DNA from: Candidatus Omnitrophota bacterium
Lineage (GTDB): Bacteria > Omnitrophota > Gorgyraeia > Gygaellales > Profunditerraquicolaceae
Assembly (NCBI GenBank): GCA_022710715.1
Contig: JAKLGJ010000004.1
Location: 320,166 to 384,165 of the forward strand
Reading direction: 5' to 3'
DNA length: 64,000 nt
Part shown: piece by piece, positions 1 to 64,000 of the stretch
How the letters are laid out: each line of letters begins with the position of its first letter
Position numbering within the stretch: position 1 is the first letter of the stretch
Translations under genes and position numbers: made by a program
The notes under the pieces: model-generated
Database searches by the model: none
What the model was told of the DNA's origin: nothing
What the model saw: the letters and a program-made list of their open reading frames with translations, nothing else

Positions 1-432
1 GCCGCCGAACTGTATCCCGACGCTTCAACCGCTTCCTGCGCGCAGATCGATGCGCTCATTGCGCGGATCAAATCTTTTCTGGCAGGCGAGAAGGTCCGGT
101 TTTCCCTGCAAGGGCTGCGCTGGCAGCAGTGTTCGGCGTTCCAGCAGGCGGTTTTGCGCGCGGAATACCGGATTCCTCGCGGCAGTGTGAGCACGTATGG
201 ACGTATCGCCGAACATATCGGAAAGAATGACGCTGCCCGGGCGGTGGGAGCGGCTCTGGCGACCAACCCGTTCCCTCTCATAATCCCCTGTCATCGCGCT
301 ATTCGTTCTGACGGTTATCCGGGCGGTTTTCAGGGCGGCTCCGAGATGAAGCGGGCTTTGCTTGAACAGGAAGGGATCGTTTTCGACGATAGAGGCCGGG
401 TTTCCGGCGCTCGATTCCATTTCTCTCTATGA
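1..432 (+). CDS. ogt: methylated-DNA-[protein]-cysteine S-methyltransferase (5' end outside window)
   Basis: Frame 1 is open from base 1. Active-site motif IPCHRAI (PCHR) is present, as is the conserved winged-helix region 'VSTYGRIAEHIG...ARAVGAALATNP' typical of Ogt/MGMT. Confidence 0.85.
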   Translation, partial: AAELYPDASTASCAQIDALIARIKSFLAGEKVRFSLQGLRWQQCSAFQQAVLRAEYRIPRGSVSTYGRIAEHIGKNDAARAVGAALATNPFPLIIPCHRAIRSDGYPGGFQGGSEMKRALLEQEGIVFDDRGRVSGARFHFSL

Positions 433-481
433 AATTTATCGAACGCATCTTTAATCGTCTTTCTAAGTAAGAGGAGAGTGT

Positions 482-772
482 ATGTCTGTCTATATGATCG
501 TGGAAGCCCGAGAAGTCATGGATAAAGAAAAGTACGGCGAGTATGTACGGAAAGTGCCGGAAACAGTCAAACAATTCGGCGGAAAGTATCTGGCGCGGGG
601 CGGCCGGGTGACGGTATGCGCCGGCGATTGGAATCCGGCGCGGCTCATTATCCTGGAATTCGCGTCTATGGATGCTTACAACGCCTGGTGGCATTCGCCG
701 GAATACCGGGCAGTCGCTCCGCTGCGCGAACAATCCGCCCGGACCAATGCGATTGTGGTGGAAGGGGTTTGA
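482..772 (+). CDS. DUF1330 family protein
   Basis: 96 aa. Sequence 'YMIVEAREV..KEKYGEYVRKVPETVKQFGGKYLARGG...' matches DUF1330 small proteins. RBS GAGGAG lies upstream. Confidence 0.6.
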   Translation: MSVYMIVEAREVMDKEKYGEYVRKVPETVKQFGGKYLARGGRVTVCAGDWNPARLIILEFASMDAYNAWWHSPEYRAVAPLREQSARTNAIVVEGV

Positions 773-859
773 AGCCAAGAGAAACTCTTGAGCAAACGGA
801 TGGAAAGAGGTACAATAGTAGAAAGTGCATAGCAAGGTGTACCCGCAAGGAGGTAGAGT

Positions 860-1603
860 ATGAGGATGAAAAACGCGTGGGTGGCGGTAGCGGTTATCGT
901 GGCAACCTTGAGTTTCGTTTCTACGGTTTTTGCGAGCAATCTTCTGGAAGGCTGGAGCGGGGACATATTCCTCGGGTATAGCCAGACCAATGGCAACACC
1001 GAAAAGACCGCCGGAAGTGCGGCTGCTCAAGCATTGAAGAAATTCGATCATTCGCAACTGTTGTTCAAGGGTAATTGGCTTTACTCCGAATCGAACAACA
1101 ATATGGACGGGCAGAAATGGGACGCGCTGGGAAAGTATTCCATGGATTTCGGCAGAGATTATAAATGGTATAACTTTTACCAGGTCCTGGTCGACCACGA
1201 TTATTTCGCGGATATCGATTACCGCGTAACTCCTTCGTTCGGTATCGGCCATCATATCGCCGCCAGCGAGGATTGGACCTGGGATGCGGATGCCGGCGTC
1301 GGTTACCGCATTACCCGGCATCGGGTCAACACTGCGGAGGATGACGAGGCTCCGACGGCAATAGCCCATACTTTCATGAAAAAAAGGGTATTCGACAAAG
1401 CGTTCCTTTCCGAAGATTTGACGGTGTATCCCAGCTTCAAAAGCGAGGACGGTGTGGTGTTGCGGTCCGAGACCGCTTTTACCAATCCCCTGCGGGCCGA
1501 CCTGGATTTCGAAATAAAATATATCCTCGATTACAATTCCGAACCGAAGGGCAAGAAGAAGACCGATACGCAGCTGATTGCGGGTCTCAAATACAAATTC
1601 TGA
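860..1603 (+). CDS. DUF481 (YdiY-like) outer-membrane beta-barrel protein
   Basis: N-terminal signal peptide, alternating aromatic/hydrophilic beta-strand pattern, and C-terminal 'LKYKF' (terminal Phe typical of OM barrels). AAGGAGG RBS sits 6 nt upstream. Confidence 0.55.
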   Translation: MRMKNAWVAVAVIVATLSFVSTVFASNLLEGWSGDIFLGYSQTNGNTEKTAGSAAAQALKKFDHSQLLFKGNWLYSESNNNMDGQKWDALGKYSMDFGRDYKWYNFYQVLVDHDYFADIDYRVTPSFGIGHHIAASEDWTWDADAGVGYRITRHRVNTAEDDEAPTAIAHTFMKKRVFDKAFLSEDLTVYPSFKSEDGVVLRSETAFTNPLRADLDFEIKYILDYNSEPKGKKKTDTQLIAGLKYKF

Positions 1604-1613
1604 CGCATCCCAT

Positions 1614-2105
1614 ATGGCCGTATATGCTTTAGTGCGCGATCTGCTCGCGGGGCGCCCGTTCAGCTCGCAATGCGCTTTTACCCGGAATATGAAACTGGGT
1701 CTGGAGTATCTGGCGGATTTCGATCCGTCGTTCTTCGACGGCAAGCCGCCCGGCTTTACTGCCGGGACCGCGATCGCCGGAAAAAAGCTATACGCTGCGC
1801 ATCAGGTGTACGCTACCCGTCCGCTCTCCCGGGCCAGGTTTGAGGCTCACCGTAGATATGTCGACCTGCAGGTCGTCTGGCGCGGACAGGAGCGCATTCT
1901 CGTCGCTGCGCTCGACGGCCTGACTGTGGTTGAACCGTATGACGCCGGCAAAGATATCGTATTTTTCGCCCTGCGCCCGGCAAGCTCGTTGATCATGCGC
2001 CCGGGCATGGTCGCGGTGCTGTATCCGTCCGACGCGCACGCGCCGTGCATATCGTATGAAAACAGGCGCATTGTGGCCAAAACCGTGGTGAAGGTGCGCA
2101 TATAA
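1614..2105 (+). CDS. YhcH/YjgK/YiaL (DUF386, EbgC-like) family protein
   Basis: Sequence 'MAVYALVRDLLAG...FEAHRRYVDLQVV..GQERI...LYPSDAHAP' resembles the YhcH/TabA family. Start taken at the ATG inside the longer ORF. Confidence 0.5.
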   Translation: MAVYALVRDLLAGRPFSSQCAFTRNMKLGLEYLADFDPSFFDGKPPGFTAGTAIAGKKLYAAHQVYATRPLSRARFEAHRRYVDLQVVWRGQERILVAALDGLTVVEPYDAGKDIVFFALRPASSLIMRPGMVAVLYPSDAHAPCISYENRRIVAKTVVKVRI

Positions 2106-2120
2106 ATCCGAGGAGCAACC

Positions 2121-2603
2121 GTGGTTTGTATTTTTAGAACGCCCTGCGCAAGCGATATCGCGGTGATCAAATCGCTGCTGGAGGCGGAAAACATTCCTTA
2201 CCACATCGACAATGAGCATTTCGCCGCATTGCGCGGCGCTGCGGACAGCGTCACCGATTTTGGGGTCAATGTTCCGGATGATCTGGAAGAAAAGGCCCGG
2301 GATCTATTGGCAGAATTCATCTCGCCTGTGCAGACGAAACGGGATGGTGCCAGCGGCGTTGAAGAAGATGCCGCCTCTCTGTCATGGTTGCAGCGCAATC
2401 CATTTTTAAAATTCGGTTTTATCATCCTTGGCGTCGGGGGCATCCTGTCCGGTGGCGTGATGATTTTGTTTTCGCTGCTGTATTTCATGCGGGGAGCGCA
2501 TGCCGCCAGCAGTTACCTTTATTTCATGCTGGGGCTGGGGAGCGCGGTCGCGGGATCCATTTTTATGCGCAACGCCTCCGCGCGTGCGCGCGCCAAGCCA
2601 TAA
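2121..2603 (+). CDS. DUF2007 domain membrane protein
   Basis: N-terminal ~65 aa matches the DUF2007 (PII-like 'signal transducing') pattern 'IAVIKSLLEAENIPYHI...VNVPDDLEEKARDLLAEF'. Two C-terminal TM helices. GTG start with GAGGAG RBS. Confidence 0.5.
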   Translation: MVCIFRTPCASDIAVIKSLLEAENIPYHIDNEHFAALRGAADSVTDFGVNVPDDLEEKARDLLAEFISPVQTKRDGASGVEEDAASLSWLQRNPFLKFGFIILGVGGILSGGVMILFSLLYFMRGAHAASSYLYFMLGLGSAVAGSIFMRNASARARAKP

Positions 2604-2631
2604 GTCAGCTCAACCATAAAGGGAGGGCACC

Positions 2632-4380
2632 ATGTCTGTTATTTCGATCTTGCGCAAAACGGGTAAGGTCCTGATCATTATCCTGATCAGCCTTTTTGCG
2701 CTGTACCTTTTTATAGGCCTGGTGGTGGTCCCGGTGGGGTTGCCCTGGGCGATCCGGTCGCAGGGATCGAAAATCCTGGCGCATCCGGTGTCCGTGCGCT
2801 CGGCGTTCTTCAATCCGTTTACCCTGCGTTTGAACATCAACGGACTCGCCATACAGGATAACGACAAGCAGCTTATGCTGGGGTTCAAGAAATTCTGGGT
2901 TGATGTCAGTTTTGTGAAGCTAATGCAGAAGCAGTACCGCGTGGAATCTCTGGGTCTCGACGGATTAACCGTCAATGTCGTGCTCCTGCCGGATAGCAAG
3001 ATCAATCTGTTGAACCTGGTGCCTCAACCTGCGCAGGGCGCGCAGCAGCCCGCCGGTCAGTCCGCGGCGGGTACGTCCGTAGAGGCGAAAGCGTCAGCAT
3101 CCAAGGGGCCTGCCGCTTCGGCCTCCGCCTCCGCTACTGGCGCGCAACCTTTGCCTGACGCGGTGGTGGACGAGATTATCCTCAAGAACGGCGTGGTCAC
3201 CTTCACCGACCAGGCTATTGCCCCGGGATTCAGCACTCGATTGAGCGCGATGGACCTGCGCGTTACCGACGTTTCAACTAAACCGGATTGTCAGGTGAAA
3301 CTGGTTTTTTCCTCCAGGCTGGATGAGAAGGGCAGGATCGCTACCGAAGCCTGGGTAAAACCTTTCGTGCAACCTTTGGCTATGGAAGCGGCCTTTTCCC
3401 TGAATGATTACGCCTTGCGGGTGTTGACTCCGTATGTCGGCAAATATACCGGTCGCGCGGTTAAAGAAGGCGGCAAGCTGGATTTACACTTCACCTATCG
3501 TATTGCGGATAATAAACTCGTCGCCGGACACAAAGTGCTGGTGCAGTCGTTTGACTTCGGGGAGAAAGTGGCCAGCAAAGATGCGCTCCCGTTGCCTTTC
3601 GGCCTGGCCGTCGCATTGCTGGAAGACCCGGAGGGCCGCATCGACATTTCCCTGCCGGTTACCGGAAAAGTCGACGATCCGCAATTCGAATATTTCCATC
3701 TTCTGGGACAGGTGGCCCGGAATTTCTTCATGAAGCTGATCACCGCGCCGTTCAAAGTCCTGCTTTCTATCGTGCCTTCGAGCGGACCCGGTACCGAAGA
3801 GCTGGGCAGTCTGTCTTTCGCGCCCGGAGCGACGGTTTTGTCGGATGCGGATAAAGAAAAGGTCGGATTGCTGGTTAGCGCCATGCAGCAGCGGCCCAGG
3901 ATACTTCTGGAGATAAACGGCAGCTATGATCCGGACGTGGACTGGAAGAAGATCAAGGTTACGGCGTTCGAGAATGAGTTTGCCACGATGCGTAAAGAAT
4001 CCGTGCGCACGGATTTCCAGCTTGTTGAGGATATATACCGGTTCCGTTTCGGGGTGCGGGCTTACTGGGCCTTGAACCGCAAGTATACCCAGGGTAAGAA
4101 GACCGACGAAGCGGCGTTGAAAGTCGAAATGAAGCGCCAGATCATCGAGGAAGGTTCTCCGGACAAAACCGCCCTGAATGCGCTGGCCCGGGCGCGCGCG
4201 CAGGCGGTGTATGATCTGATCCTGAAAGCAGGACTGGACGCAACGCGCGTCAAGATCGGCGAGAATCGCGCCACCCAGTCGAGCATGGACCAGGTGCCCA
4301 TGGAATTCACTCTCACGGTTTTCGAGGATAAGGCTGAATCAAAAGAAAGCGTCGTTCCACCGGCTGACCAGGGAGGTTGA
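2632..4380 (+). CDS. DUF748 (AsmA-like) domain protein
   Basis: N-terminal TM anchor followed by a long periplasmic region. C-terminal part fits the DUF748 pattern. RBS AAGGGAGGG upstream. Confidence 0.5.
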   Translation: MSVISILRKTGKVLIIILISLFALYLFIGLVVVPVGLPWAIRSQGSKILAHPVSVRSAFFNPFTLRLNINGLAIQDNDKQLMLGFKKFWVDVSFVKLMQKQYRVESLGLDGLTVNVVLLPDSKINLLNLVPQPAQGAQQPAGQSAAGTSVEAKASASKGPAASASASATGAQPLPDAVVDEIILKNGVVTFTDQAIAPGFSTRLSAMDLRVTDVSTKPDCQVKLVFSSRLDEKGRIATEAWVKPFVQPLAMEAAFSLNDYALRVLTPYVGKYTGRAVKEGGKLDLHFTYRIADNKLVAGHKVLVQSFDFGEKVASKDALPLPFGLAVALLEDPEGRIDISLPVTGKVDDPQFEYFHLLGQVARNFFMKLITAPFKVLLSIVPSSGPGTEELGSLSFAPGATVLSDADKEKVGLLVSAMQQRPRILLEINGSYDPDVDWKKIKVTAFENEFATMRKESVRTDFQLVEDIYRFRFGVRAYWALNRKYTQGKKTDEAALKVEMKRQIIEEGSPDKTALNALARARAQAVYDLILKAGLDATRVKIGENRATQSSMDQVPMEFTLTVFEDKAESKESVVPPADQGG

Positions 4381-4381
4381 G

Positions 4382-4972
4382 ATGAGGAACAAACTGATGT
4401 TTACGGGCGTTATCGTCATGGTCGTTTGCCTTCTGTCCACCGCGGTCATGGCGGCGGATTTTTCCGCGGATATGATCAATACCGCCAGGGGCAAAGTGTT
4501 CAAGGGTAAGATCTTCATCGGTAAGGACAAGACCAGGATGGAGACTGCCGAGGGGATCACCATTACCCGTATGGACAAAAAAGTGGTCTGGATACTGATG
4601 CCCAGGGATAAGATGTACATGGAGCAGGCCTTTGACCCGAAGAAAGCGCCGGCCACGTCGGAAAAAGTGGATAATGAAGTGGAGCGCAAGCTGCTCGGCA
4701 AGGAAACCATAGACGGCAAGCCGGCGGAAAAATACAAAGTTGTGTATACGCAGAACGGCAAGAAAGAAACGATCTATCAATGGATCGCTGCCGGGTTGCA
4801 GATGCCGCTGAAAATCGCCGCCGCGGATAACAGCTGGGCCATGGAGTACAAAAATATTCAAACTGCCAAACAGCCGGATTCACTGTTCGAGATCCCGGCC
4901 GGCTATCAGAAATTCGTCATGCCCACACCCAAGGCCTCGATGAAAGATATACTCAAAGGGCTTGGTCAGTAA
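4382..4972 (+). CDS. DUF4412-like secreted protein
   Basis: Signal peptide 'VMVVCLLSTAVMAADF'. Lys-rich beta-type sequence. Start overlaps the upstream stop by 1 nt, so it is translationally coupled. Confidence 0.4.
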   Translation: MRNKLMFTGVIVMVVCLLSTAVMAADFSADMINTARGKVFKGKIFIGKDKTRMETAEGITITRMDKKVVWILMPRDKMYMEQAFDPKKAPATSEKVDNEVERKLLGKETIDGKPAEKYKVVYTQNGKKETIYQWIAAGLQMPLKIAAADNSWAMEYKNIQTAKQPDSLFEIPAGYQKFVMPTPKASMKDILKGLGQ

Positions 4973-4992
4973 GATCGAAACGGAGGTTCGCC

Positions 4993-5595
4993 ATGGATGT
5001 GTCCGCTCTACTGCAATCATCGCTGATCCTGTTCGCCATAGTCAATCCTGTCGGCAGTATTCCTATTTTCCTGCAACTCACCGCGGATTTGAGCCCGGAG
5101 CAGCGGCAGCAAGCGTTCCATACCGCAGTCCTGACCTCCTTGATCATTCTCTTCGGTTTTATTCTCGCCGGCAAAGCGATACTGACCTATTTTTTTCAGA
5201 TCCAGCTGGCTGATTTGATGGCTGCCGGCGGGTTATTGCTGCTGATCATCGCCATCGACCAGCTGGTATTCGGCGCGCTGGCCAGAAGCGTCACCCGGAC
5301 CCAGAAGCTCAACGCCTGTCAGATCGGCGCTGTTCCCATCGCTTGTCCGATAGTAGCGGGTCCGGGAGCGATGATGACCGTGTTCGTGATCTATTCCGAG
5401 CACGGTTTTTGGGTCGCCGCGGCAGCCACGCTCATCGTTATGGGGATCACCTGGCTGATCCTGCAGTTCATCACCGCGATCTACCGTTTCCTGGGAGAGA
5501 TCGTCTGTCTGGTGCTTTCCAAGATCCTTAGCCTTTTTCTCGCCGCCATCGGCATACGTCTGCTGATGCAGGGCCTGGCGCAGTATTTTAAGTGA
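4993..5595 (+). CDS. MarC family (UPF0056) integral membrane protein
   Basis: About 6 TM helices. 'NPVGSIPIFL' near the N-terminus is characteristic of MarC. Confidence 0.7.
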   Translation: MDVSALLQSSLILFAIVNPVGSIPIFLQLTADLSPEQRQQAFHTAVLTSLIILFGFILAGKAILTYFFQIQLADLMAAGGLLLLIIAIDQLVFGALARSVTRTQKLNACQIGAVPIACPIVAGPGAMMTVFVIYSEHGFWVAAAATLIVMGITWLILQFITAIYRFLGEIVCLVLSKILSLFLAAIGIRLLMQGLAQYFK

Positions 5596-7106
5596 AGATA
5601 CTGCTTTCTTCCATCTGCCTGGAAACCGGCACAGACCTGCAGCTGGCGCTGTATTATCTCAAAGGTTATCTTTTAAAGCGACGCTTCCCGGGGCTGTCCG
5701 CTGCGCATGTTGCCATCCGCGTTTTTAACGAACGGGCATCTCTTCCCGCCGTCGCCCGGACTATCCTGGAGTATAAACCCGGGATCGTCGGTTTCTCCTG
5801 TTATCTCTGGAATATCGCGGCTATACTCAAACTGTGCCGTTTACTTAAGCGGCGCGCGCCGCAGATGAAGATCGTCCTGGGCGGTCCGGAAGCCAGTCCG
5901 CGGGCGCGCGAGATCCTGGAGCGGGAAAAAACGGTTGATGCGGTAGTGCGCGGGGAAGGGGAGGCGGCTTTCGCGGAATTGGTCGAAGCTTTTTGCCGGG
6001 ATGAACGGGCGCTGGTTCAGGTGCAGGGTATTTCGTTTCGCCGCGGAGCGGGGATAATCAGCACTCCGGATCGGCGCACTATCGTTTCCCTGGGAGCGAT
6101 CCCATCCCCCTATTTATCCGGCCTGGTCGATCTCAAAGACAGAAATATCATCGATGTGCCTCTGGAAACTACCCGGGGATGCGCGCTGCGCTGCGGGTAC
6201 TGCTATTATCACAAAAATTTCCCCGCGGTGCGGCATTTTCCCTTGCGCCGGGTAGAGCGGGAGCTCAAGCTTATCCTTTCCCGTCAACCCCGGGAAGTGT
6301 ATGTGATGGACGCGACGTTCAATGCCGATCGTCGGCGGGCAATGACCATCCTGGAACTTTTTCGTAAATATAACCGGTCTTCGACCTTGCACGTGGAACT
6401 GATGGCGGAGCTGGTGGATGAGCCGATGGCCCGCGCTCTGGCCCGGGCCCGGGCGCTGAATATCGAAATCGGGCTGCAGAGCGTCAATCCGCGCACCTTA
6501 AAAGCGCTTCACCGTCCGTTCAACAAGGAACGATTCGCCGGCGGCATCGAACTGTTGAACGCGCACAAGCTTATTTATGAGATACAGCTGATCGACGCTT
6601 TGCCGTATCAGACCTATGCCCATCTGATGGAAGCGCTGGACTGGTTGTACGCTTTACATCCGGCGCGGGTGGTGATTTTAAGGCTGGCAGTGCTTGCCGG
6701 CACAGCTTTGCGTCAGCAAGCGGCTGCTTTCGGGATCGAGCATAGCGCGCAGGCGCCCTATTACGCCCGGAAAAGCCGGGTTATGTCCGCGGCGGATATG
6801 CAGAAGCTGGAACGCCTGCGTTTTGCCATGGAACGACTCTATGACAGTCAGGTGTTCCAGAAAACGCTGTACGCTTTGAAAGACGCGGCGGGCCTGAAGA
6901 TTTCTTCGGTTCTGGAAAGCTGGATTACCTGGGAAAGCCGGATACGCCGCCGGGGTTTTGACTATCCGTTGCAACTGAACCGGAAACTGCCGGAATTCCT
7001 GGAGTTTCTTTTGCGCCGGCAGAACAAAATGAGATTTTTTGAGCCGTTAGTCACGGGACTACGCCGTGAGCTGGCGGAATACCGGAAACTCTATTCCGGC
7101 GGATAA
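5592..7106 (+). CDS. B12-binding domain / radical SAM protein
   Basis: N-terminal cobalamin-binding-like Rossmann region followed by 'TRGCALRCGYCYY' (CxxxCxxC radical SAM cluster motif). GTG start overlaps the MarC TGA stop (GTGA). Confidence 0.75.
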   Translation: MKILLSSICLETGTDLQLALYYLKGYLLKRRFPGLSAAHVAIRVFNERASLPAVARTILEYKPGIVGFSCYLWNIAAILKLCRLLKRRAPQMKIVLGGPEASPRAREILEREKTVDAVVRGEGEAAFAELVEAFCRDERALVQVQGISFRRGAGIISTPDRRTIVSLGAIPSPYLSGLVDLKDRNIIDVPLETTRGCALRCGYCYYHKNFPAVRHFPLRRVERELKLILSRQPREVYVMDATFNADRRRAMTILELFRKYNRSSTLHVELMAELVDEPMARALARARALNIEIGLQSVNPRTLKALHRPFNKERFAGGIELLNAHKLIYEIQLIDALPYQTYAHLMEALDWLYALHPARVVILRLAVLAGTALRQQAAAFGIEHSAQAPYYARKSRVMSAADMQKLERLRFAMERLYDSQVFQKTLYALKDAAGLKISSVLESWITWESRIRRRGFDYPLQLNRKLPEFLEFLLRRQNKMRFFEPLVTGLRRELAEYRKLYSGG

Positions 7107-7231
7107 GAGTCTTCCCCCTTGACAAACGGGCAACTATGTGGTATCTTTAACCATTCACACGTAGCGTGTGTCAGAAGCGACCAAAGGCGTTCAACTGAAC
7201 GTCTTTTTACCTTTAAGAGCGAGGTATCCTT

Positions 7232-7729
7232 ATGTTTGTTTCCGAACTGGTTAAGCCGGATCTGGTAGAGGTGCATTTAAAATCCGTTGCCCGGGATGCA
7301 GTGCTTTCCGAGATACTCGACCGTTTGTATGCCAGGAAGAAGATCAAGAACAAGGAAGAAATACTGGCGAGTATCCTGGCGAGGGAGAAAATCGGCTCAA
7401 CCGGCATCGGTAAAGGAGTGGCGGTTCCTCACGCGCGGCTGGAGAGCTTGGAAGAAATGGTCCTGTTCGTGGGTATCTCTCAAACAGGGATCGATTTCTC
7501 CGCCCTGGACGGGGAGCCGGTGCATATCATCATGCTTCTATTGACTCCTACCAGCGAAATGGGCGCCAGTCTCAAAACGCTGGCGCATATCGCCAGGATG
7601 GTCAATGACAAACTTTTCAAGGAACAACTGCGTCAGGCTTCTACCAATGACGAGCTGTTCACTCTTCTCAAGCAAGGCAGTCTGGATAAGGAGCAGATGC
7701 TTTTGATGCGCGAGGGGGGCAAAAAGTAG
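7232..7729 (+). CDS. ptsN: PTS EIIA(Ntr)-type nitrogen regulatory protein
   Basis: PTS_EIIA_2 fold. Active-site His context 'GKGVAVPHARL' compares with the GIAIPH consensus. 165 aa. Confidence 0.7.
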   Translation: MFVSELVKPDLVEVHLKSVARDAVLSEILDRLYARKKIKNKEEILASILAREKIGSTGIGKGVAVPHARLESLEEMVLFVGISQTGIDFSALDGEPVHIIMLLLTPTSEMGASLKTLAHIARMVNDKLFKEQLRQASTNDELFTLLKQGSLDKEQMLLMREGGKK

Positions 7730-7749
7730 GCTTGCAGCGCGCTACGTTG

Positions 7750-8319
7750 TTATTTCTTTTCCTTCAAGAATTTCCTCAATTTCTCCAGCGATTCCCCTAA
7801 TTCCTTGAATTCATCGTATTGACGCAGGTGCACCGGCGGGATTTCCTTGTTTTCACTAAGCATATCGATGCTGGTCTTTAAGCGGTAGATGGGGCCGGCG
7901 ATACGGTGAGAGAAGATCAGGGACGTGACGCCGACGAAGAGCAGGATAGAGAAGATCACGAAAAGCATTCTGATCTTCAATTCCGCCCACTGACGCAGCA
8001 CGGAAGAATACGAAATTTTCGAGACCTTTTCGATGGAAATAAGCTCTTTCAACAGCCCGGCGACCGTGGTCAATTCTTCCTGGGCGAAGTTCTTCTGCTG
8101 GAATTGCTGTAACGTATCCTGGTAACGCTGGTTGACCTGGGAGATTTCGCGGGTTAATTTTGCCTGTTCTTTTTTTAAGATCAATTCCCCGCTGACAACG
8201 AGGATCTGGATGCAGAAGATGCTCATGAGCAGCGCAGGCAATACGCTCAAGGCGATATACTTGAGTTGGCTGGATGGATGGATAAAATACCTTTTCCGCA
8301 CTATTTTATTTCCTGGCAT
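7750..8319 (-). CDS. membrane protein with HAMP-like linker
   Basis: Two TM segments flank a periplasmic stretch, then 'RIAGPIYRLKTSIDMLSE' (HAMP-like). No output domain follows. Confidence 0.45.
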   Translation of the reverse strand: MPGNKIVRKRYFIHPSSQLKYIALSVLPALLMSIFCIQILVVSGELILKKEQAKLTREISQVNQRYQDTLQQFQQKNFAQEELTTVAGLLKELISIEKVSKISYSSVLRQWAELKIRMLFVIFSILLFVGVTSLIFSHRIAGPIYRLKTSIDMLSENKEIPPVHLRQYDEFKELGESLEKLRKFLKEKK

Positions 8320-8437
8320 ATGTACCTCCTATGGCCGTTCGTACAGCATAAACCCATTATATACTAAGAGGCATTCCGGGCCAATAAATTTATTTTATAA
8401 AGAAGAAAAATATGGTATAGTGAAGCAAAGGGAGGAT

Positions 8438-9298
8438 ATGAGTAAAAGAGGTTTCACTTTTCTGGAACTCGTAATCACCATAATCTGTATCGGCATACTC
8501 GTTGCCATTGCCGTGCCGCAGTTTTTGAGTTTTGCCCGCGAAGCGGTCAGGGCCGCAGAGCAGGGGAGTGTTCAGGGGATTAAAGCCGGCATTCGGATAT
8601 ACGGCATAGATTCAGTGGTGAAGAACCGCTCCCCGCAGTTCCCCGCGACCCTGGATACGGCGGGCGCCACCTACGCTTCCTATTCCAATCCGCTCTTCAG
8701 TTCAGTTCTCAAGACGCCGATTACCGAAAGCCGCTGGTTAAAGATCGACAGCACTATTTATCAGGGGCCGACCGAAACCTATTATTATTATGTTCCTGCC
8801 GCCGGATTGTTCCTCGAGTATAGCGGCAGCACCGATGTGGGCGCCAGTACCGCGCCGAGCGTTTTTCTTCCCGCGTTAGCCTTCAGCGGGTACAATACGT
8901 CGCAATGGGGAGCCGCCAACGGCGGATTATATTCGCCGTGGTCCGGTTACCCGCTGGCCATGAGCGTCAATTTTCAGCAGGGGGGGACCTATACCTTCGA
9001 TATCGCCGCGATCAATAATGCCAATCACCCGGGATTTGCCAATCCTCCCCGTACGGATTGGCATCTGCCGACCGGCTATAACACGTTCAATGTGCGCGTG
9101 CTGGTCGACGGGGTTCCGGTCGGCGGCAATGTCAATATTACCGCCAGCGACACCGATATCAACCGGGGCTCGATAAGCACCTATATCGGGGCGGGCCAGC
9201 ATACAGTCAGCCTGGTCTGGCTCAATGACGCGTGGACTCCCGCCGAGAACGGCGACGCCAACATCCAGTTTCAGGATATTATCATCCGCAGACAATAG
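8438..9298 (+). CDS. prepilin-type N-terminal cleavage/methylation domain protein (type IV pilin / pseudopilin-like)
   Basis: 'MSKRG|FTFLELVITIICIGILVAIAVPQ' is a class III signal with Gly(-1)/Phe(+1)/Glu(+5). GGAGG RBS lies 5 nt upstream of the ATG. The longer ORF 8132.. is an upstream read-through. Confidence 0.8.
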   Translation: MSKRGFTFLELVITIICIGILVAIAVPQFLSFAREAVRAAEQGSVQGIKAGIRIYGIDSVVKNRSPQFPATLDTAGATYASYSNPLFSSVLKTPITESRWLKIDSTIYQGPTETYYYYVPAAGLFLEYSGSTDVGASTAPSVFLPALAFSGYNTSQWGAANGGLYSPWSGYPLAMSVNFQQGGTYTFDIAAINNANHPGFANPPRTDWHLPTGYNTFNVRVLVDGVPVGGNVNITASDTDINRGSISTYIGAGQHTVSLVWLNDAWTPAENGDANIQFQDIIIRRQ

Positions 9299-9415
9299 TT
9301 CCTTCCTTTTGCGGTTTTTCCCGCAAGTAGAAAAAAGTCAGTAAAAAGCAGAAACCGGCCATGTTCAAAAATCATTTTTGCGGTATGCTTTAAGTGATAC
9401 CGGAAGGAGCAAACC

Positions 9416-9769
9416 ATGATGTTGACTCTGTCAATAGGGTTGCTGGTGATCGCGGCGATGTTAGGATTGGCATTGTTGCTTGCTTTCTTCGGTAAAAAAC
9501 CGATTCCTCTGGGCGCGGCGATATTGCACGGGATGTTTGCCGAGGCTGCCGCGATATTCGTTTTCGTCAAAGCGTATCAGGCGGCGTTCCAGGGAATTCT
9601 GGGAGTGGTCTTTTTATTGCTGATAGTTGCCGCTTTAGGCGGCATAAGCCTGGTGTTCCTTTATCATTTGCAGGGAAAGAAACTGCCCGCGGGCATGGTT
9701 TTTGTACACACAGGGGTGGGTGTGGTCGCCTTTCTGCTTTTGGTGTACAAAGTGTTCGCCCGCGCTTAA
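9416..9769 (+). CDS. hypothetical 4-TM membrane protein
   Basis: 117 aa with four hydrophobic helices. RBS GGAAGGAG upstream. Confidence 0.4.
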   Translation: MMLTLSIGLLVIAAMLGLALLLAFFGKKPIPLGAAILHGMFAEAAAIFVFVKAYQAAFQGILGVVFLLLIVAALGGISLVFLYHLQGKKLPAGMVFVHTGVGVVAFLLLVYKVFARA

Positions 9770-9855
9770 AAAGCAGTTTGTTAGATGCCCTCCGGACCGG
9801 ACTTCATGTCCGGTCCAGGAAGTTCCTTTGACTGACAACCGGCATAAGGGCATAG

Positions 9856-10170
9856 ATGAGCGGAAATAACTGGGTTCCGGTTATAGCGGAGAATAAATTA
9901 AAAGCAGAGAGTTCAAAGGTGGTGTTTCCCCGAGGGATAGCAGTTTTGCTTATCCGTAAGGCCGCCGATGAACTCTTTGCTGTTTCCAATAGATGCGCGC
10001 ACATGTCCTGCCCGTTGCGTGACGGAAAACTCGATGGATACGTCTTGAGCTGTCCCTGTCATGATTGGCGTTTCGATATCCGTACCGGACGATTCCTGGA
10101 TGCGCCGGAAATCGCTATCCGGGTATACGAGACCAGGATTGAAGAGGGGAACGTTTGGGTTAAACTGTAA
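9856..10170 (+). CDS. Rieske [2Fe-2S] domain protein
   Basis: 'CAHMSCPL' ... 'CPCHDWRF' are the two Cys-x-His Rieske boxes. Confidence 0.8.
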   Translation: MSGNNWVPVIAENKLKAESSKVVFPRGIAVLLIRKAADELFAVSNRCAHMSCPLRDGKLDGYVLSCPCHDWRFDIRTGRFLDAPEIAIRVYETRIEEGNVWVKL

Positions 10171-10180
10171 GGAGTCGGCC

Positions 10181-10435
10181 ATGAAAACGGTAAAAGTGTT
10201 CGCGTTAAGCACCTGTCCCTGGTGCAAGAAAACAAAGCAGTTTTTCCAGGATCGCAAGATCCCGGCAGAGTTCTTTGATTACGACCTGGCCGGCGCCCGG
10301 GAACAGGAAGAGCTTCTCGCCGAAATGGAACGCTTCGGCGGCGGCAATTCTTTTCCCCTGGTGTTGATCGGCGAGGAAGCGGTGGAAGGGTACGATCCCG
10401 ATCAGTTCTGCGACTTGCTGGAGATACCCAAGTGA
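10181..10435 (+). CDS. glutaredoxin-like protein
   Basis: 'VFALSTCPWCKKTKQFF' is a CPxC thioredoxin-fold active site. 84 aa. AAGGAG RBS upstream. Begins 11 nt after the upstream Rieske stop. Confidence 0.75.
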   Translation: MKTVKVFALSTCPWCKKTKQFFQDRKIPAEFFDYDLAGAREQEELLAEMERFGGGNSFPLVLIGEEAVEGYDPDQFCDLLEIPK

Positions 10436-10767
10436 ATCCGGCAGCGCGCAAAAAGGCTTTACGCTATTTTTTCCAGAAAGTCGTCGACCCGCTGGGCTAC
10501 AAGTTCACTCCCGATGAAGAACTGGCGGAATTCTGTCTGGAGCAGGAAGTTATTCTGGAACGGCGTTATGGAGTCCCGTTTTGCCCCTGCAAGCGCATCA
10601 CCGCCAACCGCTACGAGGATATGCAGATCGTCTGTCCGTGCATTCCGTTCCATCGGGAGCATTTCGACGCCATGAAACGCTGCTGGTGCGGTTTGTTCGT
10701 GCATAAGGATGTAGTTGATCCCGCGACACTCAAACAGGTATCCGAAAAGAAATTCAGGAAAGGCTGA
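10432..10767 (+). CDS. ferredoxin-thioredoxin reductase catalytic-subunit-like protein (FTR beta family)
   Basis: 'CPCK'...'CPCIPFHREH'...'CWCGLF' reproduces the CPC/CPC/CHC cysteine arrangement of the FTR catalytic chain. GTG start overlaps the glutaredoxin TGA. Confidence 0.65.
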   Translation: MNPAARKKALRYFFQKVVDPLGYKFTPDEELAEFCLEQEVILERRYGVPFCPCKRITANRYEDMQIVCPCIPFHREHFDAMKRCWCGLFVHKDVVDPATLKQVSEKKFRKG

Positions 10768-10768
10768 C

Positions 10769-11098
10769 ATGCTGATAGAAGTCGCCAGGGTCGCGGATAT
10801 CGCGGACGGCGGGATGATCGCCGTGAGCGTCAAAGGCAAGGAAATCGTTATCTGCAATTACGAAGGCAGGTTCTACGCGGTGAGCCGCGCCTGCGGCCAT
10901 CTCAACGCGTACCTGAACAGCGGAACCCTTGACGGCTATATCCTGACCTGTCCGTTGCATTTCGCCCAGTTCGACATTACTACCGGCGAAGCCTTGAGCG
11001 GTCCGGTGCCGCCGGATCCCGATCCGCTCCACGCCACAGCCGATCTCAAAACCTATCCGGTGCAGGTCAAGGCCGATACCATCAGTATCGATATCTGA
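10769..11098 (+). CDS. Rieske [2Fe-2S] domain protein (NirD-like)
   Basis: 'CGHLNAYL' ... 'CPLHFAQF' Rieske boxes. ATG lies 1 nt after the FTR stop. Confidence 0.8.
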   Translation: MLIEVARVADIADGGMIAVSVKGKEIVICNYEGRFYAVSRACGHLNAYLNSGTLDGYILTCPLHFAQFDITTGEALSGPVPPDPDPLHATADLKTYPVQVKADTISIDI

Positions 11099-11174
11099 CC
11101 GCTCCGCAGCCCCATTGCTTTCCTATCGTAAGAGTGCTATAATCTACCGAAATAATCAACCGGAGGAAGAAAAG

Positions 11175-12902
11175 ATGAAAATCCTTAAAATCACGCTCAT
11201 TTCCCTGCTGGCGCTGGTCGTGCTGGTTGCGCTGGCGGCGGTGATCTTTGTCGCTACGTTCGATGTCAACCGGTACAAACCCCAGATTATCGCGCAGGCG
11301 TCCGCCGCGCTGGGACGCCAGGTGAACTTTGACCGGGCCCGACTGGGTATTTCCCTGACCCGGGGCATCAGCCTCGAGATCAGCGATCTCTCCATCGCCG
11401 AGGATCCGGCTTTTGCCGCAGGCGATTTCTGCACGGTCAAAGACATTTCCCTGGCAGTGGATGCGCTGGGATTCATTCTCCGGAAAAAAGTCAACGTCCC
11501 CGGCGTGCTCATCGATACGCCGCGGATCACCATTATCCGTCAGAAAGACGGTTCGATGAATGTGATGACTATTGCCAAACCCGCGCAGCCTGCGGCTCAA
11601 CCTGTCGTTGCGGCCACCCCGCAGCCCGGGACGCCCGCGGCTTTGCCGGCGGTATTGATCACCTCGCTGCAGCTCAAAGGCGGAACCGTCACCTATATCG
11701 ATAATTCTTTCGAGCCGGCGATGAAACTGGCGGTCAATGATCTGACGGTTTCCCTCAACGGGATTTCTTTGTCCGAGGCGTTCCCTTTTGTGGTGGAAGC
11801 GGCGGTTTTGAGCGCACAGAAGAATATCCGGGCGGAAGGCAAGATCCGGCTGGACTTGAAAACCAACGCGGTGACGGTTTCCGATCTTAAATGCCAGTCG
11901 GAGCTTGCGCAGTTGCAAATGGCGCAGCTCGCCGCGGCTCTCCCCATGGTCAAAGACGCGCCTTTGCCGGACAGTCTGAAAGGACAGCTTACCCTGACGG
12001 TCGGAACATTGACTGCCGGAGCCGCCGGCCTGGGAGCGGTGACCGGGCAGGTCTCGCTGGCGGTCGGCGAGGGGATGATCACTGCGGACGGCACGCTTGA
12101 CGCCGGTCAGGCGCAGCAGAATTATGCTGTCAACGCGCAGATCAAGAATTTCAATCTGCAGGAATTCATGATCCAGAAGTCTGCGCCGGTGAAAGCTGAA
12201 GGGATTATCTCCGGCACGATGACCGCCAAAGGCGCAGGTTTTACCCCGGAAGCGATCAAAACCAATCTGACCGGCAACGCCGATATTGCCGTAACCAGGG
12301 CCCGGCTCAAAGATATCAATGTATTGAAGGCTGTCCTGGATAAAATAACCATTCTGCCCGGGCTGGCGCAGCAGGTGCAGGCGAGCCTGCCGGAGAAATA
12401 CCGGCAGAAATTTTCCCAATCCGATACGTCGTTTCTGGATATGAAACTGCCGGTGATCATCGAGAAGGGGCGGATCGTGTTGCGCGAAACTGTCCTGGGC
12501 GCGGAAGAATTCGTCTTCCAGGGCGAGGGTTCCGCCGGTTTTGACGGCAGCTACGGGATGGAAGGCGCTTTTCTGATCCCCGCGGACCTTTCCGCGGCCA
12601 TGACCGCTTCGGTTTCGCAACTGCAGTATCTGCTCAATGACCAGAAACAGATCCTCATCCCTTTGCGGATTTCCGGCGCTGCCGCCGGTAAGGTCGAGTT
12701 CAAGGTTGACGCCGATTATATCGCCAGGCGGTTACTGGAGAACCAGGCCAAGCAGCAGATCTTCAGGGCTATCGACAAAGCTTTGGGCACTGATCAGCCG
12801 GCTGCTTCCGATTCCGGCGACGGGCAGCAATCCGGCTCCGGCGAGGCTTCCTCAACCAAAGAAGCGGTGAGCCAGATCCTGGGCAACATTTTCAAAAAAT
12901 AG
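11175..12902 (+). CDS. AsmA family protein
   Basis: N-terminal TM anchor 'ISLLALVVLVALAAVIFVATFDVNRYKP' and a long periplasmic region of AsmA type. RBS GGAGGAAG upstream. Confidence 0.6.
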   Translation: MKILKITLISLLALVVLVALAAVIFVATFDVNRYKPQIIAQASAALGRQVNFDRARLGISLTRGISLEISDLSIAEDPAFAAGDFCTVKDISLAVDALGFILRKKVNVPGVLIDTPRITIIRQKDGSMNVMTIAKPAQPAAQPVVAATPQPGTPAALPAVLITSLQLKGGTVTYIDNSFEPAMKLAVNDLTVSLNGISLSEAFPFVVEAAVLSAQKNIRAEGKIRLDLKTNAVTVSDLKCQSELAQLQMAQLAAALPMVKDAPLPDSLKGQLTLTVGTLTAGAAGLGAVTGQVSLAVGEGMITADGTLDAGQAQQNYAVNAQIKNFNLQEFMIQKSAPVKAEGIISGTMTAKGAGFTPEAIKTNLTGNADIAVTRARLKDINVLKAVLDKITILPGLAQQVQASLPEKYRQKFSQSDTSFLDMKLPVIIEKGRIVLRETVLGAEEFVFQGEGSAGFDGSYGMEGAFLIPADLSAAMTASVSQLQYLLNDQKQILIPLRISGAAAGKVEFKVDADYIARRLLENQAKQQIFRAIDKALGTDQPAASDSGDGQQSGSGEASSTKEAVSQILGNIFKK

Positions 12903-12945
12903 CCGGCATGTCTTATCTGTATGCGTTTGATCTAACCGCACGCCT

Positions 12946-13311
12946 ATGCTGATACTTGCCAGATCGGTCGGTCTGTATTTCGTCGTCACCGGCGCAGCTT
13001 TCCTCGCCAATCCCGCCTCATTACATCGCTACATTATTTTCTGGTCGCAGGGAAAACGCCTGTACTGGGTGGGCGTGGGGCGCTTGGTCAGCGCCGCCAT
13101 TCTGCTGGCGGCAGCGCCGGTATGCCGGTTCCCCTGGGTAATGGCAGTGATCGGCGGATTGAACATTCTGCTGGGCATACCCTATTTCTTCCGCGGCATC
13201 GCGGGGATGAAAGCTATGGTAGCGATGTGGGAGAAACGGCCGCCGCGCGCCGTGCGTATCCTGGGAACAGCTTCGCTGGTTTTAGGAGCGATAATCATAC
13301 TCTGCGCGTAA
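12946..13311 (+). CDS. hypothetical membrane protein
   Basis: 121 aa with 3-4 hydrophobic helices. Confidence 0.35.
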   Translation: MLILARSVGLYFVVTGAAFLANPASLHRYIIFWSQGKRLYWVGVGRLVSAAILLAAAPVCRFPWVMAVIGGLNILLGIPYFFRGIAGMKAMVAMWEKRPPRAVRILGTASLVLGAIIILCA

Positions 13312-13329
13312 ATCTGTAAGGGAACGACC

Positions 13330-14802
13330 ATGCCGCAACCTGATCGTATCGATCTGCACGCCATCGCCCGCAGCGCTATGGGCCAATACGGATTCCAGCC
13401 GTTTTTTCCCAAAGCGGTGATCCGGGAAGTGGAAGCTCTGGATGAAGCCGCGGTGCTGGGTAACCCGCCTGATTCAGTGGCCGATCTGCGCGGATTGCTC
13501 TGGTCTTCGATCGATAACGCGGATTCTCTGGACCTGGATCAGCTGGAATTCTGTGAGCCGGCGGCAGGCGGGGAGATCAAGGTCAAAGTGGCGATCGCGG
13601 ACGTTGACGCCTATGTCGCGCGCGCGAGCCGGACCGATGAGCACGCCGCGAAAAACGGCACTTCGGTCTATACCGGCATCGAAACTTTTCCCATGCTCCC
13701 GCAGCGGCTTTGCACGGAATTGACTTCGTTACTCGCCGGGCAGGCGCGTCTGGCGGTGATCATCGAGTACACCGTGTTGTCCGACGGGACATGCCGTTAC
13801 GGCGCGGTGTATCGCGGGCTGGTGCGTAATCAAGCCAAGCTGGTGTATGAAGAGACCGGCGACTGGCTGGAAGGTTCGGGGGCGATCCCCGAAACGGTGC
13901 GGCGGACTGCGGGATTAGAGGCACAGTTGCGTCTGCAGGATCAGGCGGCGCAGCGGTTGCGCGCCCGGCGCCTGCGCCAGGGTGCGCTGGAACTGGAGAT
14001 TATCGAAGCCAGAGCGGTGATCAAGGATGAAACGGTGCAGGATATGATCGTGCCGAAGATAAACCGCGCCAGGCAGGTGATCGAGAATTTCATGATCGCC
14101 GCCAACGAAACAATCGTCGGTTTTCTGGATAAAGCGGATGTGCCGATGATCCAGAGGGTGGTGCGCGCTCCCAGGGACTGGCAGGGGATAGTCGCGATTG
14201 CCGCAGCTTCCGGAACATCCCTGCCAGCTGAACCTGATCCCGTAGCTCTTTCCGCGTTCCTCAAAGAGCGCAAGGCTGCGGATCCCGAACGCTTTCCCGA
14301 TCTGTCCTTAGCGGTGGTGAAACTGCTCGGTCCGGGAGAATATGCCATGCTAGCCCCCGGTCAGACTTCCGCCGGACATTTCGGACTGGCAGTTCTGGAT
14401 TATACCCATTCCACCGCTCCGAACCGCCGCTACGCGGATATGATCATTCAACGGCTGGTGAAATGCGCGATCCAGCGCAACAGCTGTCCGTATACCGAAA
14501 AGCAATTGAGCGATCTGGCGGCCCGGTGCACAGAGCGCGACAAGTTTGCCAAGAAAGTCGAACGGTTTATGCGCAAAGCCGAAGCCGCCGTGCTTTTATC
14601 CGGCCGGCTCAATGAAACTTTTGACGCCATCGTCACCGGCGCTTCCGCAAAAGGTTATTATGCCCGGATCATCGCGCCTCCGGCAGAAGGCAGGATCATG
14701 CGGGGAGGAGACGGTTTGCGCGTGGGGCAGAAGATCAGGATCCGCCTGGTGAATATGGATCCGTATAAAGGCTTTATCGATTTCGAACGGGTACATTCCT
14801 GA
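13330..14802 (+). CDS. RNB domain ribonuclease (RNase II/R family)
   Basis: 'HFGLAVLDYTHSTAPNRRYADMIIQRL' is the conserved RNB catalytic motif. 490 aa. Confidence 0.75.
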   Translation: MPQPDRIDLHAIARSAMGQYGFQPFFPKAVIREVEALDEAAVLGNPPDSVADLRGLLWSSIDNADSLDLDQLEFCEPAAGGEIKVKVAIADVDAYVARASRTDEHAAKNGTSVYTGIETFPMLPQRLCTELTSLLAGQARLAVIIEYTVLSDGTCRYGAVYRGLVRNQAKLVYEETGDWLEGSGAIPETVRRTAGLEAQLRLQDQAAQRLRARRLRQGALELEIIEARAVIKDETVQDMIVPKINRARQVIENFMIAANETIVGFLDKADVPMIQRVVRAPRDWQGIVAIAAASGTSLPAEPDPVALSAFLKERKAADPERFPDLSLAVVKLLGPGEYAMLAPGQTSAGHFGLAVLDYTHSTAPNRRYADMIIQRLVKCAIQRNSCPYTEKQLSDLAARCTERDKFAKKVERFMRKAEAAVLLSGRLNETFDAIVTGASAKGYYARIIAPPAEGRIMRGGDGLRVGQKIRIRLVNMDPYKGFIDFERVHS

Positions 14803-14865
14803 TCAGGGGGGGCACCCCATCAGAGGAACTTTTTCTCGCCCCCGGTTGTCTAAGGAGTAGAAGCG

Positions 14866-15426
14866 ATGGAAGCCATTCCCAGGGAACTCATAGAACAGGC
14901 GCAGGCCGGCGATATCGAGGCCTTTGAGAAGATATATAGAGCTGCTTCCGGCTTGGTCTATAGTGTCGCCTTGCGCGTCACCGGCAACCGTCAGGAAGCG
15001 GAAGAGATCACCCAGGACGTATTTGTAAAGATATACCGCAGCATTCGGGATTTCCGGTTCGAATCTTCTTTTAAAACCTGGGCGTACCGGATAGCCATGA
15101 ATACCGCGCTTAACGCGTATAAAAGAATGGCCAGAGATATGCATCGCAGGGAAGATTTCGATACCGTGATAGAAACCCGGGCCGCTGACACGGATACAGT
15201 GAAAGAGCTGGTCGGCCAGGAAGAACGGCAACAGCGGGAAACGCTTCTGGAATCGTTGCTCACATTGCTTAATCCCGATCAGCGGGCATGTATCGTGCTG
15301 CGGGAGATCGAAGGATTAAGCTATGAAGAGATCGCGCAGGTGTTAAGAGTCAATATCAACACGGTGCGGTCAAGATTAAAAAGGGCGCGGGAAATGCTTT
15401 TAGCCCATACCGGTACGCTGACTTGA
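14866..15426 (+). CDS. RNA polymerase ECF-type sigma factor
   Basis: Sigma-70 region 2 ('DVFVKIYR...FKTWAYRIAMNTALN') and region 4 ('LSYEEIAQVLRVNINTVRSRLKRAR'). Confidence 0.85.
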   Translation: MEAIPRELIEQAQAGDIEAFEKIYRAASGLVYSVALRVTGNRQEAEEITQDVFVKIYRSIRDFRFESSFKTWAYRIAMNTALNAYKRMARDMHRREDFDTVIETRAADTDTVKELVGQEERQQRETLLESLLTLLNPDQRACIVLREIEGLSYEEIAQVLRVNINTVRSRLKRAREMLLAHTGTLT

Positions 15427-15485
15427 GAATACCGCCCGGCGCCGGTAGAGCGCCGGAGCTCCCCTCGCGGGGAAGGAGGTTCGAT

Positions 15486-16001
15486 ATGGATTGCAAGAGA
15501 ATACAGGAATTATTGATCACCGATTATATGGACGGCGAAGCGTCCGCAGAGATCCGGCAGCAGGTTAAAGCGCATCTGGCTGTTTGCGCGCAGTGCCGCG
15601 AGTTCGAGCAGGTCTTGCGCCAGAAAGTCGCCGCGCCTTTTGAGAATCTTGAAGCGGTTAAACCGCCGGAAACCGTCTGGCAGGGGATCAAAGAAGTCAT
15701 AACCGCGGAATCTGAAGCGCAAGAACCTGTGCCGCAACAAGTTCCGGTAACTATCCAGCGGATGTTCGATTTCCTGCGTCAGAGTTTCGCGGTACGCCGG
15801 CCGGCATTCGCGCTTTCTACGGCTTTTTCCATACTATTGGTGGTTTTTCTTTTCGCGCAGGGGCCGGTACGTCGTCAGATGGCGGTTAACGACTATATTC
15901 AGGAGCAATCCACGATTATGCTCTCCTTGAATACTCCGGTAAACGGGGATCTGGACCAGGAAATCAATTTCGGCACCAGCATAGAACGATATCTATTTTA
16001 G
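15486..16001 (+). CDS. anti-sigma factor (zf-HC2)
   Basis: 'HLAVCAQCRE' is an HxxxCxxC zinc-finger. Central TM segment. GGAAGGAGG RBS. Lies directly downstream of the ECF sigma gene. Confidence 0.65.
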   Translation: MDCKRIQELLITDYMDGEASAEIRQQVKAHLAVCAQCREFEQVLRQKVAAPFENLEAVKPPETVWQGIKEVITAESEAQEPVPQQVPVTIQRMFDFLRQSFAVRRPAFALSTAFSILLVVFLFAQGPVRRQMAVNDYIQEQSTIMLSLNTPVNGDLDQEINFGTSIERYLF

Positions 16002-16051
16002 GGAACTTTTTCCCTACCACTGCTGTCTAAGGTAGTGAAAGGAGATTAAAG

Positions 16052-16510
16052 ATGAACGCGCAAGCGAAATTGGTCAGATACAGTCTGGCGGCAATGATGG
16101 TCCTGGTGTGCACAGGTCTGGCAGCGGCTCAACCGTCTGATCCCGACTCGCAGAAGAGAGAGAGAAAGCACCGGCCGCAGATCGAGGAAGTGATCAAGGA
16201 GTTGAATCTTACTCCGGAGCAGCAGCAGCAGATCACCCAACAGCGCGCCAAAGAAAAAGAACAAAGCGAGCAACTGCGTCAGAAGATCCAGGATATCCGG
16301 GCCCAGATCACGCAGGAGCTGGATAAGCCTGCTACGGACAAAGCCAAAGTCAAGGCGCTGGTCACGCAGATGAGCGGGTTGATCGCTCAACGCGTTGAAC
16401 AGAGGATCATGGGGATCGTGGCGCTGAAAGAAATCCTTACCCCGGAACAATTCAAGATGCTTAACGAAAAGACAAAAGGACATGGTCGTCGTAAAGGAGG
16501 ACAAAAATGA
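16052..16510 (+). CDS. Spy/CpxP family periplasmic chaperone (LTxxQ)
   Basis: Signal peptide plus two 'LTPEQ' motifs within an all-helical, charged sequence. Confidence 0.7.
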   Translation: MNAQAKLVRYSLAAMMVLVCTGLAAAQPSDPDSQKRERKHRPQIEEVIKELNLTPEQQQQITQQRAKEKEQSEQLRQKIQDIRAQITQELDKPATDKAKVKALVTQMSGLIAQRVEQRIMGIVALKEILTPEQFKMLNEKTKGHGRRKGGQK

Positions 16511-16953
16511 AAAGACTGGTGTTGATGATTCTCACCGCAGCGACACTGGTAATGGGCATACAGTCGGTCAGTTTGGCCAGCGACTGGGATAAAGCAGGAA
16601 AAGTTCTGGCAGCGATCGAAGGGTTGCGCGTGATCACCGGCGGCAGAGCCGATGTTATCGGTACGGTTACCGGGATCAATAAGCCGCATCAGCAGGATCG
16701 CGGTCATGCCTACGGCCGGGATTGGGACCGGGGCAGAGATCGTTATTCCCGGAGGGATTCGCATTCTACCGTGTATGTCTATAATCGTCGCCCTGATTAT
16801 TGCGAGCAGATCTGGGTGCCGCATTATGTCTGGAGAGAAAAATACGTTCCCGAGCATTATGAGCGCCGCGATGGACGGGATATCTTCATCGGCAGCCACT
16901 ACGAGCGTTTTCAGGTGGAAGAAGGCGGTCACTGGGAAACCGTCTGTAGATAA
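16507..16953 (+). CDS. hypothetical secreted protein
   Basis: Signal peptide. Arg/Asp/Tyr-rich C-terminal half. Start overlaps the upstream stop. Confidence 0.4.
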   Translation: MKRLVLMILTAATLVMGIQSVSLASDWDKAGKVLAAIEGLRVITGGRADVIGTVTGINKPHQQDRGHAYGRDWDRGRDRYSRRDSHSTVYVYNRRPDYCEQIWVPHYVWREKYVPEHYERRDGRDIFIGSHYERFQVEEGGHWETVCR

Positions 16954-16992
16954 GGGGGGACGTTCCTGAAGGTACCACCCCTGAAAAATACG

Positions 16993-17024
16993 GGGCCGGA
17001 CGAAAAGTCCGGCCCTTTTGTTTT
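16993..17024 (+). terminator. rho-independent terminator
   Basis: GGGCCGGACgaaaaGTCCGGCCC hairpin followed by TTTTGTTTT. Confidence 0.65.
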
Positions 17025-17067
17025 AACTCATTGTCAGGCAATCATCAGAGTGCTATAATTAAACCAG

Positions 17068-17102
17068 TTATCCACAGGCAGTCCCGGACGGCCTGTGGAT
17101 AA
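17068..17102. repeat. perfect 12-bp-arm palindrome containing DnaA-box 9-mers (copy 1 of conserved leader)
   Basis: TTATCCACAGGC-AGTCCCGGACG-GCCTGTGGATAA. A TATAAT hexamer sits 9 nt upstream. Conserved CTTCTC..AATAT..CTGCA..AACAGGAGGGG follows to the ATG at 17142. Confidence 0.8.
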
Positions 17103-17141
17103 CTTCTCTGAAATATCTGCAGCCAACAGGAGGGGGAGGAT

Positions 17142-19715
17142 ATGCTGATTGTATGGGCTTTGAGTGTGATTGCCTGCGTAGCGATCGCTGTCGCTAAAAA
17201 CCGGTCGTTAGTGGGCTGGTTCTTCCTGGGGCTTTTGCTGGGGCCGATCGCGGTGATTCTGGCCGTTCTGTCCCCGAAAATCGAGAAGACTGGGGCGATC
17301 AAAGTATCGGATGTCGATACTTCCGGCGATCTATCCAGCGATGCGCTCAAGAACCAGTTAACCGCGCTCAAGACCGAAGTGGAGTATCTTAATCGGCGTC
17401 TCGGTATCCTGTCGGAGAAGATCGCTTTGCTGACCCCGGAAAATATGCCTCCGGCGGAAGAAAAGATCGAACCGCCGGTTGCCGAACCGCTGCCTGCCGT
17501 CGAACCGCTGTCCGCCGCCGAACCGTTCCCTCCTGCCCAGAGCAAGGCTACCTCTGCCCAGCAGCCCGATATCGAGACGGATCTGGGTAAATTCTGGTTG
17601 AACAAGATCGGCATTATCGTGTTTTCGCTGGGCGTGGCATTTTTGTTGACCTATGCCTTCGCTCATGTCGGCCCGCTGGCCAAAATAATCTTCGGTTACC
17701 TTATTGCGGTTGGATTGTTTACCGCGGGCGCCAAACTTGAAGTCCGGGAGAAATTCTCCAACTATGGCCGGGTATTGCTGGGCGGGGCATGGGCGATCGC
17801 GTATTTCACCACCTATGCCATGTATCATTTTGAAGCATCGAAAATTCTCTATAACCAGCCTCTGGAACTGATCCTCCTGGCGGTAGTGGCGCTGGGGATC
17901 ATCGCGCATTCTTTGAAGTATAAATCGGAAAGCCTGACCGGGATCGCGCTCTTCATCGGCTACGTCACGTCGGTTATAGGCGATGTGGCGCCGTTCACGT
18001 TGATCAACGCGGGATTCCTGGCTTTGATCTGTCTGTTCCTTGTCTATAAGATGCAGTGGATCCGCTTCATTTTTGTGGGGATCGTGCTGACCTACCTGGT
18101 GCATTTTGCCTGGGTGGTCAAGCAGATCGTCGCTTCGTTCGTGCCGGTAGGCACGCTTGACGTGCAAAACGTTTTCTTTTTGTTCGACGCGGGATTCTTA
18201 AGCATTTACTGGGTGCTGTTCACTGCGGCTTTGCATTTGATAAAGCCCCGGAACGATGCGTCCCACCTGCAAAAATTAGCGATGGCTAATCTGTTGAATT
18301 TTCTGCTGTTTTTCTTCATGACCTACCCCAAATTCTACTATTTCTATCCCCATTTGAAGTTCGAAATAGTCCTGGGCCTGGGAATTGTTTATCTTGTTCT
18401 TTCTATTCTGATGAATCTGGCCAGGCGTCCGGCTCTGTTTGTCTGCGATGTGGTGGTGGGGATCAGTCTGCTGACTTTGTCCATCCCGTTAAAATTCATG
18501 CAGTATCAAACGACGGTGCTCTGGCTGATCGAATTGCCGTTTTTGCTGTTCCTGGGGTTTGTGCTGGAAAAGCGGGTTTTAAGATTCTTGAGCTTCGGAT
18601 TGGCAGTCATGTTATTCCTGAAATTCCTGGTGATGAGCGAATGGACGGGGTTCCTCTCGCTGTTCGGCGCTTTTTCTACCGCGGCCTGTTATATCCTCTA
18701 TCGCTTCGCCCACGCATCCGAGCGCTCCGAACAGTCATTGCAGAATTGCTACAGCGGTTTTTGCGTGGTTTTTGTGAGCATGTACCTGACGCAAACCCTG
18801 AACCCGTTGTGGCTGACTTTTGGACTCTCGCTGCAATCCCTGGTTTTGTTCGTCTGCGGCGTTCTCTTGTGCGACCGTTATATACGCTGGTACGCGCTGG
18901 CTGTTTCAGGGATAGCGGTGAGCAGGTACTTTTTCTATGACCGGTGCGATAGCGTGACCAATCTGCCGCAGGCGGTGATGGTCCTGGGGCCGATCTGTTG
19001 TTCTTTCGCGCAGTATTTTCTTTATCGCGCGCTGGACAAGAAACAACCATTCGGGCAAGTGGAACGTTTCATCAAGCGCCTGGTATTCTTCGCGGCAGCA
19101 TCGCAGCTCGTTTTTGCCGCGGTAGTATACATGCCCAGGATGTGGATCAGTTTAAGCCTGGCCGCGATCGCCGTTTCAGCTCTGTGGTGGGGAGGGAAGA
19201 TCGGGGATATCCCGATACGGGCCTATTCGCTGCTGGTTTTGCTGATGATGGGGCTGCGCTGCGCGTTTATCGACGATTACGCGTGGATGAGCGAAGCGGT
19301 AAAATGGTTTTTGATCTCGGCGAAAATCGCCGCTCTCTACGTTTATTATTTCGTTTTCCGTCAATTGAGAAGAAAAGCGGTCCTGCAGATGCCGGAAGTA
19401 CCGGTGGTCGATCTGCCTTTTTACGCCGGCACCGTGCTGCTCATTCTGATGATCAGCCGATTTATCAAGGACATCTGGATCTCGGTCGCGCTGGGCATCG
19501 CAGGGGTGTTGATGTTCGCGGCGGGATTTTTGCTCAAAGAAAAAATATTCCGCCACGCGGGGTTCATCCTTTTCGGGATCACTCTGGGGAAAATAGTTTT
19601 TATCGATCTTTCGGGCTTGCCGATACTATATAAGATCGTCAGCTTTATCATTATCGGCATCCTGTTCCTGGGGGTTTCCTTCATTTACACCAGGAACAGC
19701 TCGGCCCGCAAATAA
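17142..19715 (+). CDS. DUF2339-like polytopic membrane protein
   Basis: 857 aa. N-terminal TM, a coiled-coil/Pro-rich linker, then more than 20 predicted TM helices. Matches the architecture of DUF2339 proteins. Confidence 0.55.
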   Translation: MLIVWALSVIACVAIAVAKNRSLVGWFFLGLLLGPIAVILAVLSPKIEKTGAIKVSDVDTSGDLSSDALKNQLTALKTEVEYLNRRLGILSEKIALLTPENMPPAEEKIEPPVAEPLPAVEPLSAAEPFPPAQSKATSAQQPDIETDLGKFWLNKIGIIVFSLGVAFLLTYAFAHVGPLAKIIFGYLIAVGLFTAGAKLEVREKFSNYGRVLLGGAWAIAYFTTYAMYHFEASKILYNQPLELILLAVVALGIIAHSLKYKSESLTGIALFIGYVTSVIGDVAPFTLINAGFLALICLFLVYKMQWIRFIFVGIVLTYLVHFAWVVKQIVASFVPVGTLDVQNVFFLFDAGFLSIYWVLFTAALHLIKPRNDASHLQKLAMANLLNFLLFFFMTYPKFYYFYPHLKFEIVLGLGIVYLVLSILMNLARRPALFVCDVVVGISLLTLSIPLKFMQYQTTVLWLIELPFLLFLGFVLEKRVLRFLSFGLAVMLFLKFLVMSEWTGFLSLFGAFSTAACYILYRFAHASERSEQSLQNCYSGFCVVFVSMYLTQTLNPLWLTFGLSLQSLVLFVCGVLLCDRYIRWYALAVSGIAVSRYFFYDRCDSVTNLPQAVMVLGPICCSFAQYFLYRALDKKQPFGQVERFIKRLVFFAAASQLVFAAVVYMPRMWISLSLAAIAVSALWWGGKIGDIPIRAYSLLVLLMMGLRCAFIDDYAWMSEAVKWFLISAKIAALYVYYFVFRQLRRKAVLQMPEVPVVDLPFYAGTVLLILMISRFIKDIWISVALGIAGVLMFAAGFLLKEKIFRHAGFILFGITLGKIVFIDLSGLPILYKIVSFIIIGILFLGVSFIYTRNSSARK

Positions 19716-19727
19716 AGTTATGCACAG

Positions 19728-19762
19728 GGAGTCCCGGAAGGCCTGTGGATAACTTCTCGGGA
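19728..19762. repeat. imperfect copy 2 of DnaA-box palindrome / conserved leader
   Basis: TTATGCACAGGG-AGTCCCGGAAG-GCCTGTGGATAA followed by the same CTTCTC..GAATAT..CTGCA..AACAGGAGGGG leader up to the PilZ start. Confidence 0.8.
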
Positions 19763-19792
19763 ATATACTGCAACGAACAGGAGGGGAAAGTA

Positions 19793-20134
19793 ATGGTCAA
19801 AGAACGCAGATTATTCGTCAGGTTTGCCATGTCCGGTATCGTGGTGGTGCAGATCGATCCGTCGAAAAAAGACACCATTGATTGTGAGCTGTCCGATCTA
19901 AGCTACGACGGTATCGCTTTGTTTTCGCCGCAGGAATTGAAGGCCGACAGCCAGATCAAGTTCATTGTGATCAACGGGCAGTTAAATGTCAATATCGGCG
20001 GGCTGGGAAAAGTAGTTTATTGCAAGCCGGTGCTGTATAACGATAAGTCGTATTTCCGCGTCGGGATTCAATTTATGGAAGTGGACCGCGCGCAAGTCAG
20101 GACCATTCTTACCCGCGTGCGCGATATTCTGTGA
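19793..20134 (+). CDS. PilZ domain protein
   Basis: 'RRLFVRF' (RxxxR) and 'DLSYDGIAL' (D/NxSxxG) c-di-GMP binding motifs. Confidence 0.7.
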   Translation: MVKERRLFVRFAMSGIVVVQIDPSKKDTIDCELSDLSYDGIALFSPQELKADSQIKFIVINGQLNVNIGGLGKVVYCKPVLYNDKSYFRVGIQFMEVDRAQVRTILTRVRDIL

Positions 20135-20143
20135 GAAGGCCGG

Positions 20144-20929
20144 ATGAAAACAGCCATTTATTATTTTTCGGGAACGGGTAATTCCCTGGTCCTGGCCAGA
20201 GACCTGGCCGCGCAGCTGGGTGACGCCCGGATCATCCCCATAGCCAGGACGTTGATCTCCGGATGGGATGAACAGGCGGATATCGTGGGGATCGTTTTCC
20301 CCGTGTACATGTTCGGCTTGCCGCTTATCGTGGCGGATTTTCTTAAAGCGCTGAAAGTCAAGCCCGGCGCGTACGTTTTTACCGGGGCTACTCTAGGCGG
20401 GTTGCCCGGAAGAGCGCATACCCTGGCGCGTCAGATCCTCAAGCGGCGGGGCATTACTCTTGCCGCCGGTTTTTCGGTGCGCATGCCGGGGAATTACACT
20501 CCTCTGTATGAGGCGATCCCGCAGGATCAACAGGAGAAATTGTTCCGCGGGCAGAAAGAGCGGGTTAAAGAGATCGCGAGAATAGTCGAGCAGCGTAAGG
20601 GCGCCTGTAGGGAAGAGAAACCGTTATGGATCAATTCTTTGCTCTACGCCTTAGTATACAAAATCGGCATCGCGCAGATACCTCCGGCGGGAAAAGATTT
20701 CCGGGTCACTGCGGCGTGTAACAAATGCGGGTTGTGCGAAAAGATCTGTCCGGTTGCCAATATTCATCTGCGTGACGGCAAACCGGTATGGCTGCGCCAT
20801 TGTCAGCAATGCATGGCTTGCCTGCAATGGTGCCCGCAGGAAGCGATACAGTATAAACAATCGACGCAGGGACGCAAGCGCTATCGCCATCCGGAGGTAA
20901 CCGCGCAGATGATCATGGAGCAGCGATGA
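20144..20929 (+). CDS. EFR1-family flavodoxin-like protein with 2x[4Fe-4S] ferredoxin domain
   Basis: N-terminal 'AIYYFSGTGNS' flavodoxin-like P-loop. C-terminal 'CNKCGLCEKICP' and 'CQQCMACLQWCP' cluster motifs. Confidence 0.7.
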   Translation: MKTAIYYFSGTGNSLVLARDLAAQLGDARIIPIARTLISGWDEQADIVGIVFPVYMFGLPLIVADFLKALKVKPGAYVFTGATLGGLPGRAHTLARQILKRRGITLAAGFSVRMPGNYTPLYEAIPQDQQEKLFRGQKERVKEIARIVEQRKGACREEKPLWINSLLYALVYKIGIAQIPPAGKDFRVTAACNKCGLCEKICPVANIHLRDGKPVWLRHCQQCMACLQWCPQEAIQYKQSTQGRKRYRHPEVTAQMIMEQR

Positions 20930-21225
20930 CGGATAACGCCCGCCTGGTGTATTCCACCGAACAAGGCAGAATCAGGGAAAAGATCCGCCCGGCGCCGCCG
21001 GTCGGCGATGGGAAAGTGCGCCTGCGCTATGATACCAAAGGGCGTAAAGGCAAAGGGATGACCCTGATCAGCGGGTTGCCGGTTGATGCTGCGGAGCTGG
21101 CGGCGATCGCCAGGAGATTGAAACAGCGATTTGGCACCGGCGGAGCGGTCAAAGACGGCGTCATCGAGCTGCAGGGAGACGTGCGCGAGCAGGCGGCGGA
21201 AGAATTGCGAAGGTACCACCCTTGA
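20926..21225 (+). CDS. SUI1/YciH family translation initiation factor
   Basis: 99 aa. 'RKGKGMTLISGL...GTGGAVKDGVIELQGD' is typical of SUI1. Confidence 0.75.
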   Translation: MTDNARLVYSTEQGRIREKIRPAPPVGDGKVRLRYDTKGRKGKGMTLISGLPVDAAELAAIARRLKQRFGTGGAVKDGVIELQGDVREQAAEELRRYHP

Positions 21226-21239
21226 GCAGGAGAACAGCG

Positions 21240-21809
21240 ATGTTACTACTACGACAGGCACTATTCCTTATGGGTTGTTTATTGTGCGCCTCCCCGGTCC
21301 AGGCAGCCGAAAGCGGGTGGCATGAATTCACCAATACGCGCCAGGGCTATTCCGTGAGCCTGCCGTCGGAACTGCGCATGACCTTTGAGCGGCAGAATGA
21401 TCCGGAATTGTCCGCGCAGAACCTCATGCCCTTCGATTACGTCAATTTCCGCCCGGGGAAAGACGTTGCCGTCGATCTCGAACTGATAGAATTGGGCATC
21501 GGCGTGCATCACAACCGCAAAAACCGCACTGTCCGCGCATTCGCCGATAATAAGGATGTAGGCGTCAGGGCGGCGGTCAAGCAGTTCGTGACCAGACAGG
21601 CTTACGAAGTGGTCGTCGCCGGGATCAAAGGCGTGCGCGACGATTTTTCTCTGGAGAAAGAATCCGGCTGGATCAGCTATTCCCGGGTGATCATTCCTTA
21701 CCGGGATACATTTATCGTTTTCCTGTTCACTACCGGCTGGGAAACGCCGGTTCCCGCATGCGAGCAACTCTTTCAGAAAATCCTGGATAGCTTCAAGATC
21801 GGCAACTGA
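21240..21809 (+). CDS. hypothetical secreted protein
   Basis: Signal peptide 'MLLLRQALFLMGCLLCASPVQA'. AGGAGA RBS upstream of the ATG. Confidence 0.45.
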   Translation: MLLLRQALFLMGCLLCASPVQAAESGWHEFTNTRQGYSVSLPSELRMTFERQNDPELSAQNLMPFDYVNFRPGKDVAVDLELIELGIGVHHNRKNRTVRAFADNKDVGVRAAVKQFVTRQAYEVVVAGIKGVRDDFSLEKESGWISYSRVIIPYRDTFIVFLFTTGWETPVPACEQLFQKILDSFKIGN

Positions 21810-21817
21810 AAGTCCCT

Positions 21818-22210
21818 ATGGCATTTGTTATCGGACAGACCTATACCCGCCAGCAGATCTGCGAAGAGGTCGGCGGCGGCTCGGTGCACGACTACCTGCC
21901 GAACAAGGACGGTAAAGTCCTGTGCGCCTGCTTGAGTCAGGCGTACGGTGCGGATATCCCCGCGGTGATCCTGGTAGGGCAGGGGCCGGGCGTGCAGCAG
22001 CAAGCGGAGATGTTTTTCCGGCAGGCCGCGGCAGTCCCGCTATTTTATAAAAAAATGGCGAACCAGTGGGAATATGCCGGTGATTTCAAGCCGGTCAGAA
22101 GCAGCGAGGCGCCGGAGGAGATCGCCGAATTCGCGGAGGCTTCGGGCCGGCGTAATCTCACCAGGCTGATCTTTCTGGAAGCGGCTGCGCCGCCCGCTCA
22201 AGAGCGATAA
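21818..22210 (+). CDS. hypothetical protein
   Basis: 130-aa ORF in a gene-dense + strand run. No recognisable motif. Confidence 0.35.
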   Translation: MAFVIGQTYTRQQICEEVGGGSVHDYLPNKDGKVLCACLSQAYGADIPAVILVGQGPGVQQQAEMFFRQAAAVPLFYKKMANQWEYAGDFKPVRSSEAPEEIAEFAEASGRRNLTRLIFLEAAAPPAQER

Positions 22211-22368
22211 TCCTTTACTTATCAGACGGTAGTATTATACTGTAAGTGGATAAGGGCGCATTCCTTCAAGCAAGCACTACCGACACAAATCTTCATCGCA
22301 GGTAACCCGCAGGTGTTTTTTTGGCGCTGTATCGTTCCGGACGGCAGTGAACAAAACCGGGGGAAGCG

Positions 22369-22740
22369 ATGAAAAACCCCAAAAAACGCATCATGATTGT
22401 CGAGGATAACTGTATCCTGACCATGGAATTGAAAGAGACCCTGGAAGGGTTCGGTTATGAAGTGCCGGTTATTGCGTCGAGAGCTCGGGACGTGGTCAAA
22501 CAGGCCAGAGAACAAAGACCGGATCTGATCCTGATGGACATCAATCTGGAGGAAAAAGAGGACGGGATCGATCTGGCCAGGGCCATCCGGACATTCCTTC
22601 CGTCGCCGATCATTTTTCTAAGCGGCTATACCGATCCCGCGACACAGGCGCGCGCCCGGGAAGTTCATCCGTACCGCTTTATCGGTAAACCGTATGATGT
22701 CGCGCAATTGCAGTCCATAGTGAAGAGCGCGCTACCATAG
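22369..22740 (+). CDS. single-domain response regulator (CheY-like receiver)
   Basis: 'IMIVEDN', 'LILMDINL' (phospho-acceptor Asp) and 'FLSGY' receiver motifs. No output domain. Confidence 0.8.
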   Translation: MKNPKKRIMIVEDNCILTMELKETLEGFGYEVPVIASRARDVVKQAREQRPDLILMDINLEEKEDGIDLARAIRTFLPSPIIFLSGYTDPATQARAREVHPYRFIGKPYDVAQLQSIVKSALP

Positions 22741-22772
22741 CGTAGTGTTGATGCACACATCCGGGGAGGAGC

Positions 22773-23078
22773 ATGAAAAAGTGTCCGTTCTGCGCCGAAG
22801 AGATACAGGATGAGGCGATAAAATGCAGGCATTGCGGCGAAATGCTGGACAAAAAGCCGAAGGAGCCGTGGTATCAGCAAAACTCGATCATTGTGGTGAT
22901 GTTCTTGTTTGTCGGGCCCCTGGCCCTGCCGCTGGTCTGGATCAATCCGCGCTATAATCTCGCGGTCAAGATAACGGTCACCGCGCTGACGCTGGCGGCC
23001 AGCTATTACCTCTGGATCCTCTGCGCTCATTCGATGAAGTCCATTACCGCCTATTATCAGCTGCTTTCCACGCGATAG
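22773..23078 (+). CDS. zinc-ribbon domain membrane protein
   Basis: 'CPFCAEEI...CRHCGEML' is a CxxC...CxxC ribbon, followed by two TM helices. Confidence 0.55.
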
Positions 23079-23346
23079 GCGGAGAGCGCGCCGAAGAAAA
23101 CGTTTCCAAAAAAAACCCGCCATGGGCTTGAAAACCGGTAATTTTCGGGTAAACTCATACTAGAAAGTCAACCTAGAATGGAATACCCGTCTTCACCCTG
23201 TCGGTGCAGGCGGTCTACTAGAATAAGAATAACGCCACGGTTCTTAATGAATCGTGGCGTTTTCTTTTTCTAGCAGAGGGGAAATCAGAGAAACATGGGG
23301 CTTGAGCTCCACTGAGCAAAAACTCAGAAAAAAAAGGGGGAGAAGC

Positions 23347-23937
23347 ATGTTTACACAAACCAGAGGAGTTGTTGTAGTTCTTCTTGCGGTAGTATTGCTG
23401 TTGGGAACCTGTTCGAACAGTATGGCGTTTATCAGCAATCCCAACGGATGTTTCCGCTCGCCGACCAATGCCGAAGCCAGAGCAGGCCGGAGCAGTTTCG
23501 TTCCGGTCAATTGCCGCACCGGCAATGATCTGTCCAAATCCACCACCTTCAACGCCAAATCGTATTTGTTCAACACCATGCCTGCCAGAAACGTTCTTTC
23601 CACGGTCAGTTTCGATGCCAAAAAGAACCTGAATTCCTCGTTCAACTGGAAAGAATGCGGCGTGCAGTATAACCTGAACATCAAAGGTACGCCGGATGTC
23701 ACCACCAACAGCGTTTCCGGACTGCATTTCAACCAGGGGATCGCCAGCCTGAAAGTGGGCGATACGTTCAATCTGTACCAGGGCAAGGCCAACGGCACCG
23801 ACCAGTCGATCACCCGTTACGGGTTCACCATCAATGAGATCAAAACATCGGCGGACTGCAAGACTGTGGATATCACCATGACCTATGATGCCAAGACCGA
23901 GAACCTCCGGCCGCGGGTTTTTCAGCCTGCTGCGTAA
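23347..23937 (+). CDS. hypothetical secreted protein
   Basis: Signal peptide 'VVVVLLAVVLLLGTCSNSMA'. Asn/Thr-rich beta-type sequence. AAGGGGGAG RBS. Confidence 0.45.
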   Translation: MFTQTRGVVVVLLAVVLLLGTCSNSMAFISNPNGCFRSPTNAEARAGRSSFVPVNCRTGNDLSKSTTFNAKSYLFNTMPARNVLSTVSFDAKKNLNSSFNWKECGVQYNLNIKGTPDVTTNSVSGLHFNQGIASLKVGDTFNLYQGKANGTDQSITRYGFTINEIKTSADCKTVDITMTYDAKTENLRPRVFQPAA

Positions 23938-24047
23938 GCAATACGCGTTGTTGAACGTGTAAAAGTTCAAGAGTTACGACAGGAACGCCTTGATTGTCCG
24001 GCCACCCAACCGCCGGCGGATCAAGGCGTTTTTGTCGTATGCTTGTC

Positions 24048-25340
24048 TTAAACCGTTTTGAACTGCGCCGGCGCAAGGCGATGGATCACCCGCGAGGTCC
24101 AGAAGAAGATCCCGCCTTCGATGATCACGGTGGCGCAGGCGGCTCCCAGCCAGGAAAAAGCGTAGATGCAGCCGAAAATGAGCGGCAGCCCGAACAGCGC
24201 GGCGGTAATGTGTATGCGGGCATAGTTTCTGGTTTTGCCGCAGACCAGGAGAAACTGGACTTTGAAAGCGTTAGCGGCGACAAAAAGCACCGAGAGCAGC
24301 AGCAGGCGGAAAGTGAGGATGACTTCCGGGTAGGGCTTGCCGCAGATCCAGCCGGTGATCAGGCCGGCGCATACGTAGATCAGCGGTATGGAAACCGAGG
24401 AAATCCCGGTGGTGACCTGCTGGATGCGCAGCATCAGCTCCCAGGCTTTCTTGCGGTTGCGCTGGTAGATCTTGCTCAACCGGGGATAGAGCGCCTGGGT
24501 CAGCGAAGCCAGGGGGAACATCTGCACGATCTGGGCCATGCGCTCGGCGATGGAATAATAGCCGGTGAACATGTTGTTGGTCAACAGCCCGACGGCAAAG
24601 ATGCGCGTGGCGGTATACGCGTTGATGGCCACGATCGAAGAGAAAATATTCCAGCCGGATTTGATCTGCTGGCGGATGTCCGGATAAGCCTGGAAGACGA
24701 AGAACACCCCGAATTTGCGAAAGACCATGCGCAGTCCGATGATGCCGGTAATGATCGAGACCCCGGAGTAGATCACCGGGATGCGCAGGTAATCTTCCGG
24801 ACTGCTCACGAAAATGAAGATCAAAGCGGTGATGATCAGGCCGGCGATGATATTCAGCTTCGCGATGTGGCGCATGCGTTCGGTTCCCTGGTAATACCAG
24901 ACCGGAAAGAGCGTATTGCCGATGACGATGCCGAAACTCAAGACGAATACCAGCCAGTCGTGGCGAAAGCGCGGGATAAAGCGCACGATCAACAGCAGCA
25001 GCACGCAGCTGATCACCGCCAGCGCGATCTTTACCGTCATCACCGAGGAGAAAATAGCGCAGACTTTGTCGTTCTTTTCTTTGCACAGCGCGATTTCCCG
25101 GGTGGCGGAAAGATTGAACCCGTAATCGGTCAGGATCAGGAAATACTGCACGAAAGCCTGGGCGAAAGCGATCAGTCCGAATTTTTCCGGTCCGATGACC
25201 CGGATCAGATAGGGCAAGAGCAGCAGGGGAAGGACGTAATTGATCGCCTGCAGGGTGGAGAGCGACAGGAAATTGTGCAGCACCAGCCGGCGTTCGTGGA
25301 AAGAGACCATCTTGAGGATGGTTTTTATTTTTTTGATCAT
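24048..25340 (-). CDS. polysaccharide biosynthesis protein / oligosaccharide flippase (Wzx/MOP family)
   Basis: 430 aa with about 12 TM helices. N-terminus 'LSTLQAINYVLPLLLLPYLIRVIGPEKFGLIAFAQAF' is typical of Wzx-type flippases. Confidence 0.7.
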   Translation of the reverse strand: MIKKIKTILKMVSFHERRLVLHNFLSLSTLQAINYVLPLLLLPYLIRVIGPEKFGLIAFAQAFVQYFLILTDYGFNLSATREIALCKEKNDKVCAIFSSVMTVKIALAVISCVLLLLIVRFIPRFRHDWLVFVLSFGIVIGNTLFPVWYYQGTERMRHIAKLNIIAGLIITALIFIFVSSPEDYLRIPVIYSGVSIITGIIGLRMVFRKFGVFFVFQAYPDIRQQIKSGWNIFSSIVAINAYTATRIFAVGLLTNNMFTGYYSIAERMAQIVQMFPLASLTQALYPRLSKIYQRNRKKAWELMLRIQQVTTGISSVSIPLIYVCAGLITGWICGKPYPEVILTFRLLLLSVLFVAANAFKVQFLLVCGKTRNYARIHITAALFGLPLIFGCIYAFSWLGAACATVIIEGGIFFWTSRVIHRLAPAQFKTV

Positions 25341-25568
25341 GCGCGACTCCGCTTAATCTGTATTTTACTTTACTCTTGAAATGTACTCCCGTCAACAACA
25401 AAAACCCGGTTTGAAACCGTTTTCAGGATACCCCCGCCGGAGTCTTTAATTCGCCCTCTATATAAGGTATACTTATAGCGGTTGGTAACCACACACTCTT
25501 TCTATCCCTTCAATAGAGAGAGCTATTTTTTTAATCACAATCTAAACATTTTCAAAAAGCCGGAGCGT

Positions 25569-28500
25569 ATGTTTCGTAAAATCAACGCGCTGCTGATCAT
25601 TTTCTGTTTTATCTGCGAGCAAAGCGGATTTGCGCAGGTGTCGCCGCAGTCGCCGGTGCCTGCTTATTTAAGCTCGATCGCCTTGCCCCGGGACAGATTC
25701 CGCCCGCTGCATCTGCGCGGCGTAACGTTCGGCGGTGCGGATCGCGGGATGCAATTGCTTCTGGATAAAGGAGACCTGCCTTCGCCTGAAGTCGACCGGA
25801 TCAAAGAAGAGACCCGGATGTTGCTGCGCTATTTCAAGATCGGTCTGGCATTGCCCGATAGCATGTTCTGGGTGAACCTGCGTCCGGACGCGCAGGATCA
25901 GGTGATCGATCCGTATCTGGAAAAGACCGACCTGGGAAAAGTATTGCTGGAAGCCGATCTGCAACTGAAAAAAGACCTGGCGCGTTTTACCCATCCGGAT
26001 ACCCCGGAAGGCCGCAGGTACTGGGACAGATTATATCAGAAGGCCGAACAGATCTACGGGCCGCAGAATCTGACCATTCCTACCTTGACCCGCCCGTGGA
26101 TCGTGCCCGGAGAGATCGTGCTGGGCGAATCGGCTCACGGCGTCTGCATCTATAAGGCTACTTTGAAAGTGATGCTCGAGCAGGACTATCTCAACGATTC
26201 GCCGTTTTTCGCCGCACAGGACGCGCGGCAGAAAGAGCTGAACGCGTATTCTTCCGATCTTATCCGCAAGCTGATCCTGCCGAAATTGATCCGGGAAGTG
26301 AACAGTTCGAAACGGTACGCCGGCCTGCGTCAGGTATATTATTCGCTGATCCTGGCCCGGTGGTTCAAGCAGAAAGCGGCCGCCGGCGCGCCGGCGCTCC
26401 GTCCGGAATGGCAGCGGCTTATCGATTCTCGCGACCTGTCCGGTCTGACTTCCCCGGTTCCCTGGTCCAGAAAATCCTATTTCGACTCTTACCAGCAGTC
26501 CTTCCGCCAGGGAGAGTATAACAAACAGGAACAGTTCGGATTCGCCGGCGGCATGGCCAGCCGGCAGTATTTCTCCGGCGGCGTGCAGATGAACGCCGCG
26601 CTGGTTACGAACGCGGTGTCGACGCTGACTATTCCCGAAGGCTTGCCGGAATTCTTCGGTCGCATTGACGAGTTCATCCGTCTTGATCTGAACGCGGATG
26701 ACAGCATCACTACCGTGCCGCAGGAAAAAGAAGATGTGACCGGCCCGGACGGCGGATTGCCGTCTGCGGATCTTCTCAATCAAGCGCTTGATCAGGCTGA
26801 TGTGACCATATATTCCGGTCCGGCGTTGAGCCAAATGCCTGCCGGCCGGTTGGAATCACTCTGGCAGGGATATAAATCATTCATTCTGGCGCACACCCTG
26901 GCCTTGCGCATGCCGGTGCTCAAAGATTTCCGGCCGTTCCCGGATGTGGAGCGGTTCAATGAGCGTTTCGCCTACGCGCTCAAGGATTGGTTTGCCAGAG
27001 AGACCTCTTTAAGCGGCGTGCCGGTTTTCATCCTCTATGATCCGGTCAAAAAAGTGGCATACAGCCTGCCCGTCAATACCATGGGAACCTCCGCAAAAGA
27101 AATATTCCTTTATGACTTTCCGGATTTGCAGCAGGTAATGGACAACCTTCCGGCGGATGTCCGCCAGCGGTTGCAATTGCGTATCGGCTGGGGCACTAAC
27201 GGCGGGTTAAGAGGGTTTTTTATCCTGGAAAAAGACGATCAGGGTCGGCAACGCCTGGTGGAATTCAAAGGATATACCGTGAATGAAATCAAGAGCGCGG
27301 AGATCTATCGTTCCGGGGATCCTCTGTATTGTTTGAACGAGCAGGCCGGGATGAAAGAGGCCGCTGCTTTGAACGAGCTGGGAGCGGTCGACGCGGCTTT
27401 CACCCGCATCGATACCTATACGGTGCTCATGACCGGAGAAGAAATACAGGTTCCGCTGGGCCAGCTGCGCCGCGAAGGCCAGGTTACGGATTTTACTTCC
27501 CCGGTTACCAGGATGGGGCATATCGTTATCGATTCCCAGGCGCAACTGACCGCAGAGAAGCGAGCCGAACTGTTCGCCGCCGGAAAGAATATGGGCGGGC
27601 AACTGCGTTATCTGCATCAAAGGGCGCGTTTTAACGCCGGCTATAATCCGAACAATAAAATCTATGAATCTTACTGGCATGTGAATAATGTCGATTCCAG
27701 GGGCAATCTTATCGATGTCGTGCTGCGGTCATTCGAAGAGATGGCCGGCGGCAGGTATGACGATAAAAATCCGGAGCATATACAGTTGTTGTTCCAGTTC
27801 ATCCGCGGAGACCTGCGGCGATTCCTCATCGGCACGCGGTCAGGGGGTGACTTCCATGATTACGGATTGCTTAGCAGGATACAGAATAAGGAACATGTGC
27901 GGGCGTTCCTGGAAGGTTTTATAGAGGGATACCTGCCCGAAGGATCCCGGATAGAATTGGAAGAAAAAGACCTGGCGTTATTCCCGCAAAGCACTCTGGT
28001 CAGCCGCATACTTAAACCGGTTGCTCCCCAAAGGGCGCATGACCGCGAAATGAGGGAAGCACAGAGGGAGTATGATCTTGATTTCCGCCTGGCAATGGCT
28101 TTCTTTCTGGCGTTGCCGGCGTCAGCACAGCCGGATCAGCAGGGTAACACCGGCCCGGACGGCGGCAGGAGGCTGGAAAGTCTGAAAGATATGTTCCTGG
28201 ATGTCGCATCGACGGCGTTTCCCGATCTTGAGCCGGCGGCAGTCACCGGCGGAGTGGCTGCTGATCTGCGGCATATCACTGCCGAGCATTCGATTTCAAT
28301 CCCGGGATTTTCTTTCGCGACCAGCGCGATGAACGGATCGCGTCACGCAGCTTTTGAGCATGTCCGCTCTACCGGTTTCAGCGATCCCGAAATCGAAAAA
28401 GCCTGGGACAGCGCGACCACCGATCCTGCCGCGCATGATCCGGCGGCGTTCAGATATATCGTGCATGCGGTGCAATCTCCTAATTCACGGATGATGCGGG

Positions 28501-31500
28501 ATATGCTGACCCTGGAATTAGGGGTGACCGAAGATCCGAGCCGCAGCATTGATCTGACTCGTTTCCCGGATCGAATCGCGGAGAAAACGGTTATTTCAAC
28601 TTCATTCATCGATCAGGATCATCGAAAAACCTGGGCTGATTGCGGATTTATACTCAAGGTTCCGGGTCGCAATATCATTTCCACTTCACCGCAAGACGCC
28701 GGGTCGCTGTTTTGGGAAGGGATAAGCTGGGTGAAGCAGGCTTTGCGCTCGAGGATTTTGATGTCGCCTGAAGATCTTATTTCAGCAAGTGATGCATTCA
28801 CATATAACGAGGTAGTCCTTACCGGCACGCATCCGGATTTTCCGGATTCGCGGGTGGAAATAGTTGGCGTTTTCTTGAAACGGTTGGAAAACGGCGTGCT
28901 CGCGGTTCATGCCAATAATCAGGGAAGCGATCTCTGGAACTTCACCAGCGAGCGTTCGATTGCCAGTCGGCTGATGTACCAGGCCAGAGAGCATGGATGG
29001 CCGATTATCTATATCGATGAACCGATAGAGAAATATGAGGATAATGAGCCCCAATTCTGGGAATCAGTTACCGGAAATGGGACGTTTCACATTGCAGTTC
29101 ATTCGGGAGGCAAGAGGTATCTGGTCACGCGCGAAAAAGACGGAAAAGCCCGTGCATGGGTGTTTGAGCAGGGCGGAGATATTTCCAGGCGAATGAGCGC
29201 GCAGGATTTCGATCTGTGGCATTCCCTGGTATTGCCCTATGTGCAGGCGCATGGTCAGGAAATTCCGTCGGATCCGTTTTTTTCTACAAGAACAGCGGGA
29301 ACGACAGTGAACGAATTCTATGCCGCGGTCATCGGCGATGATGCGGTGAAATGTAAAAAGGAGCTTCTTGACGGCGGTAAGAAGTCGTTTACTACCATAA
29401 ATAACCTTGATCCGGTGGCCGAACAGATCAAGACTATGCCGGCCGGCGGAGTGGTTTATCTGGATGTGGATAATATTATCATCAGACATGACAGCAAGTT
29501 ATATCCCACCGATAAATTCCGCACTGTCCGTTACAACATGCTTAAGCGGGCCAATCCTGCGTTATCGATCGAAGAGGCGGCGAAAACAGTCATTCCGGAA
29601 GTCGCTTATCTGGAAATGATCGCTTTCCGGGCAGGGTTGATCAATGACGTCGAGCGGATCAGCCGGATTGTCGCTCTGGCCAAAGAGCGGAAGTTGCGGG
29701 TGGTAGTGGTAAGCAATCGCTCGCAGGATCTGGCTTCGGGAACCCGGGATATGATCGCGCAACTGGGCGTTTCCGGCATCGATGAATTTCACTTCGTGGG
29801 CAGGGGTAATGACACCAAAGCCGCGAAGATCAAGGAACTTATGGAAGCGGATAAAGTCAGCCATGCGGTTTTCGTGGACGACCTCAAAGGCAACGGCCAG
29901 GCGGTATTCGATCAGATATCGCAGCTGCCCGGGGTAGAGTCGATCAGCGTGTTCCATCTCCAGCAGCAGCGTGAAGAACGTTCTTATCAAGATTATCTGC
30001 GGTCCATAACCGTTATGCTTGCGCTAAAAGATCTGGTTGATCCCGGAGAATTCGAGCTGCTGATGGTCAGCGCCTTGCTGAAGATCAGCGAGGATCCGGC
30101 ATTGCGGGGATTGAACGAGTTGCTCGATCTGATCAGGAAAAACGGCCTGAACGCGCCGCATTTCCTGGGCCAGGGGCTGGTGGAAGAATATTTCAAAGAG
30201 TTGGGCGTGGATCTTGAGTCAGACGCTCTCGATATGGAAAAGATCCGTAAACAGGCGGAGCGGGAGGTCAAAGAAGAGGACGTGGAGGATTTCGCGCGGC
30301 TGCTGGGATTCGATGATGAAGTGATCGTGCAGGGTTTCAGCGATACGGAGCTGGCTCACTGGCACGACAAGGTGCGTCAACTGCGCCGCGCTGCTGCGGC
30401 TGCCGCAGCGAAAGCGGGTAACGCGGTATCCCTTCCCACGGACCTGACTGCGGCGGAAGTAGAGTTCTTCCTGGAGGATGCGGCGCAGCCGCCGGGGTCC
30501 GCCAGAGAGCGTACTCCCCGGAGCGTCCTGGCGCAGCGTTTCAGTAACCTGCTGGCATTCACCCTGTTGATGGCCGCCACGATCTTCTCGGGAGGATTGC
30601 TGCTGCAGCATGATGATCATCAGGATGACTTTATTACGCCGGATGACAGTCTCCCGGCCCTGACCATCAATAAGACCGCGGCTTTTAACAATCTTACCCA
30701 TTCTCCCATGGACTCGCGGTATTATGAGAATCTCAAAAACTACGGCACACCGCCCAAAGTCACCACCGAAGGCCGCAAGATATTTATCGGCGGCGTGGAA
30801 TACAAAGTACGGGCTGTCGCTTTTTCGAACGTACCGGAAGGACAGACGTTCGATGATCTCGTGCTGGATGCGGATCATTTGTCGGATCACGATCTGCAAT
30901 TGATGCAGGCGGCCGGGGTCAACACCATCAGTACCTATTATGCGCCTACCTTCGACTTCCTCGATGAGTGCATGAAATACAATATCCGGGTGATCGTGGG
31001 GATCCCGTATTACGATACGCGTATCCATCCGGGGCCGGATATCAAAACAGGCAGTTATATCGATTACATGGCGTTATACATGAACCATCCCGCGGTGCTC
31101 TGGGTCAAGCTGGGCAATGAATACAATTATCATCCTGAATGGTTCGAGGGCGACGTGGATAACTGGTATCGCGCGATGGATACCGCCGCGCTGACGCTCA
31201 AAGCCATCGATACCAACCACCCTGTTTCCACTGCCCAGGGATATGTCCCTGATATCGGCACTCTCGACAAGTTGAAAAATATCGATGTGATCGGGATCAA
31301 TGGCTATACCTTCGACGATTATTCCGGGATGATCGCCGATTTCAAGGCGAAATCGCCCAAGCCGTTCATATTTACCGAAGCCGGCACCGATTCCTATAAT
31401 ATGATCACCAACTCTCATGATGAAGCGTCTCAAGCCGTAGCCTTGAAACATATCTCGCGCAGCATCGATAATGATCCGGATTGCGCGGGCTGGACGGTAT

Positions 31501-33011
31501 TCGAATGGATCAACGAGCCGGTCAAAGGCTTCGGCGGATGGGGGAACGGGCCGATCCTGGGTCCGCTGGTGCGAAAATTCGGAGGCTCGGGGGTCTATCC
31601 CGACGATATGAGCAACGAGCGCTATTTCGGTTTGCTCACCGAAGACGGCGTTCCCAAGATGTCTTATTACGCGATAATGGAAGAATGGTCCGCAAGAGAA
31701 GTTCTTCCTATAGCTGCCGGCGAACCGGAGGGCGGCGGTCCGGACGGCGGCGCTTTTGCCCTTTCGACCATTGCTCACGCTTTGAAGAGCGATTTCTACT
31801 CGCTGTACGAAACCGCCGCAGGCGACGTGCCGGTGTATATCATGCGCGATCACGGCCTGGCGCTGGCCGGCTGGGAGCTGGCCCGTCTCAAAGGTCTGAT
31901 CTACGGCAAGAAGGAAAAACGCGCCGGAGAGAAGACCGTGCTGGTGCATTTCGATGAGCATCACGACATGTCCGACGGCCAGGCGTACGACCTTGAGCGG
32001 CCGGATCTGGCAATAATCAATCTTTACTATAACGTCAATCAGTTCATCGCGCCGGCAGTGGAGAGCGGGTTGGTCGATGAGATCTACTGGGTCGTTCCCG
32101 ATGATCAGGCGATCGATCCCGAAGACTCCATCCAGACCTATTATTCCGCCCGGTTGATCTTATCCGACGGCACCACGACGGCGTATCTGGCCCGGCAGCA
32201 ACCGACGCAGAGTTCCTATCCTGACCTGGAGCGAATCGAAAATATGCGGGAGGTCCGGGTGCAGAAGATTCATTCCCGCGCGCTGCCGGATTTGAAAGGT
32301 GCCGGTCCGGCTATCGTGGATATCGACGCGGATTACTTCGCTTTTGAACGCCGGGGCGGCGCGGAAAAAGATCCGGGCGTGATTCAGGCGCAGATCAAAG
32401 AAACGCTCGATGCGATAAAGGAAAAAGTGACGCCGGGAGTGATGACTCTGGCTATGTCTTCCGGCTATACTCCGGAAAATCATACGCAGTTGATCATGGA
32501 GAAGCTCGTTACCGGAATAACCGGTTCCGCAGATCCGCAGATCGAGCGGGCTGTGACATTGTTGAATCCCATGCTTGCGGCCTGGAAAATGCTGCACGTT
32601 CCTAACCGGCCGGATAAAGCCGCAGAAGCGCCGGCAGAGCCTGCGAGACCCGTGGATCAGGGGCAGGCCAGAGAGGGCGGCATAGATTTCCGCAGTTTGC
32701 CTTTGGCCGGCGGTCCGGCGTCGGCGGCAACGGATGTCGATCTTTTAGCGGCGCAATTGCGACAATTGGCCGCAGCTTCCAGCATCACCGATCTGGCGCA
32801 GGAATGGTCGCGCATCGAAGAACAGATCCGCACGCAGGAAGTTCCCTGGCAGCGGATCAAAGAATTCTGGGCGGTGTGCAGCCAGCGCGGGGACGGACAC
32901 CATTATAAATCCCGAGTGGTCAGTTGCATTGTCGGAATGATGCGCCTGGAGGAAGAATCGGCTGTTGCTACTCCAACGCAGCTGAAAGATCTGCTCGTTT
33001 GTATGGGATAA
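25569..33011 (+). CDS. giant secreted multidomain protein (paralog 1): shared N-module, HAD-like, clan GH-A TIM-barrel-like and UPF0489/arginase-fold-like regions, shared C-module
   Basis: Signal peptide 'MFRKINALLIIFCFICEQSGFAQV', with GGAG 5-9 nt upstream of the ATG. HAD-like motifs 'VVYLDVDNII' / 'VVVVSNRS' / 'FVDDLKG'. GH-A signatures 'KLGNEYNY' and 'IFTEAG'. 'LVHFDEHHDM' / 'IVDIDADYF' follow. The first ~380 aa and last ~100 aa are homologous to ORF 58067..61519. Confidence 0.7.
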   Translation: MFRKINALLIIFCFICEQSGFAQVSPQSPVPAYLSSIALPRDRFRPLHLRGVTFGGADRGMQLLLDKGDLPSPEVDRIKEETRMLLRYFKIGLALPDSMFWVNLRPDAQDQVIDPYLEKTDLGKVLLEADLQLKKDLARFTHPDTPEGRRYWDRLYQKAEQIYGPQNLTIPTLTRPWIVPGEIVLGESAHGVCIYKATLKVMLEQDYLNDSPFFAAQDARQKELNAYSSDLIRKLILPKLIREVNSSKRYAGLRQVYYSLILARWFKQKAAAGAPALRPEWQRLIDSRDLSGLTSPVPWSRKSYFDSYQQSFRQGEYNKQEQFGFAGGMASRQYFSGGVQMNAALVTNAVSTLTIPEGLPEFFGRIDEFIRLDLNADDSITTVPQEKEDVTGPDGGLPSADLLNQALDQADVTIYSGPALSQMPAGRLESLWQGYKSFILAHTLALRMPVLKDFRPFPDVERFNERFAYALKDWFARETSLSGVPVFILYDPVKKVAYSLPVNTMGTSAKEIFLYDFPDLQQVMDNLPADVRQRLQLRIGWGTNGGLRGFFILEKDDQGRQRLVEFKGYTVNEIKSAEIYRSGDPLYCLNEQAGMKEAAALNELGAVDAAFTRIDTYTVLMTGEEIQVPLGQLRREGQVTDFTSPVTRMGHIVIDSQAQLTAEKRAELFAAGKNMGGQLRYLHQRARFNAGYNPNNKIYESYWHVNNVDSRGNLIDVVLRSFEEMAGGRYDDKNPEHIQLLFQFIRGDLRRFLIGTRSGGDFHDYGLLSRIQNKEHVRAFLEGFIEGYLPEGSRIELEEKDLALFPQSTLVSRILKPVAPQRAHDREMREAQREYDLDFRLAMAFFLALPASAQPDQQGNTGPDGGRRLESLKDMFLDVASTAFPDLEPAAVTGGVAADLRHITAEHSISIPGFSFATSAMNGSRHAAFEHVRSTGFSDPEIEKAWDSATTDPAAHDPAAFRYIVHAVQSPNSRMMRDMLTLELGVTEDPSRSIDLTRFPDRIAEKTVISTSFIDQDHRKTWADCGFILKVPGRNIISTSPQDAGSLFWEGISWVKQALRSRILMSPEDLISASDAFTYNEVVLTGTHPDFPDSRVEIVGVFLKRLENGVLAVHANNQGSDLWNFTSERSIASRLMYQAREHGWPIIYIDEPIEKYEDNEPQFWESVTGNGTFHIAVHSGGKRYLVTREKDGKARAWVFEQGGDISRRMSAQDFDLWHSLVLPYVQAHGQEIPSDPFFSTRTAGTTVNEFYAAVIGDDAVKCKKELLDGGKKSFTTINNLDPVAEQIKTMPAGGVVYLDVDNIIIRHDSKLYPTDKFRTVRYNMLKRANPALSIEEAAKTVIPEVAYLEMIAFRAGLINDVERISRIVALAKERKLRVVVVSNRSQDLASGTRDMIAQLGVSGIDEFHFVGRGNDTKAAKIKELMEADKVSHAVFVDDLKGNGQAVFDQISQLPGVESISVFHLQQQREERSYQDYLRSITVMLALKDLVDPGEFELLMVSALLKISEDPALRGLNELLDLIRKNGLNAPHFLGQGLVEEYFKELGVDLESDALDMEKIRKQAEREVKEEDVEDFARLLGFDDEVIVQGFSDTELAHWHDKVRQLRRAAAAAAAKAGNAVSLPTDLTAAEVEFFLEDAAQPPGSARERTPRSVLAQRFSNLLAFTLLMAATIFSGGLLLQHDDHQDDFITPDDSLPALTINKTAAFNNLTHSPMDSRYYENLKNYGTPPKVTTEGRKIFIGGVEYKVRAVAFSNVPEGQTFDDLVLDADHLSDHDLQLMQAAGVNTISTYYAPTFDFLDECMKYNIRVIVGIPYYDTRIHPGPDIKTGSYIDYMALYMNHPAVLWVKLGNEYNYHPEWFEGDVDNWYRAMDTAALTLKAIDTNHPVSTAQGYVPDIGTLDKLKNIDVIGINGYTFDDYSGMIADFKAKSPKPFIFTEAGTDSYNMITNSHDEASQAVALKHISRSIDNDPDCAGWTVFEWINEPVKGFGGWGNGPILGPLVRKFGGSGVYPDDMSNERYFGLLTEDGVPKMSYYAIMEEWSAREVLPIAAGEPEGGGPDGGAFALSTIAHALKSDFYSLYETAAGDVPVYIMRDHGLALAGWELARLKGLIYGKKEKRAGEKTVLVHFDEHHDMSDGQAYDLERPDLAIINLYYNVNQFIAPAVESGLVDEIYWVVPDDQAIDPEDSIQTYYSARLILSDGTTTAYLARQQPTQSSYPDLERIENMREVRVQKIHSRALPDLKGAGPAIVDIDADYFAFERRGGAEKDPGVIQAQIKETLDAIKEKVTPGVMTLAMSSGYTPENHTQLIMEKLVTGITGSADPQIERAVTLLNPMLAAWKMLHVPNRPDKAAEAPAEPARPVDQGQAREGGIDFRSLPLAGGPASAATDVDLLAAQLRQLAAASSITDLAQEWSRIEEQIRTQEVPWQRIKEFWAVCSQRGDGHHYKSRVVSCIVGMMRLEEESAVATPTQLKDLLVCMG

Positions 33012-33029
33012 TTTCAGATTAAGGGGCGC

Positions 33030-33105
33030 CCGGAACTGGTTACCAACCAAACGACCAGCCGATACCCAATCGTATTTCCGGCGCCCCTTATTTTTTTTTC
33101 ATTCC
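33030..33105 (+). terminator. large-loop rho-independent terminator
   Basis: AAGGGGCGCC ... GGCGCCCCTT inverted repeat followed by a T10 run, directly after the giant ORF stop. Confidence 0.6.
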
Positions 33106-33115
33106 TGCCGATAAG

Positions 33116-33125
33116 CATGGTATAA
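33116..33125 (+). promoter_or_regulatory. putative extended -10 promoter element (TGgTATAAT)
   Basis: 'atggtataat' lies about 50 nt upstream of the 33172 start. Confidence 0.35.
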
Positions 33126-33171
33126 TACAAAAAATTGTGGATTTTCGGTCAACTACCCCGAGTTACGCTTT

Positions 33172-36100
33172 ATGTCCGGAATAAAAATAGATCGGAACAC
33201 ATTACTCATCGCTGCCCTCGGTCCAGCGCTCTGGTTGCTGGACGGGTTGTTGATGTCGGTACTGTTCAAAGAGAATCTTCTCCGGCAATTATTTCTTCCC
33301 AAAGGGCCGGATTTCATCGTCAACCTGCTTTTGTTCTTCCTGCCCGGAGCTCTGGCTGTGGTCTTCACCCGCGACAGCGGCGAAACCCCGCCCTCCCCGC
33401 CCAAACCCGCTTTTGACCTGACAAAAGGCAACGCCATACTTATCGACGGATCCGGCAAGATCATCGAAGCCAACGATAATATTTTGGCTCTGCTCGGCCA
33501 TACCCAGGAGCAGCTCGCCGGTTCGGAGATCACTCAAATCTGCGGCAAAACCGATCCGCAGAAAGTATTCGCGTTTATCGCGGAAGTCCTGGAGCATAAA
33601 GACGGCATACTCGATAATATCGCGGTGTTCGGCAAGAGCAAGGTCATGCGCGCGGATATCCGCGGCAGGCTGATCAAGAATTTCCGGCGGGATATACCCC
33701 AAGCCATTTTGTTGGAACTGGCGCCGCGCCTTCCGGCTGCCGCCGCGCAAGTTCCGGCCGCGCAAGCTCCGGCTGCCCAGGCAGGGTCTGTAACTCCGGC
33801 AGCGCAACCGCAGCCTGCAGTTTCGCCTCAACCGCAACATCCGTCGCTCAAAGACATCATTGCCGCCATTGTCCCTGCGCAGCCGCAGCAGGCGTCGTCA
33901 TCGCAGTCGCAATCGCCGCAGTCGCCGTCTCCGCAGCCGCCGCAACAGCAGGAATCTCCGGCGAAATTTGATCAGGAGCGCAGGAAGATCGAAGACGCGG
34001 TCCGGACACAGGAGCAGAAAAAAGCGCAGGAACAGATCCAGGCTCTGGAGCAGAAGCACGCCCGGGAAATGGTCGAGAGAATGACCCAGGAACGCAAACG
34101 CATGGAAGTGGCTTTCCAGGAACAGGCCCGCAAGCTGCTGGAAGAAGAGCGCAAGCGTCTGGAAGATTCCATCCGCAGGCAGGAACAGAACGCTGCCCAG
34201 GAAAAGATCCGGGCGCTGGAGAGCCGGCAGGCGCAGGAGTTAAGCGTCAGGCTGGCCAATGAGCGCAAACGTCTGGAACTGGCTTTGCGCGAAGAAGAGC
34301 AGCTCACCACCACGCGCATCGAAGATTCCCTGAAGAAAAAATTCGAGCAGCAGCTGCGCGCGCAACTGGATGAAGATCGTAAACATTGGGAAGCCACCAC
34401 GCGGCAACTGGAGAAGACTCTGGAACAGCAGATGGAACGCCAGGTCCGGTTGCGCGTTGAAGATGAACGCAAGCGCCTGGAACAATCCGTGCGCCACGAA
34501 GAGCAGAAAAAAGCCCAGGAACAGGTGCAGGCGGTGACCAAACATTTTTCCGAAGAACTGAACCAGAAGCTTACCGAAGAGCGCAAGCGGCTGGAGCCGA
34601 TCATTCGGGGAGAAGAGCAGAAGAAAGCCGAAGAGAGCCTGCGCACCCTGGAGAACCGGCACGTGCAGTCGCTGGGAGTCAAGATCGCCGAGGAACGCCG
34701 GCGCACCGAAGAAGCCGCGCGCAAGGAAGAGCTCAAGAAGCTGCAGGAAACCGAAGCTTTTCTCGCCAGGCAGCATGAGACGGAGACGCGGCAGCGCCTG
34801 GAAGAAGAACGCCTCCGGGTGGAAGCAGAGATCCGCGGCCAGGAACGCGCGCGGGCGGAAGAGCAGCTCGCATTGCTTAAAACCCGGCATGCCGAAGAAT
34901 TGGCTTTGCGCATCGAAGAAGAAAAGAGCCGGGTTGAAGCCCAGGTGCGCCAGCAGGAGCGCCAGGCCGCGCAGGAGCAAATCTTCGTTCTGAAAAATCA
35001 GCAGGCCCAGGAACTCTGGGTTAAGATCGCCGAGGAGCGCAAGCGTCTGGAAGATACGGTCCGGACCGAAGAACGCAAGCGCGCGCAAGACGTGGTCCGC
35101 CTGGAAGAGCAAAGCAAGGCCCAGGAGCAGATCCGGCTGCTGGAGAATAAATTCGCCGTTGAGCTGGGGCAGAAGATCGCGGAAGCCAGGAAGCAGATCG
35201 AAGAAGCTGTCCGGCAGGAAGAGATCAAGAAAGCCCAGGAGAATCTGCGTCAGATCAACACCGAGCATGCCGAAGAAACCTGGCGTAAATTGAACGAGGA
35301 ACGCGCGCGGGCTGAAGAAGCCACGCGCCGGCAGGAAGAGGAGAAGCATCTGCGTTTGCTGGAGGAGCTGAAAGCTACTTACGCCCGGGATCTTGCCGCT
35401 AAACTGGAGCAGGAACGCAAGCGCATCGAAGAAACCGTCCGCCAGGAAACCGAACACGCCCTGCAGGAGCGCGTGCGTAACCTTGAACAAACCCAGGCCC
35501 GGGAATTCACCGCGCAGATGGCTGAAGAACGCCGGCGCCTGGAACAGCTCATCCGCCAGGAAGAACAAAAGAAGCGGGAAACGCTGGAGGCAATGCTCAA
35601 GAAACAATACGTCGACGAATTGCAGCAGCAACTGGCAGAGGAGCGGCGTAAGGCGCAAGAGTCTCTCCGTCAGCAGGAGGGGCAGACATTTCGCCAGCAG
35701 CTGCAGGAAGTCGACCAGAAATACGCGCAGGATCTTAACGCGAAACTATCCCTGGAACGCCAGAAATTCGCAGATCAGCACGCGTTGCTGGAAGTGCAGA
35801 TCCGCCAGCAGGAGCAGCAGAAACTTCAGCAGCAGATCATCGACCTGGAGAATAAACACGCCGCGTATATGGCCGGCAGGATCGCCGAGGAGCGCAAACA
35901 GGTGGAAGCAGCGGTGCGTCAGGAAGAGCGCAAGAAAACCGAAGAAACGATACAGGCGTTAAAAGCGCTCTACGCCCAGGAGGCGAAAGCCGCCCAGGCG
36001 CAACAGACGCCGCAGCCCGCGCCTGTCGCCGCGCCGGCGATTATTTCCGCCGAGCAGCGCAAGCAGATAGAAGAAACTGTGCGCCAGGAAGAGCGCAAGA

Positions 36101-36957
36101 AAGCCGAAGAAGCAATCCAGGCGCTCAAAGCGCTCTATGCCCAGCAGTCTAAGGAGCTCGCCAAGCTCCCGCAGGCCAAGCCCCTGCCGGCAGCGGCCCC
36201 GGCGGTTCCGCCTGCCGCCCCGCAACCCGTCGGCGCAGCCAGGCCCGCGGCGCAATCCGCGAATGTGCGTATCCCGGGCATGGGCAAGATCGTTACCGGC
36301 CTGTCCCAGGAAATTCTCAACCCCTTATCCGCGGTGTTGAATAACGTCAAGCTGGTCAAGATCAAATTGATGCAGGAAGCCGGTCCCAAGAATACCGAGC
36401 TGAAGAATTCCATCGATCTGATCGAGGATAACGCGCTGCTGTGCAAGAATATCCTTTATTCGCTTTCCGATCCCACGCGCGCCGTGCAGGCCTCATTCAA
36501 GAGCCTCTCGCTTAACGACACTATCGCCAAAGTGGAAACCCTGTTCGGTTATGAGCTGAAGCTGCAGAACATTTCCCTGCAGAAACAACTGCAGGCGAAC
36601 CTGCCGGATGTCAGCGGCGACCCGCTGCTTCTGATGCAGGTTGTCTTCAATATCATCGCCAACGCCAAATGGGCGATCAAGAACAATCCCTATGTCAGCG
36701 CAGGCACCATCCACATCGTCACCCAGGCCACCCAGAACGACGAAGTGGAGGTCATCATTACCGATAACGGCATCGGGATATCCCCGGAGCATATGTCGCA
36801 TCTCTACGAACCGTTCTTTACCACCAAGACCGACGGGCTGGGATTAGGCCTGGCAGTCGCCCGGAACATCATGCAGGAGCACAAAGGCACGATCGAAATA
36901 GTCAGCAAAGACGGCAAAGGCGCCACCGTCACCCTGCGCTTCCCCACAGCGAAATAA
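33172..36957 (+). CDS. PAS - extended coiled-coil repeat - histidine-kinase-like protein (H-box His replaced by Gln)
   Basis: N-terminal 2 TM plus a PAS-like segment ('ILIDGSGKIIEANDNILALLGHTQEQLAGSEI'). About 900 aa of ~38-residue repeats follow ('ERKRLE..VRQEEQKKAQEQI.ALE..HA.EL..KIAE'). C-terminal HisKA-like 'LSQEILNPLSAV' and an intact HATPase_c ('NIIANAKWAI', 'DNGIGI', 'GLGLGLAVAR'). Confidence 0.75.
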   Translation: MSGIKIDRNTLLIAALGPALWLLDGLLMSVLFKENLLRQLFLPKGPDFIVNLLLFFLPGALAVVFTRDSGETPPSPPKPAFDLTKGNAILIDGSGKIIEANDNILALLGHTQEQLAGSEITQICGKTDPQKVFAFIAEVLEHKDGILDNIAVFGKSKVMRADIRGRLIKNFRRDIPQAILLELAPRLPAAAAQVPAAQAPAAQAGSVTPAAQPQPAVSPQPQHPSLKDIIAAIVPAQPQQASSSQSQSPQSPSPQPPQQQESPAKFDQERRKIEDAVRTQEQKKAQEQIQALEQKHAREMVERMTQERKRMEVAFQEQARKLLEEERKRLEDSIRRQEQNAAQEKIRALESRQAQELSVRLANERKRLELALREEEQLTTTRIEDSLKKKFEQQLRAQLDEDRKHWEATTRQLEKTLEQQMERQVRLRVEDERKRLEQSVRHEEQKKAQEQVQAVTKHFSEELNQKLTEERKRLEPIIRGEEQKKAEESLRTLENRHVQSLGVKIAEERRRTEEAARKEELKKLQETEAFLARQHETETRQRLEEERLRVEAEIRGQERARAEEQLALLKTRHAEELALRIEEEKSRVEAQVRQQERQAAQEQIFVLKNQQAQELWVKIAEERKRLEDTVRTEERKRAQDVVRLEEQSKAQEQIRLLENKFAVELGQKIAEARKQIEEAVRQEEIKKAQENLRQINTEHAEETWRKLNEERARAEEATRRQEEEKHLRLLEELKATYARDLAAKLEQERKRIEETVRQETEHALQERVRNLEQTQAREFTAQMAEERRRLEQLIRQEEQKKRETLEAMLKKQYVDELQQQLAEERRKAQESLRQQEGQTFRQQLQEVDQKYAQDLNAKLSLERQKFADQHALLEVQIRQQEQQKLQQQIIDLENKHAAYMAGRIAEERKQVEAAVRQEERKKTEETIQALKALYAQEAKAAQAQQTPQPAPVAAPAIISAEQRKQIEETVRQEERKKAEEAIQALKALYAQQSKELAKLPQAKPLPAAAPAVPPAAPQPVGAARPAAQSANVRIPGMGKIVTGLSQEILNPLSAVLNNVKLVKIKLMQEAGPKNTELKNSIDLIEDNALLCKNILYSLSDPTRAVQASFKSLSLNDTIAKVETLFGYELKLQNISLQKQLQANLPDVSGDPLLLMQVVFNIIANAKWAIKNNPYVSAGTIHIVTQATQNDEVEVIITDNGIGISPEHMSHLYEPFFTTKTDGLGLGLAVARNIMQEHKGTIEIVSKDGKGATVTLRFPTAK
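33970..36145. repeat. degenerate ~114-bp tandem coding repeats (about 20 copies) encoding the coiled-coil units
   Basis: Periodic recurrence of gag/gaa-cgc-aag-cgy-ctg-gaa ... cag-gaa-gag-cag-aag-aaa-gcc-cag-gag-cag. Confidence 0.7.
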
Positions 36958-36989
36958 GCCCCTGCCGGAGAAAAGAATTAGCTTGTCAA

Positions 36990-37177
36990 AAAAGGCCATA
37001 AATACTACAATATGATACACTGCGCCCGTGGCTTAGCGAGGCTTGTGCAGGCGGGTATTTGCAGAATAGCGGTAGAAGTAGAAAGCCGAGCGTATCCTGT
37101 ACGATGCAAGGAGATCCCGAAGGGATCGACGCAGCGGTTATCGTACAGGACAACTGGATAGATAGAGTGCAATTTTT
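36990..37177 (+). pseudogene. disrupted tRNA-Arg 5' fragment with ~150-nt structured insert
   Basis: GCGCCCGTGGCT (acceptor/D-stem of the downstream tRNA-Arg) at about 37013, then about 150 nt including CCTGTACGAT...ATCGTACAGG and GATCCCgaagGGATC hairpins, then CAACTGGATAGATAGAGTGC (D-loop-like), AATTTTT, and the intact tRNA. Confidence 0.4.
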
Positions 37178-37251
37178 GCGCCCGTGGCTCAACTGGATAG
37201 AGCACTAGCCTACGGAGCTGGTTGTTGGTGGTTCGAATCCACCCGGGCGCA
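37178..37251 (+). tRNA. tRNA-Arg (anticodon ACG)
   Basis: Hand-folded cloverleaf: acceptor GCGCCCG/CGGGCGC, D-arm GCTC-AACTGGATA-GAGC, anticodon stem CTAGC/GCTGG with loop CT-ACG-GA, T-arm GGTGG-TTCGAAT-CCACC, discriminator A. Confidence 0.85.
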
Positions 37252-37297
37252 TTAAATTTCCCCGAAGACCCGGTCATGCGATCGGGTTTTCAAGCAT

Positions 37298-37768
37298 ATG
37301 GCGATGAAAAAACTCGACGAATTGTTCATGGCGCAGGCGATCAAAGAAGCAGCCAAGGCTTTTGAGAAGGATGAGGTGCCGGTGGGTTGCGTGATCGTGC
37401 ACAAAGGCAAAGTGATCGCCAAAGGCCACAATCAGGTGGAGATGCTCAAAGATCCCACCGCGCACGCCGAGATGCTGGCTTTGACTTCCGCCGCCAACGC
37501 GCTGGGCTCAAAGTGGTTGAACGGCGCTTCGATCTATGTTACAATTGAACCTTGTAGCATGTGCGCCGGGGCGTTAGTGCTCGCCCGGATCAAAGAGATC
37601 GTTTTCGGCGCTCCGGACCCCAAAACCGGCGCCTGCGGTTCGGTATTCGACATCGCCAACTGTAAAAAGCTGAATCACCGCATCCAGGTGCGCTCCGGCG
37701 TGCTGGAAGCGGACTGCGCGCTGCTGTTGAAAGAGTTCTTCCGCAAGAAACGCGCGAAAGAGAATTAA
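37298..37768 (+). CDS. tadA: tRNA-specific adenosine(34) deaminase
   Basis: 'HAEMLAL' and 'PCSMCAGAL' are the CDA zinc-ligand motifs (H-A-E, PCxxC). 156 aa. Confidence 0.85.
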   Translation: MAMKKLDELFMAQAIKEAAKAFEKDEVPVGCVIVHKGKVIAKGHNQVEMLKDPTAHAEMLALTSAANALGSKWLNGASIYVTIEPCSMCAGALVLARIKEIVFGAPDPKTGACGSVFDIANCKKLNHRIQVRSGVLEADCALLLKEFFRKKRAKEN

Positions 37769-37795
37769 GATTGGGGGAAGCCCCGTTAAATTTGG

Positions 37796-37884
37796 GGAGA
37801 GGTGGCAGAGTGGTCGAATGCAACTCACTGCTAATGAGTTATCTGGGGAAACCTGGATCCTGGGTTCAAATCCCAGCCTCTCCG
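37796..37884 (+). tRNA. tRNA-Ser (anticodon GCT)
   Basis: Acceptor GGAGAGG/CCTCTCC, anticodon stem AACTCA/TGAGTT with loop CT-GCT-AA, long variable arm, T-arm CTGGG-TTCAAAT-CCCAG, discriminator G. Confidence 0.85.
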
Positions 37885-37897
37885 AAATTGCAACCCA

Positions 37898-37950
37898 TTC
37901 GAACCTTTGCGCTCATCGTCTAAGAGCGCGATGGTTCGAATTTTGCTTTT
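37898..37950 (+). terminator. rho-independent terminator after tRNA-Ser
   Basis: TTCGAACCTTTGCGCTC ... GAGCGCGATGGTTCGAA hairpin followed by TTTTGCTTTT. Confidence 0.55.
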
Positions 37951-38064
37951 AGCCACGCAGCAAGGCTTAAAATCCCGCTCATTTCCTTCAAGAAGCTGGT
38001 AAAAGTCAGCTTCCTTCGTTAAGCAGTCTGCAATGCTCGTCGAGATTTCGAAATGGGAGGATAA

Positions 38065-38391
38065 ATGACAGCAAACAAATTTACTGCCAACGCGTCGGCC
38101 CTTTCGGATTTACTGAATTATCAGACTGATTCGATTGTTAGTCAAGAGATCGTGAAGAAAAGCTCCGGCACGGTAACGTTATTCGCTTTTGACAAAGGAC
38201 AGGGTTTAAGCGAGCATACCGCTCCTTTTGACGCTCTGGTTTATATCGTTGACGGGAAAGTTGAAATTACGATCTCCGGCAAACCCTTGATCGTTAAAAA
38301 AGGCGAAATCATCATTATGCCTGCGAATAAGCCTCATGCCTTGAAAGCGGTGCAGAAATTCAAGATGCTTTTGGTTATGATGAAAAGGTGA
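38065..38391 (+). CDS. cupin domain protein
   Basis: 108 aa. '[27 protein letters not shown]...[14 protein letters not shown]' is a cupin two-motif beta-barrel pattern. Confidence 0.65.
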
Positions 38392-38395
38392 AGAG

Positions 38396-38749
38396 ATGAT
38401 AAAAACAAAAAGAATTTACAACGGTCCCGCAAGAGGCGATGGTTTGAGAATCCTTGTGGACAGGCTCTGGCCGCGAGGCATAAGCAAAGAGGAGGCGAAA
38501 ATCGACCTCTGGCTCAAAGACATTGCCCCCAGCGACGGCCTAAGAAAATGGTTTGCGCATGACCCGGCAAAATGGTCTGTATTTAAAGAAAAGTACTTTT
38601 CTGAGCTCGGCAATAAAAAAGCTCTCATTGGCGAAATTATGAAGAAAGCGAAAGGCGACGTGACACTGTTGTATGCCGCCAAAGACGAACAGCATAATAA
38701 CGCGCAGGCGTTAAAAGAATATATTGAAAACAAGGAGGTGGTATCATGA
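38396..38749 (+). CDS. DUF488 family protein
   Basis: 'IKTKRIY..P...[18 protein letters not shown]...W.K..APS..LR.WF' matches DUF488 (YeaO-like). Confidence 0.65.
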
Positions 38750-39336
38750 AGAGCAGAAAGATAAATAAATTTTTCTTGTTTCTGCTTAGCGCAGCGGCTG
38801 TCTTGTCTATTGGAAGGGGTGAACTGTTTGCGCACTGCGACACTTTGGATGGCCCTGTGATTCAGGATGCACGAACAGCTTTAGAGAAGGGTGATGTTAC
38901 GCCGGCGCTCAAATGGGTCAAAAAAGACGCTGAGCCGCAGATCCGCGCTGTCTTCGATAAGACGATCGCCGAGCGCAAGTCAAATAAAGATGCCGCTGAT
39001 ATGAAATTCTTTGAGACGCTGGTGCGTATTCATCGCGCAGGAGAAGGCGCGTCTTTCACCGGCCTTAAGCCAGGCGGTTCTGTCGAGACTATTGTCGCCG
39101 GAGCGGATAAAGCATTGGAAACCGGCTCCCTTGATGCTTTGACTCAAGAAATGGCAACGCATCTTACAAGTGGCGTTAAGAAACGCTTCGAGCGTGCGTT
39201 TGCATTGAGGAAGCATAAAGACGAAAGCGTTGAGGCCGGACGTGAATATGTGGAGGCTTATGTCGAATACGTGCATTACGTGGAAGGATTGCACGATATG
39301 ATAGGGGGCAAGGGTAGCCATAATCACGAAGAATAG
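38746..39336 (+). CDS. hypothetical secreted protein (DUF6448-like)
   Basis: Signal peptide, then '[15 protein letters not shown]' and a helical remainder. Confidence 0.4.
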
Positions 39337-39376
39337 CGCCTGCTTATTCGTAAAAAATAAAATTTCGGGAGATTCT

Positions 39377-39757
39377 ATGAGCGGAGGGAAAATACTCAAG
39401 AGAAGAATTCAGGAGTATTTTTTCAAAGAAGAACGTATTATATTCCATGTTTTTCGCGGTATTTTTCGAAGCTTGATCCTTATCCTCAGTTTTTTGATGA
39501 TAGGGATATTCCTTTTCATGAAAACAGAAAAACTTGGTTTCCATGATTCTTTATACGAGACCGCGATGATCATGACGGGCATGGGGCCAGCTATCGAATT
39601 GCAAACAAATAGCGGAAAAATCTTTGCGTCTATTTTTGCTATGGTATCGGTAGGGGTGGTTATTTCTTCAATCACTTTTGTCTTCGGCCCTATTTATAGA
39701 CGATGGCATAAGAAAATGCATATTGAAATCCAGCAAAAGACAGGCGGTAAAGAATAA
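39377..39757 (+). CDS. two-TM ion-channel-like protein (pore-loop 'TGMGP')
   Basis: TM1 - pore helix 'YETAMIMTGMGP' - TM2 architecture. No K-selective TVGYG filter. Confidence 0.4.
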   Translation: MSGGKILKRRIQEYFFKEERIIFHVFRGIFRSLILILSFLMIGIFLFMKTEKLGFHDSLYETAMIMTGMGPAIELQTNSGKIFASIFAMVSVGVVISSITFVFGPIYRRWHKKMHIEIQQKTGGKE

Positions 39758-39766
39758 TCGAGGTTT

Positions 39767-40441
39767 ATGCAAATGCGCATACTATTAGTAGAGGATGAAA
39801 TAAGAATGGCCAGTTTTATTGTGCGCGGCCTGAGAGAAGAGGATTACGTGGTTGACGTGGCCAATGACGGAGAAAAGGCTTTATTCCAGGCCGAAATTAA
39901 TCCGTATGATCTTATAATCCTTGATATTATGCTGCCGGTTAAAGACGGCATTACTGTCTGTCGGGAACTCCGGAGCAAGAAGATAAACGTTCCTATCTTG
40001 ATGCTTACATCCAAAGACAGGGTGCGAGATAAGGTTTTAGGCTTGAATTCAGGCGCCGATGATTATCTGGCTAAACCATTTGCTTTTGAGGAGCTGATAG
40101 CCAGAATTAGCGCCTTATTACGGCGGGATAAAACAGATAAAACCGGTATTATTAAAGTCGCAGACTTAGAGCTGGATCAGCTCAGGCATGCAGTTACGCG
40201 GGCCGGGAATGAAATCCAGCTAACCAGCAAAGAGTTTGCCCTTTTGGAATACCTTATGCTTAATGCCACTCACGTCGTTACCAGGACAATGATTTCAGAA
40301 CACGTATGGCATGAAGATTTCGACAGTTTGACGAACGTCATTGATGTTTATATGAATTTCTTGCGCAATAAGATCGATAAAGGGCACAAAAAACGGCTTA
40401 TCCATACCATCCACGGCAAAGGGTATGTTTTAAAGGAATAA
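39767..40441 (+). CDS. OmpR-family response regulator (CusR/CopR-like)
   Basis: Receiver ('LLVEDE', 'LIILDIMLP') plus winged-helix trans_reg_C. Close paralog of 52483..53151. Confidence 0.85.
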
Positions 40442-40443
40442 CT

Positions 40444-41472
40444 ATGCTCGCCCAAACAATCAAATCAAAGGTTTGCATACTATACGCCTCTCTATTAGGC
40501 GTCGTGTTGTCTCTCTATGTCGGTCTGCTGCTTTTTATGCCCGCGGATTTATTGCAGAGGAATAAGCTGTTTTATATATTGATCCCTATCCCCCTGACGT
40601 TATTATTCGGTTATTTTATCGGGCATGTGATTATAACAAGAATTCTAAAGCCGATTAAAAAGATGACCGACACAGTAAAAAATATTACTCATGAAGATTT
40701 GAGTCTAAGAGTTCAGGCAGAAAACGTGGATGAGGAGTTGAGACGTTTGATCGAAGCTTTTAACGATATGGTTTCGCGGCTGGGGGAGTCATTCGAGTAT
40801 ATTACAGACTCAAGTTCGTATATCGCCCATGAGCTTAAAACCCCGATAGCCATCATCAGGGGGGAGTCGGAATTCGCATTAAAAAAAGAACGGGAGAAGG
40901 AAGAATACCAGAGAGTCATCAGCGTGAGTTTGGAAGAAACCAAGAGAATGCTTAAAATTATCGAGGATTTATTGTTTTTGACCAAAATGAATTACCAACC
41001 CGATGTTTTGAAATTCGAGCAGATTGATCTGACGCAGTTTATCCGTATAATTTACGAACAGGCAAAGATGCTGGCATCCAAAAAGAACATAACGGTCAAC
41101 ATAAATATCCCCGAAGAACCCGGTATGGTTAATGCGGATGATCTGCACCTGCGGCGCTTATTCTTTAACTTAATAGATAATGCAATAAAATTTACCCCCG
41201 CAAGCGGCAGTATAACGATAAATTTACGATATGAAGATCAAAAGGGAGCAGTTTCTATTATTGATTCGGGAATCGGGATTGAGGAAGAGAACATGCCGAA
41301 GCTTTTTGATAAGTTTTTCCGCATCGACGGAACGATTAAAGACACTTCTCCCAGCAGTGGATTAGGTTTAAGCATCGCCCAATCGATAGCCCAGTTGCAT
41401 AAGGGCAATATTTCGGTAACGAGCCGCGTTGGGCAAGGAACAAACTTTACCGTATCCCTCCCCGTTTTATAA
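40444..41472 (+). CDS. sensor histidine kinase (CusS-like)
   Basis: Two TM helices, a HAMP-like region, H-box 'AHELKTPIAII', N-box 'NLIDNAIKFT', 'DSGIGI' and 'GLGLSIA'. Confidence 0.85.
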   Translation: MLAQTIKSKVCILYASLLGVVLSLYVGLLLFMPADLLQRNKLFYILIPIPLTLLFGYFIGHVIITRILKPIKKMTDTVKNITHEDLSLRVQAENVDEELRRLIEAFNDMVSRLGESFEYITDSSSYIAHELKTPIAIIRGESEFALKKEREKEEYQRVISVSLEETKRMLKIIEDLLFLTKMNYQPDVLKFEQIDLTQFIRIIYEQAKMLASKKNITVNINIPEEPGMVNADDLHLRRLFFNLIDNAIKFTPASGSITINLRYEDQKGAVSIIDSGIGIEEENMPKLFDKFFRIDGTIKDTSPSSGLGLSIAQSIAQLHKGNISVTSRVGQGTNFTVSLPVL

Positions 41473-41662
41473 TCAACACATCTCCGCTCAGATTCTTTCC
41501 AGCTATCCAATCATTAAAAATTTTAATTCCTTTTTAACACTTCTTTAATCGCGAGTATGTTATATTGTCTGCCGATGAGGGAAAAAAATTACGGGTGGCT
41601 GCGGAGATCTGTTAAGCAGTGGAAGTTCACTCTGCAGCCGCCCGCAGAATTAAGGAGCGACA

Positions 41663-42391
41663 ATGACAAGAATACTTATTATTGAAGACGAAGAGAAGGT
41701 GAGAAGAATGTATAGCACGATGTTTAAGAACGAAGGGTTTGACGTCATTGAAGCGCCCGATGCGATTCAGGCGTCCTGTATACTCAACAAAGAGTACATA
41801 GATATGATCCTGCTTGATATAAAAATGCCGCAAGTTTATGGCAGCGTGTTTTACGATATTATGAAAATTTCTCACAAAAAGGTTAAAGTCATTGTGGCGA
41901 GCGTTTATTCCATCGAAGAGCAGAAAAAAATGATTCAGGGCGCCGATGATTATTATGATAAAGCGCATGGCCTTGATTTATTGCTGGAAAAAGTCAAGAA
42001 GGTGGAGCGGGGCATAAAACAACAGACGAGCATACTGGTTATTGATGATGAGCCCCGGATCAGGAAGATTTACCGCCATTATTTGCAAGAAAACGGATAT
42101 CGCATCATTGAGGCTCATGATGGCAACGACGGTTTAGATATATTAAGGAAGAGCAATGAAATCGCTTTGGTAATTCTTGATCTTGCCATGCCTCAAAAAA
42201 GCGGGTTCGAGATTCACGAACAGATGAAAAAAGAATTCCCGGGCATAAAGATATTGATCGCCAGCGTTTTTAACCAAAATGACCAGAAATTCCTGCTTCC
42301 CAACGCGGATGATTATTACGATAAATCAGAAGATGCGTCCAGGATGATCCAGAAGATCGAAAAGCTGATACATACAGATTGTCCCGCATGA
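41663..42391 (+). CDS. tandem double-receiver (REC-REC) response regulator without output domain
   Basis: Two receiver domains: 'ILIIEDEE...ILLDIKMP' and 'ILVIDDEP...VILDLAMP'. Confidence 0.75.
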   Translation: MTRILIIEDEEKVRRMYSTMFKNEGFDVIEAPDAIQASCILNKEYIDMILLDIKMPQVYGSVFYDIMKISHKKVKVIVASVYSIEEQKKMIQGADDYYDKAHGLDLLLEKVKKVERGIKQQTSILVIDDEPRIRKIYRHYLQENGYRIIEAHDGNDGLDILRKSNEIALVILDLAMPQKSGFEIHEQMKKEFPGIKILIASVFNQNDQKFLLPNADDYYDKSEDASRMIQKIEKLIHTDCPA

Positions 42392-42442
42392 CGAACAATT
42401 GCCCATGGAGGCAAAACGCCAGGGGGACAAAGGAGGTCAATT

Positions 42443-42637
42443 ATGTGCCCTTATTTCAATTATTCAAAATGCCAGAGTCTGTGTCTCTGCTATCCCGGGA
42501 GCCTGTTCTGTCCGAGTATCCAAAGACGGAAAGATTTTTGTTATAACAAATTCTGGGATTGCACGTATTTTAAGATAGAGACATCAGCAACCATTGAACC
42601 GGCTCAAGGCGAAGATTGTTTGCCTGTATTCGAATAA
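42443..42637 (+). CDS. small Cys-rich protein, MCP[YF]F family (copy A)
   Basis: 64 aa 'MCPYF...CQSLCLCYPGSLFCP...RKDFCYNKFWDCTYF'. AAAGGAGG RBS. Paralog of 43248..43439. Confidence 0.5.
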   Translation: MCPYFNYSKCQSLCLCYPGSLFCPSIQRRKDFCYNKFWDCTYFKIETSATIEPAQGEDCLPVFE

Positions 42638-42697
42638 TCCCGAGCGGTCTAATACATCTTTTTGCAGCCATATAATTATTTAAAGGAGTGATTTCCT

Positions 42698-43234
42698 GTG
42701 CAGTTATATATACCTCAAAACATTTTTGTTCAAATAACGATTCCTCTCTTGATCTTTCTTGCCCGGGCAGCGGATGTAAGCATGGCGGCAATGAGGATTA
42801 TTTTTGTTACTCGCGGCATAAGGGCGCTGGCCGCCATGATAGGTTTTTTTGAAATGTTGATTTGGCTTATAGGCATCACTCAAATAATGCAGAATTTAAA
42901 CAACCCTGTTAATTATTTAGCCTTTGCGGCCGGGTTCAGTATGGGAACTTTCGTCGGCATCACCATAGAGAGAAAAATTGCCATTGGCAATCTGGCGATC
43001 CAGCTCATTACGGGCAAGGATACATCCGGATTATTGACATATTTCCGCGCTAACGGATACGGCGCAACTGCTATTGATGCGCAGGGGACTTCCGGCCCGG
43101 TCAAGATTATTTATATCATCGTCAGGCGCAAGTTGGTGGACAAGGCGCTGGATATAATAACAAAATTTGATCCGGATGCTTTCTATATTATGGGAGACGT
43201 TCAGGTGGCAGCTCGTCTTGGCCCGGCAATCTGA
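42698..43234 (+). CDS. DUF2179 domain membrane protein (UPF0316/YitT C-terminal-like)
   Basis: Three or four TM helices followed by a PII-fold-like DUF2179 segment 'GATAIDAQGTSG..KIIYIIVRRKLVDKALDIITKFDPDAFYIMGDV'. Confidence 0.5.
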   Translation: MQLYIPQNIFVQITIPLLIFLARAADVSMAAMRIIFVTRGIRALAAMIGFFEMLIWLIGITQIMQNLNNPVNYLAFAAGFSMGTFVGITIERKIAIGNLAIQLITGKDTSGLLTYFRANGYGATAIDAQGTSGPVKIIYIIVRRKLVDKALDIITKFDPDAFYIMGDVQVAARLGPAI

Positions 43235-43247
43235 GAGGGAATGAACA

Positions 43248-43439
43248 ATGTGCCCTTTTTTTATTACAATACGACCAATCGGCCATTGCGGCTGTTATGG
43301 AGACGGTTCATTTCATCCGAACGCCAAACGTAAAAAGAAGTACTGCGCCGGGAAATTCAGGGACTGCTTATTCTATCAATGGGAAATGAAGCCGATTATT
43401 ATCCAATCGGCGCCGGGGTTGAAAAGTAATGAGATATGA
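43248..43439 (+). CDS. small Cys-rich protein, MCP[YF]F family (copy B)
   Basis: 63 aa 'MCPFF...HCGCYGDGSFHP...RKKKYCAGKFRDCLFY'. GAGGG RBS. Confidence 0.5.
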   Translation: MCPFFITIRPIGHCGCYGDGSFHPNAKRKKKYCAGKFRDCLFYQWEMKPIIIQSAPGLKSNEI

Positions 43440-44107
43440 ACATTTTAGTCTGGTTATCGCGCAATTATGGGATTGATATGAAAAACATTCCAATAGCGGA
43501 TATTGAGAGAGAGCTTGAGAAATTTACCTGTGATTTGCTGAGAATATGCCGTTTAACGCAGGAGGCGATCAACAAAACATCCTGTGTCCTTCTGTGTTCT
43601 GACGTCTTCAAGATGCAGGAGATTATAGATCACAGCAAAAGAATAGGGGCTCTGTGTGTTGCTTTCGAGGAATATCTTGACGATATCTTGACATGGTATC
43701 GGCCCGAGGGCAGCGTTTTGAAACTCATCTCTTCAAGCATAAACGTTATTATTGAATTAAAGCAAATTGCGGACTTGACTGTGGGTATTGCGGAAAGCTT
43801 ATTAAATTTTAATGCAGATATCCCTGAGAGGTATAAGATCAATATCGCTCAATGCGCTAAAAATTATAAAAATATTGTCTGGGATTCCACCATCTCCTTT
43901 TTAAGACAGGACGCGGAGTTAGCGAAGAAGACTATCGTAGCAAGCCTGGAGCTGAAAAAGATATGCAGCCGCATGCAGGAAGGCGTCATAGAAGCGAATA
44001 AAACAGTTGAATCGGCGAAAAGAGACGAATCTATTGTATTGTTTATTATCCAGAGCGTAGGAGATATTTCCGATCATGCAGTCGCTATCGCCCGATCCGT
44101 TATCTGA
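43436..44107 (+). CDS. PhoU-domain protein
   Basis: Two repeated helical PhoU-like halves with Asp/Glu-rich motifs. Start could instead be the internal ATG at 43478. Confidence 0.45.
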   Translation: MNILVWLSRNYGIDMKNIPIADIERELEKFTCDLLRICRLTQEAINKTSCVLLCSDVFKMQEIIDHSKRIGALCVAFEEYLDDILTWYRPEGSVLKLISSSINVIIELKQIADLTVGIAESLLNFNADIPERYKINIAQCAKNYKNIVWDSTISFLRQDAELAKKTIVASLELKKICSRMQEGVIEANKTVESAKRDESIVLFIIQSVGDISDHAVAIARSVI

Positions 44108-44136
44108 ATATAAACCGAAGAAATCAAGGAGCAGAA

Positions 44137-44655
44137 ATGAAAGATAAAAAAATTTATATCACGCGATCGGATTTCTACCGTCTCCGTGAAACGATCAAAG
44201 CTATGAAGTCCAGCCGGGAGATTGACAGGAGGTCTCTTGATGAACTGGAACACAGCTTTAACTCGCGGAATGAATTGAGATTGCTTCAAGAAGTAAGGAG
44301 GATAAACAGCTCAAAAAACGACGCGGAATGGGCGCCGATTATAGAGCTTGAAGCCGAATTGGACAGGGCAATCATCGTTGATGCCGATAAAATCCCTTCC
44401 GGTGTTATTACGATGAACTCGAAGGTCTGTCTTAAGGATATGGACACGGGGAAGGACGAATTCTATCAACTGGTATATCCCGAAGACGCGGATATTGAGC
44501 AAAACAAAATCTCCGTTTTAGCTCCTATCGGCACGGCGATACTGGGATATAAGGTGGGAGATGTAATCGAATGGAAGGTCCCGGCAGGCTTACGGAGGCT
44601 TAAAATTAAGAAAATATTGTATCAACCTGAAACAGCCAGAGATTATTATCTCTAA
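44137..44655 (+). CDS. GreA/GreB-family regulator (Rnk-like)
   Basis: C-terminal FKBP-like Gre domain 'ISVLAPIGTAILGYKVGDVIEWKVPAG' and an N-terminal coiled-coil. Confidence 0.65.
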   Translation: MKDKKIYITRSDFYRLRETIKAMKSSREIDRRSLDELEHSFNSRNELRLLQEVRRINSSKNDAEWAPIIELEAELDRAIIVDADKIPSGVITMNSKVCLKDMDTGKDEFYQLVYPEDADIEQNKISVLAPIGTAILGYKVGDVIEWKVPAGLRRLKIKKILYQPETARDYYL

Positions 44656-44668
44656 CGAGAGGTCAAGG

Positions 44669-44962
44669 ATGTTCAAACTGATAATGGCTATACTTCCGAA
44701 AGGGAAAATTAAGGCAGTAATGCCGGTTCTTAAAGACGCCGGTATTTTTGGCGCTACCATGTTTCCCGGAAAAGGGATGTGTACGGCAGAGGGCCGACGC
44801 GCGCTCGGCTTGCGTATTAACTCATCGAGAGAAATCCTGATGCTGCTCACCCTGGATCGCAATAAAGATAAGCTCATCACATTGCTGGAACACCACGGCA
44901 CATTAAAAGATCCGGGCCAGGGTATTGTTTTTGTGATGGATATCAGTCAAGTTATCGGATAA
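44669..44962 (+). CDS. P-II family protein (short, divergent)
   Basis: 'LIMAILPKGKIKAVMPVLKDAGIFGATMFPGKGMCTAEG' and C-terminal 'GQGIVFVMDISQVIG' parallel the GlnB T-loop and C-terminal regions. Confidence 0.5.
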   Translation: MFKLIMAILPKGKIKAVMPVLKDAGIFGATMFPGKGMCTAEGRRALGLRINSSREILMLLTLDRNKDKLITLLEHHGTLKDPGQGIVFVMDISQVIG

Positions 44963-44977
44963 ACGTAAGGAGGAGCC

Positions 44978-45439
44978 ATGGCAATAAACGTGTTTGTGAG
45001 TTTTAACCAGACTGATCTGAAGCAATGCGAAGCCTTCAATGTCCTTAAAGATCAATCAAAGCATGCATTTGAGGCTTGCGATCATAGTTTAAAAGAAATA
45101 TCAACTGACGGGATCGAGCAATTGATACAGTGCCGGCTGAATGAGGGCCGTTCAAAAGCATTACGGGAAGAGATTATCAAGAAATTTGAGCAGTGTGCCA
45201 AATTAGTCGTTTTAATCGGAAACGAGACTTTTAAGAATGAATGGGTGGAGTGGGAGGTAAATAATTTTTATAAAATGAAAAACGCGCTTTTGCCGGGGAA
45301 AGCGTGGATGAGTATTCGCGGCATGTTCCTTGAGGGTTGCGAAAAAGCAACAGAGCCGAAGGCCCTGGAATGCAGATCGACAAATGGCCTGGTATGGGAC
45401 CCCGAGGCTTTAGAGAAATGGATAGAAGCAGGATCCTGA
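44978..45439 (+). CDS. TIR-like domain protein (DUF1863 / ThsB-like)
   Basis: 'AINVFVSFNQTD' (compare VFISFxxxD) and 'CAKLVVLIGNETFKNEWVEWEV' (compare CDGVIVLLSKNTWKSxWVxWEI) match the MTH538/ThsB TIR-like pattern. 153 aa. Confidence 0.5.
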   Translation: MAINVFVSFNQTDLKQCEAFNVLKDQSKHAFEACDHSLKEISTDGIEQLIQCRLNEGRSKALREEIIKKFEQCAKLVVLIGNETFKNEWVEWEVNNFYKMKNALLPGKAWMSIRGMFLEGCEKATEPKALECRSTNGLVWDPEALEKWIEAGS

Positions 45440-45493
45440 GACGCTTTCCCCTGGACAAAATTTTTTGCAGGCAAGTAGACCCACCGTAAGCCA

Positions 45494-45528
45494 AAAGGCG
45501 GCTACTTTTTAAGTAGCCGCCTTTTCCG
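45494..45528. terminator. strong bidirectional rho-independent terminator
   Basis: AAAAGGCGGCTACTTtttAAGTAGCCGCCTTTT perfect hairpin with flanking A/T runs. Confidence 0.8.
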
Positions 45529-45686
45529 TTTCACATGAAATACCCTTGCGACTCATCCGCCCAGGTGTTATAATTATCTCATATTAAGGAGTTGGAGGAT
45601 GAGCAGGTCAGAATGGATTCGATAACCTGGAGGTGGCTTTTTGTCTCCGGGTTTTTTGTTTGACAATCACATTTAATAGGAGACGC

Positions 45687-46088
45687 ATGTTAAGATTTGA
45701 ATATGACCCGGATAAGATTTTCACTAGAATTATAAGCCTTGCATGTGAGATGGCAATCGATTGCATTCCTGATTACGACGATGACGATTTCGAATGTTTC
45801 TTCCCTCTTGCATCTAAATGTCTATCGAAGGACATGGTGAGGAAAACACTGAAAGAATTGAAGAAAAAGAATGAAGATTCCCATCTCTGGGTATTGAACG
45901 ATTATCATTATAGTCTGCTATATGACTTGTTGAGGGCGTTTTGCGGTGTCCAGAATGATATAGCTAAAGAATCTAATGAGCCTATCTTGAAAATCGACGG
46001 ATCAAAAATATATGAGATCGATTTTGATGAAATAGTCGAGCATTACTTCTATGATCTGGATTTCCTTTTGCCTAAAAAATATTCTTAA
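45687..46088 (+). CDS. hypothetical protein
   Basis: 133 aa, acidic ('DYDDDDFECFF'). TAGGAGA RBS. Confidence 0.35.
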   Translation: MLRFEYDPDKIFTRIISLACEMAIDCIPDYDDDDFECFFPLASKCLSKDMVRKTLKELKKKNEDSHLWVLNDYHYSLLYDLLRAFCGVQNDIAKESNEPILKIDGSKIYEIDFDEIVEHYFYDLDFLLPKKYS

Positions 46089-46090
46089 AT

Positions 46091-46273
46091 ATGACTGAAG
46101 AGCATAAAGAACAAATGGGTTTCGCTGAAGGGACCTTCGGAGTGATCATAGGATTGAAAGCGCATCCTGATGAGCTTAAGATGGAACTGTTCGATAGGAA
46201 AAAACACATTCCCGGCGCGCCCGACAATTCTTTATATGAAAAAGGTTCGGAAATATATCCCGGTCCAGTGTAA
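46091..46273 (+). CDS. small hypothetical protein
   Basis: 60-aa ORF immediately downstream of the preceding gene. Confidence 0.25.
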   Translation: MTEEHKEQMGFAEGTFGVIIGLKAHPDELKMELFDRKKHIPGAPDNSLYEKGSEIYPGPV

Positions 46274-46335
46274 TATGGCGGGGATCTGCCGCAAGGATCC
46301 TGCGATCCGCGTTGTTGTATTAAGGAGGATGCGAT

Positions 46336-46998
46336 ATGAGTTTCGCCGGAGATTGGTTGAAGAAAGAAAACGAGGCGTATGTCAGCTCGATTGCCGGGCT
46401 TCTGGCGGCGCTGGTTTTCACTGCGGATAAAAAGGCATATATCTGTCAGCAGCCGTTCGATTTCAACGTTTCGCTGGTGCTGTTTGTTTTCGTCGCGCTC
46501 CTGCGGTTGAAAGTCCATGTTTGTGAAACGCGGCTGGAGGGGTTTTCCCGGAGGCTGACTGTTGAGAATCTGGGAAAACTTGGGATGGCTCGGCTTACTG
46601 TCCGGGGGGATATATATCTATTTGCTCTCACGTTATTAAGCCTGGCAGTGATGCATGTTTATTTATTCCTGCCGGCGATGATGTTTTTTGTGATTACGGA
46701 TATCATCAGCTGTGCTGTCTCCTTGAAATATCTGGAGAAAATCGGCACGGATTGGGCAGAAGGCGTGTTCGATCCGTATCGATTATTCAGAGGTTGGATC
46801 GCTTTAGGTGTTATCAATGTGATTGGAATTATTCTGCTGGTGATAATGTCTTTATTTTTTGTCGCGGACATCAGGGTCGCTTTGGTCGAGTACTTTGCCT
46901 TTTGGCTCACGGGACTGGACATATTCGCGGACTTGATGATTGGCAGAGATTTTTATTTCAATTATTATTACCATGCCGAAGCAGAGCCCAAGCATTAA
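46336..46998 (+). CDS. hypothetical polytopic membrane protein
   Basis: 220 aa with about 5 hydrophobic helices. AGGAGG RBS. Confidence 0.45.
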   Translation: MSFAGDWLKKENEAYVSSIAGLLAALVFTADKKAYICQQPFDFNVSLVLFVFVALLRLKVHVCETRLEGFSRRLTVENLGKLGMARLTVRGDIYLFALTLLSLAVMHVYLFLPAMMFFVITDIISCAVSLKYLEKIGTDWAEGVFDPYRLFRGWIALGVINVIGIILLVIMSLFFVADIRVALVEYFAFWLTGLDIFADLMIGRDFYFNYYYHAEAEPKH

Positions 46999-47881
46999 AA
47001 TAGTCGATCTGGTAGAAGTGTGTCGGCAGGACCGGCATAAGTTCGAGCGTCTGTTTAAACAAGCGCAGAAGATTTATCATGCATCTTTCCGTTCTGAAGA
47101 GAAGGAGAGCACTGCGTGCATCCGCAGGTTCATCTGGGACGCGGCACGGGATTCCGGGGATGGCAGCGGCTATCGTTTCTGCTATCTGATTCCTCTTCTG
47201 GGCAAGCGTGTTGGCGGGATGTTTATGTTCGAAATGATCCCTCTGCCGGGTAAGAGCCTTATGGCTTTTTTAGGGTATATCGCTGTTGACCGGTCTCTTC
47301 GCGGAATGGGGATTGCCAAAAGGCTCATCCAGGAGTTTCGGCGGTTTTTTTTAGCGCAAGCGAAGCAATACAAATTGAAACCTTTGGGTGGTTTCGGCGA
47401 GGTGGAAAAACCGGATCTGTCCGTAGCTGACGATTTGAGGAATAAAATTCGTCCGGGATTCCATCATAATGTCTGCAATTTCGGGGTGATGACGGTATTG
47501 ACAGCGGGAAATCGTTTTAAGATCCTGCCGTATTTTCAGCCGGGTATTTCCCGGAATAGGGGCGCGATCGAACCGCCGGTGCCGTTTTTGCCCTGTATCA
47601 TGAGGGTTTTCGGGAAAACATTCCGAAAATTGCCGGTGGGGGCGGGGAAGGTGGTTGATCACGCGGGTCAATTGAAACTCCCGATAAAAAGCTTACCTGT
47701 CATGAATAGCGCTGTTGCTTTGCAAATGATCCACGGAGTGTATAATTCTTACCGGGAAGGCGCGGAATACAGCAAGAACCAGATAGATAAACTTGAAGAC
47801 AATATTCGGCGTAATCTGGAGGGGTATCGTAAAGTATATATTGTGCCTATCCCGGATACAGCTTACATTCCTTTGAAATAG
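46973..47881 (+). CDS. GNAT family N-acetyltransferase (extended C-terminus)
   Basis: 'FLGYIAVDRSLRGMGIAKRLIQEF' is GNAT motif A (acetyl-CoA binding R/QxxGxG/A). Start is uncertain. Confidence 0.5.
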   Translation: MPKQSPSIKIVDLVEVCRQDRHKFERLFKQAQKIYHASFRSEEKESTACIRRFIWDAARDSGDGSGYRFCYLIPLLGKRVGGMFMFEMIPLPGKSLMAFLGYIAVDRSLRGMGIAKRLIQEFRRFFLAQAKQYKLKPLGGFGEVEKPDLSVADDLRNKIRPGFHHNVCNFGVMTVLTAGNRFKILPYFQPGISRNRGAIEPPVPFLPCIMRVFGKTFRKLPVGAGKVVDHAGQLKLPIKSLPVMNSAVALQMIHGVYNSYREGAEYSKNQIDKLEDNIRRNLEGYRKVYIVPIPDTAYIPLK

Positions 47882-47943
47882 ACAGTGATGTGTTTTAAAT
47901 GGATGCTCCCCGGTAGGGCCCGGGAAGCATCCCTTGATTCTTT

Positions 47944-49266
47944 CTACTCGACTATACCCCAGGGGGCGGGTTCGGATTTCTGCATGTTCTGGTGATGTCT
48001 TTTCCAGAACTCGCACCACCAGTGCGGCGGCTGGATCTTGTCGCCGGTGTATTCCGTAGGCCTGCGGGTTTCTCCGCCGCATACCAGGCTGCCTACGTAA
48101 TCCGCCTGCGCATAGACTTTCTCGATCTGCTGGGATATCTCGCGCATGTCTTGGTCTGATACCACGCCGTTGGAGGTGGCTTTGTAGAATTGCACGGTCA
48201 CCCGGATGGGGAAGGCCGGGTCGCGTTCGATCGCCAGGTGGTCGATCTCGGTGAAGGGGCCTTCGACTTTTCCGTGGCCGATGACCGCGTTTTCCACGTC
48301 GCTTTTGGATTCGGCGCATTTTTCTTTCATCATCCCGAGGCTGTCATATGCGGCCGGATATTCCGCGTAGAGATGCCGCATGGGTTTTCTTTGTTTCAGC
48401 GGGACCTGGATCAGAAGCACCATGTTCAATCCGGCTTTTTCGTCAGCGGCAGCGCTGCGGCGAATGGTCTGCGGATCTGCGCGGAAATCGCTGATCCTCT
48501 GTCCGGTGAGGCTGGCCCGTTCGCCGTTCTGATTGAAGAAAAGCCGCTGTCCCCAGCTGCGGCCCGCCTGGAATGCGTCGCGGGTGTTGTCGATCACGGT
48601 CACGCTGGTGCCTTCGCGGGTGGCGACGATGGTCAGCACCGCCGGGTCGCCCTGGGTGGACTGGTAGTTGAAGAGCACCGGGTTGAATTCGGCTATCCCG
48701 TCTTCAGGGATAGGCAGGAAGCAGGCCTGCGCGCTTACCAGAGCGTGCGAGTCGCGGGGAGCCAGCAGGGAGGTGCGATTGCCTTTCCAGGAACCCGGCT
48801 CGCTTAAATAAGAGCGGATATCGCCTAAGAATTCTTTCAAAGTAACGCGTTTCAAGTTCCGGCCTTTTTCATTTCCCACCAGGATATAGAATTTATCCAG
48901 AGGCACGTCTCCGGTTTTGTCCGAGAAATTCGCGTAACGGATCACCGGCATGCAGAAAAGGTCATAATTGCCGGTGCGGGGATCCTGGCGCTGCACCTGT
49001 ATGGTCATATCGCTGATGTTCGGGCCTACGCTTGAGCCTTTGTATCTGCCGGTATCTTCCCAGGTCAGGTCCAGGATGGAAAGCCCGTATCTGCGCGCCA
49101 GCTCCCGGGCTAATGGCTGATGCACCATGCCCACGGTTTCCTGAATGACTGTTCTATACGGATCGTATCCGCAATCGATCTCGCGGCTGTAGCCTGCCGC
49201 AGGCAGGAGAACGATTTCCAGGACCCAACACACCGCTAACAGTACCCGCATGACCTTTGTATCCAT
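47944..49266 (-). CDS. hypothetical secreted protein
   Basis: Signal peptide 'MRVLLAVCWVLEIVLLPAAGYS'. AAGGAGG RBS on the minus strand upstream of the ATG at 49266. Confidence 0.5.
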   Translation of the reverse strand: MDTKVMRVLLAVCWVLEIVLLPAAGYSREIDCGYDPYRTVIQETVGMVHQPLARELARRYGLSILDLTWEDTGRYKGSSVGPNISDMTIQVQRQDPRTGNYDLFCMPVIRYANFSDKTGDVPLDKFYILVGNEKGRNLKRVTLKEFLGDIRSYLSEPGSWKGNRTSLLAPRDSHALVSAQACFLPIPEDGIAEFNPVLFNYQSTQGDPAVLTIVATREGTSVTVIDNTRDAFQAGRSWGQRLFFNQNGERASLTGQRISDFRADPQTIRRSAAADEKAGLNMVLLIQVPLKQRKPMRHLYAEYPAAYDSLGMMKEKCAESKSDVENAVIGHGKVEGPFTEIDHLAIERDPAFPIRVTVQFYKATSNGVVSDQDMREISQQIEKVYAQADYVGSLVCGGETRRPTEYTGDKIQPPHWWCEFWKRHHQNMQKSEPAPWGIVE

Positions 49267-49491
49267 GTTGCCTCCTTGTGTAGAGACACAACACCGGCGC
49301 AATTCCGATTTGCGCCGGGTGTATCTTGTTATGGTTGATTTTCCCTTCTCACTTCTTTAGACAGGAAAAAGGGGATTTTGTTCCCAAAATCTTTTGCGCT
49401 TTAATTGGCTTGAGTTTTCCCGGGCGTGTACTATCATATAGGAAGAATATCTTCAATTATCCGGGAACTTTCAGCCTTAAAACTTGTCTAA

Positions 49492-50031
49492 ATGAGTGAA
49501 AACCAGGATTTCAATGAGTTGGTCCTGAAATACCAGGACCGCGTATTTAATCTTTGTTACCGCTTCATGGGTAATTACGAAGAGGCGGATGACTGCGCGC
49601 AGGAAGTGTTCCTGAAAGTGTACCGCTCGTTAAAAGATTTTCGGGGAGAATCGTCCTTAAGCACCTGGGTTTACCGCATCGCGGTGAATACCTGCAAGAA
49701 CAGGTTGATGTCGCGGGAATACCGCGAGCGCAAGCGAACCATCAGCATAGACGCGCCGGTGCAGACCGAAGAGGGCGAGGTCGGCCTGGAGATAAAAGAC
49801 GAATCGCGCTCTCCTGCGCGCGAGCTGGATGCCAGGGAGAAAGATGCTTTGATCCAGGAGGCGATTGCCGCTTTGCCGGAGGATCAGCGGCAGGTCGTGG
49901 TTTTACGGGATATCGAGGCGCTTTCGTACGAGGAAATTGCCGGGATCACCGGCTTGAACATCGGTACGGTCAAATCCAAACTTTCCCGCGCGCGCCAGGC
50001 GCTGTGCGAAAAGTTAAGGAGGCTGATATAG
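49492..50031 (+). CDS. RNA polymerase ECF-type sigma factor
   Basis: Region 2 'EVFLKVYR...LSTWVYRIAVNTCKN'. Region 4 'LSYEEIAGITGLNIGTVKSKLSRAR'. Confidence 0.85.
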   Translation: MSENQDFNELVLKYQDRVFNLCYRFMGNYEEADDCAQEVFLKVYRSLKDFRGESSLSTWVYRIAVNTCKNRLMSREYRERKRTISIDAPVQTEEGEVGLEIKDESRSPARELDAREKDALIQEAIAALPEDQRQVVVLRDIEALSYEEIAGITGLNIGTVKSKLSRARQALCEKLRRLI

Positions 50032-50033
50032 CT

Positions 50034-50876
50034 ATGGAATGCCCGCAAGCGAAAGAATTATTATCGCAATACCTGGACGATATGCTCGAGCCGCAGGAGA
50101 AAGCGCAGTTGGAGCAGCATCTGGAGGCGTGTTCGGCCTGCAAAGATAAGCTGGCCCAACTCAAGCGCTATGCCGGGACTATGGCTGCTCTGCCTAAGGT
50201 CAAAGCGCCGGCGGATTTTCTGGAAAAAGTGCAGGAGCGCATCGAGCGCAGGTCCGAATTCGAATCCGTGATCCGGGGATTCTTCAAACCTTCGCCGATG
50301 AAGACTAAAGTCGCGGCGCTGGCGATGGTGATGTTCGCGATGATCGCGGTTTATAAGATGATCGCGCCGGAGTTTACGGCATATAAACTTTCGCCGGCAG
50401 TAGAGAAGCGCAAAGCGCTCGGATCAACCGCGTCTGAAGAGGTCTTTAAATCAACCGCGCCGGTAGTGGCTGATGCAGCACCCAGGGCGGAAAGTCGCGC
50501 ATTTACGGCAGAAAAAGAAGCTGTTTCGGCGTATAGCGATACGCTCGGTTTGACTGCGTCGGCGGCGGCAAACGCCGTGGAGCTGCAGGCAACTTTGACC
50601 GCGCTTGACGCGCAAGGCAGAGTGCTATCTTTAAATGAGGTTATCGATGTCGTAACCCGGATCATCGGGAGCGTCGAAGGCCAGTTGATCGAGTTGACCC
50701 GGGATAGTGACAACCAGGCTCGCTTCACCTTCAAAATCCCCGCTATTGCCTATCCCGCAGTGGTCAAACAACTGGAGCAATTAGCCGCAGTCAGCGCTGC
50801 GCCTGACGCGCCGGCCGTTGACCAGGGCTGGGTAGAGGTTATTCTTTCCCTGATCCGGCCGCTGGTCGTGGAATAA
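50034..50876 (+). CDS. anti-sigma factor (zf-HC2)
   Basis: 'HLEACSACKDKL' zinc finger and a central TM helix. AAGGAGG RBS. ATG lies 2 nt after the sigma factor stop. Confidence 0.65.
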   Translation: MECPQAKELLSQYLDDMLEPQEKAQLEQHLEACSACKDKLAQLKRYAGTMAALPKVKAPADFLEKVQERIERRSEFESVIRGFFKPSPMKTKVAALAMVMFAMIAVYKMIAPEFTAYKLSPAVEKRKALGSTASEEVFKSTAPVVADAAPRAESRAFTAEKEAVSAYSDTLGLTASAAANAVELQATLTALDAQGRVLSLNEVIDVVTRIIGSVEGQLIELTRDSDNQARFTFKIPAIAYPAVVKQLEQLAAVSAAPDAPAVDQGWVEVILSLIRPLVVE

Positions 50877-50877
50877 T

Positions 50878-51042
50878 TTATTTCTCTTTAGGTTTGCCGG
50901 GCGTGCGCACGAATACCGCCCACTCGTGTAATTCATCGACTTCTTTCTTGAGATCTTCGATCGCGGAGTTGAGTTGCCGGTAACGGATCTCGAAGCCGAG
51001 CAGAATGAATAAAGCGCAGATGGTTATATAGATCACATTCAT
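50878..51042 (-). CDS. possible small membrane protein (54 aa, below ORF-track cutoff)
   Basis: Translates to 'MNVIYITICALFILLGFEIRYRQLNSAIEDLKKEVDELHEWAVFVRTPGKPKEK'. GGAGGG RBS lies 6 nt upstream on the minus strand. TM helix plus amphipathic helix. Confidence 0.35.
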   Translation of the reverse strand: MNVIYITICALFILLGFEIRYRQLNSAIEDLKKEVDELHEWAVFVRTPGKPKEK

Positions 51043-51158
51043 GGTCCCTCCGGTTTGCCGGGTATATGCATATTATCGGCTGAAAAAGTCCAAGCTGTGG
51101 GAAAATAATCAAACAGAGGCGAAGTTCCTCGAAAGCAGATAGAAGGAGGGCAGCGAAC

Positions 51159-51848
51159 ATGGAAGAATTTTGCAGAAAATTTCCCCTGATGTGGGGCGTG
51201 TATATGCGCAAAGCGATAATCCTGGCGGCGGTGGTGCTGTGGTGTGTTTTGTGGGGCAGCGCGGCCGGCGCGGCGCAGCTTCCGAAGGTTATTTCTCTGC
51301 CGGCGCCCAGGACTCAAGGCGGTATGCCGCTGATGCAGGCGTTGAAGCAGCGCAGCAGCAACAGGGACTATAGCTCGAAAGAGCTTTCTTTGCAGACTCT
51401 TTCCGACCTGCTCTGGGCAGGATTCGGCGTCAGCCGCCCTGACGGCAGGCGCACCGCGCCTTCCGCGGCGAATGTGCAGGAGATTGATATTTATGTGGCT
51501 AAAGCTGACGGATTGTTCCGCTATAACGCGCAAGCGAATGCCCTGGAGTTGATCGTTGCCGAGGATATCCGCGCATCTACCGGGAAACAGCCGTTTGTGC
51601 AGAGTGCCGCGGTCAATCTGATCTATGTCGCGGATTTCTCCAGGCAAGGAAGATTCGGAACGCAGAAAGATTCCTGGGCGGCGATGGATGCGGGATTTAT
51701 CGCGGAGAATGTGTATCTGTTCTGCGCTTCCGAAGGATTGGCTACGGTGGCAAGGGGATTGTTCGACGCGGAGCTGCTCGCCAAAAACATGAAACTGCGC
51801 GCTGATCAGAAAGTTGTGCTTACGCAGTCTATCGGTTATCCGCAATAA
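51159..51848 (+). CDS. nitroreductase family protein (SagB-type dehydrogenase-like)
   Basis: 'LQTLSDLLWAGFGVSRPDGRRTAPSAANVQEIDIYV' is the nitroreductase core. AGGAGGG RBS before 51159. An internal ATG at 51204 is an alternative start. Confidence 0.65.
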   Translation: MEEFCRKFPLMWGVYMRKAIILAAVVLWCVLWGSAAGAAQLPKVISLPAPRTQGGMPLMQALKQRSSNRDYSSKELSLQTLSDLLWAGFGVSRPDGRRTAPSAANVQEIDIYVAKADGLFRYNAQANALELIVAEDIRASTGKQPFVQSAAVNLIYVADFSRQGRFGTQKDSWAAMDAGFIAENVYLFCASEGLATVARGLFDAELLAKNMKLRADQKVVLTQSIGYPQ

Positions 51849-51968
51849 GGCCAGTGGCCTCTTTTTAGGTAGATAAAAGTCAATAAAAAGTGTGCTTAGC
51901 CCATGTGCAGTTATGGGTTAATGCGGTACTATACAGTGGAGTGCCGTATTCCTAAAAGGAGGTGGGCC

Positions 51969-52355
51969 ATGAAACAGCGGATTTTAATGATCGCGGTAAT
52001 GCTTTTGATCGTGCTGTTGAGCTTTGTTTTCGCCCAGGAGAATACCCAGAACCAGACTCAAACCCAATCGCAATCGGGTATGATGGGACAGGGCATGATG
52101 GGGCAGGGCATGATGAACAGGAAGATGATGGACCGGGACATAATGAGTTCGATGATGGAAAAGAAAATAGTGGCTACCAACGACGGCGGCGTGGTGGTAT
52201 GGATCGGGAATAAGCTTTTCAAATACGATAAAGAACTTAAGCTGGTGAAGGAAACCGAGATCAAGATCGATATGCCAAAAATGCAGGAGAAGATGGGCTG
52301 CGCCGGCGGAGAATTCCAGCCTCCGGAGCGGTATCATCAATCCCAGGGGTATTAA
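51969..52355 (+). CDS. Met-rich periplasmic protein (putative copper-binding)
   Basis: Signal peptide followed by 'SGMMGQGMMGQGMMNRKMMDRDIMSSMM', an MxxMM-type Cu(I)-binding-like run. Confidence 0.5.
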   Translation: MKQRILMIAVMLLIVLLSFVFAQENTQNQTQTQSQSGMMGQGMMGQGMMNRKMMDRDIMSSMMEKKIVATNDGGVVVWIGNKLFKYDKELKLVKETEIKIDMPKMQEKMGCAGGEFQPPERYHQSQGY

Positions 52356-52482
52356 GAAGTCGGCCAGCAGATTTTCGCTGTTTGTCCGCGGCGCCGGAGG
52401 AACCCGGCGCCTTTTTTGTTGAGGTGAGGCCGGCGGGGCGGTATAATCATAATAGAAGACAAGGTAAGGCGCAAGGAGACAG

Positions 52483-53151
52483 ATGAGAATTTTGCTGGTG
52501 GAAGATGAGGAGCGGATCGCGTCGTTCGTGGCGCGCGGATTGAAAGAAGCCCATTATGTGGTGGATGTCGCCCACGATGGGGAAAAAGGGCTTTTTATGG
52601 CCGAGGTCAACGAGTACGATCTGGTCATTCTCGATATCATGCTTCCCGGGAAAGACGGTATTTCGGTGTGCCGGGAATTACGCGCTAAGAAGATCGACAC
52701 CCCGATCCTGATGCTTTCCGCAAAAGACACCACGGACGATAAAGTCAGAGGCCTGAATTTCGGCGCGGACGATTACCTGGCCAAGCCGTTCGCTTTCAAA
52801 GAGCTTCTCGCCAGGGTGCAGGCGCTGTTGCGCAGAAAAGCGCCGGAAAAGGGGGGCGTCCTGCACGTGGGCGATCTGGAATTGAATCAGCTTACCCATA
52901 AAGTCATCCGCGCGGGAAAAGAAATAGAGCTGACCAGCAAGGAATTCGCGCTGCTGGAGTATATGATGCTCAACGCCGGCAAGGTTATTACCCGCACCAT
53001 GATCTCCGAACACGTCTGGCATGAGGATTTCGATTCTTTCACCAATGTCATCGATGTCTATATGAATTACCTGCGCAACAAAGTGTGCAAGGGATTCAAA
53101 AAACCGCTTATTCAAACCGTCCGCGGCTCGGGATACATAATCCAGGACTGA
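52483..53151 (+). CDS. OmpR-family response regulator (CusR/CopR-like)
   Basis: Receiver plus winged-helix. High identity to 39767..40441. Confidence 0.85.
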
Positions 53152-53155
53152 TTTC

Positions 53156-54643
53156 ATGAAATTCAATTCCATCCGCTTCAAGATCAGTATTTTTTATACG
53201 GGCATACTCGCGTTGATCCTGGTATTCTATTCGGCGATCAATTATTACAATCTGCGTTACGCGCTCTACCGGGATCTGGATAACGAGGTCCTGGTCAAAG
53301 CGCAGGAGATCTCGACCGCGATCAATTCGTACCTGGAGCCGCTGGGAAACGACCAGCGGGCGTTCGATTTCGCCGTGCGCCGGGTGATCAGGCTGGAAGG
53401 TATGCATCCGAATCAGGTCAAGGTGGACGCGATAGAGCGCGCATGGCTGGAGAAGAGAGTGAAGCAGAATCTTGCCGACGCTTACATCAATCTGGCCAGC
53501 GCTGACCGGACGGAAGCGATCGTCAGTTCCGCCAATATGACCCAGCCGATGATCGCGGGGTTTTTGTCGGGGATAGCCGCGTCGCGCAAAAAAGCGCTCT
53601 CCTACAAAGACGTGAATCTTGATAACCGCCAGTTGCGCGTGGTGACCATCCCGTTTTATTCGAATTACCGCAAAAAACAGGCGCTCCTGCTGCAGGTCGG
53701 GGTGTCGCGCCAGCCGGTATTCATCATTCTCTACGGGCGGTTGATCTTCGCCGCTTTGACCATTCCGCTCATCCTGCTGATCGCGGGATTTTTCGGCGGG
53801 GTGATTACCGCCAGAGTTCTGCGGCCGATCATGGAGGTTACCTGGGTCGCCAGCAACATCACGCACAAGGATTTGAGCGTGCGGGTGGAAGCCAAGCGCG
53901 GCGAAGAAGAGCTGAAATATCTGGTCAACGCGTTCAATGAGATGATCTCGCGGCTGGATAAGTCGTTCCGCTATATCGCCGAGTTCAGCTCGAACGTCGC
54001 GCACGAGCTGAAAACCCCCCTGACGATCATCAAAGGGGAATCGGAGCTGGCGTTGATGAAAGAGCGCGATCCCGCGGAGTACCAGCGCGTGGTCAAAGTG
54101 ACCCTGGAAGAGACCGAGGGGATGCTGCGGGTAGTTGAAGATCTGCTGCTGTTGAGCCGGCTGGAATATCAACCTTCGGCTTTTCATTTCGAGCCGTTCG
54201 ATCTGAACAGTCTTATCGATGACGTCGCCGAGCTCGCTAAAAAGATGGCGGCTGCGAAAAATATCGCCGTTAAGCTCGGGCGTCTCGATAAACCGGTAAT
54301 TATCCGCGCCGACGCTCCGCACATCAGACGGATGTTCCTCAATCTGGTGAGCAATGCCGTCAAGTTTTCCCGCCTGGGAGGCGAGATCGATCTGAAAGTC
54401 CAGAGCGACGGGAAAACCGTTTCGGTTTCCGTGGCGGATAACGGCGTGGGGATCCCTCCCGGGAACATTAACAAGATATTCGACCGTTTCTTCCATGACG
54501 ACTATCAGGGGCATTCCGGCGAAAGCGGCACCGGGTTGGGGTTGAGTATCGCCCGGTCCATCGCCAGGATCCATGGAGGAGACATCTCCGTTCAAAGCCA
54601 GCTGCACAAAGGTTCCGCCTTCACCGTAGCCCTCCCGCTGTAG
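53156..54643 (+). CDS. sensor histidine kinase (CusS-like)
   Basis: Periplasmic sensor between two TM helices, HAMP, H-box 'AHELKTPLTII', N-box 'NLVSNAVKFS', 'DNGVGI' and 'GLGLSIA'. Confidence 0.85.
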   Translation: MKFNSIRFKISIFYTGILALILVFYSAINYYNLRYALYRDLDNEVLVKAQEISTAINSYLEPLGNDQRAFDFAVRRVIRLEGMHPNQVKVDAIERAWLEKRVKQNLADAYINLASADRTEAIVSSANMTQPMIAGFLSGIAASRKKALSYKDVNLDNRQLRVVTIPFYSNYRKKQALLLQVGVSRQPVFIILYGRLIFAALTIPLILLIAGFFGGVITARVLRPIMEVTWVASNITHKDLSVRVEAKRGEEELKYLVNAFNEMISRLDKSFRYIAEFSSNVAHELKTPLTIIKGESELALMKERDPAEYQRVVKVTLEETEGMLRVVEDLLLLSRLEYQPSAFHFEPFDLNSLIDDVAELAKKMAAAKNIAVKLGRLDKPVIIRADAPHIRRMFLNLVSNAVKFSRLGGEIDLKVQSDGKTVSVSVADNGVGIPPGNINKIFDRFFHDDYQGHSGESGTGLGLSIARSIARIHGGDISVQSQLHKGSAFTVALPL

Positions 54644-54744
54644 ATTAGAAAATTTAATCATTATTTAATCTTCTTCTAATCCTTGATTTGCTATAGTGCC
54701 GGGCGTAAACACCGGGGGCGGATCAGTCAAACAAGGGGGAGCGC

Positions 54745-54897
54745 ATGAAAAGAGAGCTCGAAAAAGAAGATGATAAATATGAGATCGTCATCCGAAAGAT
54801 CGGGCGGCGGATTCCGGTAGAAACGGATATCATGAATGATCGGGAGATCCAGGCGGTTTTGTATTTTATCGGGATGTTGAATGTGCGGAATTCGTAG
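54745..54897 (+). CDS. possible small protein (50 aa, below ORF-track cutoff)
   Basis: 'MKRELEKEDDKYEIVIRKIGRRIPVETDIMNDREIQAVLYFIGMLNVRNS'. AAGGGGGAG RBS 6 nt upstream. Followed by a hairpin and T7 run. Confidence 0.3.
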   Translation: MKRELEKEDDKYEIVIRKIGRRIPVETDIMNDREIQAVLYFIGMLNVRNS

Positions 54898-54908
54898 GTT
54901 ATTTTAAG

Positions 54909-54967
54909 GGGCGGTTCTCTATTGCCTTTATCGGGGTGAAATACTAAAGAGAACCGTCCCTTTTTTT
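54909..54967 (+). terminator. large-loop hairpin + T7 (terminator-like)
   Basis: GGGGCGGTTCTCT ... AGAGAACCGTCCC followed by TTTTTTT. Confidence 0.5.
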
Positions 54968-54983
54968 GTGCTATAATATCGTC

Positions 54984-55394
54984 ATGGTGTGTCATTTGAT
55001 CGAAGAAGCCGGGAAAGGGACGCTGGATTGGCAGACGATCAAGGAGACGGTCGTCGTGGATGAAAACGCGCATCTGGCGGATTCCGACAAATTCGATGTC
55101 AGTATCGGCGCGTGCAAGGTGTGCGGCCAGAAGTATATCGTTTGTTTCAGGGAATTCAATTCTGCGAAATTCGAGGATTTCTACTGGAATTTCTGGATCC
55201 CGATCAGGGAGCAGGAGATCGCGGCGTTCAAACAGACGGAAATGACCTATCCATTGATGGCAGCGATCGTGGGCAATACGCCGCATATCTGCCGGGGGGA
55301 TAAGAAAACGGTGTACTGGTGCGCGCAGGGCAATCCTCTGGCGTCGACTATCTTCTCGCCGCCTTATATGGTCGATTATCCGGATGTGTCATGA
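54984..55394 (+). CDS. hypothetical Cys-containing protein
   Basis: Start taken as the ATG at 54984, 7 nt downstream of a TATAAT hexamer. No SD sequence. The minus-strand ORF 54723..55286 is rejected as antisense. Confidence 0.4.
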   Translation: MVCHLIEEAGKGTLDWQTIKETVVVDENAHLADSDKFDVSIGACKVCGQKYIVCFREFNSAKFEDFYWNFWIPIREQEIAAFKQTEMTYPLMAAIVGNTPHICRGDKKTVYWCAQGNPLASTIFSPPYMVDYPDVS

Positions 55395-55413
55395 TTGAAG
55401 TATCGGAGGAATA

Positions 55414-56238
55414 ATGATCACGATCGCGGTGGACAAAAAAATATGCAAGGGCGACGGCAGGTGCGTGGAGATCTGCCCGATGCAGATACTCAAGATGAAC
55501 GCGCAAAAGCAGATCCCGGAGTTCATTGACGGCGGCGGGGAGATGTGCATTAATTGCGGCCATTGTTTCGCTGTCTGTCCGCATGGGGCGATCCGGCTTT
55601 CCACGATGGGCGTCGAGGATACCGCGCGGCTTGATTATGCCGCGCTGCCCGGGCCCGCACAGGTGGAGCTGCTGCTCAAGGGGCGGCGCTCGATCCGGTC
55701 ATATACGGATGAGCCGGTGTCAAAGCCGTCGGTGGAAAAGCTGCTGGATATCGCCCGGTACGCACCTTCCGGGATAAATCGTCAGCCGGTAAACTGGGCG
55801 GTGGTGCTGGGTAAAGAACGGGTGCAGACACTGGGAGCGCTGACGGCGCAGTGGATGCAACAGCTTATCGCGGCGAAATCTCCCATGGCCGAATCGCTGC
55901 GCTTTGACCGGCTGGTCGCGGCCCGGGAACAAAGCAAGGATCTGATCTGCCGCAATGCGCCCTGCATGATCATTGCCTACGGTCTTAAGGACGATCCGAT
56001 GGTCCCGCAGTCCTGCACGATTGCCGCGACGTATCTGGAGCTGGCGGCATTCGGTTCGGGGTTGGGCGCCTGCTGGGCGGGGTATGTGAATATGGCGGTG
56101 AATATGTCGGAAGTCGCGCGCAAATTCGTCGGCATTTCCGCGCACGCGCAAGCCGGCGCCGCGATGATGGTCGGGTACCCCGAATATCGTTACAGCCGGA
56201 TCCCGGCGAGAAATCCCGCCAGGATCATCTGGAAATAA
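55414..56238 (+). CDS. 4Fe-4S ferredoxin domain + nitroreductase family protein
   Basis: N-terminal 'CKGDGRCVEICP' and 'CINCGHCFAVCP' cluster motifs, followed by a nitroreductase fold ('RRSIRSY'). Confidence 0.75.
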   Translation: MITIAVDKKICKGDGRCVEICPMQILKMNAQKQIPEFIDGGGEMCINCGHCFAVCPHGAIRLSTMGVEDTARLDYAALPGPAQVELLLKGRRSIRSYTDEPVSKPSVEKLLDIARYAPSGINRQPVNWAVVLGKERVQTLGALTAQWMQQLIAAKSPMAESLRFDRLVAAREQSKDLICRNAPCMIIAYGLKDDPMVPQSCTIAATYLELAAFGSGLGACWAGYVNMAVNMSEVARKFVGISAHAQAGAAMMVGYPEYRYSRIPARNPARIIWK

Positions 56239-56247
56239 GGAGATAGC

Positions 56248-56676
56248 ATGGATCAGGAAAAAGTGAAAATGGCTTCGCCGTGCGGGGTGGACTGCGCGGA
56301 TTGCATCGCGCATCTGGCGAAAGAGCATACCGCGGAAAAAAGAAGGCTGGTTTCTGCCGGGTTCAAAGAAGAAACGCTGCCCTGCCCGGGGTGCCGGCCG
56401 TTAAAAGGCAAATGCCCGGTTATCGGCGGCTCCTGCGATACGTATGCCTGCTTCGAGAAGAAAGGGATAACCTTCTGTTTCGAGTGCGGGGAATTCCCCT
56501 GCGATAAATTGATCCCGGCCGCGGACAAAGCGGACCGCGCGCTGCATAATCTCAAAGTGTTCAATCTGTGCTGTATACAGAAACAGGGCCTGGAAAAATG
56601 GCTGGCCAGGGCTAAAGACGCCAAGAGGAAATATTTTAAAGGGAAGCTCGATTACGGCAAAGGGCCGGTAGAGTAG
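56248..56676 (+). CDS. DUF3795 family Cys-rich protein
   Basis: 'CGVDCADC...CPGCR...C..C..YACFEKKGITFCFECGEFPCDKL' matches the DUF3795 cysteine pattern. Confidence 0.6.
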   Translation: MDQEKVKMASPCGVDCADCIAHLAKEHTAEKRRLVSAGFKEETLPCPGCRPLKGKCPVIGGSCDTYACFEKKGITFCFECGEFPCDKLIPAADKADRALHNLKVFNLCCIQKQGLEKWLARAKDAKRKYFKGKLDYGKGPVE

Positions 56677-56696
56677 GGATAGCCGGATACCGGGAA

Positions 56697-57638
56697 ATGA
56701 TACGTAAGCTATTAGAGAGATTCGCGAAATTGCTGGTAGTCTGGGTGGTTCTGGCTGCGGGCGTGGGGTATGCTTTTCCGCAGGCGCTGGTGCCGCTTAA
56801 GCCGTATACCGACTGGCTGTTCGGGTTCACCATGTTCGGGATCGGCTGTTTGCTTTCCGAAAAAGATTTTATTCCTATCCTGGAGAAACCCAGGCTCGTT
56901 TTCCTGGGGACCGCGGCGCAGTTCGTGATCATGCCGGTTCTGGCTTTTTGTATCATCAAATTCCTGGGGCTGGGTCCGGCGCTGGCCGTGGGGTTGATCC
57001 TGGCTGCGGCTGTTCCGGATGCCATGGCCGCGGGAGTAATGTCGTATCTGGCGGAAGCTGACGTGGCTTTTTCCGTGGCCCTGACCACCGCCACCACGCT
57101 GATCTCGCCGGTAGTCACGCCGGCTTTGACCTATTTTCTGGGACGCCAGTATATCTCGATACAGTTCTGGCCGATGATGCAGAGTATCATGATCATGGTG
57201 ATCCTGCCGCTTTTGCTGGGATTGTGGGTCCAGCATCGGTTTCATGCGTTTACCACCCGGATCAAGCCGGTGTTCCCGGCGCTCTCGGCGTTGTTCATCG
57301 CTTTCATCTGCGGCCTGGTGGTGGCGTTGAACAGGAACGCTCTGGGTAAAGTCACCGGGCTGGTGTTCGTCGCGGTGATCAGCCTGAATGTCCTGGGGCT
57401 TATCTTCGGGTATCTCGCGGGCAAGGCGTTCCGGTTCGATCTCGCGCAGCGTCGCACGCTGGCGATCAATGTCGGGATGCAGAACGCGGGCATGGGAGCG
57501 GTGCTGGCGATCAAGCATATTTCCGCGGAAGCCGCGATCCCCAACGCGCTTTTCGCCACCTGGTGCATTGTCAGCGCGGCAGTGCTTGCCGGGATATGGT
57601 CGGCGAAGAAGACCGCCGCGCCCGGCAAAGAGAAATAG
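56697..57638 (+). CDS. bile acid:sodium symporter (BASS) family transporter
   Basis: About 9-10 TM helices. 'INVGMQNAGMG' is the conserved BASS/Acr3-like crossover motif. Confidence 0.7.
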   Translation: MIRKLLERFAKLLVVWVVLAAGVGYAFPQALVPLKPYTDWLFGFTMFGIGCLLSEKDFIPILEKPRLVFLGTAAQFVIMPVLAFCIIKFLGLGPALAVGLILAAAVPDAMAAGVMSYLAEADVAFSVALTTATTLISPVVTPALTYFLGRQYISIQFWPMMQSIMIMVILPLLLGLWVQHRFHAFTTRIKPVFPALSALFIAFICGLVVALNRNALGKVTGLVFVAVISLNVLGLIFGYLAGKAFRFDLAQRRTLAINVGMQNAGMGAVLAIKHISAEAAIPNALFATWCIVSAAVLAGIWSAKKTAAPGKEK

Positions 57639-57669
57639 TCTCGTGCGCTGCGCGCTATAAAGGAAATCG

Positions 57670-57885
57670 ATGGAATTCAAACTGCGAACCGAGTTTATCG
57701 AACTGGATAATCTGCTCAAGGCTTTGAGATTGGTCAGCGGCGGTACAGAAGCCAAGCAGTGTATTCAGGCCGGCCAGGTCAAGGTTAACGGCGAAGTGGA
57801 GATGCGCGTGCGGCGGAAAGTGCGGGCAGGAGATGGTGTGGAGTTCGTCAAAGACGGCGCAGCGCAGTCTATAACCGTCGCGTAG
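57670..57885 (+). CDS. S4-domain RNA-binding protein (YbcJ-like)
   Basis: 71 aa. 'IELDNLLKALRLVSGGTEAKQCIQAGQVKVNGEVE...RRKVRAGDGVEF' matches the S4 fold. Confidence 0.7.
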   Translation: MEFKLRTEFIELDNLLKALRLVSGGTEAKQCIQAGQVKVNGEVEMRVRRKVRAGDGVEFVKDGAAQSITVA

Positions 57886-57927
57886 GGGCGGCCGGAAAAT
57901 TTTCCCTCCCTGCCTTGAAAAAGACGG

Positions 57928-57936
57928 ATTATATGG
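57928..57936 (+). promoter_or_regulatory. putative extended -10 element (TGGTATACT)
   Basis: 'tatatggtatactcc' lies about 130 nt upstream of the 58067 ATG. Confidence 0.3.
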
Positions 57937-58066
57937 TATACTCCTTTTGTTAATAGTTGAAATGTGAGTTGTACCGGAGTTTGCCACGGTTTATGAAAAG
58001 CGAGGGAGCTTTTCATCGATCGTGGTTTTTTTTGTGTCCAAGCTTTGGGGAAAGCAAGGGGGGAGC

Positions 58067-61000
58067 ATGCGTTTTTTCAAGAGATGTGTCGCTTTTTGTA
58101 TTGTTTTTTGTTTAGCTTTCGAACAATCAGGATTCGCGCAGGTAGCGCCTCAAATGGGCGTGCCGGCATACCTGGCCGGGCTCCTCGCGCAGGACCGGTA
58201 CCGTCCGGTACATCTTCGCTCGATCTCGATCGATCCGCAGACGGATCGTTACGTTATCCTGCTGGATAAAGGCGACAGCAGGGATCTTAAAGCCCCGGAG
58301 ATCGAAGCGACCACCAGAAAATTACTGGAATATTTCAAGATCGGCGTAGCTTTGCCCAACAGCATGTTCTGGGTGAACCTGCGTCCGGATTCGGACGCGA
58401 ATATCATCGATCCGTATCTGGAACGCACAGATATGGGTAAGGTGTTTTTGGCCGCGGATGTGCAGCTGAAAAAAGACCTGGCCCGGTTCACTTCCCCGGA
58501 TACCCGGGAGGGCAGGGAGTACTGGAATAAGCTTTACGCCCGGGCAACGGAGCTTTTCGGTGCGCAGGGAAATGTTACCATCCCCACGGTCGCCCGGCCC
58601 TGGATCGTGCCGGGAGAAATTATCCTGAAGCAGACGCTTCAGGGCGCTTATGTGCATAAAGCGGTGATGAAAGTGTGCCTGGAGCAGGATTGGATCAAGG
58701 CGCAGACTGCCACCAACGGCCTCCCGGAGCAGGGTGTTGCTGTGCCCGCTGACGCCCGTTTTCAGACGCTCAACGCTTACTCTGCACAGCTGCTGCGCGC
58801 GTTGATCATCCCCAGGCTTACCCGCGAAGTCAATTCTTCCCAAAGATATTCCGCACTGCGTCAGGTATTCTATTCGCTGGTGCTGGCGCAGTGGTACAAG
58901 GCCAGCCGCAGCGCTGCCGGCGCGGCCGTTGATCCCGGACTGCTCATGGATTCGAAGGACCTGACCGGGCTGACTTCACCGCAGTCCTGGTCGAAGCAGG
59001 ACTATTACCGGGACTACCGCAGATCTTTTCAGGAGGGCGAATATAATAAACAGGAACAGGTGCGCGCGCAGGGCGGCATCGCGATCCGCCGGTATTTCAG
59101 CGGCGGAGTTGCGGGGGCGATCGATCCTTCCTCAATAATCGTACTGCAGCAGCGCGGCAATAGTAATGGGTTCCAGGTTACGCCCGCGACGGTCCGCGTC
59201 GAAGTCTCACCGGAAGGAATAACGGCGCAGTTACCCGACGGCGGCGCCAATCTTGACGAGCAGCAGGATGCTTTATTGCAACCAGCGCGTGACCGGGTCG
59301 TTGCTGCCCTCGATCAAAGGATCGCCGGCGGGAAAAGAGCGCGTAACGCGGCTTTTATTTCGATGGCGATCTCCGGGATTTTTCTTGCCGCATCGTTCTA
59401 TCTTAATTTTTCCACTACCGTGACATTGGTCGGTTCGGCGTTCGCCGCGCTGGTAACGTTTGTATCGGGTATGAACTCCAATGTGTATGTCGATCACTAC
59501 CAGCGGGCGCGTAAGAGGGCGCAGGCCGCGGAAACGCTGATCCCGCAGGATGTGATCAGGATCGCGCAGCCATTCGGGGATTTTCACGGGATCGCGGCGA
59601 CTCCTTTTGCCATTGTGCTGGGCGCAATGACGGCGTCCTTGCTGCGCCACGGGGCGTACCTGCTGTTCAATCCGTTTTTTTTCTCGGCGTATATCTCTGC
59701 GGCCGCGATCACCGGATTGTTGGCATACAAGCTCTGGGATGAATCGAAGGCAGAAGAGCATCTGGAAAATGAAACCGATGAAGTGGTGGCGGAGGCTTCC
59801 GGGGATAAAGAAAAGGCGTACCGCAATGCCGTTGCGGCAGCCCGGCAGCTCATCGCTTCCGGCGATAATTACAGCGCGGAAGATCTGGAAAAAGAAACGA
59901 ACGTCCTGTACTTGCAGGAGTTGATCGCGCAAATCGACGCTCTGGCAGACAGCCGCGGCGCATCCGGCCTGGCGTATCGCGAGAGCGATATTAAAGCGAT
60001 GGCCCAGCGCCGTTTGCTGGCCAAACTGATTTCGAATCGCTATACCCGGGATCCGGTGCCGTTCTCGGAGGAGTATCGCCGCTTTAAATGGAGGAGCGCC
60101 ATATTCCACGCCATGTACCTCGACCACGACGGCACGAAGAAGAAGGCCTTGCGCAGCCCCTACTGGGATACGGTGGGGATCGATCTAAGCGGAGTCGGCA
60201 TTCTCACGGAGTTTGATCTGGACAGGATAACGGAATCGATCATCGCATCCACCAGGGAAGAACAGGACGGCGGCACCGGGGTTGCTCGAGCAGGGATGGT
60301 GCTGGACGTGGCTGAAATACGGGAGGCGCAGCGCAGAACTGCGGTATTGGCGCAGATTGCCGATATCCTTCTCCATGGCGGCGGGACGAACGGAGAGCGG
60401 CTCTATAAGGCGAGCCAGCTGCTCCAGGAAACCGGCCTGTCCCGGGACCGGGATTTCATGAAGCGGGTGCACCGCATCCTGGATGAGCGCGACCGGCAGC
60501 GGAGCGAGGAAGGGCTGGACGGCGGGAGTGAGAAGGGAAATGAGAATATCAAGAAGATCGATAAAGAGATCAAAGAGATCGATGACTATCTTGAGAGGGT
60601 GCCTGTGCCTATGTGGACGCGCGACAGGTTGCTGCGCGAGAGGAAAGATTTAGTCAACGAACGTACGGTGGAAGCTATCGGCGGCCCGGAGATCAAGGAA
60701 ATTGTCCGGATGAAAGAGATCCTTGACGGCCCAGGCCTCTTACCACTCAATAGATGGCAGTATCTGAACGAGGAAATAAAGTTCCAAGAAGTACGAATGG
60801 GCAGAGATAAGGATCGGAAAGCCCGATATGAATCTTATATGAAAGAACACGACGGCGGCAAGGTCTCTCGGGACGAAATGAATGACAACGACGGCGGGAT
60901 CAATGACTTCAGTGAATCGGGCTGGAGAGATTATCAGGCGCAGCGGGCGCGCGATGAATTCGAACGCGAAACCTATGAGCGGGAATTGAGAACGGTGGAG

Positions 61001-61519
61001 AGGGAGAGGTATTTTTCTTCCGGTGACCCGGATAAAGATAGAGCTATAGCCGAAAGAATAGCGCGGGAGCGGACGGACGAGATAATGAGGCATAACCCGG
61101 CGAGCGCATTCAGGGATAGCGACGGCGGCGCGGCAAAAATAGACGACGCGAAAAAAGCCGGCAGGATCGGCGATGAATTGAATGACAAGGATGACGGCGT
61201 TGAGCCGGTCGGCGGTATCGATTTCAGGGCTGTTCCGGTCGTTCCGGCAGCGCCGGCCGCGATACCGGCGCTTGCTGCGCATCCGGCGACTCTGCGGCAA
61301 CTGGAGCGGGACTGGGATACCATTTCCCGCAAGCTGGAGCAGGGCGAGGTTCCCTGCGCTGCATTGAAGGAGTACGCAGCCGCCTGCGTGGCGCATAAGG
61401 ATGCGCGGAAACAGTTGCTTGCAGTTTCCGCCTGTATCGACACTATCCTGCGCATGGAGGAAGATGCTGCGGTAGTCACGTCGGCAGAGATGAAGGAGAT
61501 CCTGGCGATTATCGGTTGA
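58067..61519 (+). CDS. giant secreted/membrane protein (paralog 2): shared N-module, TM segment cluster, highly charged central region, shared C-module
   Basis: Signal peptide 'MRFFKRCVAFCIVFCLAFEQSGFAQV'. The first ~380 aa align residue-by-residue with 25569..33011 (for example 'FKIGVALPNSMFWVNLRPD', 'PWIVPGEII', 'TREVNSSQRY', 'QEGEYNKQEQ'). Hydrophobic helices sit at about aa 430-560. C-terminal 'GGIDFR...RMEED' module is shared with paralog 1. Confidence 0.7.
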   Translation: MRFFKRCVAFCIVFCLAFEQSGFAQVAPQMGVPAYLAGLLAQDRYRPVHLRSISIDPQTDRYVILLDKGDSRDLKAPEIEATTRKLLEYFKIGVALPNSMFWVNLRPDSDANIIDPYLERTDMGKVFLAADVQLKKDLARFTSPDTREGREYWNKLYARATELFGAQGNVTIPTVARPWIVPGEIILKQTLQGAYVHKAVMKVCLEQDWIKAQTATNGLPEQGVAVPADARFQTLNAYSAQLLRALIIPRLTREVNSSQRYSALRQVFYSLVLAQWYKASRSAAGAAVDPGLLMDSKDLTGLTSPQSWSKQDYYRDYRRSFQEGEYNKQEQVRAQGGIAIRRYFSGGVAGAIDPSSIIVLQQRGNSNGFQVTPATVRVEVSPEGITAQLPDGGANLDEQQDALLQPARDRVVAALDQRIAGGKRARNAAFISMAISGIFLAASFYLNFSTTVTLVGSAFAALVTFVSGMNSNVYVDHYQRARKRAQAAETLIPQDVIRIAQPFGDFHGIAATPFAIVLGAMTASLLRHGAYLLFNPFFFSAYISAAAITGLLAYKLWDESKAEEHLENETDEVVAEASGDKEKAYRNAVAAARQLIASGDNYSAEDLEKETNVLYLQELIAQIDALADSRGASGLAYRESDIKAMAQRRLLAKLISNRYTRDPVPFSEEYRRFKWRSAIFHAMYLDHDGTKKKALRSPYWDTVGIDLSGVGILTEFDLDRITESIIASTREEQDGGTGVARAGMVLDVAEIREAQRRTAVLAQIADILLHGGGTNGERLYKASQLLQETGLSRDRDFMKRVHRILDERDRQRSEEGLDGGSEKGNENIKKIDKEIKEIDDYLERVPVPMWTRDRLLRERKDLVNERTVEAIGGPEIKEIVRMKEILDGPGLLPLNRWQYLNEEIKFQEVRMGRDKDRKARYESYMKEHDGGKVSRDEMNDNDGGINDFSESGWRDYQAQRARDEFERETYERELRTVERERYFSSGDPDKDRAIAERIARERTDEIMRHNPASAFRDSDGGAAKIDDAKKAGRIGDELNDKDDGVEPVGGIDFRAVPVVPAAPAAIPALAAHPATLRQLERDWDTISRKLEQGEVPCAALKEYAAACVAHKDARKQLLAVSACIDTILRMEEDAAVVTSAEMKEILAIIG

Positions 61520-61554
61520 TGTGTTGAGAGAGAGTTGAGTTTTCTTTCCGCGCA

Positions 61555-61586
61555 AGGGGCTGGAAATTTCCAGCCCCTTTTTTTCG
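61555..61586 (+). terminator. rho-independent terminator
   Basis: GGGGCTGGAAATTTCCAGCCCC hairpin followed by TTTTTTT. Confidence 0.8.
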
Positions 61587-61613
61587 CTATTTTCAGGGCT
61601 GATTTTTGCTATA

Positions 61614-62036
61614 ATGGAGTGTATGAACAAAACATGCATTAATTGCGCGGAATATAAACGCTGCCGGGAAAGTTCGCTTTCCTGGGTGTTTTTCATTATC
61701 GGGATGATCGCCACGATAGCCTTGCGCGTGGTCACGGTGCTGGCGCATTTTGACCCCGTCTACGGTCAGATCGCCTGGTATATCGGCGTGGCCGGTTTCT
61801 TTATTTTCTTCATTTACAAATATCGCGTCGACCGGGCGCGGTACCGGCTGATCCAGCGCAGCCGGCTTACGGAAAAGCTTGGACAGAAAGGCGATCTGGA
61901 TGCCGATGATCGCCGGCTGGTAGGGTCCATTCTCTGCGCGCTCAGCTCGAACAAGGACCGGATCAATTATCTGCTGATCTTTGTTACTTCCGCCCTGGCG
62001 CTTTTAATCGCTTTCTATTACGACTTTTTAAAATAA
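61614..62036 (+). CDS. hypothetical membrane protein with N-terminal CxxC..C motif
   Basis: 'CINCAEYKRC' followed by 3 TM helices. Start could be 61614 or 61623. A TATAAT hexamer overlaps 61610-61615. Confidence 0.4.
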   Translation: MECMNKTCINCAEYKRCRESSLSWVFFIIGMIATIALRVVTVLAHFDPVYGQIAWYIGVAGFFIFFIYKYRVDRARYRLIQRSRLTEKLGQKGDLDADDRRLVGSILCALSSNKDRINYLLIFVTSALALLIAFYYDFLK

Positions 62037-62061
62037 GAGGGCATGTTATCAAGGAGGATGA

Positions 62062-62994
62062 ATGAGGGTATTTGAAGATATCACCAGGACTATCGGGAAT
62101 ACGCCTCTGGTCAGGTTCAACCGGATCGCTTCCGGCGCCGGCGCGACAGTGCTCGCCAAACTGGAATCGTTCAATCCGCTGGGTTCGGTGAAAGACCGTG
62201 TCGGCGTAGCATTGATTGCCGATGCCGAGAAGCGCGGCGCGCTGAAAAAGGATTCGGTGATCATCGAACCGACCAGCGGCAATACCGGGATCGCTCTGGC
62301 CTTTGTGGCTGCTTCGCGGGGGTATCGTTTGATCCTGACTATGCCCGATACGATGAGTATGGAACGCAGGCAGCTTCTGGCTGTGCTGGGCGCGGAACTG
62401 GTTCTCACTCCCGGGGCCGAAGGGATGACCGGCGCGGTTAAAAAAGCTCAAGAGATGGTTGCGCAGACGCCCGGCGGAATTATGCTCGATCAATTCGCCA
62501 ATCCGGCTAATCCCGGGATACATCGCCAGACCACCGCATTGGAGATCTGGAAGGATACCGGCGGCAAAGTAGATATATTCGTGGCCGGCGTAGGCACCGG
62601 CGGCACGATCACCGGAGTGGGCGAAGTTCTGAAAAAGAAGAAAAAGTCCGCTAAGATCATCGCAGTCGAACCGGATGGTTCGCCGCTTTTGTCCGGGGGC
62701 AAGGCCGGCGCGCATAAGATCCAGGGGATAGGCGCAAATTTTATTCCCCGGGTGCTTAATCGTCAGATCATCGATGAAGTGATCCGGGTCAAAGATGACG
62801 ATGCCGGAGATACCGCCCGTAAGCTCGCGCGGCAGGAGGGGATACTGGCCGGCATATCCGGCGGCGCTGCAGCCTGGGCTGCGCTGGAAGTGGCTAAACG
62901 CAAAGAGAATAAAGGTAAGCTCATCGTGGTGTTGTTGCCGGATAGCGGCGAACGGTATTTATCAACCTGGTTGTTCAAAGATGTTGTACGGTAA
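62062..62994 (+). CDS. cysK: cysteine synthase A (O-acetylserine sulfhydrylase)
   Basis: PLP lysine motif 'NPLGSVKDR', '[10 protein letters not shown]' and '[10 protein letters not shown]' glycine-rich loop. Confidence 0.9.
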
Positions 62995-63018
62995 AAATGC
63001 GATGGAGGGAGGAAGCGT

Positions 63019-63834
63019 ATGGTCTTTAAGGATATTCCCGCGCATCTGCTTCTGCGCAAGGTAAAAGAGGAACAGCCGTTGGTGCATCATATCACCAACT
63101 GGGTCACTATCTATGATTGCGCTACGGTGGTCAAAGCTTTCGGCGCTTCTCCGGTCATGGCTCACGCGCCGGAAGAAGCGGCGGATATGGCCGGCATCGC
63201 CTCGGCGGTGGTTTTGAATATCGGGACGCTGACCGTGGAACTGGTCGAAGCGATGAAGCTCGCGGCAGCGGCGGCGAACAAAAAGGGCATCCCGGTTATC
63301 CTCGACGTCTGCGGCGCCGGCGCGACCCGGCTGCGAGACGAAAAATGTTTCGAGTTGCTTAAGTCCGTCAAGATCGACGTGCTCAAAGGCAACGCGTCGG
63401 AGATCGCGCGTATCGGCGGAGAACAGGTGCGGACCAAAGGCGTCGATACCGCTGAAGTGGAGAAGAATCTGGTTGAGGTGGCGCGGCATACCGCGGAGCT
63501 CTACAATTGCACGGTGGTGATCACCGGTCCGGAAGATATCGTGGTCAACGCCGGTTCCGGGTATCTGGTCAAGAACGGTCATCCTTTGCTGGGCACGGTG
63601 GTGGGGACGGGCTGTCTGGCGGGGTCAGTGATCGGGATTTTCTGCGCGGTGGAAAAAGATTATGCAGTAGCCGCGGCCGCCGGGTTATCCTGTTTCGAGA
63701 TCGCCGCGGAGATCGCGGTTAAAGGCTCGAATGGCCCGGGAACGTTCAAAGAACAGCTTATCGATTGCGTCTACAATCTTGATGAGAAGACGGTTAAGAC
63801 CAAGCAGAAGGTTGAACAGATCAAAAAGGCTTGA
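63019..63834 (+). CDS. thiM: hydroxyethylthiazole kinase
   Basis: 'PLVHHITNWVT..CATVVKAFGASPVMAHAPEE' and 'DVLKGNASEI' are typical of ThiM. Confidence 0.85.
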   Translation: MVFKDIPAHLLLRKVKEEQPLVHHITNWVTIYDCATVVKAFGASPVMAHAPEEAADMAGIASAVVLNIGTLTVELVEAMKLAAAAANKKGIPVILDVCGAGATRLRDEKCFELLKSVKIDVLKGNASEIARIGGEQVRTKGVDTAEVEKNLVEVARHTAELYNCTVVITGPEDIVVNAGSGYLVKNGHPLLGTVVGTGCLAGSVIGIFCAVEKDYAVAAAAGLSCFEIAAEIAVKGSNGPGTFKEQLIDCVYNLDEKTVKTKQKVEQIKKA

Positions 63835-63836
63835 AA

Positions 63837-64000
63837 TATGGCATTGACCAAGAAACAGGCGGTGGCATTGCTGATCGCAGACGACCCGCGGCTCATCGCG
63901 GGTTTGTTGCGTCAGGCTGACGCGGCGCGCAAGAAATTCATGGGCGATGCCGTGCACGTGCGCGGGGTGATCGAATTTTCCAGTTACTGCCGGCGCAATT
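63837..64000 (+). CDS. radical SAM enzyme (ThiH/BioB/HydE-like), 3' end outside window
   Basis: N-terminal 'VRGVIEFSSYCRRN' precedes the expected CxxxCxxC motif, which is cut by the window end. Adjacent to thiM. Confidence 0.4.

Follow-up and report, generated by a model that had tools for sequence, protein, structure and literature searches.

NifL, an anti-activator that combines a PAS domain with a histidine kinase (HK)-like part, has a functional GHKL nucleotide-binding domain and acts by protein-protein signalling without phosphotransfer; it is a soluble protein that is not known to carry a rod or to occur without nifA beside it. DivL of Caulobacter crescentus (PDB 4q20), in which Tyr550 replaces the phospho-acceptor His, binds ATP analogues weakly, has neither kinase nor phosphatase activity, and binds a phosphorylated response regulator and modulates another kinase (PMC4211667). 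In PsmA, the histidine pseudokinase of the Streptomyces polarisome, the H-box residue varies from orthologue to orthologue (E, D, Q, V, Y), the ATP-binding motifs are not conserved and the predicted ATP lid would not permit binding; the protein lacks autokinase activity and acts together with the coiled-coil polarity proteins DivIVA, Scy and FilP (PMC12963549). DivL and PsmA are thus precedents for a pseudo-HK that functions through binding. According to passages in two reports on Myxococcus xanthus (PMC1974792, PMC9811614), FrzS/AglZ consist of a pseudo-receiver joined to a long coiled coil, and they serve as a localization/recruitment scaffold for type IV pili.

The window analysed here, a 64,000-nucleotide stretch from the genome of an uncultured Candidatus Omnitrophota bacterium, contains a gene (33172-36957, + strand, as are all features below; complete, ATG start, 1261 aa plus stop) whose product is considered, with moderate confidence, to be a nucleotide-binding pseudo-histidine kinase carried on a long membrane-anchored rod and working through protein-protein contacts. 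Two hydrophobic segments are followed by a PAS domain, a Pro/Gln/Ala linker, 38-aa repeats, Pro-rich linkers and a DHp + CA module. The ORF is confirmed as a genuine gene, and an identical 1261-aa product occurs on at least ten contigs from four sources (JGI, ENA, NCBI and Logan). The gene forms a transcription unit of its own, preceded by a 2509-aa ORF of unknown function and followed by tRNA-Arg/tadA, and no response regulator adjoins it in the window. A terminator-like inverted repeat (AAGGGGCGCC ... GGCGCCCCTT, with a long loop and then a T9 run; 33021-33100) stands right behind the stop of the 2509-aa ORF and would part the two genes; its loop exceeds the 8 nt covered by the hairpin scan, and it was read directly from the sequence. 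A -10-like hexamer, TATAAT (33122-33127), 45 nt 5' of the start codon, is a possible promoter of the pseudokinase gene itself. Since tadA lies within three genes in 6/6 loci, with dnaX-recR directly downstream in three of them, the gene appears to be a vertically inherited chromosomal one.

The N-terminal membrane hairpin (33202-33366) consists by hydropathy of TM1 (aa 11-32), a short loop and TM2 (aa 48-65); only two 19-mers in the whole protein, aa 12-30 and 48-66, have a mean Kyte-Doolittle value above 1.6, in agreement with the two TM helices of a preliminary description. The loop carries a conserved (R/K)Q(L/I/V)FxP motif, and TM1 bears the family signature GPxLWxxD, which is kept wherever a His-less member has its whole N-terminus (P0248 has AP in place of GP; P0001 and P0121 are N-terminally truncated and stand outside this comparison); the expression GPxxWxxD has no matches among the His-containing relatives listed. 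At homologue locus L015-L017 there is a frameshift between TM1 and TM2. The PAS domain (about aa 80-184; 33409-33723), also proposed in the preliminary description, stays below threshold with Pfam PAS_9/PAS when the window protein is taken by itself (aa 88-144, with E = 1.2e-5 to 4e-4 for PAS_9), yet PAS models match 6/6 aligned family N-termini (best E = 3.7e-10). It is kept in six of the eight main-family members and is missing in the P0249/P0243 subtype. The two-helix hairpin would serve as a membrane anchor that leaves both protein ends on one side and the PAS domain beside the membrane, presumably in the cytoplasm, given the ATP-binding head.

In the DHp-like helical hairpin (36280-36468; helices aa 1037-1068 and 1073-1099 by AF2 secondary structure) the column of the phosphorylatable His is occupied by Gln1046 (codon CAG, 36307-36309), in full agreement with the first description. 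The H-box reads GLSQEILNPLSAV; phmmer against the PDB aligned it with GVAHEIRNPLS of ZraS, placing Q on the phospho-His, and in a 43-sequence MSA the column holds H-E in 39/39 ordinary relatives that cover it and Q in the window protein and P0121, the only two family members that do. Pfam finds no HisKA match in the protein. The AF2 model of the C-terminal module is a DHp hairpin plus CA (pLDDT 85), whose best Foldseek matches are ZraS (the top PDB match, E = 1.7e-20), FixL chimeras and HK853. No His lies between aa 1000 and 1180, and those of the last 260 aa (1181, 1207, 1210 and 1237) are all within the CA domain; the DHp has none. That the protein is an ordinary HK whose acceptor is another His of the DHp, or a His or Tyr at repeat position 28, is very unlikely; although position 28 is His in 6/17 and Tyr in 5/17 repeat units, it can also be Gln or Phe and forms part of the hydrophobic seam of the rod, and the MSA puts Q precisely in the H column.

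The rod architecture recurs in seven further homologue clusters, and none of the eight has the His: the residue is Q in the window protein, P0001, P0248, P0249 and P0121, L in P0002, S in P0250 and E in P0284. Orthologues with His, which would have refuted the first description, are thus not seen among these clusters. The catalytic Glu at H+1 is also replaced in the family, the window protein excepted; the latter retains Glu H+1 and Asn H+4, i.e. the E-x-x-N phosphatase motif, which is not family-conserved, and judging from this motif the window orthologue may still have some phosphatase activity on a response regulator. With profiles, 1.84 billion representatives were searched exhaustively, and in our own tabulation of 152 sequences every one with at least two repeat copies lacks the His; the remainder are 143 sequences with His and at most two weak repeat matches, and two with Ile at the His position. 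Every family member with a source name is from Candidatus Omnitrophota. As related genomes of this group share the design, it represents a new pseudokinase family rather than an error, and the family of pseudo-histidine kinases is previously undescribed. Repetitive genes are prone to collapse, and the L015-L017 homologue is frameshifted, but that the gene is a product of faulty sequencing or assembly, or a pseudogene in decay, is extremely unlikely in view of the same product from four independent sources, DNA repeats that have diverged to 60-83% identity, an intact ORF, and a His-less state common to eight clusters with conserved ATP boxes. This explanation is refuted as far as sequence data can do so, and the missing His results from neither a sequencing error nor a misalignment.

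The CA (HATPase_c) domain (36496-36954; Pfam E = 3.6e-24, AF2 pLDDT mostly 88-98) is complete, as had been claimed, with the boxes N (FNIIANAKWAI), G1 (DNGIGI), F (YEPFFTTK) and G2 (GLGLGLA). The four boxes are intact in 8/8 rod-bearing members at 40-57% identity, and the ATP site therefore appears to be under selection. In a sister group that is likewise His-less, with the same N-terminal hairpin and a heptad rod, G2 is degenerate (P0375 and P0385) and in P0375 the N-box as well. The sister group locus is T2SS/T4P-like, the gene lying between T2SSF and a PAS-HisKA kinase, with three response regulators and pseudopilins; P0375 precedes a 1111-aa PAS-HisKA-HATPase kinase and three response regulators. 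The P0249 gene is downstream of a 1040-aa multi-PAS protein and RR/HK genes.

Two catalytic explanations bear on the conserved ATP site. It is established, e.g. by EnvZ complementation, that HK dimers can autophosphorylate in trans, and the protein might be a trans-phosphorylating subunit, delivered by its tether, whose intact CA phosphorylates the His of another kinase after DHp heterodimerization; it would then supply the catalytic half of a split or heteromeric kinase. Conservation of all ATP boxes despite loss of His and H+1 Glu would fit, as would the two loci (P0249 and the sister P0375) that directly adjoin large PAS sensor proteins. However, no kinase adjoins the gene in the window or at four other loci, and the sister group, which does sit beside a bona fide kinase, is the one with a decayed ATP site, the opposite of what such a subunit needs; this explanation is unlikely. 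Alternatively, on the model of RsbW/SpoIIAB and mitochondrial PDK/BCKDK, which are GHKL kinases phosphorylating Ser/Thr/Tyr, the head may be a repurposed kinase acting on Ser/Thr/Tyr of itself or a substrate, or an ATPase driving a conformational cycle. Here strict N, G1, F and G2 boxes across eight clusters that have lost the His and mostly the Glu are suggestive, since the binding-only DivL and PsmA have let their ATP sites decay, and this difference hints at a catalytic rather than merely ligand-binding role. Against it, the His is not replaced by a conserved Ser/Thr/Tyr (Q/L/S/E are found), the DHp + CA module is still nearest to ordinary HisKA kinases in fold and sequence, and there is no substrate candidate, so that repurposing too seems improbable.

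The helical rod proper (aa 269-940; 33976-35991) holds 16 of the 17 full repeat units and all three partial ones, and the last unit (aa 961-996; 36052-36159), whose DNA is 83% identical to that of the unit before, follows an interruption. An HMM trained on the repeat units detects 17 full copies of 38 aa and three partial ones (17-21 aa) at aa 269-993; their span is ~725 aa and not the ~900 of the preliminary description. Each unit (consensus ERKRLEEAVRQEEQKKAQEQIxALExKHAQELxxKIAE) is made of two 19-residue halves, and the DNA copies recur at multiples of 114 nt with 60-73% identity (best pair 83%); neither Pfam nor solved structures contain a match to the repeat. The units had been taken to be heptad-rich, but column statistics and Fourier analysis give a hydrophobic periodicity of 3.80 = 19/5 with zero power at 3.5, and 3.77-3.83 across all eight rod-bearing members, as against 3.50-3.53 for the sister group by the same method. 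Opposite-charge pairs of the salt-bridge kind are strongly enriched (i+3, z = 12; i+4, z = 10), two seam positions per unit carry conserved charge (R2 in 15/17 and E13 in 16/17 units), and AF2 models aa 432-697 as a single continuous 264-residue helix (pLDDT 86.6); the rod, about 670 residues, would extend ~100 nm as a straight helix. In its charge pairing and predicted continuous helix it resembles ER/K single alpha-helices, although a pure single alpha-helix is expected to be more charged than its 44% and poorer in core hydrophobics than its 21%. Its 3.80 periodicity is that of the non-heptad "nonadecad" coiled coils, 19/5 being a recognized right-handed coiled-coil periodicity (PMC8016460).

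The rod makes up more than half of the protein, its repeat number is evolvable (~6 to ~20 between orthologues, about threefold), and the housekeeping genes tadA, dnaX and recR are neighbors at all loci; it might accordingly be supposed that the protein is structural or cytoskeletal, a membrane-attached filament or spacer in very small cells with the head a vestigial dimerization plug. Were the head vestigial, decay of its ATP boxes would be expected, and in the sister group this has begun, but the eight main-family members keep all of them and six of eight keep the PAS domain, and a purely structural role is distinctly improbable. The ruler-like function first suggested for the rod is weakened by the variable repeat number and by the Pro-rich low-complexity stretches that flank it (about aa 176-273, 936-966 and 991-1036). 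These comprise a Pro/Gln/Ala/Ser-rich linker (aa 185-268; 33724-33975), missing in the three homologues aligned there, the short Pro/Ala-rich interruption (aa 941-960; 35992-36051), and a Pro/Ala-rich linker from rod to DHp (aa 997-1033; 36160-36270), which interrupts the helix ahead of DHp helix 1; in the AF2 fragment 1020-1261 the first 16 residues are without regular structure (pLDDT <50), and most homologues also have non-helical linkers before the DHp. The linkers around the rod are presumably flexible, and because they break helical continuity the link between head and sensor would be a mechanical tether, not a helical coupling. The best reading of the rod is therefore a tether, neither a rigid ruler nor a signal-conducting helix.

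For the pseudo-histidine kinase favored here the following mode of action may be proposed. Autophosphorylation on the canonical site should not be possible, and hence the protein itself would feed no phosphorelay. It probably dimerizes via the DHp with two parallel rods, and nucleotide may be kept as a regulatory or conformational ligand. Most likely it is a membrane-anchored scaffold or adaptor whose kinase-like head binds a response regulator or a genuine kinase as its putative partner (cf. DivL-DivK~P and NifL-NifA), the rod serving for reach or spacing and likely not for signal transmission.

The likeness to NifL, a weak match to NCBIfam TIGR02938 (E = 2.9e-17; 62 bits vs a cut-off of 242), is confined to the CA domain; from what is generally known of NifL, the PAS plus HK-like design and the nucleotide-binding head are held in common. 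The best sequence and fold matches of aa 1033-1260 are instead AtoS/ZraS/NtrB-type HisKA kinases (ZraS PDB 9jfj), with NCBIfam values of 1.2e-43 for AtoS and 2.7e-34 for ZraS and 2e-27 for ZraS in the PDB, although the curated NCBIfam cut-off is not reached (149 bits vs 646); as judged by these matches, the DHp + CA module is shown to descend from kinases of this type. It differs from them in the absent phospho-acceptor His and Pfam HisKA match (GVAHEINNPLTGVLNN in the closest His-containing relatives vs GLSQEILNPLSAVLNN in the window protein), and neither a sigma-54 activator nor any other response regulator adjoins the gene; the combination of hairpin, rod and tether is unique. FrzS/AglZ, as far as portrayed in the passages cited above, follow the same logic in the other half of the two-component pair, a site-less domain joined to a long coiled coil, but with a receiver in place of the transmitter and no sequence relationship; FrzS is not known to be membrane-anchored, and the pili link holds only for the sister group with its T2SS/T4P-like locus, not for the window gene. 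PsmA shares the variable H-box residue (Q, L, S, E in the window family) but comes from a different phylum and is an HK-like hybrid that includes a receiver domain, its ATP motifs are degenerate where those of the family are conserved, and its coiled coils are separate partner proteins rather than fused repeats. DivL has in common the membrane anchor, PAS, HisKA-type DHp + CA and replaced His, and its structure matches the C-terminal model fold (Foldseek rank 38). It is not an orthologue (17% identity; AtoS/ZraS-type kinases are nearer by sequence), it binds ATP analogues weakly whereas all ATP boxes are conserved in the window family, and it has no repeat rod, its PAS domains joining the DHp without Pro-rich tethers.

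The preliminary description of this region held that the 1261-residue product of the ORF at 33172-36957 (+) joins an ATP-binding domain to a kinase-like hairpin (DHp) in which glutamine takes the place of the phospho-acceptor histidine, and almost all of what it described is borne out. A phmmer search of the PDB aligns GLSQEILNPLS of the protein with GVAHEIRNPLS of ZraS (9jfj), which puts Gln1046, encoded as had been said by the CAG at 36307-36309, in the phospho-His column. In a MAFFT alignment of the protein with 42 relatives, His-Glu occupies that column in 39 of the 39 ordinary kinases that cover it, Gln-Glu in the window protein and Gln-Gln in P0121, its closest homologue in that alignment. 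An alternative acceptor within the DHp hairpin is ruled out since the hairpin is devoid of histidine: inspection of residues 1000-1180 found none, and those of the last 260 residues (1181, 1207, 1210 and 1237) all lie in the GHKL ATP-binding (CA) domain. A collapse of the repeats or a wrong base at the CAG codon is excluded as well, because the repeat units are diverged in their DNA (60-73% identity, best pair 83%; no 114-nt tandem array was reported by TRF) and because the identical protein is encoded by at least ten contigs from four sources, i.e. JGI (the 1.62-Mb contig Ga0116241_10000002 of 3300010429, equal to GCA_035390565.1), ENA, NCBI (GCA_035390565.1) and Logan. The orthologues, which also lack the histidine, likewise speak against an error at this codon.

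An AF2 model of residues 1020-1261 (pLDDT 85, pTM 0.73) has helices at 1037-1068 and 1073-1099 followed by an alpha/beta CA domain, and its best Foldseek matches are ZraS, FixL chimeras, HK853 and WalK (E = 1e-20 to 1e-15); the DHp hairpin and GHKL CA domain of a HisKA kinase are thereby predicted for the module at residues 1034-1261. HATPase_c is the sole above-threshold Pfam match of the protein (E = 3.6e-24), and HisKA gave no Pfam match in it. The four ATP-binding boxes (N, FNIIANAKWAI; G1, DNGIGI; F, YEPFFTTK; G2, GLGLGLA) are all intact, as befits the complete domain first described, and the H-box (H-E-x-x-N/T-P-L) lacks its phospho-acceptor.

Two close homologues came from a word-indexed search, P0001 (Q at the His position, source named Candidatus Omnitrophota) and P0002 (L), and a profile built from their C-terminal modules and that of the window protein retrieved P0121 and P0243, likewise with Q. 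With this three-module profile, HMMER was run exhaustively over 1.84 billion representatives; among the 152 sequences tabulated (148 of the 150 matches listed, together with P0002 and P0123), every protein with two or more copies of the 38-residue repeat is without the histidine. Its place is taken by Q in the window protein, P0001, P0121, P0248 and P0249, by L in P0002, S in P0250 and E in P0284; an orthologue with histidine, which the preliminary description had named as grounds for giving up its claim, is thus not found in any of the eight repeat-bearing clusters. The histidine is present in 143 other tabulated proteins (typically GVAHEINNPLTGVLNN), each with at most two weak repeat matches. 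The source, where a name is given, is Candidatus Omnitrophota for every family member; a GTDB scan of species-representative genomes yielded ordinary kinases only, in other phyla, with zero family members, and a literature search on the family found no paper. With the histidine kinase fold kept and the acceptor stably replaced in eight of eight clusters, these proteins are probably pseudo-histidine kinases, and within that known class the window protein would, on sequence grounds, found a new family. A curated NCBIfam assignment (T2SS_HK included) is ruled out because no member reaches a cut-off; the window protein scores 149 bits against 646 for NF008468 (AtoS) and 119 against 479 for NF007688 (ZraS), the match being confined to its C-terminal 230 residues, as in four other members. 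There is a lesson for annotation in that the name "ATP-binding protein", given to the members present at NCBI, and the name "PAS domain S-box-containing protein", given to others by JGI, both hide the missing histidine.

All eight members keep the N-box FN..(A/S/L)NA(K/R/E)(W/L)(A/S)I, the G1 box D(N/D/T)G(I/V/A)GI, the F-box F(E/D)PFF(T/S)T and the G2 box GLGLGL. The residue after the histidine (H+1), normally the catalytic Glu, is Glu in the window protein only, Gln in six members and Gly in one, and the Asn/Thr of H+4 is retained in six of the eight; for this reason neither the autokinase dyad nor the E/D-x-x-T/N phosphatase motif (seen in the window protein as Q-E-I-L-N, with Q or G at H+1 in seven of eight members) is a family feature, whereas the nucleotide pocket is one. 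Its conservation keeps in play two less likely readings in which the head acts as an enzyme, namely that it trans-phosphorylates another kinase or that it phosphorylates a residue other than histidine, alongside the probable nucleotide-dependent binding of a partner. Across the family the histidine, and usually the catalytic Glu, is gone, yet all the ATP-binding boxes persist at a sequence divergence of 40-57%, which raises the question of what use is made of a histidine kinase ATP pocket without the canonical acceptor.

The gene looks like its own transcription unit because it is flanked 5' by an inverted repeat that resembles a terminator and ends in a run of nine T (33021-33100) and by the hexamer TATAAT (33122-33127), and 3' by a promoter-like site (36983-37011) with tRNA-Arg(ACG) beyond. 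The two transmembrane helices, PAS domain and Pro/Gln/Ala linker first described are all present, as hydrophobic segments at residues 12-30 and 48-66 with a 14-residue loop between them, a PAS domain at about residues 80-184 by Pfam profiles, and an 84-residue Pro/Gln/Ala/Ser linker leading to the repeats. PAS falls slightly under its Pfam gathering score in the window protein (25.9 vs 27 bits), and six of six aligned family N-termini match PAS, PAS_9 and PAS_8 (best E = 3.7e-10), which identifies a PAS sensor domain by profile match. A hairpin motif, K-I-D...GPxLWxxD...(R/K)Q(L/I/V)FxP, is found in those His-less proteins whose N-terminus is complete (P0248 has AP instead of GP; P0001 and P0121 are N-terminally truncated), and a GPxxWxxD regex gave zero matches among the His-containing relatives. 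A subtype, P0249/P0243, is without PAS and its hairpin leads directly into the rod. The junction of rod and DHp helix 1 is in most members a short non-helical segment, often Pro/Ala-rich; the window protein has Pro/Ala-rich stretches at residues 941-960, interrupting the repeats, and 997-1033, following them. In canonical kinases the signal enters DHp helix 1 via a continuous helix; the head of the present proteins would be tethered to the membrane end without helical coupling.

The 38-residue unit, first estimated at about 20 copies, occurs 17 times in full and 3 times in part between residues 269 and 993, and the partial units are 17-21 residues long, about half a unit. Hydrophobic residues stand at unit positions 5, 9, 17, 21, 24, 28, 32 and 36, and charged residues complete the seam at position 13 (Glu in 16/17 units) and position 40, i.e. 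position 2 of the next unit (Arg in 15/17); the spacing 4-4-4-4-3 occurs twice per 38 residues and divides the unit into two 19-residue halves. Arg10, between Glu6 and Glu13, is invariant (17/17). This is not the heptad-rich coiled coil originally proposed: Fourier analysis of the L/I/V/M/F/W/Y residues gives a sharp single peak at 3.80 (power 7.04; shuffle maximum 0.68 +/- 0.22) and no signal at 3.5 (0.11), 3.6 or 3.67 in the window rod, which rules out the canonical heptad. The periodicity is 3.77-3.83 in all eight family rods, and as a positive control the same method places the rods of the sister group, the related His-less proteins P0375 and P0385, at 3.50-3.53 (3.50 in P0385). A period of 19/5 = 3.8 is the "nonadecad", implying right-handed supercoiling (PMC8016460), and with this period along a long predicted helix the rod would belong to that type.

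Opposite-charge pairs number 129 at i+4 (z = 10) and 139 at i+3 (z = 12) against 64 +/- 6 expected, and like-charge pairs are depleted, nearly absent, at both spacings. This roughly twofold enrichment is a hallmark of salt-bridge-stabilised helices, and in its dense i/i+3 and i/i+4 pairs the rod would resemble an ER/K charged single alpha-helix (SAH); it would differ from one in that an SAH is expected to have a very high charge content and no hydrophobic seam, since 44% of its residues are charged and 21% are L/I/V/M/F/W/Y in a strongly periodic seam. The AF2 prediction (single chain, single sequence) for residues 432-697 is one uninterrupted helix (pLDDT 86.6), and as the unit also has no conserved Gly or Pro, helical hairpins or a spectrin-like bundle are unsupported. 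This single-chain model and the conserved charges at two seam positions (R2 and E13) are compatible either with a two-stranded right-handed coiled coil, its helices packed knobs-into-holes, or with a single helix bearing a hydrophobic stripe; two strands would come naturally to a protein that dimerises through its DHp and has its two chains anchored side by side in the membrane. With a rise of 1.5 A per residue, residues 269-940 would span ~100 nm, and the orthologues ~37-57 nm. The repeat number ranges from ~6 (P0243, P0250 and P0284) up to ~20 in the window protein, and the "ruler" suggested at first is therefore better read as a flexible-ended tether of variable length.

The rod itself gave no match by phmmer against the PDB and none in Pfam, and the repeat HMM matched no other ORF within the window. 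A search of 5.8 billion proteins with residues 432-697 found no homologue at E <= 1e-3, missing even the family members, presumably because of composition correction. Two reverse-strand ORFs within the repeat region, 33972-34913 (-), 313 residues, and 34240-35658 (-), 472 residues, are most likely not genes because the coding strand is purine-rich in GAA/GAG/CAG/AAG (AT skew 0.44).

Omnitrophota cells are only a few hundred nm across. A bolder reading, to which we give little credence, is that an ATP-using head on a right-handed (19/5) two-stranded membrane-anchored rod of at most ~100 nm phosphorylates, at a set distance from the membrane, either a non-His target or the histidine of a second kinase, the rod length (6 to 20 repeats) being tuned per lineage. 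If so, the protein would act as a ruler, or set a spatial "reach", in the organisation of division, of the nucleoid or of a pilus-like machine, and few natural nonadecad coiled coils known to us would be longer than its rod. The 19/5 geometry is, as far as we are aware, known mainly from short segments, and a rod keeping it cleanly over hundreds of residues would lend itself as a natural model of rods that are right-handed or stabilised by salt bridges.

The order in the window is a 2509-residue ORF of unknown function (25482-33011, +), the pseudo-kinase gene, tRNA-Arg(ACG) (37177-37252, +), a tadA-like deaminase gene (37298-37768, +), tRNA-Ser(GCT) (37796-37884, +) and a low-GC island. The P0243 locus (L015) has a GMP-synthase-like gene, the pseudo-kinase gene, a tRNA-like sequence and tadA; the P0249 locus has RR-HK and RR genes and one for a 1040-residue multi-PAS protein, then the pseudo-kinase gene, a small ORF and tadA; and the P0002, P0248 and P0284 loci have tadA, zero to three genes, the pseudo-kinase gene, dnaX, recR and ABC-F. 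As tadA lies at most three genes away in six of six loci, and dnaX-recR directly 3' in three, the conserved synteny points to a chromosomal gene that is inherited vertically and set among housekeeping genes. A functional link to tadA or dnaX is not indicated, adjacency being read from the sequence as housekeeping synteny with no shared pathway, and a link to the 2509-residue ORF immediately upstream is unsupported because it is not in the other six loci and a terminator-like hairpin lies between the genes. That ORF has a hydrophobic signal-like N-terminus, and its sole Pfam match is a sub-threshold UPF0489 (residues 2144-2286). Two further window ORFs, 58022-61519 (+), 1165 residues, and 23994-25379 (+), 461 residues, have zero Pfam matches, and the 388-residue ORF at 8132-9298 (+), whose real start codon may be further downstream, carries at residues 104-127 a prokaryotic N-terminal methylation (pilin-like) motif, the sole pilus/T2SS-related signal seen in the window. 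In L015 the first transmembrane segment (MKNHKIDMAFWLIAAIGPALWFLDALAVSILFK; ORF 9846-10124) is out of frame with the second and the remaining protein (10001-11560) through a -1/+2 frameshift at ~9940-9955 found on three contigs (L015, L016 and L017) from three related JGI samples; P0249 is the intact equivalent, and the frameshift either marks a pseudogene or is an error that recurs.

The tRNA-Arg(ACG) directly 5' of the tadA-like gene is the substrate of TadA. The order pseudo-kinase gene, tRNA-like sequence and tadA recurs in L015, where the tRNA-like sequence reads as the ORF "MAQLDRALAYGAGCWWFESTRAH". A second copy of the first 12 nt of tRNA-Arg (GCGCCCGTGGCT, 37178-37189) stands 156 nt upstream at 37022-37033, right after the promoter-like site, with a local hairpin (CCTGTACGAT...ATCGTACAGG, ~37094-37150) between both copies, an arrangement that may reflect a leader or the duplication of part of the tRNA; the 36958-37176 spacer has no Rfam match to a structured RNA, and its whole-spacer fold z-score is only -1.7. 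Just past tRNA-Ser(GCT), which is directly 3' of the tadA-like gene, GC drops from ~0.55 to 0.41-0.47 (~38000-48000) over genes for cupin, DUF488, DUF6448, an OmpR-type response regulator with a HAMP-HisKA kinase, a second receiver protein, DUF5698/DUF2179, PhoU, a GreA/GreB-like factor, a ThsB-like TIR protein and GNAT, a stretch that looks like a horizontally acquired island inserted beside a tRNA gene. No response regulator adjoins the pseudo-kinase gene in the window, the nearest lying 2.8 kb downstream in the low-GC island with its own HAMP kinase.

The sister group offers the only functional hint. P0375 and P0385 have the family's N-terminal hairpin motif, Ile at the His position and a heptad rod; their G2 box is degenerate, as is the N-box of P0375. 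Their genes (L020 8001-9563, L021 4791-6353 and L022 1445-3247) come directly after MshEN-T2SSE-PilZ ATPase and T2SSF genes, and on the longer P0375 contigs a 1111-residue PAS-HisKA-HATPase kinase, three response regulators and pseudopilin genes lie downstream. These loci suggest that hairpin, rod and His-less head belong, in at least one branch, to a T2SS/T4P-like machine with a bona fide two-component system.

Omnitrophota are, as far as we know, uncultured bacteria of very small cells whose cell biology is almost wholly uncharacterised experimentally, and a rod of 35-100 nm that is anchored in the membrane and encoded by a conserved chromosomal gene provides a concrete handle on their internal organisation. 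The family stands out by conserving its ATP pocket in the absence of an acceptor, by the great length of its non-heptad repeat rod and by being confined to a phylum that is uncultured. The function that we infer is that of a homodimeric, membrane-anchored pseudo-histidine kinase whose head probably binds, depending on nucleotide, a partner that is either a kinase or a response regulator. NifL acts on NifA by nucleotide-dependent binding. Pseudo-histidine kinases are known to us from few studied cases, e.g. DivL and PsmA, in which loss of the histidine goes with decay of the ATP site, and the window protein is an orthologue of neither: DivL (4q20) is a fold-level match only, at 17% identity, and the nearest relatives are AtoS/ZraS-like His-containing kinases. 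DivL works by binding DivK~P and binds nucleotide weakly, with a Kd of 57 uM (PMC4211667), and the ATP-binding motifs of PsmA are degenerate (PMC12963549); the conserved ATP site separates the family from both. A parallel in design may be drawn with FrzS/AglZ, in which a phosphorylation-dead receiver fused to a coiled coil provides type IV pili with a localisation scaffold (PMC1974792, PMC9811614); like them, the present family would carry a dead two-component domain on a long rod.

Follow-up and report, generated by a model that had tools for sequence, protein, structure and literature searches.

Genes and features of the locus

The window analysed here (64,000 nucleotides of contig JAKLGJ010000004.1) belongs to an Omnitrophota MAG of about 55% GC. 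A sequence-only reading had proposed that an AT-richer block, probably an acquired island, follows a tRNA-Arg, tadA, tRNA-Ser module. The module is indeed where it was said to be, and a hairpin lies behind it:

37177..37252, +, tRNA-Arg(ACG) (ARAGORN; Rfam tRNA, 63 bits); host DNA, first member of the module
37298..37768, +, tadA, tRNA adenosine(34) deaminase (Pfam MafB19-deam, dCMP_cyt_deam_1); host-type GC3, 0.73
37796..37884, +, tRNA-Ser(GCT) (ARAGORN, Rfam); last ancestral feature ahead of the synteny break
37897..37941, +, strong hairpin with a T-run behind it (fold -30.3 kcal/mol, z = -7.05), probable terminator of the tRNA/tadA unit

The left junction lies between this hairpin and position 38,052, where homology to other genomes starts; it ends at 45,439. 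This homologous part, the core, contains the following genes (L-numbers denote fetched loci, L089 being that of Ca. Velamenicoccus archaeovorus):

38065..38391, +, Cupin_2 protein, 108 aa, first island gene (Pfam PF07883; GC3 0.51; 80% aa identity to L089)
38396..38749, +, DUF488 protein, 117 aa (Pfam PF22752/PF04343; 83-85% aa identity to L092 and L099)
38746..39336, +, DUF6448 protein, 196 aa (Pfam; 87% aa and 89% nt identity to L092; dS 0.36)
39377..39757, +, two-TM membrane ORF, 126 aa (lowest GC in the core, 0.38)
39767..40441, +, OmpR-family response regulator, RR_i (Pfam; dS 0.68-0.89, dN/dS 0.05)
40444..41472, +, histidine kinase (HK), 342 aa (Pfam HAMP, HisKA, HATPase; 80-93% identity to low-GC homologues)
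41663..42391, +, REC-REC stand-alone protein, 242 aa (Pfam Response_reg, two stretches; 80-90% identity to homologues)
42443..42637, +, small Cys-rich ORF, about 64 aa, starting MCPYF (tblastn, 74% identity to ORFs in L096 and L099)
42698..43234, +, UPF0316 membrane protein, DUF5698 + DUF2179, 178 aa (Pfam; 85-89% identity to homologues)
43248..43400, +, second small Cys-rich ORF, ends approximate (tblastn, 35-37% identity, E about 1e-9, to the small ORF of L096/L099)
43436..44107, +, PhoU-domain protein, 223 aa (Pfam PhoU, two stretches; 56-67% aa identity; dN/dS 0.15-0.27)
44137..44655, +, Rnk-like protein with GreA/GreB C-terminal domain, 172 aa (Pfam; NCBIfam NF004396)
44669..44962, +, P-II-like protein, 97 aa (Pfam P-II, E = 4.5e-7; 87% aa identity to L099 and L100)
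44978..45439, +, TIR-like protein (ThsB_TIR), 153 aa, last conserved-cluster gene (Pfam PF08937, E = 1.8e-11)

Thus the cupin, the TIR-like gene and the second response regulator (RR) and HK pair that the sequence-only reading had listed are all present. The topology of the kinase, as read from its sequence, comprises two TM helices and a loop of about 10 residues, with no periplasmic sensor domain. The UPF0316 protein (NCBIfam NF003191, 207 bits against a cut-off of 179) and the Rnk-like protein (NF004396, 'nucleoside diphosphate kinase regulator', 123.5 bits against 109) pass their family thresholds, while the PhoU-domain protein, the fastest-evolving member of the cluster, scores under the NCBIfam PhoU cut-off. 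PADLOC gives weak ThsB matches to the TIR-like protein and no ThsA near its gene; the protein is 73-81% identical to the homologues that close the cluster in other genomes.

The small Cys-rich ORF at 42,443 keeps its position in the aligned cluster copies, with homologous ORFs in L089, L092, L097, L100 and L102, and the ORF at 43,248 is its paralogue. The 126-aa ORF is an insertion relative to L099, where the RR gene comes about 40 bp after the DUF6448 gene. It has no homologue in any fetched locus, and its match to Ion_trans_2 is sub-threshold only (Pfam, E = 0.03). Elsewhere the gene directly 5' of the RR, if present, usually encodes a 482-517-aa Na+/H+ exchanger with TrkA_C.

To the right of the core we find:

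45493..45525, no strand assigned, perfect 15-bp inverted repeat with A-/T-run flanks, terminator ending the homologous core (fold -25.5 kcal/mol, z = -7.6)
45687..46264, +, pseudogene with a frameshift, from an uncharacterised family with members of about 195 aa (GC 0.38; two-frame tblastn alignment)
46336..46998, +, multi-TM orphan protein, 220 aa (GC3 0.56, intermediate)
46940..47881, +, GNAT-domain orphan, 302-313 aa by start chosen (Pfam Acetyltransf_1, 23.9 bits, cut-off 20.7; GC3 0.54)
47944..49302, -, first host-type gene on the right, convergent with the block and marking its right boundary (GC3 0.71)

What had been described as a hypothetical gene following the TIR-like gene is really the pseudogene. 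The reading frame changes within it: one frame encodes the N-terminal part up to 46,076, a second the C-terminal part starting at 46,079, and the frameshift site is an A6 run (46,074-46,079) that is the same in all independent assemblies. The family counts 181 members, 59 of them at E <= 1e-10. For the 220-aa orphan there is no Pfam or PADLOC match and no homologue in any fetched locus. The GNAT-domain orphan, the last gene ahead of the return to host-type composition, matched only itself among 5.8 billion proteins. We regard these 2.4 kb right of the core, with the pseudogene and two orphans, as additional flexible DNA, partly decaying.

Composition and limits of the block

The compositional claim holds well. 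Between 37,885 and 46,300 the GC content is 0.430, against 0.548 in the remainder of the window, so that the shift is real, although smaller than the 40 versus 60% first estimated (about 43 versus 55%). GC3 is 0.40-0.52 in 13 consecutive plus-strand genes (38,065-46,088) and 0.62-0.75 in almost all of the flanking genes whose frame was called correctly; as single figures, about 0.49 for the block versus about 0.68 for the host. The tetranucleotide distance of the core from the remainder of the window is 1.57, which exceeds that of every one of 47 host windows of equal size (0.52 +/- 0.10, maximum 0.82; z = 10.7). Normalised for composition, the tetranucleotide correlation is 0.80 for the core versus 0.936 +/- 0.025 (minimum 0.842) for host windows. 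The intergenic DNA of the block deviates too, not the genes alone.

The limits needed adjustment. The block had been placed at 37,796-46,300, and the place is right, but the block proper begins at about 38.0 kb, 3' of the hairpin terminator. On the other side, deviant to intermediate composition (GC3 0.54-0.56) reaches 47,881, through the two genes past the pseudogene; between 45.5 and 47.9 kb the tetranucleotide deviation is only about 2.8 sd. The AT-rich stretch measures 7.5-10 kb.

A homologous cluster in low-GC Omnitrophota

Omnitrophota of 37-44% GC have a conserved chromosomal cluster with which the core is colinear; it occurs in Ca. Velamenicoccus archaeovorus (CP019384.1) and at least 12 other low-GC contigs. 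Its order is (cupin, DUF488, DUF6448), OmpR-type RR, HAMP HK lacking a sensor domain, REC-REC, small Cys-rich, UPF0316, PhoU-like, Rnk-like, (P-II-like), TIR-like, with the Rnk, P-II, TIR order identical in L099 and L100. Identity between the core and these clusters is 75-89% for nucleotides and 56-93% for proteins, and the intergenic DNA is similar as well. The GC3 and tetranucleotide usage of the core are also those of low-GC Omnitrophota: its tetranucleotide distance to the non-homologous flanks of their loci is 0.79-1.26, and the host lies farther from the same flanks (1.34-2.31).

The tRNA-Arg, tadA, tRNA-Ser module is present in most Omnitrophota loci examined, and an HK directly upstream of tadA is common to the window and several relatives. 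About 25 fetched loci (22 distinct arrangements) show the order tadA-(tRNA-Ser)-dnaX-recR(-ABC-F), yet neither dnaX nor recR occurs in the 26 kb of the window downstream of the block site. The block thus interrupts the widespread order tRNA-Arg, tadA, tRNA-Ser, dnaX, recR. In 13 Omnitrophota loci, dnaX is separated from tRNA-Ser (or from tadA, if that gene has no tRNA-Ser behind it) by 9 bp to 7.4 kb; three of the larger gaps were examined and hold unrelated cargo without integrases. In the nearest other genomes, synteny with the flanks of the window is limited to the tRNA-tadA module. Apart from tadA and the paralogous RR/HK pair, none of the window's genes has an orthologue among the fetched loci, which leaves these as the sole calibration for divergence.

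Origin of the block

In our opinion, the block was probably acquired laterally within the phylum, from a lower-GC Omnitrophota lineage, and has been partly ameliorated since. We base this on the colinearity of the core with the low-GC cluster, its low-GC GC3 and tetranucleotide usage, its unsaturated synonymous divergence (below) and the phylum-variable slot in which it sits; the earlier suggestion of an acquired island is therefore the explanation best supported by the data. The donor would have been an unsampled low-GC member of Omnitrophota, its lineage and the direction and timing of the transfer being our reconstruction. The DNA most likely entered the variable slot that separates tRNA-Ser from dnaX-recR in most Omnitrophota, by a route that left neither integrase nor repeats, and would have resided there long enough to begin drifting towards host GC.

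The alternative that deserves the most attention, unlikely as we consider it, is that the cluster is native: inherited vertically from an ancestor shared with Velamenicoccus-like lineages and kept AT-rich by some local cause, be it regional mutation bias or selection on codon use or expression, as the rest of the genome rose to 55% GC. Indeed, the cluster is widespread and chromosomal, and several genomes have it amid housekeeping genes. The search turned up no near-identical donor, and the window copy is about equidistant (78-81% nt) from two sampled cluster lineages that are themselves 78% apart, so that, taken alone, the distances would also suit three lineages of vertical descent. The genes are under purifying selection, and mobility genes and insertion scars are absent, which likewise agrees with nativity.

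However, 13 low-GC3 genes would then have to be shielded from a genome-wide pressure, and the deviation extends to intergenic DNA and tetranucleotides. Synonymous sites of the island genes are unsaturated against low-GC homologues (dS 0.36-0.95, NG86), whereas by the same method tadA is either saturated (dS undefined) or at 1.8, and RR_c, the resident RR, has an undefined dS. At conserved residues the same codon is used in 50-80% of cases in island genes (55-80% when each is set against its nearest homologue), compared with 35-51% in tadA and 37-39% in the resident RR/HK. The best non-self identities are 90-93% for the island HK, REC-REC and RR versus 80-82% for TadA among 5.8 billion proteins, its closest non-self homologues as a group being only 79-82% identical; the housekeeping neighbour tadA is more isolated than the island genes. 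Native descent also has to accommodate the broken ancestral order of tadA, tRNA-Ser and dnaX, and the fact that in other genomes the cluster adjoins no tRNA, tRNA-Ser included. Finally, among substitutions private to the window copy AT>GC changes exceed GC>AT changes (137 vs 79; ratio 1.73, z about 3.9); in six other cluster copies the ratio is 0.5-1.7 with far fewer events, and island GC3 equals or exceeds homologue GC3 in nearly every comparison. This excess shows that the GC pressure of the host does act on the block.

Less probable still is a mobile-element origin, in which a prophage, transposon or integrative element inserted at tRNA-Ser, subsequently shed integrase, att repeats and structural genes, and left the block as a remnant of its cargo. 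The position next to a tRNA and a right end with a frameshifted pseudogene and two orphan genes would suit such a history. Some low-GC genomes do have phage or IS genes beside the cluster: upstream of it in L099 lie a ParB-methyltransferase and a large terminase (PHROG E = 7e-125 and 9e-81), and downstream of it in L099 and L100 an rve transposase; L090 has a GpJ-like tail protein next to it, and L089 a CI/LexA-like repressor and a methylase. In L104-L106, on the contrary, the cluster lies amid housekeeping genes with no phage genes close by. The window block itself has no phage, conjugation or recombinase domains (Pfam), and, as already noted from sequence alone, no integrase or transposase domain occurs among the ORFs scanned between 38.0 and 47.9 kb (70 aa or longer, in frame order). 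Nor is the tRNA 3' end duplicated: the last 15-22 nt of tRNA-Ser have no further copy beyond chance, at up to 3 mismatches, in the whole window (the sequence-only reading had seen none at the distal boundary), and no direct repeat or other scar was found at the block. A pattern-seeded scan of IMG/VR viral contigs, which detects close relatives only, returned none for the HK, RR and UPF0316 protein, and phage and plasmid collections gave no meaningful match to the core DNA. Besides, this scenario departs from within-phylum acquisition only in the delivery vehicle.

An assembly chimera of GC-rich and low-GC Omnitrophota populations joined at shared sequence such as tRNA-Ser is hardly credible, even though assemblies can switch at conserved tRNA genes and a low-GC cluster carrier (L091, ERZ27257456) comes from the sample series of the host (ERZ27257455). 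Five contigs, obtained from different samples and with different assemblers, agree exactly at the left junction, and three more do so at the right one, contigs of 65 kb and 1.62 Mb among them. At 89 nt, the tRNA falls short of a k of 141 (inferred from k141 contig names). No low-GC genome has the cluster beside tRNA-Ser, and the private AT>GC bias is in keeping with a stay in a GC-rich genome. The right junction is bridged at 100% identity in JGI 3300009776 and GCA_035453765.1, and every contig of the host species is 100% identical. With both junctions in independent assemblies, the block is not an assembly artefact. Most likely, it is a real but ordinary genomic island.

The two two-component pairs

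The window contains a second, resident pair:

52483..54643, +, RR (222 aa, RR_c) and HK (495 aa, with periplasmic domain) (Pfam; GC3 0.68 and 0.73)

We disagree with the idea that the island pair is an AT-ameliorated copy of this one. The two RRs are 72% identical and the HKs 47%, the latter in the cytoplasmic part only; the resident HK has a periplasmic domain of about 150 aa and the island HK has none. RR_i groups within a clade of Omnitrophota RRs with which it shares 75-93% identity, more than 50 homologues reaching 88-93%, while RR_c falls outside that clade and is 68-75% identical to all its members. The pairs are old paralogues, one of them probably imported, and the resident pair is not the source of the island pair. 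The label 'CusRS-like' expresses no more than a best-family resemblance; all four proteins score under the NCBIfam heavy-metal subfamily cut-offs.

Possible role

The dN/dS values of the island genes (0.04-0.27) indicate that purifying selection still acts on them, and for that reason they are probably in use. In many other genomes MgtE and an Na+/H+ exchanger with TrkA_C bracket the cluster, and the window's copy lacks the two. Given these neighbours elsewhere, the cargo is probably a signalling unit that would be tied to cation homeostasis.

The block and its borders

The sliding GC profile of the 64-kb window has a single deep and sustained trough, from ~37.9 to ~47.5 kb, which begins no more than 170 bp past the 3' end of tRNA-Ser(GCT). 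The sequence-only reading had proposed an AT-rich island here, with 40% GC against 60% elsewhere. The trough is indeed real, but that contrast was overstated, as the GC content is 43.0% at 37,885-46,300 and 54.8% in the remaining window. By GC, GC3 and tetranucleotide usage alike, the block deviates from the rest of the window. GC3 per gene is 0.40-0.52 in 13 consecutive plus-strand genes (38,065-46,088) and 0.62-0.75 in nearly all flanking genes when these are called in the correct frame. For the core of the block (38,052-45,439, the part with homologues elsewhere), the tetranucleotide distance to the rest of the window is 1.57 (z = 10.7; 47 equal-sized host windows gave 0.52 +/- 0.10 with a maximum of 0.82), and the composition-normalised tetranucleotide correlation is 0.80, against 0.936 +/- 0.025 (minimum 0.842) for host windows. 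In these composition tests, "host" stands for the remaining 54 kb of the window alone.

At the left edge, the order tRNA-Arg, tadA, tRNA-Ser had been read correctly: ARAGORN and Rfam confirm both tRNAs, with tadA between them. Every gene of the block lies on the plus strand.

Features of the block and its surroundings (positions in the window)
37,177-37,252: tRNA-Arg(ACG) (ARAGORN and Rfam)
37,796-37,884: tRNA-Ser(GCT)
37,897-37,941: strong hairpin with T-run after tRNA-Ser (-30.3 kcal/mol, z = -7)
First genes of the block, + strand, in order: cupin, DUF488, DUF6448
39,377-39,757, + strand: 126-aa ORF with two TM segments (GC 0.38), between DUF6448 and the response regulator, private to the window copy
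Next, + strand, in order: OmpR-type response regulator (RR_i), 342-aa histidine kinase (HK_i; two TM helices, HAMP, HisKA and HATPase, without a periplasmic domain), REC-REC protein
42,443-42,637, + strand: 64-aa Cys-rich ORF, preceding the UPF0316 membrane protein gene
43,248-43,400, + strand: second small Cys-rich ORF, a paralogue of the first, preceding the PhoU-like gene
43,436-44,107, + strand: PhoU-like gene (PhoU domain)
Remaining core genes, + strand, in order: Rnk-like, P-II-like, ThsB-type TIR-like
45,493-45,525: terminator with a perfect 15-bp inverted repeat, at the core end
45,687-46,264, + strand: frameshifted pseudogene of an uncharacterised ~195-aa family
46,336-47,881, + strand: two genes of GC3 0.54-0.56
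47,944-49,302: convergent 452-aa gene, from which host-type composition is back
52,483-54,643: resident two-component pair of the host (RR_c, HK_c)

The 126-aa ORF has a sub-threshold match to an ion-channel family (Ion_trans_2) only, and no homologue among the loci that we fetched from other genomes (L006-L106). In those genomes the gene directly upstream of the response regulator, where present, is usually a 482-517-aa Na+/H+ exchanger with a TrkA_C domain. The two small Cys-rich ORFs follow the pattern MCPYF/MCPFF...CxCY...FC..KF.DC.YF, and the one at 42,443-42,637 is kept in all aligned copies of the cluster described below; gene callers miss or under-call them.

Downstream of the core, the gene following the TIR-like gene had been taken for a hypothetical. 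It is instead a pseudogene of the ~195-aa family, which has no Pfam domain and numbers 181 relatives at E <= 0.001: the window matches the N-terminal 130 residues of the family members in one frame to 46,076, and their C-terminal 60 in another frame from 46,079. The frameshift lies at an A6 run (46,074-46,079), where one extra A would restore the frame. Since this run is identical in every independent assembly, a true pseudogene is more probable than a sequencing error. The last two genes of the block encode a 220-aa membrane orphan, without a family match in Pfam, and then a GNAT-domain protein, whose sole match among 5.8 billion proteins in a word-indexed search is itself. No regulatory RNA was found in the block with Rfam at E <= 0.1, which returned the two tRNAs and spurious antisense matches only.

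An assembly chimera is unlikely, because both junctions are bridged by identical contigs of other assemblies. A 1.62-Mb JGI contig has the exact TadA protein, as do ENA, Logan and NCBI contigs annotated Candidatus Omnitrophota, and all of these are 100% identical to the window across the stretches covered. Five contigs span the left junction. Contigs from JGI 3300009776 and GCA_035453765.1, which were found via an ECF sigma factor, span the right junction and are likewise 100% identical.

A homologous cluster in low-GC Omnitrophota

More than 50 homologues are 88-93% identical to RR_i; they come from Omnitrophota wherever a name is attached, and one is encoded by the complete Ca. Velamenicoccus archaeovorus genome. 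Context look-ups and a metagenome scan revealed a colinear cluster on at least 13 contigs with a GC content of 37-44%. The counterparts are L089 (Ca. Velamenicoccus archaeovorus LiM, CP019384.1, 1,891,519-1,912,187), L092, L094-L102 and L104-L106. Gene order and strand are the same, and each protein is the best match of its counterpart (colinear blastn and tblastn). The cluster is defined here from the fetched loci and is not a named family. Its common core comprises a Na+/H+ exchanger with TrkA_C (in part of the loci), RR, HK, REC-REC, Cys-rich ORF, UPF0316, PhoU-like, Rnk-like, then in part of the loci either MgtE with small ORFs or a P-II-like gene, and TIR-like.

The likeness between the window and L089 is close. 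Cupin, DUF488, DUF6448, RR, HK, REC-REC, Cys-rich ORF, UPF0316, PhoU-like, Rnk-like and TIR-like genes are common to both, with order and strand conserved, and the window shares its protein sizes with loci of the L089 type (HK 342-344, REC-REC 242, UPF0316 178, PhoU-like 223, Rnk-like 172 and TIR-like 153 aa). Amino acid identity to L089 is 64-91%, and reaches 93% to other loci. Over 38,052-45,439, spacers included, the window is 75-89% identical in nucleotides to the low-GC loci, and these have the same GC and GC3 as the window core. Certain differences exist. The exchanger with TrkA_C upstream of RR, the extra GreA paralogue, MgtE and three small ORFs of the low-GC loci have no counterpart in the window copy, which shares its P-II-like gene only with L099, L100 and L106 among the cluster loci. 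The window copy is also the only one that adjoins a tRNA (there is none near the cluster in any of the 11 low-GC loci scanned) and the only one in a GC-rich genome.

The flanks of the cluster vary between the low-GC loci, and the cupin, DUF488, DUF6448, hemerythrin and rubrerythrin genes around its core change places from genome to genome. In some of these genomes its neighbours are plain housekeeping genes (TsaD, Alr, LptFG, SmpB, Dxs, GltX) and in others they are phage or IS genes. Since the flanks are partly housekeeping genes and collections of mobile elements give no meaningful match, the cluster is a chromosomal feature of the low-GC clade and not in itself a mobile element. As phage genes adjoin it in some donor genomes and not in others, we rejected "phage cargo" as a general description.

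Several of these neighbourhoods deserve mention in their own right. L096 has a CBASS-like pair of patatin and SMODS genes and a DUF4062 protein at 1,592-4,287. L099 has a ParB-DNA methyltransferase, a large terminase and an rve-type transposase at 391-3,896 and 14,301-15,362, and looks like a truncated prophage because the exchanger gene directly follows the large terminase. A GpJ-like tail protein stands at 1-555 of L090, and a CI/LexA-like repressor with a methylase at 19,381-20,669 of L089.

The slot between tRNA-Ser(GCT) and dnaX

The module of tRNA-Arg(ACG), tadA and tRNA-Ser(GCT) is conserved in Omnitrophota, and so is the longer order that continues with dnaX, recR and ABC-F (loci L006-L088). 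In about 25 fetched loci (22 distinct arrangements), other phyla included, we find tadA-(tRNA-Ser)-dnaX-recR; tadA...dnaX-recR is present in Latescibacterota and Bacillota loci too. The tadA of the window, within 37,177-37,884, adjoins the gene of its own substrate, tRNA-Arg(ACG).

Same-species contigs are all 100% identical to the window and carry the block. Beyond the species, the protein collection offers no TadA closer than sequences of 79-82% identity. In the nearest other genomes (TadA 79-80% identical) tRNA-Ser is followed by dnaX-recR, and these genomes share no further synteny with the window; in the two closest-TadA contigs that were looked up, dnaX, recR and the ABC-F ATPase come next, and the one whose DNA was fetched (L086) has 42% GC. 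In a one-genome-per-species scan, TadA identity exceeded 75% in no genome (it was 81% in a single 555-bp fragment), and the flanks showed no synteny. In the window, no dnaX, recR or ABC-F gene occurs within 26 kb downstream. Because the relatives have dnaX-recR at this place and the window has none, synteny breaks exactly at tRNA-Ser, in a slot that is variable across the phylum. The absence of dnaX-recR over 26 kb further means that a rearrangement or a much larger insertion was also involved.

The size of the slot was taken from the closest TadA loci, almost all of them Omnitrophota, as the distance from tRNA-Ser (or from tadA if there is none) to dnaX. It is 9, 93, 159, 286, 358, 439, 720, 2,538, 3,612, 3,931, 5,036, 7,200 or 7,401 bp. 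The larger gaps hold unrelated cargo (a methyltransferase with a trypsin-like protease; an Mla-type ABC transporter with a T2SS ATPase; ankyrin, Bro-N and TPR proteins), and no integrase was present in any that we examined. In L086, as in L087 and L088, a 184-aa ORF with a weak LAGLIDADG_3 match lies between tadA and tRNA-Ser (10,705-11,259 in L086, whose TadA is 79% identical to that of the host). It stops exactly at the tRNA start, and may be a homing-endonuclease-like insertion in the tadA module.

Upstream of tadA the window has a 1,261-aa histidine kinase (33,172-36,957). A histidine kinase directly upstream of tadA is common to several relatives, in which the C-terminal kinase domain is syntenic. 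The middle ~800 residues of the window protein are highly repetitive, charged and coiled-coil-like, with recurring EERKRLE...VRQEEQKKAQE motifs, and in this repetitive region the AT skew rises to +0.44 over 34-36 kb. Another ORF, of 2,509 aa (25,482-33,011), has a single 28% match in the fetched loci (L025) and no other obvious relatives there. Omnitrophota are known for very long proteins.

Comparison with known islands

Classical tRNA-linked genomic islands of the pathogenicity-island type are, by the criteria of Hacker and Kaper, reportedly mediated by integrases. The block resembles them in deviant GC and codon usage, a position directly 3' of a tRNA, accessory cargo and decay at one end. 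It differs in lacking tyrosine and serine recombinases, a duplicate of the tRNA 3' end, flanking repeats, and genes for phage functions or conjugation. The sequence-only reading had seen neither an integrase or transposase nor a repeat of the tRNA-Ser 3' end, and our searches bear this out. Scans of the island ORFs with Pfam, PADLOC and NCBIfam gave no integrase, transposase or other mobility gene. The last 22 nt of tRNA-Ser have no further copy with up to 3 mismatches, the last 15 nt have degenerate matches no more often than expected by chance, and there is no flanking direct repeat in 37-50 kb; hence an att site derived from the tRNA-Ser 3' end was dropped. A prophage or plasmid origin was likewise rejected, as Pfam shows no phage structural, conjugation or replication domains in the block, the phage collection gives no match, plasmids match ~100 nt of DUF488 only, and IMG/VR holds no close relatives of three cluster proteins.

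Marine cyanobacteria have tRNA-associated islands that act as flexible slots, exchanged without dedicated recombinases. The tRNA-Ser to dnaX slot is similar to such flexible slots, since it holds from 9 bp to 7.4 kb of unrelated genes across Omnitrophota and is integrase-free where examined. It is dissimilar in that dnaX-recR is absent from the other side, within 26 kb, in the window. Some variable loci of Omnitrophota, without integrase or conjugation machinery, have been described with their mechanism unresolved (bioRxiv 10.64898/2026.06.07.730766); these differ from our slot in being defined by read clipping and in carrying other cargo. Neither the cluster nor the tRNA-Ser slot is mentioned in the Omnitrophota genomics papers that we consulted.

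Acquisition or vertical inheritance

Over the genes from RR to Rnk-like, three lineages are apparent: A (L096-L099, 90-93% identical), B (L089 and L092, 93%) and the window. They are 78-81% apart from each other. This is compatible with vertical inheritance, in which the host would have kept the cluster from an ancestor common to all three; given that the lineages are roughly equally apart, distances alone do not decide on transfer.

Composition and rates favour transfer. GC3 and oligonucleotide usage of the island are those of the low-GC genomes, whereas the other genes of the host have GC3 of ~0.68. At conserved residues, codon identity is 50-80% for island genes (55-80% against the closest homologue of each gene), versus 35-51% for tadA and 37-39% for the resident RR and HK when compared with the same kind of genomes. 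NG86 dS is 0.36-0.95 for island genes and saturated for tadA and RR_c. This calibration uses tadA and RR_c/HK_c, the other window ORFs having no orthologue in the fetched loci. HK_i, a member of a normally fast-evolving protein class, is up to 93% identical to a low-GC homologue, versus at most 82% for the housekeeping TadA to anything known. Substitutions private to the window copy are biased towards GC (AT>GC 137 vs GC>AT 79), as expected if low-GC DNA is now under the GC pressure of the host. The homologous block in the low-GC contigs stands in a different context, with the composition of the putative donor. In our opinion, it is therefore quite probable that the block was acquired laterally rather than inherited vertically.

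The best explanation is a genuine, compositionally foreign block, acquired within the phylum into a variable slot beside a tRNA and free of recognisable mobility genes. Amelioration is partial, and the right edge is in decay. Its genes are maintained, given a dN/dS of 0.04-0.27. The values are 0.05-0.08 for the RR, HK, REC-REC and UPF0316 genes and 0.15-0.27 for the PhoU-like gene, which evolves much faster than its neighbours (56-67% amino acid identity). Segments of the block differ in their nearest relatives. From RR to UPF0316 the nearest is lineage A, and for the PhoU-like and TIR-like genes it is lineage B (PhoU-like dS 0.68 vs 1.89, lineage B being nearer); DUF6448 is nearest to L092 (dS 0.36). 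To judge from these affinities, recombination among the cluster lineages is suggested.

As for the host, its GC of ~55% compares with mostly 38-49% in its closest TadA relatives and 51-56% in a few more distant Omnitrophota loci; the cluster-bearing genomes, at 37-44%, lie below it. A marked increase in GC seems to have taken place in the host lineage itself.

Island and resident two-component pairs

The block had been said to carry an AT-ameliorated copy of the resident pair. We disagree with this claim. RR_i and RR_c are 72% identical, and the kinases 47%, in the cytoplasmic part only. RR_i falls within a set of Omnitrophota response regulators that are 75-93% identical to it, while RR_c is 68-75% identical to all of them. 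These patterns rule out a recent duplication of the resident pair; by their identities the two pairs are old paralogues.

The label "CusRS-like" holds only in part. CusRS/CopRS (TIGR01387/TIGR01386) is the best-scoring NCBIfam family for both pairs, and the OmpR-type regulator with a HAMP-HisKA-HATPase kinase agrees with it. However, all four proteins score below the cut-offs (RR_i 257.1 and RR_c 265.9 against 279.2 for TIGR01387; HK_i 252.0 and HK_c 257.1 against 292.55 for TIGR01386). The alignment of HK_i with HK_c starts only at residue 187 of HK_c, and HK_i has ~10 residues between its TM helices; HK_c does have a periplasmic domain. CusS binds metal in its periplasmic domain, thus metal sensing in the manner of CusS is excluded for HK_i, which has none. 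The label therefore denotes resemblance and not membership. For annotation, this cautions against labelling the island pair a duplicate of the resident pair or a metal sensor.

Possible function of the cargo

The cargo consists mostly of signalling and regulatory parts. In many other genomes the cluster is bracketed by a CPA-type exchanger with an RCK/TrkA_C domain and by MgtE, both of which the host copy lacks. This bracketing elsewhere points to control of cation homeostasis, or of a related envelope or ion stress, and we infer such a role for the cargo.

The TIR-like gene that ends the cluster matches the ThsB TIR-like domain of Thoeris (PF08937, E = 1.8e-11, above the Pfam cut-off). Unlike in Thoeris, the block and the neighbouring genes have no ThsA (SIR2, or TM with SLOG/Macro) by PADLOC or Pfam, and the block has no other PADLOC component. 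In many genomes the gene is the constant last member of a signalling cluster and does not belong to a defence island. The PADLOC ThsB models match it at E ~5e-6 to 6e-3; these matches being weak and a partner gene lacking, we rejected a defence-island reading, and a defence role of the gene is not supported. Matches of the REC domains to SduA and similar PADLOC models were set aside as receiver-domain noise.

Implications

The block belongs to a well-known kind of island; it reveals no new kind of element or mechanism, and its interest is moderate, mainly for the genome dynamics of Omnitrophota. A more far-reaching proposal is that the gap between tRNA-Ser(GCT) and dnaX is a phylum-wide, recombinase-free insertion hotspot, and that the sensory cluster circulates among Omnitrophota as an exchangeable cassette. 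We consider this rather improbable. If true, gene flow in an uncultivated and largely host-dependent phylum would have a concrete point of entry that has been used repeatedly, through a mechanism so far undescribed.

Irrespective of that proposal, the analysis marks the stretch between tRNA-Ser and dnaX as a place of recurrent variation in Omnitrophota. It also brings out an uncharacterised signalling cluster, including two small Cys-rich proteins, which is strongly conserved in the Velamenicoccus-like clade and evidently of enough use to have been kept since the transfer. We can name the likely donor clade and place the transfer roughly in time, at a stage of partial amelioration. Gene flow is documented between compositionally very different Omnitrophota, in a phylum known almost only from metagenomes.

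Follow-up and report, generated by a model that had tools for sequence, protein, structure and literature searches.

TIR domains are found in many proteins without a known partner, and many of them act as scaffolds. In TIR enzymes, the BB-loop region controls assembly and access to the active site. ThsB proteins, the TIR proteins of Thoeris anti-phage systems, generally require a trigger and an effector. In Thoeris systems (types I to XI), the effector gene adjoins the TIR gene or shares its operon and encodes for example ThsA (SIR2-SLOG), a Macro-TM protein, a caspase-like protein or a DUF2270 protein, and the systems have a patchy distribution in defence islands. The replacement E85Q in ThsB abolishes Thoeris defence. 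According to a preprint (10.64898/2025.12.03.692087), ThsB pairs with about 30 effectors, whose modular exchange is documented. The systematic survey of TIR signalling in this preprint deliberately leaves out stand-alone TIR proteins. Other TIR effectors, the PycTIR and PucTIR proteins of the Pycsar and Pucsar systems, are CNBD-TIR fusions. MTH538, the founding DUF1863 member, is a stand-alone TIR-like protein.

The gene described here lies in a 64-kb stretch of DNA of an Omnitrophota bacterium, analysed as a whole and called the window below. It offers a clean case for the role of stand-alone TIRs, with active-site residues intact, purifying selection, a fixed position across a lineage and no linked effector. 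If the protein is active, either TIR enzymes work alone or in trans, or an immune signalling enzyme has been recruited into ordinary regulation; if it is inactive, it is merely another annotated "TIR domain-containing protein", the label that it already carries at NCBI. With a probability of about 0.55, we favour the reading that this is a ThsB-type TIR using Glu93 on NAD+, devoid of a local effector and retained in an Rnk operon.

Family, fold and active site of the TIR protein

The ORF starts with ATG and its product contains the motifs NVFVSFNQTD and CAKLVVLIGNETFKNEWVEWEV, from which an earlier note, made from the sequence, had recognised a 153-aa protein with a DUF1863/ThsB-like pattern. 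Profile searches bear out this assignment. PF08937 (ThsB_TIR/DUF1863) covers residues 6-105 with an E-value of 1.8e-11 and a score of 44.8 bits for a gathering cutoff of 21.2; the profile of TIR_2 (PF13676; Tcp-type) remains below threshold (15.9 bits for a cutoff of 28), and the PADLOC ThsB models give weak matches (5e-6 to 9e-6). All the 108 homologs, which are 150-157 aa long, carry PF08937, and the source annotation of some of them reads "MTH538 TIR-like domain (DUF1863)". The number of homologs, together with a dN/dS of about 0.11 (see below), indicates a genuine gene and not an ORF arising by chance.

A single-sequence phmmer search of the PDB with this protein yields a marginal match only (8WCF, E=0.54), so that a family profile is needed to search PDB sequences. 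The profile of a family alignment of 50 sequences (A1) retrieves the B. cereus TIR 8FZ9 (1.3e-5), EcThsB 8WCF (2e-4) and ThsB of B. cereus MSX-D12 (9B7D/6LHY, 0.029). The fold is predicted with high confidence: the AF2 model has a pLDDT of 88.2 and a pTM of 0.83, and its best PDB matches in Foldseek are 8FZ9 (1e-6), 9B7D (ThsB) and 8WCF (EcThsB). Further matches include SPARTA TIR-APAZ, plant TIRs, SARM1 and MyD88, nearly all the top 50 being TIR proteins. Its profile matches, fold and active site thus place the protein in the ThsB_TIR family.

In the profile alignment, the family motif W-V-x-W-E-I falls on WVRYEI of B. cereus ThsB (6LHY/9B7D), and Glu93 is aligned with the catalytic Glu85. 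This putative catalytic residue is invariant in 38 genomic homologs and conserved in at least 90% of the A1 sequences, one member (P0017) having Lys. The expectation of a conserved catalytic glutamate therefore holds, but its placement in the BB-loop region does not: in the model, strand C is followed by a helix (residues 88-104) that carries Glu93, like the catalytic Glu of other TIR enzymes, and the BB-loop position is filled by a beta-hairpin insertion (residues ~33-56). The C-terminal extension of about 40 residues ends in a conserved WDPEALxxW.

Forty-nine core positions, including F6, S8, D13, W89, V90, W92 and E93, are common to the two clades of the subfamily, the Omnitrophota clade, which contains the window protein, and its sister clade. 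The positions that are strong in the sister clade and relaxed in the Omnitrophota clade cluster at residues 27-62 (the hairpin, at the BB-loop position) and 105-112. This pattern fits a protein in which catalysis was kept while the trigger or the contacts changed, and regulated activation could have been lost along with the relaxed residues 27-62. The protein is predicted to be an NAD+-cleaving or NAD+-cyclising enzyme in which Glu93 would carry out the cleavage or cyclisation; we infer both this activity and its product.

Genomic context of the TIR gene

Upstream of the TIR gene, on the same strand, lie the P-II-like, Rnk/GreA-like and PhoU-like genes recognised from the beginning, all three upheld by Pfam or NCBIfam matches (Table 1); Rnk passes the NCBIfam equivalog NF004396 with 123.5 bits for a cutoff of 109. 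Only 13 bp separate Rnk from the P-II-like gene and 15 bp the latter from the TIR gene. A terminator-like hairpin lies 54 nt past the TIR stop codon (RNAfold, -25.5 kcal/mol for the 56-nt segment 45485-45540). Given these short gaps, the hairpin and the promoter-like site that follows it, the TIR gene closes a separate transcription unit, and transcription in the window would proceed through Rnk, the P-II-like gene and the TIR gene and stop at the hairpin.

Table 1. Position of the TIR gene and of the features surrounding it in the window
Feature	Position	Strand	Basis
tRNA-Ser(GCT)	37796-37884		tRNA scan
AT-rich block containing the TIR operon, GC 0.44	37900..47900	.	composition; starts just past tRNA-Ser(GCT)
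OmpR-type response regulator, histidine kinase, double-REC protein, DUF5698/DUF2179 membrane protein, 63-aa ORF, PhoU-like gene	39767..44107	+	Pfam, synteny
PhoU-like gene	43436..44107	+	Pfam
Rnk (GreA/GreB-like regulator of nucleoside diphosphate kinase)	44137..44655	+	Pfam GreA_GreB 4e-26; NCBIfam NF004396
P-II-like gene, 97 aa	44669..44962	+	Pfam P-II E=4.5e-7
Shine-Dalgarno sequence of the TIR gene, AAGGAGG	44967..44973	+	read from sequence
ThsB-type TIR gene, 153 aa	44978..45439	+	Pfam, AF2, Foldseek, homologs, dN/dS
Codon of Glu93, putative catalytic Glu (W89-V-E-W92-E93)	45254..45256	+	alignment to ThsB E85, conservation
Intrinsic terminator-like hairpin, 15-bp perfect stem and T-run	45493..45525	+	sequence, RNAfold
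Separate downstream unit: promoter-like site, leader hairpin, acidic 133-aa, 60-aa, 220-aa membrane and 313-aa GNAT-like ORFs	45546..47881	+	sequence

The conserved association, which the earlier note overlooked, is this upstream one and links a two-component system, Rnk and the TIR gene. Every Velamenicoccus-like Omnitrophota genome examined that offers enough sequence displays the order OmpR-type regulator, kinase, double-REC protein, (DUF5698/DUF2179 protein, 63-aa ORF and PhoU), Rnk, a variable slot and TIR. The upstream part of this order is kept at 53-91% identity, for example in L003, L009, L011, L014 and L016. Rnk is found 5' of the TIR gene in all nine distinct relatives with enough upstream sequence and directly adjoins it in L003 and L018, which diverge most. 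In the other relatives, the slot between Rnk and TIR holds MgtE, the small genes C8 and C9, a DUF2934 gene or a hydrolase gene; a P-II-like gene occupies it in the window genome only. Since unrelated genes fill this slot across genomes, it is a hotspot of gene insertion. The P-II-like gene was considered as a conserved partner and discarded: it is not homologous to C9 in the slot of the relatives and has no tblastn match in them.

In Ca. Velamenicoccus archaeovorus LiM, whose genome is complete (NZ_CP019384; L014:7187-7704), the Rnk ortholog is split into two frames at ~7444-7465 and the TIR gene is intact, which argues against a strict dependence of TIR on Rnk. A frameshift, a pseudogene or an error in sequencing could account for the split. 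A 142-aa paralog of Rnk lies just 5' of it.

As the synteny is observed within one lineage, it may result from shared ancestry instead of functional coupling. The upstream two-component system would control the TIR gene. A constant place as the final gene of a regulatory operon could also be expected from a non-enzymatic adaptor or regulator, for instance of Rnk, of the P-II-like protein or of the two-component pathway; the scaffold function of many TIR domains and the divergence of the hairpin at the BB-loop position in the Omnitrophota clade go in the same direction. We regard such an adaptor as distinctly unlikely, because the strict conservation of the catalytic Glu within W-V-x-W-E and of F6, S8 and D13 is unexpected for a pure scaffold, and because the genes between Rnk and TIR differ among genomes and Rnk is frameshifted where TIR is intact.

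Rnk is an RNA-polymerase-binding factor, P-II proteins have a nucleotide-binding fold, and the Velamenicoccus-like Omnitrophota are ultra-small, host-dependent or predatory bacteria. It is conceivable, though unlikely, that the ThsB-type TIR has been domesticated in them: it would produce or use up a nucleotide derived from NAD+ in an endogenous circuit with Rnk, under the two-component system, and no longer serve abortive-infection immunity, the adjacent P-II-like protein being a possible receptor.

The genes found downstream exist as first described. Their products are a 133-aa acidic protein with a pI of 4.6, one of 220 aa in which 4-5 segments are hydrophobic, and a basic one of 313 aa (46940-47881) whose match to GNAT is weak. 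The earlier note had proposed one of them as the effector of a variant defence module. Only proximity and a shared strand connect them to the TIR gene, to which it may be added that membrane proteins are common as Thoeris effectors according to the preprint cited above. A new module of this kind is extremely improbable: a strong terminator and a new promoter-like site intervene, and the three genes have no tblastn match in 52 loci (about 40 distinct places encoding TIR homologs), so that the co-occurrence suggested earlier did not materialise. Furthermore, the GNAT-like protein finds no homolog but itself among 5.8 billion clusters and is an ORFan, and none of the three genes has a PADLOC match. 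At least four unrelated arrangements are seen 3' of the TIR gene among ten Omnitrophota genomes.

The leader of this separate unit (45546-45690, before the ATG at 45687) has a layout of its own, with a promoter-like TTGCGA-17-TGTTATAAT, a Shine-Dalgarno sequence and an 8-codon mini-ORF (45600-45626), then a terminator-like hairpin (45624-45653). Judged by its sequence, it resembles an attenuator with a leader peptide. When 45440-45690 was scanned with Rfam for a riboswitch, none was found, two tRNAs being the only matches in the whole window.

The AT-rich block in which the earlier note had placed the TIR gene is confirmed. Its GC content is 0.44 for positions 38000-47900 versus 0.55 elsewhere, and its genes have a GC3 of 0.40-0.56 versus 0.63-0.73 for the flanking genes, with sharp boundaries at the tRNA-Ser gene and at about 47.9 kb. 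In all relatives with at least 66% TIR identity, the entire 6-20 kb of the locus is at 39-45% GC; L003/L020, which is more distant, has 53%. At least 12 contigs from several samples, one of them 1.62 Mb long, carry independent assemblies of the locus, which shows that the arrangement is not a chimera. The ~10-kb block, Rnk-TIR operon included, was probably gained laterally by this 55%-GC genome from a low-GC, Velamenicoccus-like Omnitrophota relative and would have arrived next to tRNA-Ser; we infer this direction of transfer. A search for att-like direct repeats flanking the block gave nothing convincing, and no integrase was detected in Pfam scans of the block genes or among the 25 most frequent window-wide families. 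Nor did a tRNA scan of the relatives' loci, intended to locate a common insertion site, reveal any tRNA within reach. In the comparison of flanks, TadA is 70-80% identical across the whole phylum.

Outside the block, the stretch 25482-36957 has a strong AT skew (0.44). It comprises an ORF of 2509 aa (25482-33011) and an adjoining ORF of 1261 aa (33172-36957), the latter with a repetitive Glu/Lys/Arg/Gln coiled-coil-like sequence and a histidine-kinase-like end.

Distribution, selection and partners

The TIR subfamily is small: among 1.84 billion representative proteins, a profile search retrieves only 27 at E<=1e-30 and 316 at E<=1e-3, and a scan of one genome per species identifies 42 loci; none was found in the viral contigs searched. 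A neighbour-joining tree divides the subfamily into two groups. The Omnitrophota clade, with 56-100% identity, is monophyletic and long-branched and includes Ca. Velamenicoccus archaeovorus LiM. The sister clade (31-52% identity) has a patchy distribution over Verrucomicrobiota, Planctomycetota, Acidobacteriota, Chloroflexota, Myxococcota and others.

In the Omnitrophota clade, the median dN/dS of the TIR gene is 0.11 (dS ~0.75); Rnk has 0.10, PhoU 0.15 and the two-component genes 0.05-0.07. The TIR frame is intact in all genomes of the clade (at least ten). The gene is therefore maintained under purifying selection and is not a remnant. The loss of the partner and the relaxation of positions conserved in the sister clade would be in keeping with the functionless, decaying residue of a former defence system, but such a low dN/dS at this dS and the intact frames render it very improbable, as do the strong Shine-Dalgarno sequence, the position in an operon and the 49 conserved core positions.

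The partner search spanned the 64 kb of the window genome and up to 20 kb per relative. Among the 59 proteins of the window, PADLOC detects no ThsA, SIR2, Macro or other effector, its matches being restricted to generic REC, HATPase and deaminase domains. The matches to SduA, PDC-M60 and PDC-M43B in the block belong to this category (generic REC/HATPase domains) and were rejected as defence genes. When the partners from the sister clade (SLOG, cyclase and TM proteins) were used as tblastn queries against the window, the best E-value exceeded 0.02, over short stretches. The earlier remark that no ThsA-type partner (SIR2, Macro or SLOG) is evident is thus corroborated for the 64 kb, and none of the sister-clade partners occurs within 10 kb of the TIR gene in the Omnitrophota relatives. 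A separate observation concerns a 504-aa protein at 5592-7103, which matches the PADLOC candidate model PDC-M51A (E=2e-48); it lies about 38 kb from the TIR gene and is unlinked to it.

The situation is different in the sister clade. Clustering of the neighbours within 6 kb and annotation of the clusters with Pfam reveal three recurring sets of partners. As these types are interleaved on the TIR tree, the TIR protein behaves as a partner-swapping module, much like Thoeris ThsB with its roughly 30 effectors.

The first set (11 loci) associates the gene with TIR_2 and LD_cluster2 (SLOG) domains, split or fused, often accompanied by MazG_C, Nmad2 and a UDG-like gene (L035:7473-12559; L007, L008, L021, L026, L032-L034, L038, L040 and L041). 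Compared with PADLOC, these partners give nothing significant, only a marginal PDC-S66 match at 2e-4. The cluster of L007 adjoins serine recombinase and ParB genes.

In the second set (7 loci), a 385-aa class III cyclase-like protein starts about 12 bp past the TIR stop codon. Its FTD, GDG and N..R motifs are intact, and about 200 aa at its C-terminus form a conserved domain. These loci come from seven species of different phyla (L005:6001-7638; L022, L023, L027, L029, L030 and L042). The pair formed by the TIR and the cyclase-like protein may be an undescribed two-gene signalling system.

The third set (8 loci, among them L025:3628-4284, L036:911-1666, L022, L024, L028, L031 and L039) includes a protein of ~180-250 aa that lacks a Pfam match and has a single membrane helix at its N-terminus, often together with extra TIR paralogs. 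This membrane protein is a candidate effector.

The same TIR is hence exchanged between three types of partners, none of them matched by a PADLOC model (v2.0); term searches in the text of the 2025 survey did not find them either.

The TIR of the window would descend from this small and rare subfamily, the other members of which would be modules, with exchangeable partners, of Thoeris-like conflict systems based on nucleotide signalling. The Velamenicoccus-like Omnitrophota would have lost the linked effector and retained the TIR as the last gene of the Rnk operon, 3' of the two-component system. Its output would be either an ADP-ribose-derived signal for an unlinked receptor or the consumption of NAD+ itself.

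With an effector encoded elsewhere in the genome, the protein would be the ThsB component of a Thoeris-like anti-phage system that functions in trans. All the active-site residues are kept under purifying selection, the sister clade always stands beside plausible effectors, and some known defence islands contain several ThsB genes and effectors. This possibility is nonetheless rather unlikely, considering that no effector homolog is present in the 64-kb window or within 10 kb in the Omnitrophota relatives, that the gene is in stable synteny with regulatory genes instead of showing the patchy, island-like spread of the sister clade, that no relative was found in viral contigs and that the putative regulatory surface of the hairpin has diverged.

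Comparison with known systems

The closest described proteins are the type I Thoeris ThsB (B. cereus MSX-D12, 6LHY and 9B7D), EcThsB (8WCF) and the B. cereus TIR 8FZ9, which have PF08937 and the TIR fold in common with the window protein. ThsB and the latter are both small single-domain proteins that hold the catalytic Glu in a W-V-x-[YW]-E-I motif. Their identity is only about 18-20%, however, and the hairpin insertion and C-terminal extension described above distinguish the window protein from ThsB. The genetic setting differs too: the TIR gene is chromosomally syntenic in one lineage and not island-borne, and no ThsA or other effector adjoins it. Since this defining adjacent effector was looked for and is absent, the locus is not a Thoeris system by its architecture. 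The patchy distribution in defence islands is lacking as well, the Omnitrophota clade being monophyletic with a synteny of regulatory genes.

The likeness to known systems is greater for the sister clade. For example, its first set, in which the TIR proteins have 44-52% identity to that of the window and stand beside TIR_2 and LD_cluster2 (SLOG), resembles the "type III Thoeris" (multi-TIR and SLOG; van den Berg et al. 2024, cited by the preprint 10.64898/2025.12.03.692087). It also recalls the nucleotide-centric conflict systems with SLOG, MazG_C and Nmad2 domains. All the partners of this set are absent from the window and from the loci of the Omnitrophota clade.

The seven sister-clade TIR genes that directly precede a class III cyclase-like gene recall Pycsar and Pucsar. 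Their pairing is not a Pycsar or Pucsar system, because the TIR effectors of these systems are CNBD-TIR fusions and the sister-clade TIRs lack a CNBD. The cyclase-like partner has an extra C-terminal domain and matches no PADLOC model. As for the window, its TIR is a single domain of 153 aa without CNBD, and no cyclase is encoded there.

MTH538 may be likened to the window protein, which is also a small, single-domain TIR-like protein without an obvious partner. The locus is not a new defence system; it belongs to a known family that is found here in an unusual context, conserved within a lineage.
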